Below are positions 1 through 64,000 of a stretch of DNA of 64,000 nt, one piece after another. The position numbers and the translations under genes are program-made. The stretch's first letter is position 1. Every line of letters begins with the position of its first letter. The DNA comes from an uncultured Planctomycetia bacterium (GTDB taxonomy: Bacteria > Omnitrophota > Gorgyraeia > 2-02-FULL-51-18 > JAGOUK01), in contig CAYSFB010000002.1 of assembly GCA_964430735.1 (NCBI GenBank), positions 7,390-71,389 on the forward strand, read 5' to 3'. Below the pieces are notes generated by a model. It ran no database searches and was not told the DNA's origin. It saw only the letters and a list, made by a program, of their open reading frames with translations.

Positions 1-117
1 CCGAGGAGGCGTCCCCGCCGACGAGGAGCAAGGAGCGAGCGCGCTTAGTCTTTGACGGCGCGCGAGCGGCTCCGTCCGGAGCAAACAACTCTTTCCGCCT
101 TCGGCGCGGACGACGAT

Positions 118-561
118 CTAGTCTTGTTTACCGGCCGGCGTATGCTTTTTCGCGATCTGGTCGAGCACGCCGTTCACGAAACGGGCGCTCTCGGAGTCGC
201 CGAACTTTTTCGCGAGCTCGATCGCCTCGTTGATGGCGACCTTGTTGGGCACGTCGAACGCGTAAACGATCTCGGCCACGCCCAAGCGCAGGATGTTGCG
301 GTCGACGATGGCCATGCGCTTCATGTCCCAGTGCTCGGCGCAGGCTTCGATCATGTGGTCGATCGGCGCGCGGTTGCGGCGGACGATGTGGACGAGCTCT
401 TCGGAGAACTTCTTGACCTCGTTGTCGATGGGGCCGGCTTCACGGTTTTCGTCGAGCTGTTTCCAGAAGTCGAGCAGCTGCTCTTCGGTGAGATCCTTGA
501 TGATCTCGAACTGGTAGAGGAGCTGGACGGCGTATTCGCGGCTGTGGGAGCGTTTTCTCAT
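118..561 (-). CDS. nusB: Transcription antitermination factor NusB
   Basis: 147-aa ORF with a NusB-like sequence (AVQLLYQFE..., RNRAPIDHMIEA..., DRNILRLGVAEI). It lies immediately downstream of ribH in the classic ribH-nusB arrangement. Confidence 0.85.
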   Translation of the reverse strand: MRKRSHSREYAVQLLYQFEIIKDLTEEQLLDFWKQLDENREAGPIDNEVKKFSEELVHIVRRNRAPIDHMIEACAEHWDMKRMAIVDRNILRLGVAEIVYAFDVPNKVAINEAIELAKKFGDSESARFVNGVLDQIAKKHTPAGKQD

Positions 562-570
562 GGGATTCCT

Positions 571-1044
571 TTAAATTTTTTTCAGTAAATTCGCCATTTC
601 GATCGCGGCGCGCGCGCAGTCGCGGCCCTTGTTGCCGACCTTGCCGCCGGTGCGGTCGATCGCCTGCTTCAAATCGTTGGCCGAAACGACACCGTGGATC
701 ACGGGAATGTCCGACTCCAGCGCCGCCTGCATCGCGCCGCGCGCCGACTCGTCGACCACGTGGTCGAAGTGGCGCGTTTCGCCTTTGATCACCATGCCGA
801 GCGTGATGACCGCGTCGGCGCGGCGCTTGGCGAGGATGCGTTTCACGACGATCGGGAGCTCGAACGCGCCGGGCACATAGTAAACATCAATATTGGAGGG
901 CTTCACGCCGTGACGCGTGAGCGTGTCGATCGCGCCGTCGAGCAGCTTGTTCGTGAAGTACTCGTTGAACTGCGCGACGATGATCGCGATGCGCGTTTTG
1001 CCTGCGGCGAGTCCGCCTTTGATCCGGTTCGGCTGCTTCTTCAT
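571..1044 (-). CDS. ribH: 6,7-dimethyl-8-ribityllumazine synthase
   Basis: The last 157 aa of the 301-aa ORF match lumazine synthase (RIAIIVAQFNEYFT, VPGAFELP, GVVSANDLKQA). The in-frame ATG at 1044 overlaps the ribBA stop as ATGA. The upstream Arg/Pro-rich extension in the ORF track has no homology support. Confidence 0.85.
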   Translation of the reverse strand: MKKQPNRIKGGLAAGKTRIAIIVAQFNEYFTNKLLDGAIDTLTRHGVKPSNIDVYYVPGAFELPIVVKRILAKRRADAVITLGMVIKGETRHFDHVVDESARGAMQAALESDIPVIHGVVSANDLKQAIDRTGGKVGNKGRDCARAAIEMANLLKKI

Positions 1045-2252
1045 GAGTGTTTGAGCTGGTGTCCCATTTTTTTCCGCTTCGTCGCGAGGTACTTGGCGTT
1101 GTGCGGGTTGGGTTTCATTTCGAGCGGTTCGCGGCCGGTGACTTCTAGGCCGTAGCCGCTCAAGCCCACGATCTTCTTGGGATTGTTGGTGAGCAGGCGG
1201 ATCTTTTTGATGCCGAGGTCGGCGAGGATCTGCGCGCCGACGCCGTACTGGCGCAGGTCGGGGCCGAAGCCGAGCGCGAGGTTGGCCTGAACGGTGTCCA
1301 TTCCCCCGTCCTGGAGCGCGTAGGTCTTGAGCTTGTTGAGGAGGCCGATGCCGCGGCCTTCCTGACGCATGTAAAGAACGACGCCGCAGGGCTCTTCCGA
1401 GATCCGCTTCATCGCCGCGTCGAGCTGCGGGCCGCAGTCGCAGCGCATCGAGCCCAGCACGTCGCCGGTGAGGCATTCGGAATGCACGCGGACCAGCACT
1501 TCCTTGTGCTTCTCGGGTTCGCCTTTGACGAGCGCGATGTGCAGGTCCTTGTCGACGGTCGACTCGTACGCGATGAGCTTGAATGTGCCGTAAGGGTTGG
1601 TGATCTGGGTGCGGACCGCGGCGCAGACCAGGTTCTCGGTCTTGCGGCGGTGCTGGATGAGGTCGCGGATCGTGCAGATCTTGAGTTTGTGCTTCTTGGC
1701 GAACTTGCGCAGGTCGTTCAGGCGCGCCATCGTGCCGTCCGGGTTCATGATCTCGCAGATGACGCCGACCGGGCGGCAGCCGGCGAGACGCGCGATATCG
1801 ACGGCAGCTTCGGTGTGGCCGGCGCGGACGAGCACGCCGCCCTCTTTGGCCCGCAGCGGAAACACGTGCCCCGGCTTCACGAAGTCGGACGCGTGGGACT
1901 TGGGATTGGCGAGCAGATGAAAAGTATGCGCCCGGTCCTGCGCCGAAATACCGGTCGAGATGCCGCGCTTGGCGTCGATCGAAACGGTCCAGGCGGTCTT
2001 GAACGTGTCGCCGGATTGACCGACCATCGGATGAATGTCGAGCTCTTCCAGACGCTTGGAGTCCATCGGCGCACAGAGGATGCCGCGGCCGTGCAGGGCC
2101 ATAAAATTGATTTTTTCGGGCGTGGCGAATTCAGCCGCCATCACGAGGTCGCCCTCGTTTTCGCGGTCTTCATCGTCCATGACGATGACCATTTTGCCCT
2201 GCCGGATGTCCTTCAGGATGTCGGGGATCGAATTCAGTTTCATAAGGGTCAA
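1041..2252 (-). CDS. ribBA: Bifunctional 3,4-dihydroxy-2-butanone-4-phosphate synthase / GTP cyclohydrolase II
   Basis: 403 aa. The N-terminal half is DHBP synthase ([12 protein letters not shown]..., [16 protein letters not shown]). The C-terminal half is GTP cyclohydrolase II ([10 protein letters not shown]..., CDCGPQL..., [11 protein letters not shown]). Confidence 0.9.
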
Positions 2253-3043
2253 TAGTATACCTTAAGGAGGGCGAGGCCGTGCGGGGCGGCGGTGCGGCCG
2301 GCCTGGAGGCGGTCCTTGGCCTTGAGGAGGCGCCGGACGTCGGAGGCGGGGCGGCGGCCCTTCCCCACTTCGACCAAAACGCCCATCATGATCCGGATCT
2401 GATGCCGCAGGAAGCTCTTGCCGACGATGTCGCAGACGATACGGTCGCCCGAGCGGCGGATCGCGAACCGGGTGATCGTCCGAACCCGGTCTTCCGCGTC
2501 GTCCGTGAGCGCCGAAAACGACGTGAAGTCGTGGCGGCCGACGAAGGATTGAGCGGCTTCGCGCATCGCGTCGACGTCGAGGTCCGGATGGACCCAAAGC
2601 ACCGTGTCGACGTCGAAGACGGGCTTCGCGCGGCTCGCATGGATCTCGTACCGGTAGTGCTTGGCCTTGGAACCGAACCGGGCGTTGAAGCCGGGCGGCG
2701 CAAAACGGAGGTCGCGGACCGCGACGTCGTCCGGCAGATGGAAGTTGAGCGCTTCTTTGAGCTTGAACAGCGTGAGATTCTTGGAAGGAAAAAGCTCGAA
2801 CTGGACGACTTGTCCCTTGGCGTGGACGCCCGCGTCGGTGCGGGACGCGGCGGTGAGCTTGGGCTCCTGGCCGGACGCTTTTTTGAGCGCCGCCTCAAAA
2901 ACCTGCTGGACCGTCCGCTCCCCCTGCTGCTGCGTCTGCCACCCGGAAAACTTTTTCCCGTGGTAGGCCAGCACCGCCCGGTAGGACCGGGCGGCCGCAG
3001 GTTTATTTTTTCCCGATGAGCTTTTCGGCGATTTGGACTGCAT
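2249..3043 (-). CDS. truA: tRNA pseudouridine synthase A (TruA)
   Basis: TruA-like core ([18 protein letters not shown]..., RTDAGVHA..., HQIRIMMG). The Lys/Ser-rich N-terminus overlaps the asd stop by 40 nt, so the true start may be an alternative codon further downstream. Confidence 0.75.
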
Positions 3044-4055
3044 TGAGCGCCGCGCCCTTGCGGATCTGGTCGCCCGACACGAAAAGACCGATGGTCTTTT
3101 TCGAGAACAGGTCCTGGCGGATGCGGCCGACGAGCACGTCGTCCTGATGCGCCGAATCCACCGGCATCGGGAAATAATTGGCGCCGACCTTGTCGACGAC
3201 CTTCACGCCCGGGGCCTTCGCGAGTACTTTGCGCGCCTGATCGGGCGTGATCGCCTTGTCGAACTTGGCGTAGATTGCCTCGGAATGCGCGCGCATCACC
3301 GGGACGCGGACGCAGGTCACCTGGACCTTGATGTCCTTGTCGCCGAGGATCTTGTGCGTTTCCTTGACCATCTTCATCTCTTCCTCGTTGTACCCTTCCG
3401 GGCCGACGCTGGAATTGTGGCTGAAGACGTTAAACGCGATCTGGTGCTTGAAGATCTTCTTCGTCGGCTTCTTGCCGGCGAGGATTTCGCCCGCCTGCAC
3501 GCGCAGCTCTTCCATCGCCTGCGCACCCGCGCCCGAAGCCGCCTGATACGTCGCGACGTTGAAGCGCTTGAGGCCCGCCGCCTTGTGCAAAGGATACAGC
3601 GCCATGAGAGCGACAATGGTCGAGCAGTTGGGATTGGCGATGATGCGCTTCTTGCCGCTGTTCTTGATTTCGGAGGCGTTGATCTCCGGGATCACGAGCG
3701 GAACTTCGGGGTCCATCCGGAACGCCGAGGTGTTGTCGATCATCACCGCGCCGGCCTTGAGCACCGCCGAGGCGAATTGCTTCGAAATGGAACCGCCCGC
3801 CGAGGCAAGGACGATGTCCACACCCTTGAACGAATCCTGCGTGAGCAGCTGCACCGTGTGGGTCTTGCCGCCAAAGCGGATCTTGCGGCCCGCCGAGCGC
3901 TCGGACGCGAGGAGCTTGATGCTGGCGATCGGGAACTTGCGCTCCTCGAGGATCTGCATCATCTCCACGCCGACGGCGCCGGTGGCGCCCATGATCGCGA
4001 CGTTGTACGCGGGCTTTTTCTTGAAGCGCAGGACTTCTGTCTCTGACTTCGCCAT
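3003..4055 (-). CDS. asd: Aspartate-semialdehyde dehydrogenase
   Basis: The C-terminal 350 aa of the 423-aa ORF match Asd (NVAIMGATGAVG..., NPNCSTI..., SGAG motif). The ATG at 4055 lies 1 nt upstream of the leuB stop. The N-terminal 73-aa extension in the track is low-complexity, out of homology, and rejected. Confidence 0.85.
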   Translation of the reverse strand: MAKSETEVLRFKKKPAYNVAIMGATGAVGVEMMQILEERKFPIASIKLLASERSAGRKIRFGGKTHTVQLLTQDSFKGVDIVLASAGGSISKQFASAVLKAGAVMIDNTSAFRMDPEVPLVIPEINASEIKNSGKKRIIANPNCSTIVALMALYPLHKAAGLKRFNVATYQAASGAGAQAMEELRVQAGEILAGKKPTKKIFKHQIAFNVFSHNSSVGPEGYNEEEMKMVKETHKILGDKDIKVQVTCVRVPVMRAHSEAIYAKFDKAITPDQARKVLAKAPGVKVVDKVGANYFPMPVDSAHQDDVLVGRIRQDLFSKKTIGLFVSGDQIRKGAALNAVQIAEKLIGKK

Positions 4056-4056
4056 T

Positions 4057-5127
4057 TTAGAGTCCTTTGACGACGAGGTCGCCGACTTCGCTGGTGGAAT
4101 AGCCCATCTTGCCGGCGCTCTGGCTCTTGAGCTGGGTGCAGACGTGCATGACGGATTTTTCGATCGCCTGGGCCGAGACGGTTTCGCCGACTTCTTCGAG
4201 CAGCATGCCGCCCGCCGCGATCGCGGCCAGCGGGTTGATGACGCCGAGACCCGTGTACTTGGGTGCGGAACCACCGATGGGTTCGAACATCGACACGCTC
4301 TCGGGGTGGATGTTGCCGCCCGCCGCGATGCCCATGCCGCCCTGGATCATGGCGCCCAGGTCGGTGATGATGTCACCGAACATGTTGTCGGTCACGATGA
4401 CGTCAAACCATTCGGGGTTCTTCACCATCCACATGCAGGTGGCGTCCACGTGCGCGTAGTCGGTGGTGACGTCCGGATATTCTTTGGCGACTTCCTGGAA
4501 CACGCGCCACCAGAGGTCATGCGCGTAGGTCAGAACGTTGGTCTTGGCGCAGAGCGTGAGCTTCTTACGCTTGTTGCGCTTGCGCGTAAATTCGAACGCG
4601 TAGCGGATGCAGCGCTCGACGCCCTTGCGGGTGTTGCGAGAGACCTGCAGCGCGACTTCCTGGGGCGTGCCCTTGTCGATGAACTGGCCTTCGCCGACGT
4701 AGAGGCCTTCGGTGTTTTCGCGGACGACGACGAAGTCGATGTCCTTGGGGCCCTTGTCCTTGAGCGGCGTATCGACGCCGGGATACAGGCGGACCGGGCG
4801 CAGGTTGATGTACTGGTCGAGGCCGAAGCGGGTCTTGAGCAGGATGCCGCGCTCGAGAATGCCGGGGGCGACGTCGGGGTGGCCGATCGCGCCGAGCAGG
4901 ATCGCGTCATACTTCTTCAGGTCCTGAACTTCCTGATCGGAAATGGTCTGCTTGGTCTTGAGATAGCGCTCGCCGCCGTAGTCGAGCATCGTGTAGTTGA
5001 GCTTGAATCCGTTTTTCTTGGCCGAGGCGTTCATCACCTTGATGGCTTCGCGCACGACTTCCGGGCCGGTGCCGTCGCCGCCGATGACGGCGATGTTGTA
5101 ATTGCGGGAGGTGTTCTTGGGTTTCAT
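4057..5127 (-). CDS. leuB: 3-isopropylmalate dehydrogenase family enzyme (LeuB-like; tartrate/isocitrate DH not excluded)
   Basis: 356 aa with signatures of the beta-decarboxylating dehydrogenase family (GGDGTGPEV, NLRPV, VRENTEGLYVG, NMFGDIITDL). Confidence 0.7.
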   Translation of the reverse strand: MKPKNTSRNYNIAVIGGDGTGPEVVREAIKVMNASAKKNGFKLNYTMLDYGGERYLKTKQTISDQEVQDLKKYDAILLGAIGHPDVAPGILERGILLKTRFGLDQYINLRPVRLYPGVDTPLKDKGPKDIDFVVVRENTEGLYVGEGQFIDKGTPQEVALQVSRNTRKGVERCIRYAFEFTRKRNKRKKLTLCAKTNVLTYAHDLWWRVFQEVAKEYPDVTTDYAHVDATCMWMVKNPEWFDVIVTDNMFGDIITDLGAMIQGGMGIAAGGNIHPESVSMFEPIGGSAPKYTGLGVINPLAAIAAGGMLLEEVGETVSAQAIEKSVMHVCTQLKSQSAGKMGYSTSEVGDLVVKGL

Positions 5128-5151
5128 GTGGGTTTCCTTGGTGTAAAACTC

Positions 5152-5185
5152 GGGGACATGTTAGCGTCCTCGCTAACGTGTCCCC
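5152..5185. repeat. Imperfect palindrome GGGGACATGTTAGCG-tcct-CGCTAACGTGTCCCC (REP-like hairpin, possible thiG terminator / leuB leader structure)
   Basis: Two 15-nt arms with a 4-nt loop, read directly. It lies in the 71-nt spacer between the thiG stop (5199) and the leuB start (5127). A second copy of the same arm sequence is at 22374..22407. Confidence 0.6.
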
Positions 5186-5198
5186 TTTGATTAAAAGT

Positions 5199-5990
<792 letters not shown>

Positions 5991-6056
5991 GATTTTTTGG
6001 AAGCCAAGATTATATAGCCCTTGAGAGGGGGAAGCAAGAAATCCCCTCGAAGAGGT

Positions 6057-6455
6057 TTAGCGGATAAAGCGGACCTTGATCTGGCCGCGGACGGACTCAA
6101 AGTCCCGGTCGGCGGTCAGGAGTTCTCCGCCGCTAAATTGGGCGAGCGCGGCGGCGAAGCCGTCGGCATAAGCTAGTTTTCCTGAGGATTTAAATTCAGC
6201 GGCAGACTCCGAAGATTCTTTGTCGGCGGGTACGATGTCGATGGGAAACGAGGCGGTTGCCTGCAGGATCAAGCGGGCTTTTTCAGCCCCCATGTCACGC
6301 TCCATGACATAAGACACCTCGCCCCAATTGACGGCGGATATCAGAAGCGTGTCATCTTCAGTATAAGCAAGATCCAAGGCCTTGACGACTTCACCGTATC
6401 CGGGTTCCCGGCGCAAATAGGCCAATAAGGCCGACGCGTCCAGGACCCGCTTCAT
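6057..6455 (-). CDS. vapC: PIN-domain toxin (VapC-like)
   Basis: 132 aa with the PIN-fold pattern (N-terminal D in VLDASALLAYL, conserved acidic residues, C-terminal LLTADRDF). It overlaps the upstream antitoxin gene by 4 nt. Confidence 0.7.
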   Translation of the reverse strand: MKRVLDASALLAYLRREPGYGEVVKALDLAYTEDDTLLISAVNWGEVSYVMERDMGAEKARLILQATASFPIDIVPADKESSESAAEFKSSGKLAYADGFAAALAQFSGGELLTADRDFESVRGQIKVRFIR

Positions 6456-6712
6456 ACTCCGAACCTTCTGAGCTTGGCATCTTCTCGGCGCTTCTCACGG
6501 GCTTTTTCCTCAAACAGAATCTTGGTCAAGCTGCCCTTGCCGGCCGCCATTCCCGCCATCCGCTCGAAGTAGCCGCGAGTCAGCGGCTGGATCACGATCT
6601 GCCCCCCTTGCTCAAAAACGTTGAGCCGTGTCCCTGCACCGATATTCAGATGCTTGCGGATCGCGGCCGGAATTACGATCTGGCCTTTACTGGTGATCAC
6701 GGTGGTTGTCAT
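6452..6712 (-). CDS. vapB: AbrB/MazE-type (swapped-hairpin) antitoxin, VapB-like
   Basis: 86 aa. The N-terminus (VITSKGQIVIPAAIRKHLNIGAGTRLNVFEQGGQIVIQPL) is a typical SpoVT/AbrB DNA-binding fold. It is 4-nt overlap-coupled to the PIN gene. Confidence 0.65.
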   Translation of the reverse strand: MTTTVITSKGQIVIPAAIRKHLNIGAGTRLNVFEQGGQIVIQPLTRGYFERMAGMAAGKGSLTKILFEEKAREKRREDAKLRRFGV

Positions 6713-6793
6713 GAGAGCCTCCTGTTTCTTAGCGAAAGTATGCCCAAAACAGGAAGGTAAGTCAATATTTACAAACGTATTACTTATTAGTCT

Positions 6794-9700
6794 TTAGGCG
6801 GATATTTCAGAGAGGCGGGCGCCGCGGCGGAAGAAGTCGAGCATTTGGCTGACGGAAAGGCCCGCCGGAAGCGCCTTGAAGGCGTAGGTCCGGCGTTCGG
6901 CTACGGACGCGGTTCCGGCGACGATCCGTCCGGCGACGTCCGCTGGCACGTGAACGACCCGGGCTAGGGCGGCCCAGGCCTCTAGAAGCGGCTGGGGCAA
7001 ATGAGCAGGATCCTCTGCCCGCGCGATCGCGGCCGCCAAAAGAACCGCTGCGCGGATCGCCGGGGTCTCGCTTTCGCGCAAGCGCTGTTCGTAGAGGTTG
7101 TTGCCTTTGAAGCGGACCGTCACGTCGTCGGACAGATAGCCATGCGCCGCGCCCTTAGGCGCCTGAATGGAAAAAAGTTCCTTGCCGATTTTTTTGGCCG
7201 CCTCGATCATTTCCGGATCCAATGCGGGATTTTCGTCCAACTCAAAAAACAGTTGCGTGTCCGCACGGCGAAGTACGATCAGCTGCCTCACCCGGTATTC
7301 GACCGAAGCGATCGCCGCCGCTCTCCCCCTGGGAGTGCTCAAGAGGCCTGGATCCGCACCGATCGTCACCCGGATCGCCACGTCCTTGTCGGCCGATATC
7401 CCGGCCGATTCCGCAATCTTTTGAATCACAAAGTTCAGGAGGTTTGTTTCCGATTTTTCAGCAAAATCAACCGCATCCTGTGAGGTTTTCTTAGACTCGC
7501 GGGATGAACGGTCGTCGGCCGGGATTGGACTTAACGCTTCCCGGACGTCGCCAACAAGAAGTGTCCGACCTTCAATCTGACCCGTCACATACCACTCCGC
7601 CGCACCAGGCCCCGCCAGACTCACCGAACCTTCTAAATTGGATCCGCGCGCAATCACCGAATAGTCCTCGATCATTCGACGACGATTCTCTTCAGAAAGG
7701 TCCGACCAACCGACAGAACCCATCTGATTGAATCCTGCTGTCGATGATGTCGCCAGCCGCGCGCCTTTGTCAGAGCCTGATTCGGACAATGGCGCTGCAG
7801 GATTAAAAATAGCTTTTAACCGGTCCAAATATTCCGCGCGGATACTTCCCTGCGCCGCAAGCTCCAGAGCTTCAAAATCTTCCGCACGGTCGAGCTCCGA
7901 TTCGATTTGGTCGGCGTTTTTTCTGTCCCCGAGATACTCTGCGATCACCTTGGCCGCGGCCTCCAGCTGATGCCGCGTGACATCTGCGCGAATCCCTTCC
8001 AAATAAACGACCAACGGCGTCTTGTCTCTCACGAACAAGCCATTTTTGCGGTCCCCTTCGAACACGAAGGCGTTGCCCATAAAATCGTCCCGCTCCGCCA
8101 CCATGACCAAGGCATGCTCCGAAATGCTCGCAAGCAGCTTGATCAACAATTCCCCGGGACGCGTGTGGAAACCCCGTTTGCCGGTGCGAAGAATTGCGGG
8201 AGCGGCCGCCTTGGCGGTCTCCGGGAGCAACCGGGCCCGCAACTGAGCAAAATTGCCTTCAACATCCCCGCGGTCCGATGCCAGTTTATTGGCGTTGGTC
8301 AACCGGATCAAACCCCGATCCAAATCCGCGCGGTTGATCCCCTCCAGTTTCAGCACCAGGTAATCAAGCAGCAATCTAAATTCGGCTTCGTCGTCACCGG
8401 CCCGATGATCCAAAAACTTTTGATAATCCCCGAAGTACTGAAGATTCGCCACGCGATCGCTTTTCTCGTACCGGGCCATCTCGGACAACGCGTTGAACTC
8501 ATCGTCGGTCAACGGGCTTGCCGAAAGCACGAACTCTGACTCCGGCGCGTCAAGCATCGCTTCTTCTTCGCGCATGCCGGCAATCACGTCGGCAAATTCC
8601 CTAGGAGAATCGTTGGCGATGTGCTCGATGCCCGTCGCGATGGCCAGCGCCATATCGGCTCTGTCCCGGATGCCGTAAGCGTAGGTCTTAAGACCCGATT
8701 TCCGGATTTGATCCACCGTCGGAGGATCCTTCCAATCGCTCAGGTGCAGGTCCAAGCCTTCGATGCCGTGTTCCTTCGCGTAACGGATGTGTTGATCGAT
8801 GGACCGGATCGGATAAAGCTTTTCTTCCGCGTCAAGTGTGTCCGGCGGGTAAACGGAGCCGTCCTGGGGCATCGTGATCAAGGCCGTTTGGATGCGCGGA
8901 GCGAGCCGCTTCAATTCGGCGAGATACTCCGGAATGAACGAAATGACGATCGCCTGGTCCAAAAAGTCCATGCGGGTAAGCGTCTCGATCAACTTCGGAA
9001 CGATGCCGTCCCCTGACTTGATCTCGATCTGCAGCGGAACGTTCGCCTGCTTGGCGACGTCGATCACCTCTTCAAGCGTCGGAATCGTGCCGCTGGGCAT
9101 CCACTTCTCATGAAGGCTGATCGACTGGAGCTCGGCTAGCGTCAGATCCTCGGCTTTGTCTGACCGCTTTCCCTGCGTCATGCGGTGCAGGTCCAGGTCA
9201 TGGAACACAAATATTTTTCCGTCCGCGCTCAGCCGGATATCGCACTCCAGCTCTTCCGCGCCGGCGGCGACCGCCGACTTGAACGCCGGCACTGTGTTTT
9301 CCACCTGGCCGTCACCCCGGCCCCGATGCCCTACGTTTCGCGAAGTCAACGCCAACCGCGCACCCTGGGCTTTGGATTGATCGTTTTGGGTATCGGGGAG
9401 CAGGATGTCCCTGAGATAATTCTGCCGGGTGATGAGATTCTCGATTTCGCCGTTCGGGCTTTGGAAAAATCTCTCGACCGCGGGCCGGACGCGGGCGACG
9501 GCCGCCGGGTCGTTCCGCAGGATGGAAACCAGTTTTAATTCGAGCTTGTCCCCTTTTTCGATATTGATCGACAGTATTTGAATGGGATCGTCGGCCTCAG
9601 CAGTTCTGCCATTTTTGAGATTTTTTACCCAAATCTGAACCTGATGGTCCTGCATGATCCAATTGGCCAAATGAGCGCTCCGCTGCGAAGGATGGAGATG

Positions 9701-12700
9701 CACGCCCCCCTTATTGGCGTGTGTGACTTGGAACGTTTCGGAGAATTCCGCCAGGCGGGCGGCGGAAGGATCTGACGGAACCGCAGCCGGGACAGGACGG
9801 ACGGCATAGGACTTGAGCACATTGCCGTCTTTCAGGTTCAGCTGATGCAGGCGCCTCGTGTGTTCGAGTCTTTGCAAGCGCCCCTGCGCATCGGCTTCCA
9901 CTTCGATGGAAGCATACACCGTGCGGCGAAGGTCCGCGTCGTAATATCTGCTTAATTCGTACCACCGGTTCGGCGCGCCAAGCGCGAAGATCGCCCGAAA
10001 AGGGTCGTCTCCTCCTTTGGCCTGAAAATTCTTCGCACCCACCGCATTGGAGCGGGTATAGAGCCCCTCAAAGGGCGCCGGGTGAGCGGGGCTTTCGGGT
10101 TCGGCCGAACGAATATGCGCGGCGAGGAGCGGCTTGATCTTCGCGGCATCTTCCGCAACCACTGCCTGACGGCGGAATGCATCCGGATCGATCCTTCTGG
10201 GCGTCACCCGCGTCCGGTCCCTGCCTCCGAGCTCTGCCGTAAAGACCCGCAGATCCAGGTGACCATCACGGATTTGCGGATCGCCCGTCGAGTCGAGGGC
10301 GATGAAAGTGAAGATAGGCCGTCCACGGGCATCGTCCCACGTGCGCCGCATCCAAAAGGCTTGACCCGGCTCGAAGCCCAGGACGAACAGCGCCGGCCGC
10401 CTGTTTTTGACGGTGATGTTCCCCCGGTCGTTCGCGGCATAATAGACCTCCATGTCCCGATGCGTGCCGGAAGCGCCCAAATCTTCGCTGTCGAACTGCG
10501 CCGTCAATTCGGGATAGGCGGCCTCCCACCCGAACCGGTGGCGCAGCGGCGTCGGATGGATCACGGTCTTGATCAGATTCTCGGCGTCCAGGTCCGGGCG
10601 CCCGGAAGCGTTTCTTTTGACCTCGAAGGTCCTCGAGAACGTTTGTCCGGTGTCGGCGTCCACGTAGGAAAGGATGAATTCATAGGCAAAAGTTGTCGGC
10701 TGGTACACACGCCTGAACAGGACCTCGGCGGGCCGTTTGGTCTGGAGGTCGAAAATGAGCTTCCTGACATTTCCCCGGGCGTCCGTGAATGCAAAAGAGA
10801 TCCGGCCCGACCGGCTCGACATCAGCCTCGCCGTCAAATCACCCCACTCCGGGGAATCGATTCGGCCGCTCTTAAACTGAGCGACGATGGCCTCCCTCGC
10901 CTGCTTGAGGCTCAACGGCGCATCAACGCCCTTCACCGGGCGACGGGTTGACTCTTGGTGCATTTGGACGAGAATTTTTTGGGCGTCCTGGCCAAAGGCT
11001 GTCCGCGGCTCAAAGCGGAGCGTTGCTTTTTGCTGGATGTCTGCCCGTTTCAGAAGAGCCCCCGCTTCGAATTGCCTGCCCTCGGCTGACAATCGGCGGG
11101 CTGCCTTTATGCTGTCGTCGATGGAGACCGCTTTTTCAACGAATCCGTTGCGCCGCGCCGTTGCCCACACTTCGGCATACGGCGCTTGTTCCGCCAGGAG
11201 CGCCGGCAGACGGGACAATTCGCTCAGCACCAGATCCCCCGCGCCCAGATCGCACAGCTCCAGCAAATGCTCCGCCGTGATCGCCGTGCGGCTTTGATAG
11301 GAAGCTGCCTGATGAATGCCGTCGATCCGCTGGATCGTTTTCCGCGCTTCCGACGGGTCGAGCTCGTCGGTGGACGCCAACTCGAGCGCCTCGTCCAGTA
11401 TCTGGAGAACATTGTTTTTTCGGCGAGCCCCTGCCTTTTCCTGCCAATTTGAGATCAGGTTGTGGAAGCGCCTCCTTTCCATACCCGTCAAAATATCAGG
11501 CATGGCCGCCAGCATACCGAGCAGATGGAGGCCCGCGTCCGCAAGTCGGTCTGTTTGCAGGATCGACGCAAATTCCCTCACTCTCTCTTCAAATTCCGCC
11601 AGCCGGGCACCGGCGGGTTGAGGCTCCGCGAAGACGGTCACGACGTCCCAGCCGCTTCGACGCAGCAAATCCGCGAATCGCGTGGAGGGGTAATTGTTGG
11701 CCAGGTCGGAAAAGCGATCAGGCAGCGCTTCAGATCCGGCCGCCCTCAGGTCAATCGGAGCCTGTGCCGTGAACCCGGTCTCCGCCAGAATCCGCAGGGC
11801 CAGCGGAACGCTGTCGATCTTGCCGGGCCCCGGCCGGCGCACGAGCTCGTCGATCGACTGAACAACCGCCTCACCCGCCTTGGGCCGCTGGATCACAAGA
11901 ACAAGCCTTCCCTCCGGCTTGAGAATCCGGCGCGCTTCGCGCATCATGCCGGGCAGCACCGACTCAAGCGTACCCGGACTTGGCATGTTGATCGTGACCA
12001 CATCGACCGAGCCGCTTCCAAGACCGGTCGATTCGGCGCCTTGCAGGACCAACCGGCCCGGGAGATCTTCCAAAGCAACCGGTGTCATCGGCGGAAGATC
12101 GTAACTGATGAATCGTGCGTTCTTCAGCCAGGCGCCCGCGTCGACCTTATTCGCGAATTCGGCATCCAGGCCCCCCATATCCACACCCTTCACAACACCG
12201 GATAACTGCTCAAAATCGCGGATGATCCGCTGATTTCGTTCCGCCACGGCATCCTGGTCATCGGTCAAGACGGTCTCGTTGCTGTCTTGTGTCGACGCCA
12301 GCCGTGCGCCTTCGGCAATGAGCCGGCCGGTGGCGCTGGTTTGGGTTGCGTCTCCGGCGGTCGCCTGCAACTCAAAGAAATGAACGCCCGGCGCGAGCGG
12401 CCGCAAACGAATCGCCCACCGGGAAACGTCATCCGGCAAACCGGCCTGATCGTCGATCCGGCGCATCTCAAAGGTCTGTCCGGCTGTGTCCGCTTCGTTC
12501 CATACACGGACCGCAACCCGCTCAACGGACCGGCGGGTGTAAACCTCTACATCGAACGGCTCGGCGGATTCGGATCCGTCTGCCGGAATCCGGCGGCGCT
12601 GGACGACGCCGCTTTGGACATCGGGATTGGCACGCAGCAGAAGCCGGTCCGCGGGAACCGCGAAGACTTGATTCCTCGCGGCGACGAGATCCTTCAGCAA

Positions 12701-15700
12701 GCGCACGGCGGATTCCGCCGCAACCGTGGACGCCTCGCCGCGGGCCGCGGCCGTCAGCTCCTGCACGGTCGAGGGCAGGCGCTTGCGCCACTGTCCGGTC
12801 GACACGCCTGGAACGTTGAACCGGTGTTCCTCGCCAAGGCCGAAAACGTCGAACCAAGTCGGGATCGCCAGAAGCGCTTTGGACAAAAACACCTGCTCAA
12901 GCAGTTTTTGGTGCACCTGCGGAGTGAGGGACGCGCGGTGCGCGGCGCGCTCGGACTCGGGCAGGCCCGGAAGCAGCTGATCGAGGACGCGGTTTTTTTC
13001 ATCGTCGGACATTTCCTTTTCCCAGCGGGTCCGGATGTTGGACGCGTCGTGCAGACCGAATGTAGCCATCGAGTTCGGGGTGTGGCGCGAGGCGTGGTAG
13101 GCGCTTTCGGGACTCAAGCCCCACATGACAGGAAAATAATTGTATCCGGCGAGCTGGACGACGAAGTCCTGAATCTCCTGCGGCACGGTGCCGAGCGTTT
13201 CAAATATGACCGTAGTCCCCTTTGCCTGAGCCAGCGCCAAGAAGTCAGAAAGAATCGACGGCATGGTGGGTTTGAAGTACGACAGTCGCACGCTGTCTCC
13301 CGTTTGCGGGCCTTCGCCGTTGAACAAATACTCTTCGAAGAAGCCGGCATCCCCCGCCCCGGCGCTCGGCGTGAGCCGCAAATAATCCCACACGGGCTTT
13401 TCCAAATGAACCTTGGCTTCGACGACCTCGCTGCGCCGGTCCCAATGAGACCCTTCCGGCACCGGCAGTCCATACTGATCCCGCGGAGTCTCCCTTGCGA
13501 TCGTGACCGCAGCATCCGGTGTCAGCCCGCCGTCGGGCCCAAACAGGTATCGGACCGCATCTTCCGGCAGACCGAACGCCGCCGGATCGAGGCCGCGGAG
13601 ACGCTCATAGAGAACCTTGCGCGCCTGCTCCACGGCTTCCGCCCGGATGCGCCCGGCGTCCTGCGGCGAACCGGCGGCCTGCGAGACGGCCGTTCCTCGA
13701 ATCCGGCGGAACGCATCGTCCAAACCCAGCCGTCCCAGCGTCATCTGCGCGGCAACGTCTTCCGTGAACAGATAGTGACGGAAAAATCCGAGTACGTGGT
13801 CCAGCCGGATATACGTCGCGCGGTTCTGATGAAACGCGAACAGCCGCTTCAGGTAATCGGCGGTGGCGGGGTTCGACCAGTCGTACGGATAAAACTGCCA
13901 GTACTGGCCCGCCGGATACGCGGGCTCCGCGGGCACCCCCTGGGTGACCAGGCGCCGGTAGCCGTTTTCCTTGCGAAGCCCGAAGACGGTGTCCTTATGG
14001 ATCCAGACGTCGGCCCCGTCGCGGGCGAACGGAATGTCGACGGCAATCTCCGAACCGTTGGCGCGCGCATGACCCTTCATTGTTTGGAACTGCCGATCCG
14101 CAACGAATTGCACGAACATGTAGAAGTCGAGCCGGTCTCTCAGACGGGCCTTGGCCGACGCGATCGCGCCGGGCTCACGGTCGCGAAGCCCCGTTTCCCA
14201 GGTCCGCCAATCCCAGCCGTTCATGGGCTTGCGCTCCAGATTTTCTTCCTTGAGAAGCACGTAGAGCATGTGGTCTTCCAGCCAGTCGGCATTGGATTCG
14301 AGGAAGCTGCGGTGCGCGAGACCCAAAGCGGTTCCGTCCGCCGCGGGCGCGCTGCGGTAGGCCCGCCACAGGAGCTCCAGCGCTTCCATTTTGAGACCGA
14401 TCACGGCCATATGGTCGATCTCCGAAGCTTCCCGCAGGGCGCGGATGCGGCCAGCGTTGCGGCTCAAGAAATCGCGGACAGGCGCCAGGTCCACCGCCGC
14501 CGACTCGTCGCGAACCATCCTCTCCATGTCGTCGATCAGCATCGGCACGCTGATGTAACGCGGATCGATCGCGCGCGAACTGTTCTCGGCATACGGCGAG
14601 TCAAACGCGCCCGACCAGCTCAGAGGCAAGTGCTGCTGCACCTTGAGCCCGAGGTCCCGGTACAGATCCGATGCGGCCATCGCGCTCTCAAAGTCGCCGA
14701 CCCCCCAGTCGCCCCGGCCCGTCACCGGATCATGGGACCTCTGGAAGTGGAAAGGAAAAAACGCCCCGCTCACAGATTCCATCCACGCAACCGGCGCCAC
14801 AAATTCCTTCGAAACGGGCTCTTCCGCAAGCGCGACATCCACCGCGAGCCTGGCGGCTTGCGTTTCGGCGGGGAGCTTGTCACGGAAAAACCTTGCGGTG
14901 CGCGCAAAAGCGCGGCTCTTTCTATTTCCAAAAAAGTAATGCCGGCCGGATGGATCATAGTAGACGGGTCCGCTGTCCTCGCCGATCAATTCGCGCAGAC
15001 GCAGTCCGTCGGAATGCGACACGTCGCTGTCCGCGCCGCCCTGGATGTACATGAAGTCCGAAAAATTCATATCCCGGTCCAGCGAGGACACCGAAATACT
15101 GAAACCCGCCGCGATGTCGCGGATCTTTTCGAGGTCATTCTCTCCAAATACGTACCCGAGAAATTCCCGGTGCCGGCCGATCGCCCGGCGGTCCAAAAAG
15201 GTCTTTTCCAGAGGAGGGTTCATCGACACGACGGCAAACAGCCGCCCGCGCAACTCGGTGCTGAGATACGCCCTCAGCGCCGCATTACCCCCGAAGCTAA
15301 ATCCAAAAAGACCCGCGGAACCGAATGAATAATCGGGGTTTGTCTCCAGGTAATTCAGGCACGCGGCCGTGAATTCATTGAGCTCCGCCGCGGCCTTGAT
15401 CGGCTCATGATTGCGGCCATGTCCCGGCAGATCGGGCCGCAGTACCGCGAACCCGCGCCGCACCAGCATGTGCTCGAGCTCATCAAAGTAGGGCTGCTGC
15501 CCTCCGTTGGTGAGTCCCGCATAGATGATGATGACGGGCATTGCCTTCCGCCTAAGTTTGCCGCTGGTTGGTATCGTTAACTGGGCCGGAATGGGCTGGT
15601 GTCCAGGCCTCGGGATGCGGATATCCAAGAGAACCGGCGCGCTGGAGGCGCCGTTGTATCCGGCGCGATGGGCCTGGGAATAAATCGCGTCGAACTTGGA

Positions 15701-18700
15701 TCGAAGCCTCTCAAAATCGGGGTTGACGCCGCCGTCCGGCCGCCGCGGTACCTGGAATCCCATTGCGATATACCAGTAGGCTGCCCGCTCCCTCACATCC
15801 TGCGCTGCGTCGCCCATCCCTTCCCAATATTCAAGCCAGGTGCTGCGCCAGGGAAAAATAACGCCCCGAGCATCCCGCCATGGCATCCGGCGCAAAATCC
15901 GGCGCATCGCCGTGTCGGCTGCGGCTTCGGTCGAGGATGCTGCTGCAAAATCCCGCAGCTTGATTCCGTCGTTCAGAGCGAGAACCATCTGCTTGAGATC
16001 GCGGTTCATGTCGGCAAAGATCTCGCTCATCATCCCGGCCAGCCGAGCGCCCTTCGAGCCCCGATATTCCCTGTCGGTGCGCACGCGGATGCTGCGCGGC
16101 GCGGTGACGCTCAGCTTTAATTTTTCGTCCGTAAAGTCGATGGCTTTGATCACGATTTCTTTTCCGTTGATCCGCAGCTCAGACTGGCGCAGCAAATCCT
16201 CCAGCGTCGGACGATGAGGCGCGACCTTCATGTGCACCAACTTTCCGCTTGGCTTAGCGTCGGGGTTCTGGCGCGCAAAGCGCCGGTATTCGATGGACGG
16301 AATGGCGCGGCTCGATGGCTCGGTGGGTCCGTCAACCGGAATGCGCATGTCTGCAGAAACAACGAGATCAGCCTTGAGATTCAGCTGATCCCAATCCACG
16401 ACATGCACCACGACCTGAGCGCCCGATCCGATGACCAGCTTCTCCCCCTCGCCGAGGGTAAGCATCCGATGGCCCTTCCCGTCCGCACTCAAAGGCTTCT
16501 TCTCCCCGCCCGCCAACCGCGCGCCGTCGGCCTCAAACAACGCGCGGACATCCGCGCCGTGGATGCCGGCCGCTGGCAGTAAGCGCTCAAACAAAAGCAC
16601 GTACGGATCGTCCGATCGGACTCCCGCGGTCTCCCTCGAAGGCTGCATGGCGCCTTCGAGCGGGGCCCATGAATAATTCATGTGGTTCCGCCGGGTCACG
16701 ATCAGCGATTGAAAAATCAGGCCGATCAAATATTTCGCGTCATCCGACAACTCCGGCTCCGTGACCAACTCTGACTCCAGATCCATGGTCAACTTTAGAA
16801 CTTCTTCATAACGCCGGCCTAAAGTGGCCGCGATGAAGCCGTCGTTCAAGACCGAGATGTCCTGCGTCAGGTGTCCGCGAAGTTCAGAAACCATCGACCG
16901 CAAGGACGCCGCGTCAACCGGAGCCGCGTCGTCGGCCGGATCTTCCAGATAACTGACCGTCAATCCTTCCTGATCGATCGCGTCTTGAGCCATGATGTGG
17001 TGAGTGACCAATTCGCGGGATATCTTCAGATGAACGTCTTCAGTGAACATCAGATCCGCGAGGAGGTGATTGTAAGCTTCCCGGTCCGACGGGAGAACCA
17101 TCGAATCGGCTGTCATCATTTCAAAAACCATGACCATCCGCCGCATTTTTACGAGATAAAAATTCAGATCGTGAGCCAACGCCAAAAGCCTCTCGTCGCT
17201 CACGCTGCCGTTGTTCTGCCAGGCCTTCACCCTGTCTCGAAGCTCACGTCGGCGGGCCACAAAAACTCGCTTAAAAAGCGTCAAAGGATCGATCTGACGG
17301 GTCTGGATGCGTTTATAGAGCGAAGGATCTTGCGCCAGACGCTCCAAACCGATCTGTTGAAGCGTCTGGGTTGAGGTCTCCGGATTCGATTCCCGCAAGG
17401 GCCTGGTCAGGATCCGGAAGTAATGAGCGAGTCCTGCCGCCAGATCTTGCCGCTGACCAAATTCCTGTCCCGGCCAACTCTCGAGCCATGCGTCCATAGC
17501 ATCGGCAATGTTGGCGACAAGTTCTTCGCGCTCGGATGCGACAGCCTTCGTTTTGACCGTTTTAGAGTCTGCACCCGAAGGTGACTTCGGAGCGGACGCT
17601 GTCAAATATTCCCGCCACTCGGAGGCGTCCGCCATCTGGGAAGGCGCCAAGTTCACATCCAAAACACCCAATGCGACCGAAAGAGTCTCGCGCAGCGCCG
17701 GGTCTGCCGGGAACTCCATCACGCGCGGCCCTGAAGACCATGCGTCGAGCGTCGTCACATCGATCAACACATCCCCCGTCCGAAGACCCGCTGCAAGCGA
17801 ACTCACAACCGCCTGCATTTTGGCCGTGTTGTCCAGCACACGCGGTTCAACCGCCGATCGGATAGTGGCACTGAACTGCTGGTTGTAGCTTCTTCGCAAG
17901 ATAATATCGGGCAAACCCGCTTCGCGCATCCCCCTGAGCGTCAAGGTCAGATCGAGTCCGGACAGGCTCATCGACTCGATCCTGCTCTGCTCGATCAGAC
18001 TGGCAATTTCTGCGGCAATTTCGGCGTCGCCTCCGCGCTTGACCATGAATCCCAGGTCCGCGAGCGCGTCACGCTCAAACCGCGTGCCGACTTCCACGGT
18101 GGCATACAACTTTTGGTCCGGCTCCAAAGCGCTGACAGCAGGTAAAAATAGTTCTGCAATCCGGCGTTCAACCTGCGCCGCATCAGCCGCATTGCCTTCG
18201 AGACGAAACGCTTCATATCGAACCGAAGCGAGCCGCGCGGCCTGCTTGGGGCCGTTTAAAAGATGTTGTTTGATCAGTCCGATTTGCCGGTCATTCATCC
18301 AGGCGCTGACCGACGACAAGCCGTCCATGATCAGCTGGCCCCGGTAAGCCGTAACTTCCGTCGTATTGAGGTAAAAAGGCGGGACTTTTGCGAACGACCT
18401 CAGAATATCTTCAAGAAGATTGCTGCTGGAGGCGGCATCGGCACGCCATTCGCCGGCGCCGCGCAAACTCGATAGAAGCTTGTCGAGAGATGACTGGGCA
18501 GGCGGCGACTGAATGAAATCGAGGGGCATCACCCCTTCTCTCCGCATCGCAGCACGGAAGTCACCGGCGTCTAAATGGTCCAAAAGATCCTTCATCGCGC
18601 CGCGCTCGGGGTCAATCGGCAGCTCGGTCGGATCCAACGCAAATTGTGTTTGGAGAACCCATTGGGCCAATTCCCTCATGCGAGAATGATTGCCCCGACC

Positions 18701-25058: not shown

Positions 25059-26687
25059 TCACGAAAGTTCGAAGCGGGTGTATTTGCGATCGGCCGGCGG
25101 TACGTCCCAATCGATGAAGCGGTAACCGAGGCCGATGGGCGTCACGTCGACGTTTTGGAAGCGCTTATGCACCACCGGCAGCGCGTCGGCGACATAGATA
25201 AAGAGATAGGGCTTGTCCGCCGCGATCAACGCATGGATGCGGCGGCAGATCCGCGCACGCTCGTCCCGGTCAAAATTCCGCTGCGCCTCCAGGATGAGCC
25301 GGTCCACCTCGTCATTTTTGTAGCCAATGAAGTTGAATTCCCCCGGCCCCGTCTTGGACGAATGCCAGATGTCGTACGGGTCCGGGTCGCGCGAAAGCCC
25401 CCACGCCAACAGCACCATATCGAACTTCCGCGCGTCGACGACATTCTTCAGGAAGGAGCTCCACTCGATGATTTTGATCCGCATCTTCACACCCACGTCC
25501 GCGAACCGCCGCTGCAGGATCTCGGCGATCATCTGGCGCTGGACCACACCCTGGTTGGTGACGATCGTGAACTCGAACGGCTTGCCGTCCTTTTCGCGCA
25601 CACCGTCGCCGTCCGTGTCGCGCCAACCGGCCTCCTCGAGCAGCCGCCGGGCCTCCGCCGGATCAAACGGGCTCGGCTTCACGTCGGGATTATAAGCCCA
25701 CGAATCGGGGCTGAAAGGGCCCGTGACGGGCCTCCCGAGGCCCAGGAGGACCCCGTCGATGATCTCCTGCCGGTCGATGGCCATATCCAGCGCCTGCCGA
25801 ACCCGCGCGTCGGCAAACAACGGGCTCGCCAGGTTAAACGCCGCAAACGTATAACCGAAGCTCGGGTAGCGGTACTTGCCGTAGGTTTTTTTAAAAAAAT
25901 CCGAATCCGTCAGCCGCGCATACTGCAAAGGCGTCAAAGCCGTCGAGTCGATCGATTCCTGATGCAGCTCCAGAAACGTCGTCGCCGGATCGGGCACGAC
26001 CCGGATTACGATCCGGTCGATGCCCGGCCGGCCCTCGTGATAATCCGGGTTCGCGTACAATTCGACCCGGTCCCCCGATACCCAGCGTCCGAACCGGTAA
26101 GGGCCGGTCCCGACCGGCCGGCGCGCGAATTCGGTCTTCATCAGGTTTTCGTTCTCGAGCAGATGCTTGGGCACGATGGACATCCCCCAGCTCGAGAGCG
26201 CCGGGCTGTACGGCTCGTCGTAATGGACCCGGACGGTGAACGCGTCCGGCGTTTCGAGCTTCGAGACGCGCTTGAAGTCGCTGCCGTACGGCGTGGGAAG
26301 ATCGGGGTCGGTGAGCTTGGCGAAGGTAAACGCGACGTCGGCCGACGTGAACGGTCTGCCGTCATGCCAGCGCACGTCCTTGCGCAGATGAAAAACGAAG
26401 GTCCGGCCCCCGTCGAGGGTTTCCCAGGATTCGGCGAGGTCTCCCTCGAGCTCCAGCTGCGGATTGTAACGGACAAGGCCGTTGAAGATGCGTTCGGCCG
26501 CGTCGTGCGACGCCGAATCGGTCGCCAAAAACGGAATCAGGTTGGAAGGTTCGGCGCTGGACGCCGTGACGAAGGAATCCCCCGCGCACGCGGACGGGAC
26601 CGGCAGCGCAACCGCCGTCAGAAAAAGAAAAAACGCCGCGAACAGAATTCGCGGCGTTTTTTGAAGACCGGTTCGCTGCGTGCGCAA
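25059..26687 (-). CDS. oppA: ABC transporter substrate-binding protein, family 5 (OppA/DppA-like), secreted
   Basis: 542 aa. A signal peptide runs MRTQRTGLQKTPRILFAAFFLFLTAVALPVPSACAG. The family-5 SBP core is present (YRFGRWVSGDRVELYANPDYHEG..., NQGVVQRQMIAE). Confidence 0.8.
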   Translation of the reverse strand: MRTQRTGLQKTPRILFAAFFLFLTAVALPVPSACAGDSFVTASSAEPSNLIPFLATDSASHDAAERIFNGLVRYNPQLELEGDLAESWETLDGGRTFVFHLRKDVRWHDGRPFTSADVAFTFAKLTDPDLPTPYGSDFKRVSKLETPDAFTVRVHYDEPYSPALSSWGMSIVPKHLLENENLMKTEFARRPVGTGPYRFGRWVSGDRVELYANPDYHEGRPGIDRIVIRVVPDPATTFLELHQESIDSTALTPLQYARLTDSDFFKKTYGKYRYPSFGYTFAAFNLASPLFADARVRQALDMAIDRQEIIDGVLLGLGRPVTGPFSPDSWAYNPDVKPSPFDPAEARRLLEEAGWRDTDGDGVREKDGKPFEFTIVTNQGVVQRQMIAEILQRRFADVGVKMRIKIIEWSSFLKNVVDARKFDMVLLAWGLSRDPDPYDIWHSSKTGPGEFNFIGYKNDEVDRLILEAQRNFDRDERARICRRIHALIAADKPYLFIYVADALPVVHKRFQNVDVTPIGLGYRFIDWDVPPADRKYTRFELS

Positions 26688-26705
26688 CGCCGTGTCGATG
26701 TCCCG

Positions 26706-27200
26706 TTACTGCTTCGGCGCTTCCGGAGCGGCCGGCGAGGAAGGAGCCGAGGCGGTTGCGGCGGCCTGGACCTTCTTGGCAGCTTCCTTGACGGCGTCTT
26801 CGGCCGAGATCAGGGTCTTTTCCCCGGCGGCCTGACTTTCCTTGGCCTGAGCAGCGAGCGCCTTGACGGCGTCTTCGAGGGCCTTCTGGTCGAGTTGCTT
26901 GCCTTCGGGGGTCGTCGTGTCAAAAATCGGCTGGATCCGCGCGCCTTCCATGAGCGACTTGGACCGGCGCGAGGTCATGAGCACCAGCGAAATCGACGTG
27001 ATGAGGAACGCGATCGCGCAGTACGACGTGAACTTCATCAGAAGCGCGTTCGTCTGCGTGCCGAACATCTTCTGCGTCTGCTGGGCGCCGCCGCCGGCCA
27101 TTTCGGAGAGACCTCCGCCCCGCCCCGACTGGAGCAGGATGACCGCGATCAGTACCAGGCACGCGATGATATGAAAAAAAACAAAAATACCGTAGATCAT
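26706..27200 (-). CDS. secG: Preprotein translocase subunit SecG with a C-terminal Ala/Glu/Lys-rich extension
   Basis: The N-terminal 95 aa match SecG (ILLQSGRGGGLSEMAGGG...FG and a second TM). This is the classic tpiA-secG order. It is 164 aa against about 110 typical, with a roughly 65-aa low-complexity tail. Confidence 0.75.
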   Translation of the reverse strand: MIYGIFVFFHIIACLVLIAVILLQSGRGGGLSEMAGGGAQQTQKMFGTQTNALLMKFTSYCAIAFLITSISLVLMTSRRSKSLMEGARIQPIFDTTTPEGKQLDQKALEDAVKALAAQAKESQAAGEKTLISAEDAVKEAAKKVQAAATASAPSSPAAPEAPKQ

Positions 27201-27967
27201 GACACCACCTGAGCTTGAGCCGCGCGGATGATCCCGGCGAACGAAGCGACTTCGAGGCTCGCTCCGCCCACGAGGGCTCCGTCGACATCCGGCTGGCGGA
27301 GGATCTCGGCGGCGTTTTCGGGCTTCACCGAACCGCCGTACAGCATCGGCAGTTCCTGCGCCAGGCCCGGGAAATACAATTGACCGATGAGCGTGCGGAT
27401 GAACAAATGCGCTTCCTGCGCCTGCTCGGGCGTCGCCACCTTGCCGGTGCCGATGGCCCAGACGGGCTCATACGCGATGTAGCAGCCGGCCGCGTCTTCG
27501 GGCGAAACGCCCGCGAACGCGCCCTTGATCTGCTTCTCGAGAACTTCGTTGGTCTTGCCGGCCTCGCGCTCCTTGAGCGTTTCGCCGACGCAGACGATCG
27601 GGGTGAGACCCACGCCGACCGCGGACTGGATGCGCTTGTTGACGGTCGCATCCGTCTCGCCGAACAGCTGACGCCGTTCGGAGTGGCCGATGATCGCGAA
27701 TTCGCAGCCGGTATCCTTGAGGAGCACGCCGGAGACTTCACCCGTAAACGCGCCCTTGTCTTCCCAGTAGAGGTTCTGCGCGCCGAGCTTGATCTCGGAG
27801 TCGCCGATCGCGTCATAGACGGCCGACAGCGCCGTGAACACGGGGCACAGGATGATTTCCGGCGCGTCGTCGCCGAAATTTTCGCGCTTGAGCAGGGTCG
27901 TAAATTTGACGGCTTCGCCGATGGTCTTCTGGAGCTTCCAGTTGCCTGCGATGACTTTCTTTCTCAT
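27197..27967 (-). CDS. tpiA: Triosephosphate isomerase
   Basis: 257 aa from the ATG at 27967 (MRKKVIAGNWKLQ..., catalytic HSERR, AYEPVWAIGTG). The 42-aa N-terminal extension in the ORF track overlaps pgk and is rejected. Confidence 0.9.
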   Translation of the reverse strand: MRKKVIAGNWKLQKTIGEAVKFTTLLKRENFGDDAPEIILCPVFTALSAVYDAIGDSEIKLGAQNLYWEDKGAFTGEVSGVLLKDTGCEFAIIGHSERRQLFGETDATVNKRIQSAVGVGLTPIVCVGETLKEREAGKTNEVLEKQIKGAFAGVSPEDAAGCYIAYEPVWAIGTGKVATPEQAQEAHLFIRTLIGQLYFPGLAQELPMLYGGSVKPENAAEILRQPDVDGALVGGASLEVASFAGIIRAAQAQVVS

Positions 27968-27969
27968 GG

Positions 27970-29154
27970 CTATTTTTTCTCCGGTAAAAGGTCGATGCCG
28001 GGGAGCTTTTTTCCCTCGAGATATTCGAGAGAAGCGCCGCCGCCGGTGGAAATGTGGGACATCTTGGGCGCCAGACCGAGCAGGGTCACGCACGCCGCCG
28101 TGTCTCCCCCACCGATGATCGACACGCAGTTGGGGTTATTGGCCAGCGCCTGGGCGACGCCCAGCGAGCCGTTCTTGAAGTTCTTCATTTCGAACACGCC
28201 CATCGGGCCGTTCCAGACGACCGTCTTGGCGCTCTTGAGGGCCTCGGCGAAGAGTTGGGTGGTCTTGGGGCCGATATCGACGCCGTCCCAGCCTTCCTGG
28301 ATGCCTTCCTGGATCTGGAAGGGCGCGTCTTCGCGGAATTCCTGGACGACCACATGGTCGACGGGAAGCAGGACCTTGACGCCCTGGGCGGCGGCCTTCT
28401 TGAGGATTTCGCCGGCGAGCTCGACCTTGTCCTTTTCGAACCGGGACTTGCCGATCGGGTAGCCGGTGACCTTGGCGAACGTGTAGGCCATGGCGCCGCC
28501 GATCACGATCATGTCGACCTTCGGGATCATGTTCTCGATGAGGCCGATCTTGTCGGAGACTTTGGCGCCGCCGAGGATGAGGACGAAGGGCTTGGCGGGG
28601 TTCTTGGTGGCTCCGCCGATGTACTTGATCTCCTTGCCGAGCAGGAAGCCCGCGCCGGACGGCAGGTGCGCGACGATGCCCGCGACCGACGCGTGCGCGC
28701 GGTGGCTGGTGCCGAAGGCGTCGTTGACGTACACGTCGCCGTTGGCCGACAGGGCCTTGGCAAAATTGGGTTCGTTCTTCTCTTCTTCGGCGTGGAAGCG
28801 CAGGTTCTCGAGCAGGATCACCGCGTCTTTGGGGGCCTTGGCGATTTCGGCGGCGACGTTCGGGCCGACGCAATCGGAGGCCTGCACGACCGGGCGGCCG
28901 AGGAGCTTGGAAAGGTGGTCGGCCACGGGCTTCAGGCTCATCGCGGAGTTGGGCTTGCCGTCGGGGCGGCCCAAGTGGCTCATCAGGATGACGCGCGAGG
29001 CGCCCTTGTCGAGCGCGTACTTGATCGTCGGCAGCGACTCGCGAACGCGGGTGTCGTCGGTGATTTTTTGATTGGCATCGAGCGGAACGTTGAAGTCCAC
29101 GCGGATCAGGACGCGCTTGCCGTTGAGCTGAAGGTCTTCGATGGTCTGTTTCAT
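27970..29154 (-). CDS. pgk: Phosphoglycerate kinase
   Basis: 394 aa with Pgk signatures (RVDFNVPLD, SHLGRP, GGGASLE). Confidence 0.9.
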   Translation of the reverse strand: MKQTIEDLQLNGKRVLIRVDFNVPLDANQKITDDTRVRESLPTIKYALDKGASRVILMSHLGRPDGKPNSAMSLKPVADHLSKLLGRPVVQASDCVGPNVAAEIAKAPKDAVILLENLRFHAEEEKNEPNFAKALSANGDVYVNDAFGTSHRAHASVAGIVAHLPSGAGFLLGKEIKYIGGATKNPAKPFVLILGGAKVSDKIGLIENMIPKVDMIVIGGAMAYTFAKVTGYPIGKSRFEKDKVELAGEILKKAAAQGVKVLLPVDHVVVQEFREDAPFQIQEGIQEGWDGVDIGPKTTQLFAEALKSAKTVVWNGPMGVFEMKNFKNGSLGVAQALANNPNCVSIIGGGDTAACVTLLGLAPKMSHISTGGGASLEYLEGKKLPGIDLLPEKK

Positions 29155-29196
29155 GAAAAAGTTTTTTCCTTAAGAAATGCTCGCGAAACGTTCGTT

Positions 29197-29240
29197 CGAA
29201 AAAAAGCCCGGCCGCCCTTCTGAAGGGCGCGGCCGGGCTT
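29197..29240 (-). terminator. Rho-independent terminator/attenuator hairpin between gap and pgk
   Basis: A GC-rich inverted repeat (AAGCCCGGCCGCCCTTC tga AGGGCGCGGCCGGGCTT) is followed on the minus-strand transcript by a U7 run (plus-strand A7 at 29197..29203). It lies between the gap stop (29253) and the pgk start (29154). Confidence 0.7.
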
Positions 29241-29252
29241 GAAGATCAGATC

Positions 29253-30281
29253 CTAGCGGACGCCTGCTTCGACCGGCAGTTTTTTGCCGATGAATTTGCA
29301 GAGGTCGACGACGCGGCTCGAATAGCCCCACTCGTTGTCGTACCAGCTGAACACCTTGACCAGGCGCTTGTTCAGTACGCTCGTCATCTGGGAGTCGATG
29401 ATCGAGGAGTGCGGATTGCCGTTGAAGTCCTTGGAGACCAGCGGCAGGTCGCAAACTTCCAGGATGCCCTTGAGTTCGGCGCCGGCGGCGCGCTTGAGTT
29501 CGGCGTTGATCTCTTCCTTGGTCGTGTCCTTCTCGACTTCGCAGACGAGGTCGACGAGCGACACGTTCGGGGTCGGGACGCGGATCGCGCAGCCGTCGAT
29601 CAGGCCTTTGACTTCCGGGAGCACGAGCGACACGGCCTTGGCGGCGCCGGTCGTGGTCGGGATCATCGAAAGGGCCGCGGCGCGGGAGCGGCGCAGGTCC
29701 TTGTGACCGAGGTCGAGCACCTGCTGGTCGTTGGTGTAGGAATGGATGGTGGTCATGAAGCCCTGCTTGAAGCCGAAGCGGTTGCGCAGGACCTTGACGA
29801 ACGGCGCGAGGCAGTTCGTCGTGCAGGACGCGTTCGAGATGACGTGGTGGTTCGCCGCGTCGTACTTCTCTTCGTTGACGCCGAGCACGATGGTGATGTC
29901 CTCGTTCGTCGCGGGGGCCGAGATGATGACTTTCTTGGCTCCGCCCTTCAGATGCGCGGCGGCCTTCTCTTTATCGGTGAACACGCCGGTCGATTCGACG
30001 ACGATGTCGACCTTGTGCTGGCCCCAGGGGATCTGCGCCGGGTCGCGGAACGAGAGCATCGCGATCTCGCGGCCGTTGACGACGAGGTTGGTGTCCTTCA
30101 CGCGGACCTCGCCCGGGAAAATGCCGAGGATGGAATCGTACTTCAGAAGATGCGCGTGCGTCTCGATGGGCACGGGCAGGTCGTTGATCGCAACGATCTG
30201 AATATCCGGGTTGCTCTGTGCGGCGCGGAAAATGTTGCGCCCGATGCGTCCAAAACCATTGATGCCTACACGAATCGCCAT
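29253..30281 (-). CDS. gap: Glyceraldehyde-3-phosphate dehydrogenase (type I)
   Basis: 342 aa ([15 protein letters not shown]..., [10 protein letters not shown]..., catalytic Cys context). Confidence 0.9.
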
Positions 30282-30376
30282 GATGTTCCTCCTTGAAAAA
30301 GCTTGTAATAAGAAAGCGGAATTATACCCCCGACCCGGTCCGGAGGCAAGTCAAACAAGGGTTTGGCGAAGGTCGG

Positions 30377-33300
30377 CTAGGAAGCGGAGCGGCCCGTCGG
30401 CAGGGTCGACTTGACCCCTCCGGAGGCGTCTTGGAGCTGGATGGACCGGCCGTCCGAGGATAGGCCGATTGTGGAAACACCTTCAACCTCGATCGTCTCT
30501 TCAGCGGTACCGGTTTTGGTGTTGATCTTGGAGACCGTGCCGTCCAGGCGGTTGAAGACAAAGAGGAAGTTGCCGTCCGGAGTTAACACGATGCGGGAGG
30601 GTTGTGAACCCGTCTTAAAGGTATTGACGACATCCCCTGTCGTGGAGCTCACCGCCACAATGGAGTCGCTGATCCCGTCAGCGATGTAAATGACGCCGCT
30701 GGAGCCGTCCATCACCAGGTCGGTGGTGGAATCCGTGATGTGCGATTCGATGAGTTCCACGATAGCAGGATCGAGGCCGGCAAGCTGTGCGGTCACGTAA
30801 GGATCAGCTGCGGGTCCGGAATTTTCATTTCCCCCATCCAAAGAACCGCCCGAACCGGACGAGCCGCCGCCGAATCCGCCGGAATCGCCGGTAGTCTGGA
30901 TCGCGGCCTGCAGCTCGTTGGTGATCGTCTCTTCGGTCACGACCGTCGCCGCCGGCGCTTCAGCTCCAAAGTCCCATCCAAGGTTGTTACCTCCATCCAC
31001 GGCATTTGTCGCCACCGGCTCAAGACCGCCCGTTGCATCGGAATCGGTGATCTCGATCCAATCCACATCGAAGGTGCCGCTGGCAACCAAATCCCAGCGA
31101 GTACCGGGATTCGACGACAGAAGATTCACGCGGTCATCCGCATCGATGCCGTTGATGGTCAGGAGTCCCGTGACGGTGAACGTGGATCCGGCTTCGAACG
31201 TCAGGGATACGTCCGTGCTGTCATCTGCCGCGTCGATCTTGGTGAGATCATAGAACGTGGTGTCCCCCGCCAAGGACTGGTCTCCGCCGTCGAACACCAC
31301 GCTGCCTGCCTGGGCAGTGAAGGTTCCGTTATTCGTCCAGTCTCCGGCGATGTTGATCTGGTAGTTGGAACCCGAAACATCCAGCGTGGAACCTGCGTCG
31401 ATTGTGAGAGTCAAATCAACATCAAGATTGCTCGCCAGAGTCACAGTGCTGTTGTTGGAGATCTGGAGGTTGTAAAAAGTACCGCCGTTCAGGGCGCCGG
31501 AGCCGTCCAGGACCACAAGACCGTTCCGCGCCGTAAAAGTTCCAGCGTTGTTAAAATCACTGCCGACATTCACTTGATAGTCGGATCCCGAAACATCGAG
31601 CGTGGACCCGGCGTCGATCGTGAGGCTCATATCGACGTCCAAGGCGCTGTTCAAGGTCACGGTGCTGTTGTTGGACAGTTGGACATCATAAAACGACTGT
31701 CCGCCCGGAATGAGCGTAGTCGTGCCGTTGAACACCACAAGACTCGTCCCCGCCGTGAACGTGCCGCCCACTTCCCAAAGACCTCCGACCGTGACGGTAT
31801 TAGCTCCGGGCGAGAAGGTTCCGGCGGCAGCGATGAGCATATTAGTTGTCGTGACGTCTCCGCCGGGGGTAAAGGTGCCGCTCATAACCGCAAGGCCATT
31901 GCTCCCCGCCATCGTCAGATCTCCGCCTGAGACCCCGTAGATGGCGGAGATATCCCCGTCCCCATTCGCGTCGGCGGTGTTGAGCGTCGTGTTCGTAGCG
32001 GGGCCTGTCCCGTCCTGACGGATAAGCAGATAGTTCTGGTAGACGTCCAGTCCGGTGTAAGTAGCTGCATCGTTGATCTGGACCGTGACACCCTGCTCAG
32101 CTTCCCCATCGATGTAGATCGTGATGATGTCCCCGTCAACCAGAGCAGTGGAAAGAGTGATCGAGTATGCGCCCGATCCGTCCGTATCGTCCGTCCCGTC
32201 CGCAGCAGCTCCGTTGATCGAGATGGCAATAGTCTTGCCGGCCCCGATATTGGTCACACCGAAGTCAGTAAAGACCGTGCCGGTGATCGTGGGGCCGGAC
32301 ACGAAGTCCCAATTGGTGTTGTTGCCGCTGTCGACGCTGGTACCGTCGGTTGCATCGATCACCGTCGCATGAATGTTATTGGAATCAATGACGTCGACAT
32401 TCGAGATCGTCCTCGTGCCTTGAGGGTCAATCGACCATTGAGTGCCGCCTGAATCGCTCTGGAGGACAAGGTCGGCTACCCCGTCGCCTTGAAGGGTCAA
32501 AGCACCCAAGATCGTCTGAGTGCTGCCGTTGGCAAAGGTGATCGAACCTCCGGAGCCGGTCTTGGTGAGGTTATAGAAGGTGGTGCTGCCGTTGATGGTT
32601 TGATCGTCACCCTGAAAAGTCACGGTCCCTTGCTGGGCGGTAAATGTACCGTTGTTGGTCCAGCTCCCATCGATGAGGATCTGATGATCATCTCCCGAGA
32701 CGTCCAACTCCGATCCTGCGTCAATGGTGAGCAGGTGCGCAACTTCGATCCCGATCCCCAACACCACCGTCGTGTTGTTCGAGATTTGCAGGTCGTAAAA
32801 ACCGCCGCCGAGAATGATAATTGAGGAGCCTCCTCCGTCAAAGATCACTGCGCCCTGCTGAAAACTAAAAGTACCGCCGTTCGACCAATCCCCGCCGACA
32901 TTGATCTGCCAGTCGGCTCCCGAAACATCCAGCGTCGAACCGGAATCGATGGACAGATCATTGCCTACGACCAGCGCCCCGCCTAGCGTTACGGTGGTGT
33001 TATTTGATATCTGGAAGTCGGTGAAGTTGCCTCCCGTGACGGTGGACGTACTACCGCCGTCAAAAACCACCAGCCCTCCCTGCGCGACGAAGGTGCCGGC
33101 GTTGGCAAAGTCCGCGCCGATATTCACCTGATAATTGGAACCCGACACCCCGAGGGTGGATCCCGTATCGATCGTCAGACCACCATCCAGATCCAAAGCG
33201 CCCGTCAAAGTGATCGTGGTGTTGCTCGAAAGCTGAAGGTTGAAAAAGCTTCCTTCCAGTGTGATCGCCTGTCCGCCGTCGAAGACAACAAGACCACTCC

Positions 33301-36300
33301 GGGCGTTGAAAGTGCCGGCGTTCGCGAAATCCCCCGCCACATTGATCTGATAATCCGAGCCGGAGACATCCAACGTCGACCCGGCGTCAATGGTCAGATC
33401 GTTTTGGACGGTGATGGCGCTGCCCAGCGTCAAGACGGCATTATTCGAGACCTGGAGACTGTAGAAGTCGGCCGAAGTGGACGTCCCGGGGCCGTCATAG
33501 ACCACCAGACCGCTCCGGAAAGCAAAGGTTCCGGAATTTGTAAAATCACCGCTGATATTCATCTGATAGTTGGATCCCGAAACATCCAGGGTCGACCCGG
33601 AATCGATGGTCAGTGCGTGAGCGCTCATCGCCCCGCCCAAAGTCATCGTGCTGTTGCCGGAAATCTGGAGATCGTAGAACGAACCGCCCACAACGGTGGC
33701 TGAGCCGGTAAATATCGTCAAACCGGTCTGGCTCGAAAAGGTGCCGCTATTGGTCCAATCCCCGCTGACGCTGATCTGATAGCTCGAACCCGAAACATCC
33801 AGGGTCGATCCCGCGTCGATCGTGAGCGCATGCACCGATATTGCGGCCCCAAGCGTCACCGAGCTGTTATTGGAGATCTGAAGGTCGTAAATACTCAGAC
33901 CCGGGGCCGTTATCGTTTGACCTCCGTCAAACACCAGGAGGCCGCTGCGAGCCGTAAAGGTACCCGACTTGATAAAGTCTCTTCCGATATAGACCTGGTA
34001 ATTCGAACCCGACACATCCAGCGTGGAACCCGCGTCAATAGTCAGATCATTGTCCACATCAAGATTGCTGCCGAGGGTCATGGTGCTGTTGTTGGATATC
34101 TGGAGGTTGTAGAAGGTGCCTCCGGTGATGCCCTCTGAGACGTTGAAGACGACCAGGCCGTTCCGGGGATTAAAAGTGCCGTTGTTGGTAAAACCGCTCG
34201 AGAGGTCCAATTGAAAGTTCGACGCCGACACGTCCAGCGTGGAACCGGCGTCGATATTGATCCCGTGAAGCGTGATGGCAGCCCCCAGGGTCAGGGTCGT
34301 GCTATTGGTCAAATAAAGGTCGTAGACGTTGAAGTCCAGAGATGTGGACTGTCCTCCGTCAAAGTACAGAACTCCCGCCTGCGCATTAAAGGTACCGGCC
34401 TTCGAGAAGCCCCCTCCGACATTGATCTGATAATTGGATCCCGAAACATCCAGCGTCGATCCGGCGTCGATCGTGAGGTCATTATCCACGTCAAAATTGC
34501 TTCCAAGCGTTGCAGTGCTGTTGTTGGAGACCTGGAAATTGTAAAAAGTTCCTCCCGACACTGAGCCGCTTCCGTCCAGCACCACAGAACCGTTCCGCGG
34601 ATTAAAAGTACCGGCATTAATCCAACTGGCCCCGACATTGATCTGATGGTTCGACCCGGAGACGTCCAGTGTGGAACCCGCGTCGATCGTGAGATCATTG
34701 TTGACGTCAAGCGCGCCCCCCAACGTCACCGTGCTGTTGTTGGAAATCTGAAGGGCATAAAAATTACCGCCAGTCACCGTACCGGCTCCGTCCAGAACGA
34801 CCAACCCCGCGTTCGGAATAAAAGTACCGTTATTGATCCAATCAACCCCCACGTTGATCTGATAACTGGCGCCCGAAAGGTCCAGCAATGAGCCGGCGTC
34901 GATCGTCAGCGAACCATCGATGTCCAATGCAGCCGACGGGTTGATCGTGGTGTTGTTGGACAGCTGCAAGTCATAAAAGTTCCCCTGAAGCGCGGTGGTT
35001 TGACCGCCGTCAAAGACGACTGTTGCAATATTGGGAGTAAATGTGCCGGCGTTCGACCAATCCCCTCCAATAGTGATATTAGAACCCCCCGCATTCAAAG
35101 TCGCCCCCGCATCGATCGTGATATCGTTGTCGGCGTCCAAGACACTACCCAAAGTCACCGTGCCGCCACTCGCGATCTGAAAATCATAAAAAGTGCCTCC
35201 GGTGACGGTACTGGTCCCGTCGATCACGACCAGACCGCCCCGCGGGATAAAGGAACCGGAATTGGCGAAGTCTCCGGCAACGTTCAGCTGATAATTGGAT
35301 CCTGAGACATCCAGGGTCGATCCCGCGCCGATGTTGAGAGCGCCGTTCACATCCAAAGGCGCATCCAGCGTGATCGTGGTGTTATTGCTGAGCTCCAGAA
35401 GGTAGAAGTTGCCGTTCAACGCGGTGGACTGGCCGCCGTCAAAGACCACGGCCCCGGTTTGATACGTGAAGGTCCCGCTATTGGACCAGTCGCCTCCAAC
35501 AGCAATGTCATAATTCGACCCCGAAACGTCCAAGGTCGCTGTTCCACCGATCGTGAGATCGTTATCCACGTCCAAGTTGCTGCCCAGGGTCGCCGTGCAG
35601 CCGGCCGAGATCTGAAGGTCATAAAAATTCCCTCCGGCAATGGTGCCCGTGCCGTCAAAGACCACAATTCCCGACCGAGGCACAAAGGTGCCGGAATTGT
35701 CCCAGCCGGTCGCGACGTTGATCTGAAAATTAGACCCGCTCTTGACGTCCACCGTCGCTCCGGCGGCAATGGTGATCGTTCCGTCGGCGTTCAGGGCGCT
35801 CTGGAACTCATACGTCGGACTGCCGCCGCCGTTTTCGAAGCTGATATTTCCATAGGTCGACGCGCCAAAGTTGAGTGTCTTGGTCCCCGAAACGGCGTTG
35901 AAGTGAAGCGTCGGACTCAGATCCGTGTTCAACGTTCCGCCGGAGGCGTCCCAATTCCCGGTGATATACATCGACCATCCGGCGGCGTTCGTGTCGAGAG
36001 TGCCTGTGAGCGTTAAATCGTTGTCCACGTGGAAATCGGCGTCGAGCGTGTAAGACCCCGACACGACAAGGTTATAAAATCCGTTCGCGCCTCCGGAAAA
36101 GCTCCCGGTTCCGGACAACGTGACCGTGCTCGAGTTGGCCGTAAACGTCCCGGCGTTGGTCCAATCCCCCGCCACGTCGACCGAATAATTGCTTCCCGAA
36201 GTGTCCAGCGTAGAACCCGCGTCGATGACGAGGTCGCCGTCCAGATCCAGATTTGCCCCCAACGTCATGGTGGTGTTCCCGGAAAGCCGGAGACTGTAAA

Positions 36301-39300
36301 AAGTGATGCCCGTCGGCAAGGTAAGGGTCTGCCCCCCGTCAAACACGACCAGTCCGTTCTGGGCAGATAAGGTTCCCGAATTCGCCCAAGTTCCACCGAC
36401 ATTGACCTGGTAATGCGAACCCGACACCTCCAGCGTGGAACCCGCGTCAATGGTCAGATCATTGTCCACATCAAGATTGCTGCCGAGGGTCATGGTGCTG
36501 TTGTTGGATATCTGGAGGTTGTAGAAGGTGCCTCCGGTGATGCCCTCTGAGACGTTGAAGACGACCAGGCCGTTCCGGGGATTAAAAGTGCCGTTGTTGG
36601 TAAAACCGCTCGAGAGGTCCAATTGAAAGTTCGACGCCGACACGTCCAGCGTGGAACCGGCGTCGATATTGATCCCGTGAAGCGTGATGGCAGCCCCCAG
36701 GGTCAGGGTCGTGCTATTGGTCAAATAAAGGTCGTAGACGTTGAAGTCCAGAGATGTGGACTGTCCTCCGTCAAAGTACACAACTCCCGCCTGCGCATTA
36801 AACGTACCGGAATTCGAGAAGTCCCCCCCGACATTGATCTGATAATTCGATCCCGAGACGTCCAGCGTCGATCCGGAGTCGATCGTGAGGTCATTGCTGA
36901 CGGTGATGGCGCTACCCAGCGTCAAGGTGGAATTGTTCGAGACCTGGAGGTTGTAGAAGTTGGCTGAAGTGGCCGTCCCGGTGCCATCATAGACCACCAG
37001 GCCGCTTCGGAATGTGAAGGTTCCGGAATTTATAAAGTCGCCGTTGATGTTCATCTGATAGTGGGATGCCGAAACATCCAGGGTCGACCCGGAATCGATG
37101 GTGAGGGTATGAGCCGACATTCCGCTGTTCAACGTCATCGTGGCATTGTTCGAGATCTGCATATCATAAAAAGCACCGCCGGTGATGGCGCCATTGGCAT
37201 CAAAGACGACCAGTCCGGCTTGACACATAAAAGTACCCAGACCATTCCAATCCCCGCCGACATTAACCTGATAATTGGACACCGAAACATCCAGCGTCGA
37301 ACCTGAATCGATCGTAAGGTCACCGTCAACATCAAAAGCGCTGTCCAGCGTGGCCGTGGTGTTATTGGATAATTGGAAATGGTAAAAGTAGTTGCCGCTC
37401 ATTGCGATCGATCCTCCGCCGTCGAAGACGACGAGTCCGTTTCGCTTGGTGAAGGCGCCGGACATGATCCAGGAGCCTCCAACATTAATCTGATAGTTGG
37501 ATCCCGAAACATCCAAAGTGCCGGCGGCAATGTTCATCCCGGCAATATCCAAAGCGGAGCCCAGTGTCCAGGTATTACCGGCAGCATTGACCTCAAAGTC
37601 ATTAAATGCACTTGAGCTGGTGATGGTTCCGCCAGTACCCTGGAAGCTGACGGCGCCGGTTCCGGCGGTAAAGGTTCCTCCGGTCTGATTCCAGCTGCTC
37701 CCCCCCACTATGATATTAAAGGTCGACGCATTCAGCGTCCCGTTCGCGATGGACATATTGCCCACCGTGATACCAACCCCCAGCGTGATCGTTCCCGTAT
37801 ATCCCGAAGCGATTGTGAAGTTGCCTCCCGACCACGTCCCCACGTTGTCGATCGTGATGTTGCCGGTGTACGTTCCATTAAAGAGGACTGCGTCTTGGTT
37901 ATCCGGAAGCGTGTCTCCGTCCCAGTTATTCGCATCCGACCAATTGGTTCCATCCCCACCCCCGTCAAAGGTCGGGTCGAAGAGGACGTTGGAGTTGTTG
38001 CTGCCGTTCACACCATGTTCAATAAAGAGGTAGTGGATGAGGTTCATATCCCGGGCATTGATTCGGTTCAAGTTAAGGCGTGATGCATAGGCGGAAGGGT
38101 CGCCAAAGTCCAGGAAGTATTGGGTGCCGGGGTTAGAAGACCTGAACTTGATGTGCTGTTCCCCGCCCTGGGCCTGGGGAAGGTCGGGGGCGCCGAGGAT
38201 GGTGACGTTATTAAGGAAGGTGTAGGTCTGACCTGCTTCCCAGGTCACTTCAAGGTCAGGAACGGTCAACGTGAAGTTGTAAAACGACCGGGAACCGTCG
38301 ATTGTTATGTTGGACTGAATATCCACTGAGTCATAAGACCCGGGGACAAAGCCGCCTGACCAGTTCAGGGGATCGGAATAGAGCGTGGAGGATGAGCCGT
38401 CAAATACGAGGGCTTGGAACAAGAGACCGGAGTTGTTCTGGAGATTCATCGAGTGGAGAAGTTCCAAGCTCGGCGGACCGTTGGAATCGAAGTACACCGT
38501 GTCTTGGACTGCCGTATAGATAAAGTTGTGATTTGAGACTTGTCCAATCATCCAGGGAACGCCCGCCTGGGTGGACCTTACGCTCAAGAGATGGCCATAG
38601 GAACCTTGAAGCGAGAGGGTTCCAGTGAAGCTCTGGCTAGCGCCTGATTCGAACTCGACCGTCTTCTCAGGGGCTATCACATAGAAGTCATGGAAGGCAT
38701 TGGATCCGAGGATATGGGAATCTTCCGATCCTTCAAGCTCGACTCTTGAGTCGCCTGACAGGAAGCTTCCCCCATTCACCCAGTCTCTTTGAAGAGTAAA
38801 AAGAACTGAATAGTCAGGGTTAGCGATAGGGTCTTGGGTGGCGGGGGCCTGAAGGGTTGCACCCTGACCTATGATGAGGGAGTCGACTGTGATGTTTGAA
38901 CCCTCGACTACCCTATATAAGGCACCCTGGCCGCTTAAGGTCAGGTTGCCGGTCACGTTCATGCTCTTGAGATCTGAAGTTTGAGTGGTATGAAGCGTGA
39001 TGTTGCCTTCGACATTAAGGTTGTCGGTGACCTGGACGGAGTTGGCTTCAACGGTCACTTCATCCGCCTTAAGGGTTCCTTCCAGCCGGGCTTCATCCGC
39101 AACGATCTCGATCACGCCGTCACGCTCAACCACATGCGTCGCTTCGATGACCCCGGTGTTGTTTACGACCCCTTCAAAGATGTTGTCCAGAGCTTTGGCG
39201 GTAAGGACCACTTTGTTGGAACGAATGGTTCCGTCGTTCTTGACGTTGGGGTTGGATGAGTACTGTTGAACGAGAGCTTGATCGATCGATACGCTCACCA

Positions 39301-39916
39301 ACCCTTCGCTGTCAAAAGAGAGGGTTGCTTTTTCGCAAGCGGCGATCTCGACGGTTCCGAGTTGGGCTTCGATCAAACCGGTGTTTAAGATTTCTTGGGA
39401 AAGAAGGACCACGTTCTTGGCGGAGATGTGTCCGGCATTGTGGATGAAGGAGGCGCCGGATTCGTTTTCGAACACGAATTGATTGGATGCAAAAAGGGCG
39501 TTTGAGATGTCCAAAGTTGAGACTGCCAAAGACCCGGCTGAGATATTGGCGTTCTGTCCGATATTAAAACCATTTGCATTCACCAAAAAGATCTGACCAT
39601 TCGCGTTCAGAGTTCCGAAGATCTCGGAGACTGAGCCGCCGGTGACGCGGGACAGAAGGGTGGATGCTTCGGAAGCTTGGATGAAGTTGACGGTCTGGTT
39701 TTCTGCAATCGAGAAGGAGTCGAAGTTGATGATGGCGCCGTCTGAGGCGGTGATGGTTAAAAGATCCGGAGTTGAGTCATCAACTGTTACCGAACCATTC
39801 TCGACCGTCCAGCCGGATGGAAGTGCGTAAGCTGAAGCAGAACCCAATAAGCATAGCCCTCCCAGGAGTCCCAGGAGAGAGATGCGGCCTATGAGGGTGT
39901 TCTGCAAGCGTTTCAT
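30377..39916 (-). CDS. Two-partner-secretion exoprotein (TpsA; filamentous-haemagglutinin-like beta-helix adhesin, 3,179 aa)
   Basis: A signal peptide (MKRLQNTLIGRISLLGLLGGLCLLGSASAYA) is followed by a TPS/haemagglutination-activity-like domain (NFIQASEASTLLSRVTGGSVSEIFGTLNANGQIFLVNANGFNIG). Then come about 30 tandem ~70-aa beta-helix repeats of the type GSTLDVSGSNYQINVGGDWSNSGTF...FYDLQISNNST. A TpsB gene is adjacent. Confidence 0.8.
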   Translation of the reverse strand: MKRLQNTLIGRISLLGLLGGLCLLGSASAYALPSGWTVENGSVTVDDSTPDLLTITASDGAIINFDSFSIAENQTVNFIQASEASTLLSRVTGGSVSEIFGTLNANGQIFLVNANGFNIGQNANISAGSLAVSTLDISNALFASNQFVFENESGASFIHNAGHISAKNVVLLSQEILNTGLIEAQLGTVEIAACEKATLSFDSEGLVSVSIDQALVQQYSSNPNVKNDGTIRSNKVVLTAKALDNIFEGVVNNTGVIEATHVVERDGVIEIVADEARLEGTLKADEVTVEANSVQVTDNLNVEGNITLHTTQTSDLKSMNVTGNLTLSGQGALYRVVEGSNITVDSLIIGQGATLQAPATQDPIANPDYSVLFTLQRDWVNGGSFLSGDSRVELEGSEDSHILGSNAFHDFYVIAPEKTVEFESGASQSFTGTLSLQGSYGHLLSVRSTQAGVPWMIGQVSNHNFIYTAVQDTVYFDSNGPPSLELLHSMNLQNNSGLLFQALVFDGSSSTLYSDPLNWSGGFVPGSYDSVDIQSNITIDGSRSFYNFTLTVPDLEVTWEAGQTYTFLNNVTILGAPDLPQAQGGEQHIKFRSSNPGTQYFLDFGDPSAYASRLNLNRINARDMNLIHYLFIEHGVNGSNNSNVLFDPTFDGGGDGTNWSDANNWDGDTLPDNQDAVLFNGTYTGNITIDNVGTWSGGNFTIASGYTGTITLGVGITVGNMSIANGTLNASTFNIIVGGSSWNQTGGTFTAGTGAVSFQGTGGTITSSSAFNDFEVNAAGNTWTLGSALDIAGMNIAAGTLDVSGSNYQINVGGSWIMSGAFTKRNGLVVFDGGGSIAMSGNYFYHFQLSNNTTATLDSAFDVDGDLTIDSGSTLDVSVSNYQVNVGGDWNGLGTFMCQAGLVVFDANGAITGGAFYDMQISNNATMTLNSGMSAHTLTIDSGSTLDVSASHYQMNINGDFINSGTFTFRSGLVVYDGTGTATSANFYNLQVSNNSTLTLGSAITVSNDLTIDSGSTLDVSGSNYQINVGGDFSNSGTFNAQAGVVYFDGGQSTSLDFNVYDLYLTNSTTLTLGAAITLHGINIDAGSTLDVSASNFQLDLSSGFTNNGTFNPRNGLVVFNVSEGITGGTFYNLQISNNSTMTLGSNLDVDNDLTIDAGSTLEVSGSHYQVNVGGTWANSGTLSAQNGLVVFDGGQTLTLPTGITFYSLRLSGNTTMTLGANLDLDGDLVIDAGSTLDTSGSNYSVDVAGDWTNAGTFTANSSTVTLSGTGSFSGGANGFYNLVVSGSYTLDADFHVDNDLTLTGTLDTNAAGWSMYITGNWDASGGTLNTDLSPTLHFNAVSGTKTLNFGASTYGNISFENGGGSPTYEFQSALNADGTITIAAGATVDVKSGSNFQINVATGWDNSGTFVPRSGIVVFDGTGTIAGGNFYDLQISAGCTATLGSNLDVDNDLTIGGTATLDVSGSNYDIAVGGDWSNSGTFTYQTGAVVFDGGQSTALNGNFYLLELSNNTTITLDAPLDVNGALNIGAGSTLDVSGSNYQLNVAGDFANSGSFIPRGGLVVIDGTSTVTGGTFYDFQIASGGTVTLGSVLDADNDITIDAGATLNAGGSNITIGGDWSNAGTFTPNIATVVFDGGQTTALQGNFYDLQLSNNTTINPSAALDIDGSLTIDAGSLLDLSGASYQINVGVDWINNGTFIPNAGLVVLDGAGTVTGGNFYALQISNNSTVTLGGALDVNNDLTIDAGSTLDVSGSNHQINVGASWINAGTFNPRNGSVVLDGSGSVSGGTFYNFQVSNNSTATLGSNFDVDNDLTIDAGSTLDVSGSNYQINVGGGFSKAGTFNAQAGVLYFDGGQSTSLDFNVYDLYLTNSTTLTLGAAITLHGINIDAGSTLDVSASNFQLDLSSGFTNNGTFNPRNGLVVFNVSEGITGGTFYNLQISNNSTMTLGSNLDVDNDLTIDAGSTLDVSGSNYQVYIGRDFIKSGTFTARSGLLVFDGGQTITAPGLSIYDLQISNNSSVTLGAAISVHALTIDAGSTLDVSGSSYQISVSGDWTNSGTFSSQTGLTIFTGSATVVGGSFYDLQISGNSTMTLGGAMSAHALTIDSGSTLDVSGSNYQMNISGDFTNSGTFAFRSGLVVYDGPGTSTSADFYSLQVSNNAVLTLGSAITVQNDLTIDAGSTLDVSGSDYQINVAGDFANAGTFNARSGLVVFDGGQAITLEGSFFNLQLSSNTTITLTGALDLDGGLTIDTGSTLGVSGSNYQVNIGADFANAGTFVAQGGLVVFDGGSTSTVTGGNFTDFQISNNTTVTLGGALVVGNDLSIDSGSTLDVSGADWQINVGGDWSNGGTFSFQQGAVIFDGGGSSIIILGGGFYDLQISNNTTVVLGIGIEVAHLLTIDAGSELDVSGDDHQILIDGSWTNNGTFTAQQGTVTFQGDDQTINGSTTFYNLTKTGSGGSITFANGSTQTILGALTLQGDGVADLVLQSDSGGTQWSIDPQGTRTISNVDVIDSNNIHATVIDATDGTSVDSGNNTNWDFVSGPTITGTVFTDFGVTNIGAGKTIAISINGAAADGTDDTDGSGAYSITLSTALVDGDIITIYIDGEAEQGVTVQINDAATYTGLDVYQNYLLIRQDGTGPATNTTLNTADANGDGDISAIYGVSGGDLTMAGSNGLAVMSGTFTPGGDVTTTNMLIAAAGTFSPGANTVTVGGLWEVGGTFTAGTSLVVFNGTTTLIPGGQSFYDVQLSNNSTVTLNSALDVDMSLTIDAGSTLDVSGSDYQVNVGSDFNNAGTFTARNGLVVLDGSGALNGGTFYNLQISNNSTVTLASNLDVDLTLTIDAGSTLDVSGSNYQINIAGDWTNNGTFTAQAGSVVFDGGDQSLAGDTTFYDLTKIDAADDSTDVSLTFEAGSTFTVTGLLTINGIDADDRVNLLSSNPGTRWDLVASGTFDVDWIEITDSDATGGLEPVATNAVDGGNNLGWDFGAEAPAATVVTEETITNELQAAIQTTGDSGGFGGGSSGSGGSLDGGNENSGPAADPYVTAQLAGLDPAIVELIESHITDSTTDLVMDGSSGVIYIADGISDSIVAVSSTTGDVVNTFKTGSQPSRIVLTPDGNFLFVFNRLDGTVSKINTKTGTAEETIEVEGVSTIGLSSDGRSIQLQDASGGVKSTLPTGRSAS
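39000..39830 (-). other. Domain: TPS (haemagglutination activity) secretion domain of TpsA
   Basis: The N-terminal ~280 aa after the signal peptide carry the NxxNG(F/I) and LLSRVTGG-type motifs of TpsA secretion domains. Confidence 0.6.
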
Positions 39917-40061
39917 ATAATTGTCTAATATTAGATAACATTGTATGGTTACAGACCTATTTTGGCAAGTTTATTTATTTTATTTATATGGTTGTCAATT
40001 TTGAATTGGAATACACCAATGGAGAGGGCAATAAGAGGCGGGAGATCTTTTTTGTGGTGGG

Positions 40062-41375
40062 CTAAATGCTGGCGAGGCCGATGAGGTCGGCGGCGGTGAG
40101 GGTGCCGACGATCTTGCCGTGCTTGTTCACGATGATGATGATTTCGCTTTTGGACTCCTTGAACTTGCGGACGGCAGCGGCGAGCTGTTCCCCATCCTCA
40201 AGGACGACGAAGTTTTTCTTCGCGACTTCACGGATGGGCTGGTCCCATTCTTGAAGCGCGATCTCGGGGACTGACAGCGCGTCCAGACGACGCACGTTCA
40301 TGAGGCGGCGCTTGATATAGGTATACAACTGGGCATTCGGGATCTGCTTGTACCCTACCGGGATCGGCGGGACCGGCTGACCTTGAGCGAAGGCCAGATG
40401 CGATTCAAACGCGCTCATCTTGAATTGATTGGCCGTCGTCAAAAGATACCGGAGCGAGCTGTCCGGCACGAGCTCCTCTTCCGCTTCCGGGATCGAGGCC
40501 AGGAAACACATCTCGTACGCGTCGTCCATCGTCAGCTTGAGTTCTTTGTATCCGCGGCCGATGAAGTATGCGAGCTCCTGGTCCTGATCCTTGAACTCCG
40601 TCGAATATTTTTCGAGCGTGTCGATCGCGTCCGCCAGGAACATGCCCAGGGCGACGTCGATGTTGTATAGGATCCCCGCCATCACGATCGCCGCGTCATC
40701 CGACTGGCCCGGCCCGACCCGGTGCCGGATATAGAAGTAACGGATGAGGTCGCCCATGTCCGGGTCGTACTCCTCCATGATGAGCCCGACGCGCTTGAAC
40801 TCCTCAATCTCATGTTCATGCGGGTCATGCGCCAGATGCTCGCCGTCCAGCCCCATGCTCGTCATCACATTCGCGTTGACGAAGTACAACTTGCCGCCGC
40901 CGATCTTGATCTGGTAGCGGGCTTCCGTTTCTTTGCGGACGTCGATGTTGTCGCGCAGGCCGCCCAAAAAAATTCCGCGCAGAATGTCGCGCGCGTTCAC
41001 GCGCCGGTCACGGAACAGTTCGATCCCGAGAAACGGCTCGCCGCGGTGATTGACCAGCCGGTCGAGCTTTTCGCCGTGCATCGTGGTCTTCACGAAATCG
41101 ATGATGTCGTTGATCAGACCCTGGCGGTATTGCTTGGTTTTGACCGGGTCGCGCTTGAGCGCCCGGACGATGTCGTCGATATTGGTGTTGACGTAGGCGC
41201 GTTTGTTGAAGACTCCGGCGCCGTTATGCGCCCGACCTTCGATGGATTGGACGAAGATCATATCAGCGACGTCGTTGGAAGCGATCAATTGTTCGTGGGA
41301 ACGGATGAGCTCGAAGTCCTTTCGGATGAGCTCCGCGGGGGCGATGTCTTTCCTAAAATCCCGGGGTGTGTCCAT
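40062..41375 (-). CDS. Hypothetical protein with C-terminal CBS domain
   Basis: 437-aa ORF with an ATG at 41375. The C-terminal ~60 aa form a CBS motif (VVLEDGEQLAAAVRKFKESKSEIIIIVNKHGKIVGTLTAADLIG). I recognise no family for the N-terminal 370 aa. GC is lower than the window average. Confidence 0.5.
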   Translation of the reverse strand: MDTPRDFRKDIAPAELIRKDFELIRSHEQLIASNDVADMIFVQSIEGRAHNGAGVFNKRAYVNTNIDDIVRALKRDPVKTKQYRQGLINDIIDFVKTTMHGEKLDRLVNHRGEPFLGIELFRDRRVNARDILRGIFLGGLRDNIDVRKETEARYQIKIGGGKLYFVNANVMTSMGLDGEHLAHDPHEHEIEEFKRVGLIMEEYDPDMGDLIRYFYIRHRVGPGQSDDAAIVMAGILYNIDVALGMFLADAIDTLEKYSTEFKDQDQELAYFIGRGYKELKLTMDDAYEMCFLASIPEAEEELVPDSSLRYLLTTANQFKMSAFESHLAFAQGQPVPPIPVGYKQIPNAQLYTYIKRRLMNVRRLDALSVPEIALQEWDQPIREVAKKNFVVLEDGEQLAAAVRKFKESKSEIIIIVNKHGKIVGTLTAADLIGLASI

Positions 41376-41465
41376 GCTTGAACCAAGTATACACTAGTAA
41401 TACACGGTTAATCAAAAACTCATAATTACAAACAATTCAATAAGTATTGAACCAGCTCCGACAAT

Positions 41466-43235
41466 GTGCCAAAATGCTTCATGCACTCAAACCGCAGGTT
41501 CGCTATTGCAGCCTTTTTAACGGCTTTTCATGTCCTATTGCTCACCCGGGGTACGGATTCCGTCGCCTTAGCCGCAGATAACGACCCTTCCCTCGCAGAC
41601 GCCGTTCAACAACAGACCAGCCAGGCCGAAGAATTCCGCCGTCAAACGGAGGCCCGCGAAGCTGAACCTCCCGCCCAAAGCCCTTTAGCGCCGGCTGAAG
41701 CCGAGTCGGAAAAGGCAACGGGGCCCGACGCCGGTCCCCGCTTCCAGGTCAGCAAGATCCTTTTTGAGGGAAATACGGTCTTCCCTTCTTCCGACTTCGA
41801 CCCTTACGTCAAGATACATGAAGGTGAGACGGTCAGTCTCGAGGACCTCAAACTCGCCGCCAAGGCGGTCACACTCCATTACCGCGCCCGCGGATACCTG
41901 ACCAGCCGCGCTTACATCAAACCCCAGAAGATCGTGAACGGCGTCGTCACGATCCAGGTGCTCGAAGGCCGGTTGGACAAAACGGTCGTTGAAGGCAACC
42001 GGTATTTTTCGACCAAATTTTTTGAAGAAGCGGCGGCCATGCCCAAGGACAAGCCGTTCCGGTACTCGGAACTCGAGCGCCGCCTGCGCTTCGTGAACCG
42101 GAACCCCGACTTCCATATCGCCGCGGTCCTCGCCCCCGGTCAGACGCCGGAGACGTCCGACCTGCACCTCAAGATCGACGACGGCCTGCCGATGCACGCG
42201 TATTACGAGTTCAACAACCGCGGCTCCAAACTCACCCACCGGTCGCGTCACATGGTCACCGGCGTTCACAATAATTTCCTCGGCAAGGCGGATTCCCTGT
42301 CGGTCACCGGCTCTATCGCCGAAGAAGATGCGTTCCGCGCGCTGTCGGCGTCGTGGTCGCTGCCGATGTGGCAGACCGGCACAACCTTCATGATGTCGGG
42401 CAGCTACGTCGACAGCAGGCTCGTCAAACACCTCAAACCCCTGGACATCGAGGGCCTTTACACCAGCGTCACGCCGGCCATCTCGCAGGAACTCGTCATC
42501 ACGCAGAAGGACCAGCTGTCCTGGTACGCCGGCCTTGAGATCAAGGATTCCAAGTCCACGATCAGCGACACCAAGACCAGTCTCGACCGGATGCGCGTCC
42601 TGGTCACCGGCCCGCGCTGGACGCATCTGGGCGGCGGCGGACGGACCAGCCTTTCGGGCGATGTGCATTGGGGTATTCCGGGTCTCCTGGGCGGATCTGA
42701 AGCGGAGGATCTCAACGCTTCGCGGAACGGTTCGGGCGGGGATTTTATTTATTACACCGGTTCCGCTTCTCGGATCCAGCGCCTGCCGCTGGGACTCACA
42801 GGCGTGCTGCGCGGCGAAGGCCAATGGACCGACGACACCCTGACGGCGGTCGAACTGATGCGTCTCGGGGGTTACTCCGGTGTGCGCGGCTATCCGGAAT
42901 CAGACTCGCAAGGCGACTACGGGTTCATGGGAACGATGGAGCTGGTCGCCCCGACCCCCCTGCCCGACAGCATCAAGTTCCCTTTTACGAAGGACCCCTT
43001 CAGCAAGTCGGTTGATTGGCTCGTGTTCTTTGACGGGGGAAAAGTTTTTGCCCAGGAACGCGGCGCCCGGACCGACGTCAAGGATCGGATGTTATTGGGC
43101 ATCGGCGGCGGTCTTCGCGTTCACTTGAAGCAGAATATTTCCGCCCAGCTCGATTACGGCTGGCCCGTCGGCGACGACTCCACCGATACGGACAACCAAC
43201 CCCAAGCCCACTTCTCGATCCGAGTCGGTCTCTAA
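41466..43235 (+). CDS. Two-partner-secretion outer-membrane transporter TpsB (ShlB/FhaC/HecB family)
   Basis: A POTRA region (PRFQVSKILFEGNTVFPSSDF..., VTLHYRARGYLTSRAYIKPQKIVNGVVTIQVLEGRLDKTVVEGNRYF) is followed by a C-terminal beta-barrel. The ORF track begins at GTG 41466. An in-frame ATG at 41481 gives a clean signal peptide (MHSNRRFAIAAFLTAFHVLLLTRGTDSVALA). Confidence 0.8.
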   Translation: MPKCFMHSNRRFAIAAFLTAFHVLLLTRGTDSVALAADNDPSLADAVQQQTSQAEEFRRQTEAREAEPPAQSPLAPAEAESEKATGPDAGPRFQVSKILFEGNTVFPSSDFDPYVKIHEGETVSLEDLKLAAKAVTLHYRARGYLTSRAYIKPQKIVNGVVTIQVLEGRLDKTVVEGNRYFSTKFFEEAAAMPKDKPFRYSELERRLRFVNRNPDFHIAAVLAPGQTPETSDLHLKIDDGLPMHAYYEFNNRGSKLTHRSRHMVTGVHNNFLGKADSLSVTGSIAEEDAFRALSASWSLPMWQTGTTFMMSGSYVDSRLVKHLKPLDIEGLYTSVTPAISQELVITQKDQLSWYAGLEIKDSKSTISDTKTSLDRMRVLVTGPRWTHLGGGGRTSLSGDVHWGIPGLLGGSEAEDLNASRNGSGGDFIYYTGSASRIQRLPLGLTGVLRGEGQWTDDTLTAVELMRLGGYSGVRGYPESDSQGDYGFMGTMELVAPTPLPDSIKFPFTKDPFSKSVDWLVFFDGGKVFAQERGARTDVKDRMLLGIGGGLRVHLKQNISAQLDYGWPVGDDSTDTDNQPQAHFSIRVGL

Positions 43236-43237
43236 TT

Positions 43238-43290
43238 AAATAGGGACACGTACTATTTAATTTGAAATAAATAGTACGTGTCCCTATTTA
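43238..43290. terminator. Palindrome AAATAGGGACACGTACTATTTA-(8 nt)-TAAATAGTACGTGTCCCTATTTA between convergent tpsB and fmt (bidirectional terminator / REP-like)
   Basis: Near-perfect ~22-nt arms in a 69-nt AT-rich spacer between the tpsB stop (43233..43235) and the fmt stop (43305..43307). Confidence 0.65.
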
Positions 43291-43304
43291 TTATTTTGTT
43301 CGGA

Positions 43305-44243
43305 TTAGATGAGTGTTTCGCCGGGCTTGAGCGAGCTGCCGTTCAGGTAGTCCTGGTGGGACATGATGCGGCCGCCTTCGGGCTGGATCTGTTTGAGAAA
43401 AAGCGTTCCCGATCCCGTCTGCACCCGTATCCCCTCTCCTTTTAAAAGTTCCATCACCTCGCCCGGCTTCCCTTTGACGGGGCCGTCTGCGGCCGCGATG
43501 CGCGTTTCGAGGATGCGGAGCGCTTTGCCGTTGCGGCGCGTGACCGCGCCCGGCCAGACCACGAGGGCGCGGACCTGGCTGTGGATCTCGGAAGCGGTCC
43601 GGGTCCAGTCGATGAGCGAAGCGTCTTTTTTGATCTTGGCGCAGTACGTCGCCCTGGAAGCGTCTTGCGGGGTTCGGGTCGCGCGGCCGGCTTCGATCAG
43701 ATCCAGCGCCTGAACCGTCATGCGTCCGCCGATGCCGGCCAGGCGATCCGTGAGCTCTCTTGCGTTCTCGTCGGCGCCCACCCCGAAACGCTCCTGCAGA
43801 AGAATGTCCCCCGCGTCGAGCTCCAGCGCCATCGCCATGATCGTCATTCCCGTTTCCGTCCGGCCGTCGAGCAGCGTCTGGACGATCGGCGAAGCGCCGC
43901 GGTACAGCGGCAGGAGCGACGGATGCACATTGATGCAGCCACGCGGAGGGACGGCCAGAACGTCTTTGGAAAGAAGGGCGCCGTACGATGCGACCACAAA
44001 CACGTCGGCGTCGGCCTGGCGCAGATCGGCCAAAGATTCGGGGGTGTTGATTTTGAGAGGGGTCAGGACCGGGATGCCGTGCGGCTGGGCCCAGGTCTTG
44101 ATCGGCGACGGGGTCATGACCCGGCCGCGGCCGGTCGGCTTGTCGGACGCGGTCACGACCGCGGCCAGCGTGTGGCGCGACGCACGGATCGCGTCGAGCA
44201 CGGGAAGACCGAAGGTTCCCGAGCCCATGAACAGAATTTTCAT
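43305..44243 (-). CDS. fmt: Methionyl-tRNA formyltransferase
   Basis: 312 aa (MKILFMGSGTFGLPVL..., NVHPSLLPLYRGASPI...). It is overlap-coupled (ATGA) to the upstream def. Confidence 0.9.
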   Translation of the reverse strand: MKILFMGSGTFGLPVLDAIRASRHTLAAVVTASDKPTGRGRVMTPSPIKTWAQPHGIPVLTPLKINTPESLADLRQADADVFVVASYGALLSKDVLAVPPRGCINVHPSLLPLYRGASPIVQTLLDGRTETGMTIMAMALELDAGDILLQERFGVGADENARELTDRLAGIGGRMTVQALDLIEAGRATRTPQDASRATYCAKIKKDASLIDWTRTASEIHSQVRALVVWPGAVTRRNGKALRILETRIAAADGPVKGKPGEVMELLKGEGIRVQTGSGTLFLKQIQPEGGRIMSHQDYLNGSSLKPGETLI

Positions 44244-44764
44244 TTGGAAGGCGCGGAGAGTTTTTTAAGGATCTTGCGGCGTTTGAGCCAGCCCAGGCGT
44301 TCGACGAAGATCATGCCGTTCAGGTGGTCCATCTCGTGCTGGAAAATCCGCGCGAGCAGGCCCTTGGCCGCGACTTCGACGGTCTTCCCATCGAGCGTCG
44401 TCGCCCGCAGCGTCACTTCGCGGAAGCGTTTGACCGGCTCGTACGCTTCGCGGACGCTCAAGCACCCTTCGAAGTCGCGGACTTCGCCGGACTGGCGGAT
44501 GATCTCGGGATTGATGTAAACGAGCTCCCTGCCTTTGACGCCGTCGGCGGACGCGACGAAGATGCGCTTCGCGACGCCGACCTGATTGGCCGCGAGCCCG
44601 ACGCCCTTTTCCTCGTGCATCGTCTCGATCATATCGGCGACGAAGTTGCGTTCCCAGTCGCCGATCGACGTGACCTCTTCCGTCCGTGTCTGCAGCACCG
44701 GATGCGGGTATTGGACGACTTTGAGTCTAGCCACCGACGCATTCCTTGAGCGTCTGGACCTCAT
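44240..44764 (-). CDS. def: Peptide deformylase
   Basis: GVGLAANQVG, EGCLS and HEMDHLNG metal-binding motifs are present. A GTG at 44734, 5 nt after the rsuA stop, is a more likely start than the ATG at 44764. Confidence 0.85.
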   Translation of the reverse strand: MRSRRSRNASVARLKVVQYPHPVLQTRTEEVTSIGDWERNFVADMIETMHEEKGVGLAANQVGVAKRIFVASADGVKGRELVYINPEIIRQSGEVRDFEGCLSVREAYEPVKRFREVTLRATTLDGKTVEVAAKGLLARIFQHEMDHLNGMIFVERLGWLKRRKILKKLSAPSK

Positions 44765-45443
44765 CCGCGGACAGGGGGCGGTATTCGCCGGGCTTGAGGC
44801 GCCCGAGTTTGAGCGGACCGTACTCGAAGCGGTGAATTTCTTTGCAGTGGCGGCCCAGAATCTCCATCATCTTGCGGATCTGGCGGTTCTTGCCTTCGTG
44901 CAGAACGACCTCGTACGCGAAGCCGCGCTTGTCGACGGGGCCATGGTCGGTGATCTTGCAGGTGGAGGTCGTCTGACCTTCGATCTTGAGGCCTTTTTGG
45001 AACTTCATCATCTGCTCGGGACCCAGCGGACCGTCGAGCAGCACGGCATAGCGTTTTTCGACGCCCTTCGACGGGTGCATGAGGCCGTTCGCGAGCGCAC
45101 CGTCGTTGGTCATGACCAGAAGTCCCGTGGAGTTCCGGTCGAGGCGTCCCACCGGAAACACACGCGCTTTGACTTTGGTGAAAAAGTCGGTGACTTTCTT
45201 GCGGCCCTGCTCGTCCGCCGCGGTCGTGATCACGTTCATCGGCTTGTAAAAAAGGTAATACTCGCAGGCTTCCGGCTCGACCTTGCGGCCCTTGAATTCG
45301 ACCGTGTCCTTGCCGGGGTCGACCGGATGCCCGGCGGCTTTGACGACGGTGCCGTTCACCTTTACGAGCCCCTGCTCGATCAGTTCGGCCGATTTGCGGC
45401 GGCTCGCGACACCCGCGTCCGCGAGATACGATTGGAGTCTCAT
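44727..45443 (-). CDS. Pseudouridine synthase, RsuA/RluB family (S4 domain + catalytic domain)
   Basis: An N-terminal S4 region (MRLQSYLADAGVASRRKSAELIEQGLVKVNG) is followed by the catalytic block VGRLDRNSTGLLVMTNDG and RQIRKMMEILG. Confidence 0.75.
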   Translation of the reverse strand: MRLQSYLADAGVASRRKSAELIEQGLVKVNGTVVKAAGHPVDPGKDTVEFKGRKVEPEACEYYLFYKPMNVITTAADEQGRKKVTDFFTKVKARVFPVGRLDRNSTGLLVMTNDGALANGLMHPSKGVEKRYAVLLDGPLGPEQMMKFQKGLKIEGQTTSTCKITDHGPVDKRGFAYEVVLHEGKNRQIRKMMEILGRHCKEIHRFEYGPLKLGRLKPGEYRPLSADEVQTLKECVGG

Positions 45444-45985
45444 TTTTTCCTCAGATCAAAATACCGGTATAAACCGATGATGGATTTGGCGTCGCAGATA
45501 CGGCCGGACTTGAGCATGCGCTTCACCTGGGCCGTACTGAACTCGCCGACGGTGATATGCTCGTCGGCGTCGAGGTTCATTCTGCCCTTTGTCACGCCGG
45601 ATATCAAATAAAGGTAGGTCACTTCGTCGCTGCCGGCCGGAGCGCCGGCGTACCAGCCGAGGCTGACGACCTTGCCCGGGATCCAGCCGGTCTCTTCCTG
45701 ACATTCCCGAACCGCGCACGTCCTGGGCGATTCACCCGCGTCCACGGTCCCGGCGGGCAGCTCCCACAGGGTCTTGTTGATCCCGTACCGGTACTGCCGG
45801 ACGAGCACGAACCGGTCCGGCGCGCGCAGGACGACCATCGCGCTCACGCGCGGCCGGCGGATCCAGACTTTTTCGGACACGCGGCCGCCGCCACCGGGCA
45901 TTTTTGCCCGGTCGCGGAGGACCGTGAGCCGCTTCGACTCGAAGACGAGGGTGCGCTGAACGCGCGGGCGGGTATCCGAAGCCAA
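45440..45985 (-). CDS. NUDIX hydrolase
   Basis: Nudix box GTVDAGESPRTCAVRECQEETGW; 181 aa. Confidence 0.8.
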   Translation of the reverse strand: MASDTRPRVQRTLVFESKRLTVLRDRAKMPGGGGRVSEKVWIRRPRVSAMVVLRAPDRFVLVRQYRYGINKTLWELPAGTVDAGESPRTCAVRECQEETGWIPGKVVSLGWYAGAPAGSDEVTYLYLISGVTKGRMNLDADEHITVGEFSTAQVKRMLKSGRICDAKSIIGLYRYFDLRKK

Positions 45986-45986
45986 G

Positions 45987-46676
45987 TTACGCGTACTGAG
46001 CCAGCGTCTCGATGAGTTCCTTGCCCTTGTCGGAGGCCTGGACCGAACGCTTCATCAGGATCGATTCGGAGTTGGAGCCGGCGCCGTAATAGGAGCTGTT
46101 GGCGTCCCGGTCTTCGTTGATCGCCATGCCGTCCAGCGCCACGCCGGCAAAGAGGCCGCGCGAACGCGAGTACGAATAGACGCTCGACTTCATCTGCCAG
46201 TCGGTCTTGCCTTCGGCGTCGCGGCCCACGGGACCCGCGGCGACCGACGCGTCCACGCCGAGCGTGAACTTGTTCTCGAGGAAGCCGCGCACGCCGCGCT
46301 CATTGGTGATCACGAGCACCGCGTCGGAGGCCTGACCGCCGATCTGGAAGCCCACGCTGCCGCCGGACATGCGGTAAAACGCCGGAGCGCTCCACTTGCC
46401 GGTCGCTTCGTCGCGCACCAGCACCACGCCGTTGCCGTACTGGCCGGCAACGACGAATCCCGCCTTCACCATGCTCGGAAAAATCGCGATCGCCTTGGCG
46501 CTCTTGAGGAGGCTCGAAGGAATCCGGTCCTGCTCCGGCATCTGCATATATTCCTTCAGAATCTCTTTTGATTCCCAAATTCGGTTGTCCAAATCCGCCG
46601 CCTGCGCCGCAACCGGCATCGTCACGATCGCTGCCACCACCATCATTTTGCTGAACGTCTTCATGTTGTTTGCCAT
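45987..46676 (-). CDS. Secreted SYLF/Ysc84 (DUF500) domain protein
   Basis: A signal peptide (MKTFSKMMVVAAIVTMPVAAQA) is followed by the glycine-rich GGSVGFQIGGQASDAVLVI / GAGSNSESIL pattern typical of SYLF lipid-binding domains. Confidence 0.55.
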   Translation of the reverse strand: MANNMKTFSKMMVVAAIVTMPVAAQAADLDNRIWESKEILKEYMQMPEQDRIPSSLLKSAKAIAIFPSMVKAGFVVAGQYGNGVVLVRDEATGKWSAPAFYRMSGGSVGFQIGGQASDAVLVITNERGVRGFLENKFTLGVDASVAAGPVGRDAEGKTDWQMKSSVYSYSRSRGLFAGVALDGMAINEDRDANSSYYGAGSNSESILMKRSVQASDKGKELIETLAQYA

Positions 46677-46682
46677 TCCCTC

Positions 46683-48545
46683 TTATTTAACGATACCGTT
46701 CTCGAGCCAGGTGTATTTTCCGTCGAAGACCTCGCGTCCGACTTTGTAGACGGTGTCGTCGTCGTTCCACAGCACGTCTTCCAGCGCCCGGTCGATCCGG
46801 GTGCGGGCCTGGCGGCAGAACAGGTCGCAGAGCGCGACCGCGTTGGCCGCGCCGGCGTCGCCTTGCTTGGCTAGGTGCGACGCGTGCGAGATCGCGCAGC
46901 TCATCGCGAAGATGTCGGTGCCGACGTCGACGAGGCGGGCCAGCACGTTCTGCCGGCGTTCGAGCTTCGACTGGTGGATCGCCATCGCATGGAACATGTT
47001 CCGCGCGGTGCGCCGGGAGAGACGCTCGCAGGCCTTGAGGTGCCCCTTGAGCTTGCCCGGAACGCCGCTGGCGTTGACGAAGTTCGGAAGAAGCCACAGC
47101 TTCGGGTACCAGGTCGCGTACTTGAGACCCAGCTTGAGGAAGGCGCCGAGCTTCACGCCCAGGCTCCCCTTGCCGAAGAGCGGCGAGGCGAGCTTCAGAT
47201 GCCAGTCCATCGCCTCGCGCGCGATGAAGAGGTGCATGATGTCGCTGGTGCCTTCGATGATGATGTTGATGCGGCAGTCGCGCAGGATGCGCTCGGCCGG
47301 GATCGGATCTTCTCCGCCGCGGCCGCGCAGCGAGTCCGCCGTCTCATACCCGCGTCCGCCGCGGATCTGGACGGTGTCGTCCGCGATGCGCCAGGCGTGT
47401 TCGGTGCAGAACAGCTTCGACATCGCGGCTTCGAGGCGCATGTCGGTCTTGCCGGAATCGGCGACCGCCGATACGTACCAAGTCATCGCTTCCATCGCGA
47501 ACGTGTTCGCGGTCATGGTCGCGATTTTGGAGGCGACGGCTTCGTGCTTGCCGATCTCCGCGCCCCACTGCTTGCGCTTGACCGACCATTCGCGGACGAT
47601 CTTGACGCAGAGCTTGGCCATCGCGCTCGTCGCCGCCGGGACCGTCAGACGTCCCGTGTTCAGCGTGATGAGGGCGAGCTTCAAGCCCTGCCCCTCGCCG
47701 AGGAGGATGTTCTCGCGCGGGACGCGGACGTTTTCGAACTTGATGAGACCGTTCTGAATGCCGTGCAGGCCCATGAAGCTGCAGCGATGCAGGACCTTGA
47801 TGCCGGGCATGTTCTTTTCGACGATGAACGCCGTGATCTGTTTGCGTTCCTTGCCCTTGATGACCTTCGGGGGCGTCTGGGCCATGACGATGAGGATGTC
47901 CGCGATCGGACCGTTCGTGCACCAGAGCTTGGTTCCATTGATCAGGAAGTCCTTGCCGTCCTCGGTCGGAGTGGCCATGGTCGACATCTTGGCGGGGTCC
48001 GAACCGACTTCCGGCTCGGTCAGCGCAAACGCCGAGATGTACCGGCCCGCGAAGCGCGGGAGGAATTTTTTCTTCTGCTCGGGCGTTCCGAAGAGCTTGA
48101 GGGGCTGGGGCACGCCGATCGACTGATGCGCCGACAGCATCACGGCCGTCGAACCGCAATAGCTGGAGACGAGACCGACGATGCGGTTGTAATTGATCTG
48201 GCTCAAGCCCTGGCCGCCGTACTCCTTGGGGATCTTGAGGGCGAAAAGGCCCATCTGGGCGAAGCCTTCGTAGACTTTTTCGGGGATGATGCCGGTGCGG
48301 TCGACCTCGTCCGGATCGAGGTTTTCTTTGAGGAACTTCTCGACCTTCGCGACGAACGCGTCGCCGATGGCGCGGTCCTCGGCGGACTGCGCGGGATACG
48401 GATGCAGGAGCTTCCAGTCGAACTTGCCTTCGAACACCTGGGCAACGAAGCTCGGCAGCTTCCAGTCGGATTCGCGCGCCGATTCCGCGACGTCGAGCGC
48501 CGCGCGTTTGTCGGCGGACATTTTCATTGCGTCAAACATTTCCAT
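46683..48545 (-). CDS. Acyl-CoA dehydrogenase (long FadE/ACAD9-like form)
   Basis: 620 aa. ACAD core motifs are present (FALTEPEVGSD..., INGTKLWCTNGPIADI..., IRGGRGYET). Confidence 0.8.
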   Translation of the reverse strand: MEMFDAMKMSADKRAALDVAESARESDWKLPSFVAQVFEGKFDWKLLHPYPAQSAEDRAIGDAFVAKVEKFLKENLDPDEVDRTGIIPEKVYEGFAQMGLFALKIPKEYGGQGLSQINYNRIVGLVSSYCGSTAVMLSAHQSIGVPQPLKLFGTPEQKKKFLPRFAGRYISAFALTEPEVGSDPAKMSTMATPTEDGKDFLINGTKLWCTNGPIADILIVMAQTPPKVIKGKERKQITAFIVEKNMPGIKVLHRCSFMGLHGIQNGLIKFENVRVPRENILLGEGQGLKLALITLNTGRLTVPAATSAMAKLCVKIVREWSVKRKQWGAEIGKHEAVASKIATMTANTFAMEAMTWYVSAVADSGKTDMRLEAAMSKLFCTEHAWRIADDTVQIRGGRGYETADSLRGRGGEDPIPAERILRDCRINIIIEGTSDIMHLFIAREAMDWHLKLASPLFGKGSLGVKLGAFLKLGLKYATWYPKLWLLPNFVNASGVPGKLKGHLKACERLSRRTARNMFHAMAIHQSKLERRQNVLARLVDVGTDIFAMSCAISHASHLAKQGDAGAANAVALCDLFCRQARTRIDRALEDVLWNDDDTVYKVGREVFDGKYTWLENGIVK

Positions 48546-49194
48546 GAGTCAGCTCCTCCCATTGCCGGGGGTTATCGAACACGCGAAAACTGCCGTCGCG
48601 CGTCACTGTGTCGTAACCGTAAGTCACCCATCCAAACTTGATACCGGCGTTCACCGCCGTCTGCCGGTCGATCTCGCTGTCGCCGATCAAAATCGTCTTG
48701 GCCGGATCCGCGCCGTATTGCGCGACCGCCGCGAGCACCCCTTCTCCGGACGGCTTGGCCGCATATTTCCAGCCGGTGCCGATCACCGGGTCGAAGATCC
48801 CGTCGAGTCCGACCTCTTTGAGCAGCCGGTCCGTCAGCACATGCGGCTTGTTTGTCACGATCGCCTTCGCGAACCGGCCCAGAGGACCCAGCAGCATGTC
48901 GGTCACGCCCGGGTACTCGACCGAATGCACCACGAGGTTGTCCACGTAATGCGACCGGTACAGCTCGCAGGCCCGCTCCAACGCCTCGCCCGCAAGCGGC
49001 TCGCGCCCCTGCGTCGCGGCGCTCAATTGATTCAGCAGCTCGTGCACGCCGCGGCCGATCGCGTGCTTCACTTCCGCCAGGTCGCGCTCACGGTACCCCG
49101 TCTCGCGCAGCACGAAGTTCGCGCTGGCCATGATGTCGGGGGCCGTATCCACGAGCGTTCCGTCCAGGTCAAAGATCAAAAGGTCGTAGCTCAA
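48532..49194 (-). CDS. HAD-superfamily hydrolase (phosphoglycolate-phosphatase-like)
   Basis: Motif I (LLIFDLDGTLVDT), motif II (VTNKP), and motif III/IV (K...GDSEID). Confidence 0.75.
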   Translation of the reverse strand: MSYDLLIFDLDGTLVDTAPDIMASANFVLRETGYRERDLAEVKHAIGRGVHELLNQLSAATQGREPLAGEALERACELYRSHYVDNLVVHSVEYPGVTDMLLGPLGRFAKAIVTNKPHVLTDRLLKEVGLDGIFDPVIGTGWKYAAKPSGEGVLAAVAQYGADPAKTILIGDSEIDRQTAVNAGIKFGWVTYGYDTVTRDGSFRVFDNPRQWEELTHGNV

Positions 49195-49202
49195 AACAAA
49201 GG

Positions 49203-49538
49203 TTATTTCTTTTTGCTTCCGCGGCTGAACTGAAGGACCGTGGCCTTGGCTTTTTCGACCTCAGCCTCGTCCTTCATGCCTTTTTTCATATAAAAAACCG
49301 ACAAATTCACATGCGCCATGAGCGACTCGGGGTCCTTTTCGGCCAGGCGCTTCATCAGATCGATCGCTTCGTCGAGACGGCCGAGCTTGCTGTAAACCAC
49401 CGCGAGGCTCTCGTACGTTTCCAGGAAGTCCGGTGCGTCGGCGAGGATTGCCTCGAGCTCTGCCGCGCACGCCTCGGGCTTCTTTTGGATCAAGAGCTCC
49501 AGCGCCGCTCCCAGGCGGCGCCGAAGTTCATCGGACAT
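49203..49538 (-). CDS. TPR-repeat protein
   Basis: 111 aa with 2-3 TPR-like helical repeats (ETYESLAVVYSKLGRLDEAIDLMKRLAEKDP). Confidence 0.5.
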   Translation of the reverse strand: MSDELRRRLGAALELLIQKKPEACAAELEAILADAPDFLETYESLAVVYSKLGRLDEAIDLMKRLAEKDPESLMAHVNLSVFYMKKGMKDEAEVEKAKATVLQFSRGSKKK

Positions 49539-50025
49539 ACGCCGCGTCGACGCTGCACGCGCCGAAGCCCGGCCGGGCGCGCATCCCCAGAACCACCAGC
49601 GCCGTCAGAACCAAATCCATCGCAAAAACACCCGGCAGCGGAATCGAGATCAGCTCGCCGAAACATCCACATTCGTCCATCGGCAGCCGGCGCACGAGCG
49701 CCTGACCGACCGCGACCAAAAAAATCCCGAACATCGCCAGGATTGCCTTGCCCGAGACACGGGTCCACAGTCCCAGCATGAAAAAAACGCCAGCGACGAG
49801 CTCAAGCCACGGAAGTGTCTGCGCCAACAATGCCGCGCGCCCGCCGCCGATCATCTGATACTGCTCGATCACGTACGCAAAATTCTGATAAGGCCCGATC
49901 AACTTCTCAAAACCGGAGACGGCGAACATGAACCCGACTCCGACACGGACGGCGGTCCAAAGGTCCGGTCGTGCCGGCGGAAGCGCGGCCGGCCGCTTCC
50001 CTTGCCTGGCGTGCTTAGTGGGCAT
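49528..50025 (-). CDS. DoxX/MauE-like integral membrane protein (redox partner of the adjacent thioredoxin-fold protein)
   Basis: 165 aa with four predicted TM helices. A Cys pair (DECGCFGEL) lies in a periplasmic loop. It overlaps the downstream DsbA-like gene by 11 nt. Confidence 0.45.
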   Translation of the reverse strand: MPTKHARQGKRPAALPPARPDLWTAVRVGVGFMFAVSGFEKLIGPYQNFAYVIEQYQMIGGGRAALLAQTLPWLELVAGVFFMLGLWTRVSGKAILAMFGIFLVAVGQALVRRLPMDECGCFGELISIPLPGVFAMDLVLTALVVLGMRARPGFGACSVDAAYVR

Positions 50026-50725
50026 GTCCGGCGTGCGGATCCGCTCCGGCAGCTGCGGGTCTCGGCGCGGTATTGTCGGCCGGCAGCACGATCGTGGCCG
50101 CGTCGGGGAATCGCTTGGTCATCTCCGCCGACATCGCCTGAAAGCCCACAATCATGGTCCCGTTGATGAAAAAAGTGGGGGTCGACTTGAGGCCCAGCTG
50201 AAGCCCTTCATTCCGGTCCGCGAGGATCCGCTGCTCGGCGGAAGGATCGGCCTGGCACCGGTCGAGCTCGGTCATATTGACTCCCGACTGATGGGCCGCT
50301 TGACGCAAAATGGCCGTGGCGTCGGCCAGGTCCCGCCAAGAAGGCTGGGACAGCATGACCGCGTTGTGCGTGGGCCAGAACTTCCCCTGCATCCGGGAGC
50401 ACTCGACCAGCTTGGCGGCAACCATGCTATGCGCGTGACCGCGCAGCGGGAAGTATTTGACTTCGATGTAGATGTCCTGAGGATGACGCTTGGCGAGTTC
50501 GTGGAGGAAGTAGGAGCTTTTGGCACAGGAGGGACACTGGTAATCGATGAATTCGACGATGCGGACGGGAGCGGACACATCACCCATGGCTTTGGGCGCC
50601 GCCATCATGGCCTGCCTGGGCTGATCCGCCGCAGTCCCCCGAGCCGTCCGAACTCCGTAAACGCCGCCGACCAGAACCGAGACCACCAAAACGGAAAGTA
50701 GTGTTTTTGATATTTTCATCAGCAT
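50015..50725 (-). CDS. Secreted DsbA-like thiol:disulfide oxidoreductase (thioredoxin fold)
   Basis: A signal peptide (MLMKISKTLLSVLVVSVLVGGVYG) is followed by the CPSC active site (DYQCPSCAK) in a DsbA-like context. Confidence 0.65.
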   Translation of the reverse strand: MLMKISKTLLSVLVVSVLVGGVYGVRTARGTAADQPRQAMMAAPKAMGDVSAPVRIVEFIDYQCPSCAKSSYFLHELAKRHPQDIYIEVKYFPLRGHAHSMVAAKLVECSRMQGKFWPTHNAVMLSQPSWRDLADATAILRQAAHQSGVNMTELDRCQADPSAEQRILADRNEGLQLGLKSTPTFFINGTMIVGFQAMSAEMTKRFPDAATIVLPADNTAPRPAAAGADPHAGHAH

Positions 50726-50795
50726 AATATAGCAATTCTAACCGATTTTTACCACCCCCGACTGTTTTGGGTGAAAAAGCGGTCAAATCGACGCG

Positions 50796-53700
50796 TTATG
50801 CTGAGATCGCCGCCAACCGGATAGCCGTCAGGATTTGCTGAAAAACCTCCCAGGCCCGGCGCATCGGCCGGAGCTTATGGAGGTTCAAAACCTCCCGCTC
50901 GGCCGCTTCCTGAGGAACCCGCTGGACCTTGGCTAGAATTGCGACCGGCAGTTCGACACCAAAAAGCGTGCTCAGTACCGACGTGCAGATCGGGTCCGCG
51001 GCCAAGGAGGCGGCGCCCCCTTCCCAGCGCGCCAGCCGCGCGCCTGCCAGAACCGCCCTGATCACGTCCGGGTTCGGATCCGATACAAATCCCACGGCGC
51101 CAGGCTTAAGATCTGCAGCATTCAAGGCGATGACCGCTTCGGAATAATCGGCCGCATCCGGAGCCGGAACCCGGCCCGTGAAGTTCTCGACCTGGCTCAG
51201 TTCCAAATAAATCCCCCGAACTGCCAGCCGAGCCGCAGCCGCAGCCAGCACCTCGCTCTGCTCGAACCTCCTGGCCGGATCAATCGCGAGGACGCCGCGC
51301 TCCAGCCGGACCAATACCCGGCGCTCCGAACCGGCCTCGGCCCCCTTCAACAGATCTGACAACTGCGACAGAGCCCGTTCGCCTTCCGCTTCTGAAGCAT
51401 ACGCCAGGGCGCCGGCGACCGGCTTCCATCCCGACAATCCAAAGAACTGCATGAAAGAATCCGGCCAGCCCGCCAGCCGCGCGCCGCTCTTGCTTTCCTG
51501 CAATGCGCGCAAGTCCAGGATGGCTTTTTGAACTGGCTTGACCGCGCTGGGCCTAAAACGGTGAATCCAGTTCTTGATGCTCTTGTCGCTCCGATCGCCG
51601 AAACGGGCGTCGTGCTTTTGGAGCTCCTGCAGAAGCCTGTCAAAATCCTCCGGATGCGCATCGGGATCCATCAAAACACGGTCCAATGATGCCGACAGGT
51701 GCGGGTTGGCCAGCGCAGCCGCTTCAACCGTGAAGAGAAGCCCCAACCTCCATGCGTTGGGCATCCTGTTGCTTGGGGCGTTCCGGAGCATGCCCTCCTG
51801 TTCGGTCAGAATTTGGATCAGCCGGTCCGCACGATCGGCGAACCACTCATAGCCGGGTTTCCACGCATCTTTCCGGTCCTTGTAATACTGGCGGTCTTCC
51901 AGCCAGATCAATCTGCCCCGAAGCAGTCCGGCCGGCTGAACAGCGGCCAGGAATCGGCCGATGGCTTGGTGCAAACGCCCGCGCAAAGCAGGATTGTTCG
52001 TTTGCGCTTCAAGCGCCCGGCGCAGCGACGGCATGTACATGTGGATGTCAAAAAAATCCCGCTTGTGGTTCAGGTGCGCTGCCCCGAAAAGCAGATCGGT
52101 CGCCACCGCCTCAAGTCCGGCGTCGCCCGGAAGCAGGACGAGATTGCGCGAAAGCCGCTGATACCCTTCAATCAGGCGCTTATCATTAGCATCCACGAAG
52201 TAGGAGAGATTCAAGACCAGAAGGAGCGGCAAGGAAAGAGGGCCCGCCGATTCGTACCATCTTCCGCTTTGAACATCCGAATTATACCGATCGACCAATC
52301 GTCCAACGGCGGCCATCTCCTCCGGGTCGGCGCTGCCTCCTCGCTCAAGCAAGTACATCGCCGAGGTCATCAATAGCCGCACGGCGTCCGTCGATCCGTC
52401 CCGCGCGGACTTCAGCTTCAAGCGATCCAGATTGAGCAGCAGCAGCTGCCGGCCTTCGTCCGACAGGACGGATTCCAGAAGATTGGATGCACGGGCGCTG
52501 GCCTCTGATCTCCAGTCATAATCCGGGTCTGCGGCGGAGACTGCTGCTCGAATCAATTCAGCGCGGACATCCACGATCCCGGCGCCTGCCTGACCTTGAT
52601 TCGCCAGCCGCGCGCCCTCCAAGGGGGACTCCGCAGGCCGTTCCGCCGTGAGGACGCGCAGAAACTCGCGGTTCTTCGCTTCGGCACCGGCAAACGGATC
52701 CCGCTGGTCTACTTGAAAGCCGGAATGCTGATAGCGGGTCCGGTTCTGCTGCATGGCGATGCGATGAGCCCATTCATCAACAAAACCCGGATCCGTCGTG
52801 TATCCGCCGTGAATAACGCGGCGAACTTGCGGGTGGTTGGAGGCGATGCGGGAGATCGCGGCATCCGGATGATCATCCGGCCGTTGGTCCAATCGGTCGA
52901 TTGGTCCATAAATCTGCCAGGGCCCCATGTCGGCGACGATGCCGGTCAGGGGCGCCCCGATCACATGCATCGCTGTCTCGAGCTTGCCGTCAAATTCTTC
53001 CGCCGTCACGTCGCCGGGAAGCTCCAAATAATCCGGATTCACCCCGCGACCCGGGGCGTTCCAGGACTCTTTCCAAAGATAGGCGCGCGAGACCTCAAGC
53101 CCCCTCTCCTCCTTTTCGACCAGCACGGCCTTGCGGTTCATACGCATCAGGATGCGCGACAGGACGGCGTCTTCGCCTGATCCGACATCCAGCCACCATC
53201 CCTCCGGCAGCCGGCCCTGACGCCAATCGTCCAGCAGTTGACCGATCATCACCGCGGTGAACATGCTCATGGACATGCCCGGATACTTTTTCATTTCCAT
53301 CGCGGCGAAAGAGGACGGATGAATCAGCAGGATGTTGCCGGAGTGCTTTTCATACACGTCTCCAAGCAAGCGGATCAAGCGGTCCATTTCGCGGCGCACC
53401 GCCAGCGAGTCCCGGCCATTGCCCGAGAAGCCTTCGGTGAGATTGACAAAAATCAGCGGTCCGACACGAATCACATGCGCGTACGGGGCCAGATGGGAAT
53501 GCCCCGGAACCCGGAACCCCTCTCGGCTCAAGACGATCGGAACCGTCCGTCCCGGTCCGAACGTCATGACATGTACGGGCTCGAATTGCGATTCCGGATC
53601 CCCATAATCAGGAACGATTTTTTTCAGAACCTCGCGGGCCAGTCGGTCGGCTTCCGCTTCAGTAAGATCGTGCAGCGGCGCTGCTGGGACAACCCTCATC

Positions 53701-56700
53701 GGCGCAACGTCAGTCGCGCGGCGCTTGAGCCAGTCCGGAAGGATCCGCTTCCACCCGCTCTGCGCCAGCCGCGCGCCGGACCGAGCTGCAGGGCTCAGTT
53801 GATAGACGCTCGGTGATTCAGATCGCCCGGGCCGGCCGCCCATCAGCGTCGGGTCCAACGCGAGGGATGGGTCAAAATAGACCGAGCGGGCATGCGGCAT
53901 CCATAACCGATGCCACTCATTGAGCTCCCGGACACGCTGGTCAAAGATCGGCTTCACTTCCCCGGCGATCTGCGCAATGGCGTAGAGCGATTGATGAGCG
54001 ACGGCCCGCAGCTGCGCCGAGCTGCTGTTCAGCAGCACGAATGCCCATTCAGCAAGATCCGCGATCGATTCCGCGGCGTCCGGATCCCCCGGCTCCGAGG
54101 ACTCAAGCTCCACACGCATTTCCTCAAGCACCTGCAGCATCGCTTTGAGCTCCGCCCGACGCTTCACTTCCTTAATAGCCCGAACCAGCGGAAGGGCCGT
54201 GACCGCAAACATCGGGTGAAGCCAAACCGAGGCCGCAAGAACCGGCATCGCGAATCCCGCAATCAGGAACGCGGGGCCGCTGACCCGGTCCGCTTCCGGA
54301 TGACTCCGACGAAAGGCTGTGATCAAACGCGGCAGAATCTGCCGAGCTACTTCAACCGGCTGAACCGCTGCAACCATTTCGGGTGTGATCTCGACCTTCG
54401 CCGCATGCGGGGCCTCTTTGCCCAGCCGGCGGAAAAGCCGCTCCCGTTCGATCTCCGAGTCCCTTAACAGCTGCTCAAACCCTTCCGACCCACCCGTTCC
54501 CGCCAACCGCGCGCCGGCCGCAAAATCGACCGGAAGATCGATCTCGAGGCGCGTGCCCCAAGAAGGGTCTGAATCGATCTGCAGGAGACCGCGATGCTCG
54601 GCGATCGTCTCAACCGCCGTCGGCATTCCGATACCTCTGCCGCCAAAATAAACGCCCTGCTCGGACCGGTCCCTGGAATAAGCGAATTTGAATATGTCCG
54701 GAATGTCTTCGGGTTTCATTCCCACGCCGTTGTCCTCGATCGTCACCCGGACATGCTGCGTCTCCGCCATAAATTGAGCTTTGACCAGGATCCGGGACCG
54801 GCTCCGGTAACTGAAGTAGCTTCTTCCTTCCCGGACGATCGAAGCGAACACCGCATTGCGGATCAATTCGCGAAAAGCGTTCAACAGACGCACACGGTCG
54901 CCCGTCATCGACGGCAGGCCGTTTTCGAAGTCGGTCTCGATCTCCACCGGCCTATGATGCTCCGGATGACGACCGCGCTCGCGCTCAATCGCTTCCTCCA
55001 GCAGCCGGCCCGCGTCGATCGACGGATCAATAATTCCCGAGTAACTGCCGCTGGTGTCCTTGAGCAGGATTTCCAAATGCTCCGACAGCCTCCACATCCA
55101 TCGGCGCAGAGCAGAAATCTGCACCAGAACGGACTGCACCTCGTCGGACGCGAGCAATTCCGGCTGAAGCTGGATTTGCCTGAGCGGTTGGTCATAAATG
55201 CTGGTGTTGGAAAAATCCTTGAGAAAACCCGAGACAGACTTCAGAGACGCTTCAGATCGGACGTCCTCCTTGACTTCGAGACCCGCGCGCATCCGCTCGA
55301 TCGCTTCGGAATTCCGGACGGCGTGGTCGCTGCCCGCGAGACGATCCAGCCCGCGTAGAAGCTCAAGGTAGTCCGAAAGACCTGACCGGGTCTGGGTCAC
55401 AACGAACTTCGCATACTCCGCAATCCCCCGTTCCGGGTCAGCCGCAATCGTTTCCCGCAAACGGACAAAATAATTGAGGCCCTGAGCCAGCCGCGCGCCA
55501 ACGGCCGGCATTCTCCGGATCAGGGCGAGGTTCTTGGTTTTTTCGATCACGAATAAGCCGTACGCGCCGCTCTCGACGATGCGGTAGGGGTTCCTCAAAC
55601 CGCTTACTTCCCCTTGATAGGAAAAAGCGTCGTCGTACAGAATCAGCCGATGATTGTATCCATAACTGCGGATCTCGCTCTTGAGCTTCAGCTCCGGATC
55701 AAACACCAAGACCCGGTTGCTGTGCTCGTCTCCGACCAGAATAAGGCCGTTGGGGTCCACATTGATCGCGGTCACGCTGTTCATCAATGATAATAACCGC
55801 GTCTTTTTAAGCTCCGGATCATAAATGGCGATCCGTCCCCCGCCGCCGGTGATCCAATTGCCTTCGCGATCCGCCGCAATGACGTCGATCGGCAGGTCGG
55901 CCTGCATCTGATGGAGCTTGCGGCCGGTGACGATATCATAAATCGCCATCGAATGATCGGCCGAATCCGAGTTCGAAGTTCTGACGGCCAAACGACCCTC
56001 GTCGTTCAGCGCCCAAACCGGAACCGTCTGGATTCCGCCCAAAAACGGATTTGATATTCTTTGGATCAAATCGAGATCAGGGCCATAAACCAGAACGTCT
56101 CCGGACGCAACGTCGGCCAGGACGATCCTGTTCCCGGGGTCCGATTCGATGGAAGGATGGAATCTACCGATGATCCCGCCTGTCTTGCGCAGCGCAGCAT
56201 CGTACGCCGTCAGGCCTCCGACGCTCACCGTCCAAATCCGTCCGTCGGTTCCGGCGGTAACCGCCTCGGGCGATTCCTCCGCCCGGATCTCGCGTAGAAC
56301 CCTAAGGTCCGATCCCAGCACCTTGATCGTTCCGTCCCGCCAGGACTTCCGGATCAGCCTTCCGGCCGGGTCGGATATGAGTTCGTCGGACCGGTATCCG
56401 TCGGGGGCCTTGAGCCACCGCTCCTTCACCGCTCCATACGCGCTGCTGCTCCGCAAAGCCTGCAATAAAGACTCGGTCAGATCGACAAGATGCTTGAGCG
56501 ACGTGTCCGAACGGGTTGCTGAAGGAACTTCGAGTCGGTCGCCCTGCCATTCGGTCTGGAACTTTTTGAGGAATTGCCTCAATACAGGCCGCAGCGGCTC
56601 CGGATCCGTTCCGATTCCCGTCAACGCGTAAAAAATCCCGTACCCGTTCATGAGAATATTTTCGATCTGCGCCCGGGTGAGGCCGTTGATGAAGCCCGCA

Positions 56701-59700
56701 TAGGCGACGGCGATCAGCCACTCCACCATCTCCTGACCCATCGCAAAATCGAGATTCGTGTTCTCGTTGACCGCGTCAAAATGCTCGTAGTCGTCGATCC
56801 CGGATCTGCGGAGATTCACATAGCGCATGCTCTCCTGAAGATTCTGAACCTCGCCGATAGGATCCACGTTCCAGAACCATTTTTCTCCGAAGGCTTCCGA
56901 ATGCGTCAGCGGCGTCAGCGACGTGTGGATCCGTCCGTGGAGCATGCCCAGACTCAGATCGCGCACCGCCTTTCCGGAAAATTCATCGAGCGCTTTTCCG
57001 CGCAGCGCGGGATCGATATCGGTGTAACGGCGGGTCAGGTACTGACGGGAGGTTTTTTTGGCCCTGAACTTGAGAACATGCTCCGGATTGAGGTTGGTCG
57101 GGTACTTTCCGATGATGTCATTGAGTTTTCCGACCTCCGCCAGCGGCTCAGGCGCATCGGGGATGCCGATCCGGCGGGCCGCGAGCATGTTCTGATACTG
57201 ACTGATAAGCTTTTTACCGCCGGGGTCATCGCCGTTGGCGAACTTGTAACCGATCAGATACTCACCGCCCGGCTCTTCCTCGATCAGGTAGGTCCGCCCC
57301 TGCCAAAATGCCCGTCGAATAGACGGATGTTTGACGCTTGTCTCATTCAAGATCGAATCCCCTTCTTGTCCGCTGAAGTCAGGGACTCCATGCCGGGATC
57401 CGTCCCGATGCCGGGTGACAAATGCGATCGCCGTGGTAAACGCCGATTTCAACCGGCCCATCAAAGTCGTTTTGACTTCCTCGTTCGAAACATCTGCCAG
57501 CCGCGCGCCGTCGGCGCGGCGCGCTTCGCGAACCGAATCTTCAAGCTTCTTCAGCGTCCGGTTGTAGACAGCCTTTATGCCTTCGGGCTGATAGGTGTTC
57601 AGGCGGCGGAGCTCTCCCGGGCGATCCGGGTCAACGGCGTCGACGGACATGCTTTGGGGGGTGACGTTGACCATGAAGCTCGTCGCCGGATCGACGGTGA
57701 ACAGAAAAACGCGGCCCCTGTCGATCCTTCCGAGCGGCTCGACGGTGCGATAAGCCTTTTTCCTGAGGACCAGCGAAAGGTCTTCGATCGTCGGCATCGC
57801 CGCGGTGTTTTGGCCGGTCAGACGCGCCACGGCCTCGGACAAAGCCAGGTCTTTTGCCTTTATGGCCGGTGCGGCCGGCAAAACGGGGGGTAGTTTTTCC
57901 AGCTCGGGCACGCCCGCCTCCAGGCGCTTCTGGATTTTGATCAATTCGCTTTTTGACTTCTTGTGAGGGCCGAGCATGCGGATGTGGATCTGTTTCTTTT
58001 TGATGCTGATGTGAGAAACGATCGCTTTGTCGCGCCGCGCCAGATCCAGCGCCTGCGCAATCACTTCCGGTCCGACGCCCATTTTTAAATATGCCTGCCA
58101 ATAGGGAAATTGCGGTCCGGACAGCGTGATTTGCCGGGTGTCGGCCGTCTGGAGGCGCCGTCCCAAAATTTCGAGCGTCCGAACGGACAGGTTCTTGATA
58201 ACGATCTGCGGGTCGACCGGCGGGACCGGCGTCCGCACCGGGAGCGGCGGCAACGTGCCCTGCCGCTCCGTGATCGCCGCCAGAGTCTTCAACGCAAGAT
58301 CGAAGCTGTACATCCGCAGCATCAGCTCCGCGTCCTTTTGCATGGATGCAATGCGTTCATCGCTCAGCGCGTCGTGGGCATTTTCCAGGCCCGCCATGCG
58401 CCGGAACCGGACAAATTCAGTTTTGCGGACGGGGCCGGCGAGGATGCTCCTGCCGTCCGAGAAGACCCAGTGGACGATCCGCCGCACATCCGACGGCATG
58501 TTGTCCGGCCGTCGACTGCCCGCCACAAAATGATGGCGCCGCTTGTACAGTTTGGCGAGCAGCACCCGGGCGAACCCGAATCGGCTCATGCTGCGATGCC
58601 CGCGTTCCTTGCGGGCGATCTGGCTGCGGTACCAGTCCGCGAGCGCAAGCGCGGTGACGAATTCCGGAGTCTCGCCGGGAAATAAACGGGTATACAGGTC
58701 AATGGTCTCGTTTTGAGTCTTGAGCACGCGGTTCAAAAAGCGGGCCTCGCCGTCTGTGGCGAAGTGAATGAACAGCTCATAACGCTTCAAGGGCGGGCCG
58801 TGCCGGTCGCGAGAATCCGCGAGATACCGCCGTAAACGGCGGTGCTGACGGCTCAGCGTCTCGGTAAACGCTTCGCCGGGTTTGCGGGCCTGCTCGTCCA
58901 GCGCAGTAGGAGAGACCGAGGCCCATTCGCGCAAGGCCTCCTTTGCCGGAATCGCGACGAGTCCGTTTTGATCCGCCCGGACCCGCTGCTCGAACCGGCC
59001 GTCGCGGCGCCACCGCACCGTATACACGGGCGGCGATCCGGCCGAGGCCTGCCGGCTCAGGATCAGGCCGGTCGGAGAATCGGGCCCGAGCTTCACAAAA
59101 TCCCCCGGCTTGAATCCGTCGTCCCGTCCGACGGACGCCAGCCGCGCGCCGGCCGAACGGCGCTGCCGCAGCGCCAGATCGAAGCCGTAATGGAGTTCGT
59201 CGTCGGTCCGATGATGCGCCTGAAAAATATTACGGCGGGCCTTGAACCCGGCCTCGGTATATCGGCGAAGCTCGTCGCTGAACGACCTCTCCGATGCAAA
59301 TCCCAAATCCTGAAGCGGCGCCTGGAACGAACGGCTCTCGTAAACCGAGCCGTCGTAATTCGTGTCGTCCGTCATCAGGAATCCGCCTTCGCGCACGGAC
59401 GCCGCCAGCTCCGGTAAAAAGCGGGGGTACCACGACGCCATGTCCCACGGGGCCCGCTGGTAATAAATGTCGATTTTGCGGGCCAGGGCTTTTTTGAGAA
59501 CGTCCGGATAAAGCTCCGACTCCACCACATTGGCCTGGATCAGCGTGATCGAATAGCGCTTTTCGCGGAGCCCGGGATAGGCCCAGCGGAACGTCACGGT
59601 CGCGGCGCCCGAATCGGAATGGATTCGGATCGAATCCTTCCGAACCCCGATCGCCTGGAGCTCTCCCAGGAATTTTTGGGCGGGAGAGATCAGGCCGGCG

Positions 59701-64000: not shown

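What the first reader, a model, noticed from the sequence alone, without database searches (positions are those of the whole stretch)
52950..60640. Giant protein 2 mixes signalling-type domains (HATPase_c, GNAT, methyltransferase) with a beta-propeller in a secreted protein
An HATPase_c domain with intact N, G1 and G2 boxes sits in a Sec-secreted protein with no recognisable HisKA/H-box, receiver or transmembrane segment. It is flanked by a GNAT, an NHL propeller and a motif-I-bearing methyltransferase. A secreted GHKL ATPase is odd. It may be a non-kinase GHKL ATPase, or these may be effector activities (acetyl-, methyl-, phospho-transfer) meant to act inside or on another cell.
Basis: partly seen in the sequence, partly recalled or inferred. 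Interest (0 to 1): 0.6.

Follow-up and report, generated by a model that had tools for sequence, protein, structure and literature searches.

The report
Motif-punctuated exported giant protein array
The flagged domains lie in a 3,866-residue exported, almost cysteine-free bacterial protein made of protein-sized modules separated by a repeated five-residue junction (G-A-R-L-A) and swapped like cassettes between related genomes, so it looks like a bacterial polyprotein of deliverable enzymes rather than an odd sensor kinase.

Summary
The finding lies inside one ORF (window 50796-62396, minus strand, 3,866 aa). HATPase_c and GNAT are real. The propeller is probable. The methyltransferase is unsupported. 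The signal peptide is supported. One 32-residue hydrophobic segment lies downstream of the HATPase.

The HATPase module is a histidine-kinase-type core. Its H-box position reads K-D-F-S-N, with no histidine.

The protein belongs to a large family (8,107 relatives), almost all from Omnitrophota. The build is signal peptide, a conserved N-terminal cap with a TIKI/EreA/ChaN hydrolase fold and 13 invariant residues, protein-sized cargo modules, and a conserved C-terminal cap.

Every junction is G-A-R-[LM]-A: 572 observed in the family against 9.8 expected. In this gene it is written by an almost fixed 15-mer. The family is almost cysteine-free (0.06% against 0.9% in neighbouring genes).

Two syntenic loci in a related genome keep the flanks and caps but carry unrelated cargo. 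At one of them, DNA homology resumes exactly at a junction 15-mer.

Shown: the architecture and the cassette exchange. Inferred: cleavage at the junctions and release of effector enzymes. The domain mix is already published for Omnitrophota giant proteins. I found no description of the junction motif or the caps.

The parts
50796..62396 (-). Giant ORF G2, 3,866 aa (stop codon 50796-50798). Member of the N-cap family.
   Evidence: P0001 is this protein, but its called start lies 52 aa downstream
62313..62396 (-). Sec-type signal peptide, about aa 1-28 (MPRRFLLRWTALTLAILLSAHEVCLAAA). TTG start with GGAG 9 nt upstream.
   Evidence: The cleavage position was not predicted with a dedicated tool.
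60837..62240 (-). Conserved N-terminal cap, aa 53-520. Alpha/beta core of the TIKI/EreA/ChaN/TraB fold with a roughly 290-aa helical insertion. D85-A-H87, N89, Q93, E115-G116, G150, E152, R447-D448 and G472-G473-x-H475 are invariant in 128 of 128 relatives.
   Evidence: weak Pfam ChaN hit
60684..60698 (-). Junction 1: G-A-R-L-A (aa 567-571), GGCGCGCGGCTGGCG
60114..60683 (-). Cargo module M1 (aa 572-761, 190 aa). GNAT acetyltransferase; Pfam match aa 639-697.
60099..60113 (-). Junction 2: GARLA (aa 762), exact 15-mer
59151..60098 (-). Cargo module M2 (aa 767-1082, 316 aa). Rossmann-like G-G-S-G-A-D...F-V-D motif; function unresolved. Two tandem homologous modules in L071 are each bounded by junction motifs.
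59136..59150 (-). Junction 3: GARLA (aa 1083), exact 15-mer
57510..59135 (-). Cargo module M3 (aa 1088-1629, 542 aa). Basic (94 K+R against 62 D+E). No family assignment.
57495..57509 (-). Junction 4: GARLA (aa 1630), one synonymous change
55500..57494 (-). Cargo module M4 (aa 1635-2299, 665 aa). The N-terminal half has a weak SidJ-related pseudokinase hit (E 3e-4). The C-terminal half (about aa 2010-2290) is a probable NHL-type beta-propeller.
55485..55499 (-). Junction 5: GARLA (aa 2300), one synonymous change
54516..55484 (-). Cargo module M5 (aa 2305-2627, 323 aa). Histidine-kinase-derived core: helical bundle plus HATPase_c (aa 2499-2623 = 54528-54902). Collinear end to end with a free-standing 335-aa protein, P0154.
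55200..55226 (-). Degenerate H-box position (aa 2391-2399, FLKDFSNTS). Lys2393 sits where the phospho-accepting His would be, 121 aa before the N-box Asn.
   Evidence: alignment and spacing; inference
54501..54515 (-). Junction 6: GARLA (aa 2628), one synonymous change
53778..54500 (-). Cargo module M6 (aa 2633-2873, 241 aa). No family assignment. Contains the only strongly hydrophobic internal segment, aa 2707-2738 = 54183-54278.
53763..53777 (-). Junction 7: GARLA (aa 2874), exact 15-mer
52617..53762 (-). Cargo module M7 (aa 2879-3260, 382 aa). Has a motif-I-like string (WWLDVGSGED) but no profile, PDB or homolog support.
52602..52616 (-). Junction 8: GARLA (aa 3261), exact 15-mer
51486..52601 (-). 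Cargo module M8 (aa 3266-3637, 372 aa). No family assignment.
51471..51485 (-). Junction 9: GARLA (aa 3638), exact 15-mer. DNA homology with the syntenic locus L085 resumes exactly here.
50799..51470 (-). Conserved C-terminal cap (aa 3643-3866). 53% identical to P0003, and also matched in P0004 and P0007. Ends in an amphipathic helix ...R-L-A-A-I-S-A-COOH. The motif-like strings at aa 3721 and 3785 are not conserved in P0003.

Best explanation
SHOWN: the architecture.
The region is the cargo part of a 3,866-aa exported modular giant protein. It belongs to a large family found almost only in Omnitrophota. The parts, in order, are:
- a cleavable Sec-type leader;
- a conserved N-terminal cap of about 470 aa, with the TIKI/EreA/ChaN/TraB hydrolase fold and a D-x-H...E...H set of invariant residues;
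- eight unrelated cargo modules, each the size of an ordinary protein;
- a conserved C-terminal cap ending in ...[AS]-A.
The eight modules are GNAT, a Rossmann-like unknown, a basic unknown, a pseudokinase-like part plus propeller, a histidine-kinase-derived GHKL core without the phospho-accepting His, a module with one hydrophobic segment, and two unknowns.

Every junction is the pentapeptide G-A-R-L-A. In this gene it is encoded by the near-invariant 15-mer GGCGCGCGGCTGGCG. The protein is almost free of cysteine.

SHOWN: cassette exchange.
The junction-bounded modules are the units of evolution. They are exchanged, moved and replaced between related genes. In a syntenic locus the whole cargo is different, and homology resumes exactly at a junction 15-mer.

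INFERRED: processing and function.
The junction is also a processing site, with hydrophobic L/M/F as P1 and small A/S/T as P1'. After Sec export the array would be cut into separate enzymes. The protease would be the N-terminal TIKI-like cap or another envelope protease. The released cysteine-free modules would act as effectors on or in the host or prey cell. ATP for the GHKL module and acetyl-CoA for the GNAT exist there, but not in the periplasm. On this reading the HATPase module is an ATP-binding kinase or ATPase with a non-His substrate (PDK/BCK- or DivL-like), not a two-component sensor.
For: Motif.
- 10 GARLA in G2 and 6 in G1, against 0.04 expected from composition. All are in frame on one strand, and none occurs elsewhere in the 64 kb.
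- Family-wide, 572 instances of G-[AS]-R-[LMF]-[AST] against 9.8 expected; 90 of 105 long members have it.
- Only the five motif positions are strongly conserved, with a weak S/A preference at -1. Median module length is 319 aa.
- No confident Pfam domain in G1, G2, P0064, P0083 or P0084 is interrupted by a motif. Several domains start or end within 3-7 residues of one.

One module equals one protein.
- M5 aligns over residues 2-324 with residues 6-328 of the free-standing 335-aa P0154. P0154 has 6 Cys and no leader; M5 has none.

Cassette exchange.
- Locus L085 is syntenic: PAD, giant gene, DsbA, MauE, TPR, HAD. Nucleotide identity is 80-82% in the flanks and caps, with about 9.4 kb of unrelated cargo. 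Homology restarts at the first base of the 15-mer at 51485.
- Locus L086 is syntenic with G1. It shares only the GH77 module, at a different array position: aa 2210-3063 against 4336-5194, with motifs at both ends in both proteins.
- P0006 and P0007 share blocks at 55-90% identity in a different order, bounded by motifs.
- Homology-block ends fall within 10 aa of a motif in 20-23% of cases, against about 5% for random placement.

Selection on both peptide and DNA.
- All six Arg codons occur at the motif, but CGG accounts for 59% against 15% background in relatives at 45-50% GC (p 1e-63).
- 7 of 10 G2 sites are the identical 15-mer, where codon usage predicts 0.011 per site.

Export.
- The leader is conserved.
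- Cysteine content is 0.08% in G2 (zero in modules M1-M9) and 0.057% pooled across the family. It is 0.90% in 21 neighbouring genes and 0.13% in the window's TpsA exoprotein.

N-terminal cap.
- D85, H87, E115 and H475 are invariant in 128 of 128 relatives.
- The H-to-E spacing is 28 residues, as in RRSP's E3900/H3902/E3930/H4030 catalytic set (PMC6254334).

Precedent.
- The MARTX cysteine protease domain cuts after P1 Leu with a small P1' at interdomain boundaries, releasing effectors (PMC3153235).
Against: - No direct evidence of cleavage. There are no proteomic data and no protease-substrate test.
- 15 of 105 long family members have no motif yet keep every invariant N-cap residue. The cap therefore cannot exist only to cut GARLA.
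- Foldseek gives no significant PDB match for the cap. The best is EreC, at probability 0.84 and E 0.05. TIKI-fold proteins also include esterases and haem binders.
- The equivalence of D85/H87/E115/H475 to the RRSP catalytic set rests on order and spacing, not on a displayed superposition.
- The route across the outer membrane and into another cell is unknown.
- The hydrophobic segment at aa 2707-2738, with a positive cluster after it, could act as a stop-transfer. That would leave M7, M8 and the C-cap in the producer's cytoplasm.
- The strong nucleotide-level bias at the motif is not needed for a protease site. It points to an additional DNA or RNA role, or an alternative one.
- The organism of the window was not identified directly. 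Omnitrophota is inferred from relatives' labels.
Confidence: 0.55

Rival explanations
1. An uncleaved multidomain envelope or surface scaffold. The protein works as one long chain, as assumed for other Omnitrophota giant proteins. G-A-R-L-A is only the in-frame recombination junction or linker that lets modules be shuffled. The peptide is conserved because it makes a harmless, flexible joint.
For: - Cassette exchange at the 15-mer is shown directly.
- The nucleotide-level codon bias at the motif is what a DNA-level site would give.
- There is no evidence of cleavage.
- 15 of 105 members lack the motif but keep the cap.
- The published view of Omnitrophota giants is of membrane-associated extracellular proteins.
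Against: - A mere linker would not hold five residues this tightly while the flanks are free.
- The peptide persists through synonymous change: all Arg codons are used, and Leu appears as TTG, CTT and CTG. Selection therefore acts on the peptide as well.
- Position 4 is L/M/F and position 5 is A/S/T, which looks like a P1/P1' pair.
- Each module is a complete stand-alone enzyme of cytoplasmic type. Such enzymes have no cofactors available if tethered in a periplasm.
Confidence: 0.27
2. A cytoplasmic, membrane-tethered multi-enzyme chain. The N-terminal hydrophobic stretch would be an uncleaved signal anchor or non-functional. The modules would work inside the producer cell, where ATP, acetyl-CoA and SAM are available.
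For: - The modules are of cytoplasmic types: GNAT and a GHKL kinase core in G2, and GH77, HPr-like and GDPD in G1. Relatives carry RelA/SpoT, histidine phosphatase and FHA.
- The database gene call for this protein starts downstream of the leader.
- A 'multi-enzyme metabolic cluster' reading was floated for such proteins.
Against: - The leader has K/R, a 12-15 aa hydrophobic core and A-x-A-A-P in 92 of 113 relatives, which is the pattern of a cleaved Sec signal.
- Positive charges precede the hydrophobic core, so the bulk would be translocated.
- Cysteine is purged to 0.06% family-wide, while the free-standing cytoplasmic homolog of M5 has 1.8%.
- The authors who floated the cytoplasmic reading withdrew it after topology prediction.
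Confidence: 0.08
3. A conventional two-component sensor histidine kinase domain embedded in a large sensor protein.
For: - The HATPase_c domain has all its boxes intact.
- The best sequence and fold matches are sensor kinases.
Against: - No HisKA match was found.
- Lys occupies the H-box position, and the free-standing homolog also lacks His there.
- There is no receiver domain in the protein.
- No response-regulator gene was found among the 38 ORFs scanned.
- All NCBIfam kinase models score far below their cut-offs and cover only the CA part.
Confidence: 0.03
4. An artefact: a chimeric assembly, or several genes fused by sequencing errors into a false giant ORF.
For: None found. It is considered because 11.6 kb without a stop codon is unusual.
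Against: - 8,107 relatives share the same N-terminal cap at the N-terminus of proteins up to 7,894 aa long. They come from many independent assemblies.
- Caps and leader are conserved in a syntenic locus from another sample.
- Motif spacing keeps one frame throughout.
Confidence: 0.01

Closest known systems
Omnitrophota giant 'multi-enzyme' proteins / Archaeovorins (West-Roberts et al. 2023, bioRxiv 10.1101/2023.11.21.568195; Nielsen & Lui 2026, bioRxiv 10.64898/2026.06.07.730766; Seymour et al. 2023, PMC10066038)
   Same: - Same phylum, judged from relatives.
- N-terminal signal peptide.
- A mosaic of many unrelated enzyme domains. Methyltransferase + HATPase_c + GNAT is reported as a co-occurring set, and NHL as a scaffold.
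- Very few recognisable domains, and sequence-unique cargo.
- Post-translational cleavage has been hypothesised for them.
   Different: - Those studies treat proteins of at least 10,000-30,000 aa, mostly with many TM helices. This family runs to at least 7,894 aa (upper bound not determined), and 85 of 128 members have no strongly hydrophobic internal segment.
- The candidate proteases proposed there are C39 and S8 domains. Here the cap has a TIKI/EreA-like fold.
- Those papers state that cleavage points are unknown. They contain no mention of a junction motif, a linker or conserved caps.
- Whether the 10-147 kAA giants also carry the motif was not tested.
MARTX toxins (multifunctional autoprocessing repeats-in-toxin)
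   Same: - Giant secreted proteins that carry an array of unrelated effector domains.
- A built-in protease releases the effectors by cutting at short interdomain sites, after P1 Leu with a small P1' (PMC3153235).
- Effector repertoires are mosaic between strains (this point is from my own knowledge).
   Different: - Pfam found no RTX/glycine-rich repeat or C80 cysteine protease domain here.
- This family has a Sec leader rather than a type I secretion signal (the latter is from my own knowledge).
- In MARTX the TIKI-fold domain is cargo. Here it is the conserved cap.
- The junction here is a fixed pentapeptide with a fixed 15-mer.
Polymorphic toxin systems (CdiA with VENN, Rhs with PxxxxDPxGL; from my own knowledge)
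   Same: - A conserved trafficking part plus variable cargo.
- A short conserved peptide motif marks the point where cargo cassettes recombine.
- Orthologous loci carry unrelated cargo.
   Different: - Those systems carry one C-terminal toxin and an adjacent immunity gene. Here there are 8-20 cargo modules in series, between an N-cap and a C-cap.
- No immunity-like small ORFs were seen.
- The cargo is enzyme-like rather than nuclease- or pore-toxin-like.
Viral polyproteins with an embedded protease
   Same: Protein-sized units in one ORF, separated by a repeated short recognition sequence, with a hydrolase-fold domain in the same chain.
   Different: - These genes are chromosomal, bacterial and set among housekeeping genes.
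- The protein is exported.
- Cleavage is not demonstrated.
Histidine kinase transmitter core (DHp + CA), with its non-His relatives DivL and the PDK/BCKDK kinases (comparison for module M5)
   Same: - A helical bundle followed by a GHKL CA domain with N, G1, F and G2 boxes.
   Different: - There is no HisKA profile match and no His at the H-box position.
- There is no sensor, TM or receiver partner.
- The module is embedded as one cassette in an exported array.
TIKI / TraB / EreA / ChaN superfamily (comparison for the N-terminal cap)
   Same: - A parallel beta-sheet alpha/beta core.
- Acid-x-His after one strand, Glu 28 residues later after the next strand, and G-x-x-His after a late strand.
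   Different: - The sequence match is only faint (Pfam ChaN E 0.066).
- Asp stands in place of the first Glu.
- A helical insertion of about 290 aa sits between the core strands.
- Additional invariant residues are present (N89, Q93, E152, R447-D448).
- Activity and substrate are unknown.

Membership tests
Two-component sensor histidine kinase | HATPase_c (CA) domain with N, G1 and G2 boxes | tested here: met
   Pfam PF02518 E 1.4e-16, 61.4 bits against 26.4. The boxes are aligned to CpxA.
Two-component sensor histidine kinase | DHp/HisKA domain with a phospho-accepting histidine about 110-120 residues before the N-box Asn | tested here: not met
   No HisKA hit in Pfam or NCBIfam. The upstream region alone finds no kinase in the PDB. 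A helical bundle is present in the model. The aligned H-box position is Lys2393 (LKDFSN against AHDFNN; 121 against 112 residues to the N box).
Two-component sensor histidine kinase | A cognate receiver domain or response regulator in the protein or next to it | tested here: not met
   No Response_reg hit in G2 or among the 38 ORFs scanned across the window.
GNAT acetyltransferase | Pfam Acetyltransf_1 above the gathering score, with the acetyl-CoA motif A (R/Q-x-x-G-x-G/A) | tested here: met
   37.5 bits against 20.7 on module M1. The sequence YRGMGLGTA is at aa ~678-686. Catalytic activity was not tested.
Class I SAM-dependent methyltransferase | A profile or fold match to a methyltransferase family | tested here: not met
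   M7 has no Pfam, NCBIfam, PDB or homolog hit. M2 has O-methyltransferase PDB hits only at E 0.08, lost with a profile. Only G-x-G strings remain.
NHL-type six-bladed beta-propeller | Repeated NHL blades recognised by a profile | tested here: inconclusive
   NHL scores 19.1 bits against a cut-off of 20, one repeat only, with faint WD40/EML propeller hits. Five clear h-x-h-[YF]-D/G repeats plus two weaker ones occur in aa 2024-2255. No structure was predicted.
TIKI/TraB/EreA/ChaN superfamily (N-terminal cap) | The common alpha/beta fold | tested here: met
TIKI/TraB/EreA/ChaN superfamily (N-terminal cap) | The 2His/2Glu catalytic set | tested here: inconclusive
   D85-x-H87, E115 and H475 are invariant in 128 of 128 relatives. 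The H-to-E spacing is 28, as in RRSP. The first acid is Asp rather than Glu. Equivalence is inferred from order and spacing, not from a residue-level superposition.
TIKI/TraB/EreA/ChaN superfamily (N-terminal cap) | Hydrolase (peptidase or esterase) activity | not testable with these tools
   Needs recombinant protein.
MARTX toxin | N- and C-terminal glycine-rich RTX-type repeats and a C80 cysteine protease domain | tested here: not met
   No such Pfam hits in G2 or G1. The resemblance is in logic, not in membership.
Sec-exported protein with a cleavable signal peptide | A positively charged n-region, a hydrophobic h-region and a small-x-small site | tested here: met
   The sequence is MPRRF/LLRWTALTLAILLSA/HEVCLAAA. 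The pattern is conserved in 92 of 113 relatives, with A-x-A-A-P. No SignalP-type predictor was available.
Omnitrophota giant multi-enzyme proteins | Encoded in Omnitrophota; a long ORF with a signal peptide and a mosaic of unrelated enzyme domains | tested here: met
   292 relatives were found in genome contigs. The 80 listed are mostly labelled Omnitrophota/Omnitrophica, with the rest labelled 'uncultured Planctomycetia', Eisenbacteria or proteobacterium. The window's own organism is inferred, not identified. At 3.9 kAA the protein is below the size thresholds of the published catalogues.

The most novel reading that the evidence does not exclude
These genes would be in-frame cassette arrays, a bacterial way of building and re-programming secreted polyproteins. 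One 15-nucleotide, five-residue junction (GGCGCGCGGCTGGCG = G-A-R-L-A) would have two roles. It would be the DNA site at which whole protein-coding modules are inserted, moved or replaced without breaking the frame. It would also be the peptide site at which the exported chain is cut into about ten separate cysteine-free enzymes, which are delivered to a host or prey cell. The conserved TIKI-fold N-cap would be the processing enzyme.
Probability: 0.25. Interest if true: 0.88.

Novelty: new variant of a known kind. Interest (0 to 1): 0.72.

Why it matters
Giant proteins are a hallmark of Omnitrophota. It is an open question whether they act as one chain or are cut into many products. One study states that the lack of known cleavage points blocked further analysis.

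A sharply defined junction motif changes that in three ways:
- It splits these proteins into protein-sized units that can each be modelled and expressed.
- It supplies a concrete peptide to test as a protease substrate, and a specific terminus to look for in metaproteomes.
- It shows how the cargo evolves, by in-frame cassette exchange at a 15-mer.

If cleavage is confirmed, this would be a chromosomal bacterial polyprotein system carrying a very large and fast-changing repertoire of exported enzymes. That bears on how ultra-small episymbiotic or predatory bacteria manipulate their partners.

For the original finding, it explains why a kinase-type ATPase, an acetyltransferase and a propeller sit together behind a signal peptide. 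They are independent cargo cassettes, not parts of one signalling protein.

Tried and rejected
Searches that gave nothing:
- The word-index homolog search with the N-terminal 566 aa found nothing. The exhaustive HMMER search found 8,107 relatives, so the first result was a sensitivity failure.
- Exact-sequence look-ups of the neighbouring PAD gene and of P0001 were not on record.
- Cluster look-up gave no names.
- A literature search for 'GARLA' returned only a surname. Combined with Omnitrophota terms, no paper held both.
- The N-cap profile against PDB sequences gave only chance hits.
- The DHp region alone against the PDB found no kinase.
- M7 had no homologs and no PDB hit.
- The M2 three-sequence profile against the PDB lost the O-methyltransferase hits.
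- The Tiki protease paper was not held. The Leu-Ala cleavage of Wnt3a that I recalled could not be verified and is not used as evidence.

Ideas rejected:
- A recombinase or mobile element next to the giant genes. The neighbours are riboflavin, thiamine, Asd, TruA, Opp transporter, GAPDH, Fmt, NUDIX, acyl-CoA dehydrogenase, HAD, DsbA and MauE genes.
- His136 of M5 (SEH, conserved in P0154) as the phospho-site. It lies only 74 residues before the N box, in the second bundle helix.
- An alternative junction motif in the 15-20 motif-less relatives. None was found.
- Extended nucleotide conservation around the 15-mer. There is none.

Full report
WHAT IS AT THE COORDINATES

The finding (52950-60640) lies wholly inside one ORF on the minus strand, window 50796-62396, 3,866 aa. 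I call it G2. The window holds two more giant ORFs:
- G1 (6794-21484, 4,896 aa);
- G3 (30377-39916, 3,179 aa). G3 is a two-partner-secretion exoprotein with its TpsB transporter at 41466-43235.

CHECK OF THE OBSERVATION

HATPase_c is real (aa 2499-2623; E 1.4e-16 on the module). Its N, G1, F and G2 boxes align to CpxA and other kinases. GNAT is real (aa 639-697; 37.5 bits against a cut-off of 20.7).

The propeller is probable only. NHL scores 19.1 bits against a cut-off of 20, and five clear blade-like repeats plus two weaker ones occur in aa 2024-2255.

The methyltransferase is not supported. Neither candidate module (aa 2879-3260 or aa 767-1082) matches any methyltransferase profile. The weak O-methyltransferase PDB hits of the second disappear when a three-sequence profile is used.

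The signal peptide is supported. The TTG start at 62396 has GGAG 9 nt upstream. The leader MPRRFLLRWTALTLAILLSAHEVCLAAA is matched residue for residue by the ortholog P0003. 92 of 113 relatives have a K/R + hydrophobic + A-x-A-A-P leader.

'No transmembrane segment' is wrong. aa 2707-2738 is a 32-residue uncharged stretch followed by RAIKEVKRR. It lies after the HATPase. It therefore does not move the GNAT, the propeller or the HATPase to the cytoplasmic side.

THE KINASE-LIKE MODULE

The module holding the HATPase (aa 2305-2627) aligns end to end with a free-standing 335-aa protein, P0154: 34% identity, residues 2-324 against 6-328. P0154 comes from an unrelated gene context.

No HisKA profile matches. 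In an alignment with a real kinase, the H-box AHDFNN falls on LKDFSN. Lys2393 sits 121 residues before the N-box Asn, against 112 in the kinase. P0154 has FSESS there.

So this is a kinase-derived ATP-binding core without the phospho-accepting histidine.

THE MAIN FEATURE: A PUNCTUATION MOTIF

G-A-R-L-A occurs 10 times in G2 and 6 times in G1 (plus A-A-R-L-A variants). Composition predicts 0.04 per protein. All copies are in frame on one strand and none occurs elsewhere in the window.

The motif sits between the recognisable domains, never inside them.
- In G2 it isolates the GNAT (190 aa), the pseudokinase-like part plus propeller (665 aa) and the kinase core (323 aa).
- In G1 it isolates GH77, an alpha/beta hydrolase, a methyltransferase-like stretch, an HPr-like stretch and GDPD. 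Domains start or end 5-7 residues from a motif.

In G2, 7 of the 10 sites are the identical 15-mer GGCGCGCGGCTGGCG. The gene's codon usage predicts 0.011 per site. The flanking codons are unrelated.

THE FAMILY

G1 and G2 share a homologous N-terminal region of about 500 aa (35% identity) and similar C-terminal ends. A profile of that region found 8,107 proteins (2,154 at E <= 1e-30) among 1.84 billion representatives. In all 150 listed hits the match begins within about 80 residues of the N-terminus, and the proteins reach 7,894 aa.

A scan of one genome per species found 292 relatives. The 80 listed come mostly from Omnitrophota MAGs, with several copies per genome.

In 105 long members the motif G-[AS]-R-[LMF]-[AST] occurs 572 times, against 9.8 expected. 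90 have at least one and 68 have at least three. Only the five motif positions are strongly conserved, with a weak S/A preference at -1. Median module length is 319 aa, the size of an ordinary protein.

104 of 128 members end in [AS]-A, after an amphipathic helix pattern. No confident Pfam domain in three further members (LOG, HATPase_c, histidine phosphatase, RelA/SpoT, FHA) is interrupted by a motif.

CYSTEINE

G2 has 3 cysteines in 3,866 residues, and none in modules M1-M9. G1 has 5 in 4,896. The family bodies pool to 0.057%.

For comparison, 21 neighbouring genes have 0.90% and the window's TpsA exoprotein has 0.13%. The free-standing homolog of the kinase module has 6 cysteines; the module has none.

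From general knowledge, such depletion is typical of proteins that cross an outer membrane or another channel unfolded. Together with the conserved leader, this supports export.

THE N-TERMINAL CAP

An AlphaFold model (12-sequence alignment; pLDDT 87.5, pTM 0.81) has a parallel-sheet alpha/beta core with a large helical insertion.

D85, H87, N89, Q93, E115, G116, G150, E152, R447, D448, G472, G473 and H475 are invariant in 128 of 128 relatives. The order acid-x-His, Glu 28 residues later, then a late His mirrors the E3900/H3902/E3930/H4030 catalytic set of RRSP (PMC6254334).

This equivalence is inferred from order and spacing. The cap is most likely an active hydrolase, but its substrate is unknown.

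MODULES ARE CASSETTES (SHOWN)

G2 and its closest relative P0003 are 65% identical over aa 1-546. They then share nothing for about 3,000 residues. Homology resumes exactly at S-G-A-R-L-A-G-W-P and runs to the end at 53%.

The P0003 locus (L085) is syntenic with the G2 locus: agmatine deiminase, giant gene, DsbA-like, MauE/DoxX, TPR, HAD. Flanking proteins are 75-95% identical.

At the DNA level:
- Window 63999-60856 matches L085 at 80%, and 51485-47202 matches at 82%.
- The 9.4 kb between them has no counterpart.
- The downstream block starts at the first base of the junction 15-mer at 51485. Identity is at chance level immediately upstream.

The G1 locus is likewise syntenic with L086, from the same sample. 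The flanks and cap are 70-86% identical. The only shared cargo is the GH77 module, at a different position in the array: aa 2210-3063 against 4336-5194, with motifs at both ends in both proteins.

P0006 and P0007 share blocks at 55-90% identity in a different order, bounded by motifs. Across the family, ends of homology blocks lie within 10 residues of a motif in 20-23% of cases, against about 5% for random placement.

PEPTIDE AND DNA ARE BOTH CONSTRAINED

In relatives with 45-50% GC, all six Arg codons and several Leu codons occur at the motif, so the peptide is under selection. Yet GGC, GCG, CGG, CTG and GCG are strongly preferred. CGG is used at 59% against a 15% background (p 1e-63).

I cannot explain this fully. 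Microhomology for in-frame recombination is the simplest reading and fits the breakpoint data. A codon- or RNA-level role is not excluded.

MECHANISM

Shown:
- the export signals, the cap-cargo-cap architecture and the junction motif;
- cassette exchange at the motif;
- the kinase core without its histidine.

Inferred: the junction is also a processing site. Position 4 (L/M/F) followed by position 5 (A/S/T) resembles the P1 Leu / small P1' rule by which the MARTX protease domain releases effector domains at interdomain boundaries (PMC3153235). On this reading the exported chain is cut into separate enzymes that act on or in a partner cell, where ATP and acetyl-CoA are available.

Against this:
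- There are no cleavage data.
- 15 of 105 members lack the motif yet keep the cap.
- The way across the outer membrane is unknown.
- The hydrophobic segment might leave the last modules in the producer.

COMPARISON WITH WHAT IS KNOWN

The domain mix itself is published for Omnitrophota giant proteins. A methyltransferase + HATPase_c + GNAT co-occurrence set and NHL scaffolds are reported. HATPase_c is among the most frequent domains.

Cleavage has been hypothesised, with C39 or S8 domains as the proteases. [quoted passage not shown]

None of the three Omnitrophota papers I searched mentions polyproteins. Two of them contain no mention of 'GARLA', and one of those also no 'linker'. No held paper combines 'GARLA' with an Omnitrophota term. 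Pfam (2025) and NCBIfam (June 2026) have no model for the cap.

I rate the architecture found here as a new variant of it.

VERDICT

The real feature is a junction-punctuated, cysteine-free, exported cassette array. Interest is 0.72, because it makes the open question of giant-protein processing directly testable.

Noticed in passing
window 6794-21484 (-): A second giant ORF, G1 (4,896 aa), belongs to the same family. It has the leader, the same N-cap (35% identity), and 6 GARLA plus 3 AARLA junctions. Its modules include GH77 4-alpha-glucanotransferase, an alpha/beta hydrolase, a methyltransferase-like stretch, an HPr-like stretch and GDPD. It ends ...GARLSEISA. Two AARMA copies follow the cap in tandem (aa 501 and 525).
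   Followed up: partly
window 30377-39916 (-) and 41466-43235 (+): A third giant ORF is a TpsA exoprotein with a TPS domain. It also has weak PTS-IIA(gutA)-like and YncE-like propeller hits. Its TpsB (ShlB/FhaC) partner is encoded divergently. It has no GARLA motif but is also cysteine-poor (0.13%).
   Followed up: partly
window 49528-50725 (-): DsbA-like and MauE/DoxX genes follow G2 after a 70-bp gap with no terminator-like site. The same pair follows the ortholog in L085. It is odd that a disulfide-forming pair sits behind an almost cysteine-free protein.
   Followed up: partly
window 62241-62396 (-): The public gene call for this protein (P0001, 3,814 aa) starts 52 residues downstream of the TTG start. 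It therefore lacks the signal peptide. Annotation-based localisation of such proteins may be biased by start-codon choice.
   Followed up: yes
window 56712-57002 (-), aa 1799-1895: The N-terminal half of module M4 gives a weak hit to the NCBIfam 'SidJ-related pseudokinase' model (E 3e-4, 19.8 bits against a cut-off of 300). This is a Legionella-effector-type fold upstream of the propeller.
   Followed up: no
L085 4170-14045 and L086 1207-17727 (Logan SRR23592399): In the related genome the cargo junctions are mostly G-A-R-M-A (GGCGCGCGGATGGCG), not G-A-R-L-A. Each array thus seems to have its own motif 'flavour', while the cap-proximal and C-cap junctions differ.
   Followed up: partly
L080-L084 (gene at 8001-9008 in L080): The free-standing homolog of the kinase-like module (P0154, 335 aa, 6 Cys, no leader) sits among polysaccharide-degrading-type genes (DUF4838, GFO/IDH/MocA, GH109, deacetylase) in several metagenomes. 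It is an uncharacterised His-less kinase-like family in its own right.
   Followed up: no
family proteins P0008, P0010-P0014 and others: 15 of 105 long family members have the invariant N-cap but no junction motif, and no obvious substitute pentapeptide.
   Followed up: partly
window 62454-62481 (-): A sigma-70-like promoter match (TTGATG-16-TATACT) lies about 58 nt upstream of the G2 start, in an AT-rich 168-bp intergenic region. This is a consensus match only.
   Followed up: no
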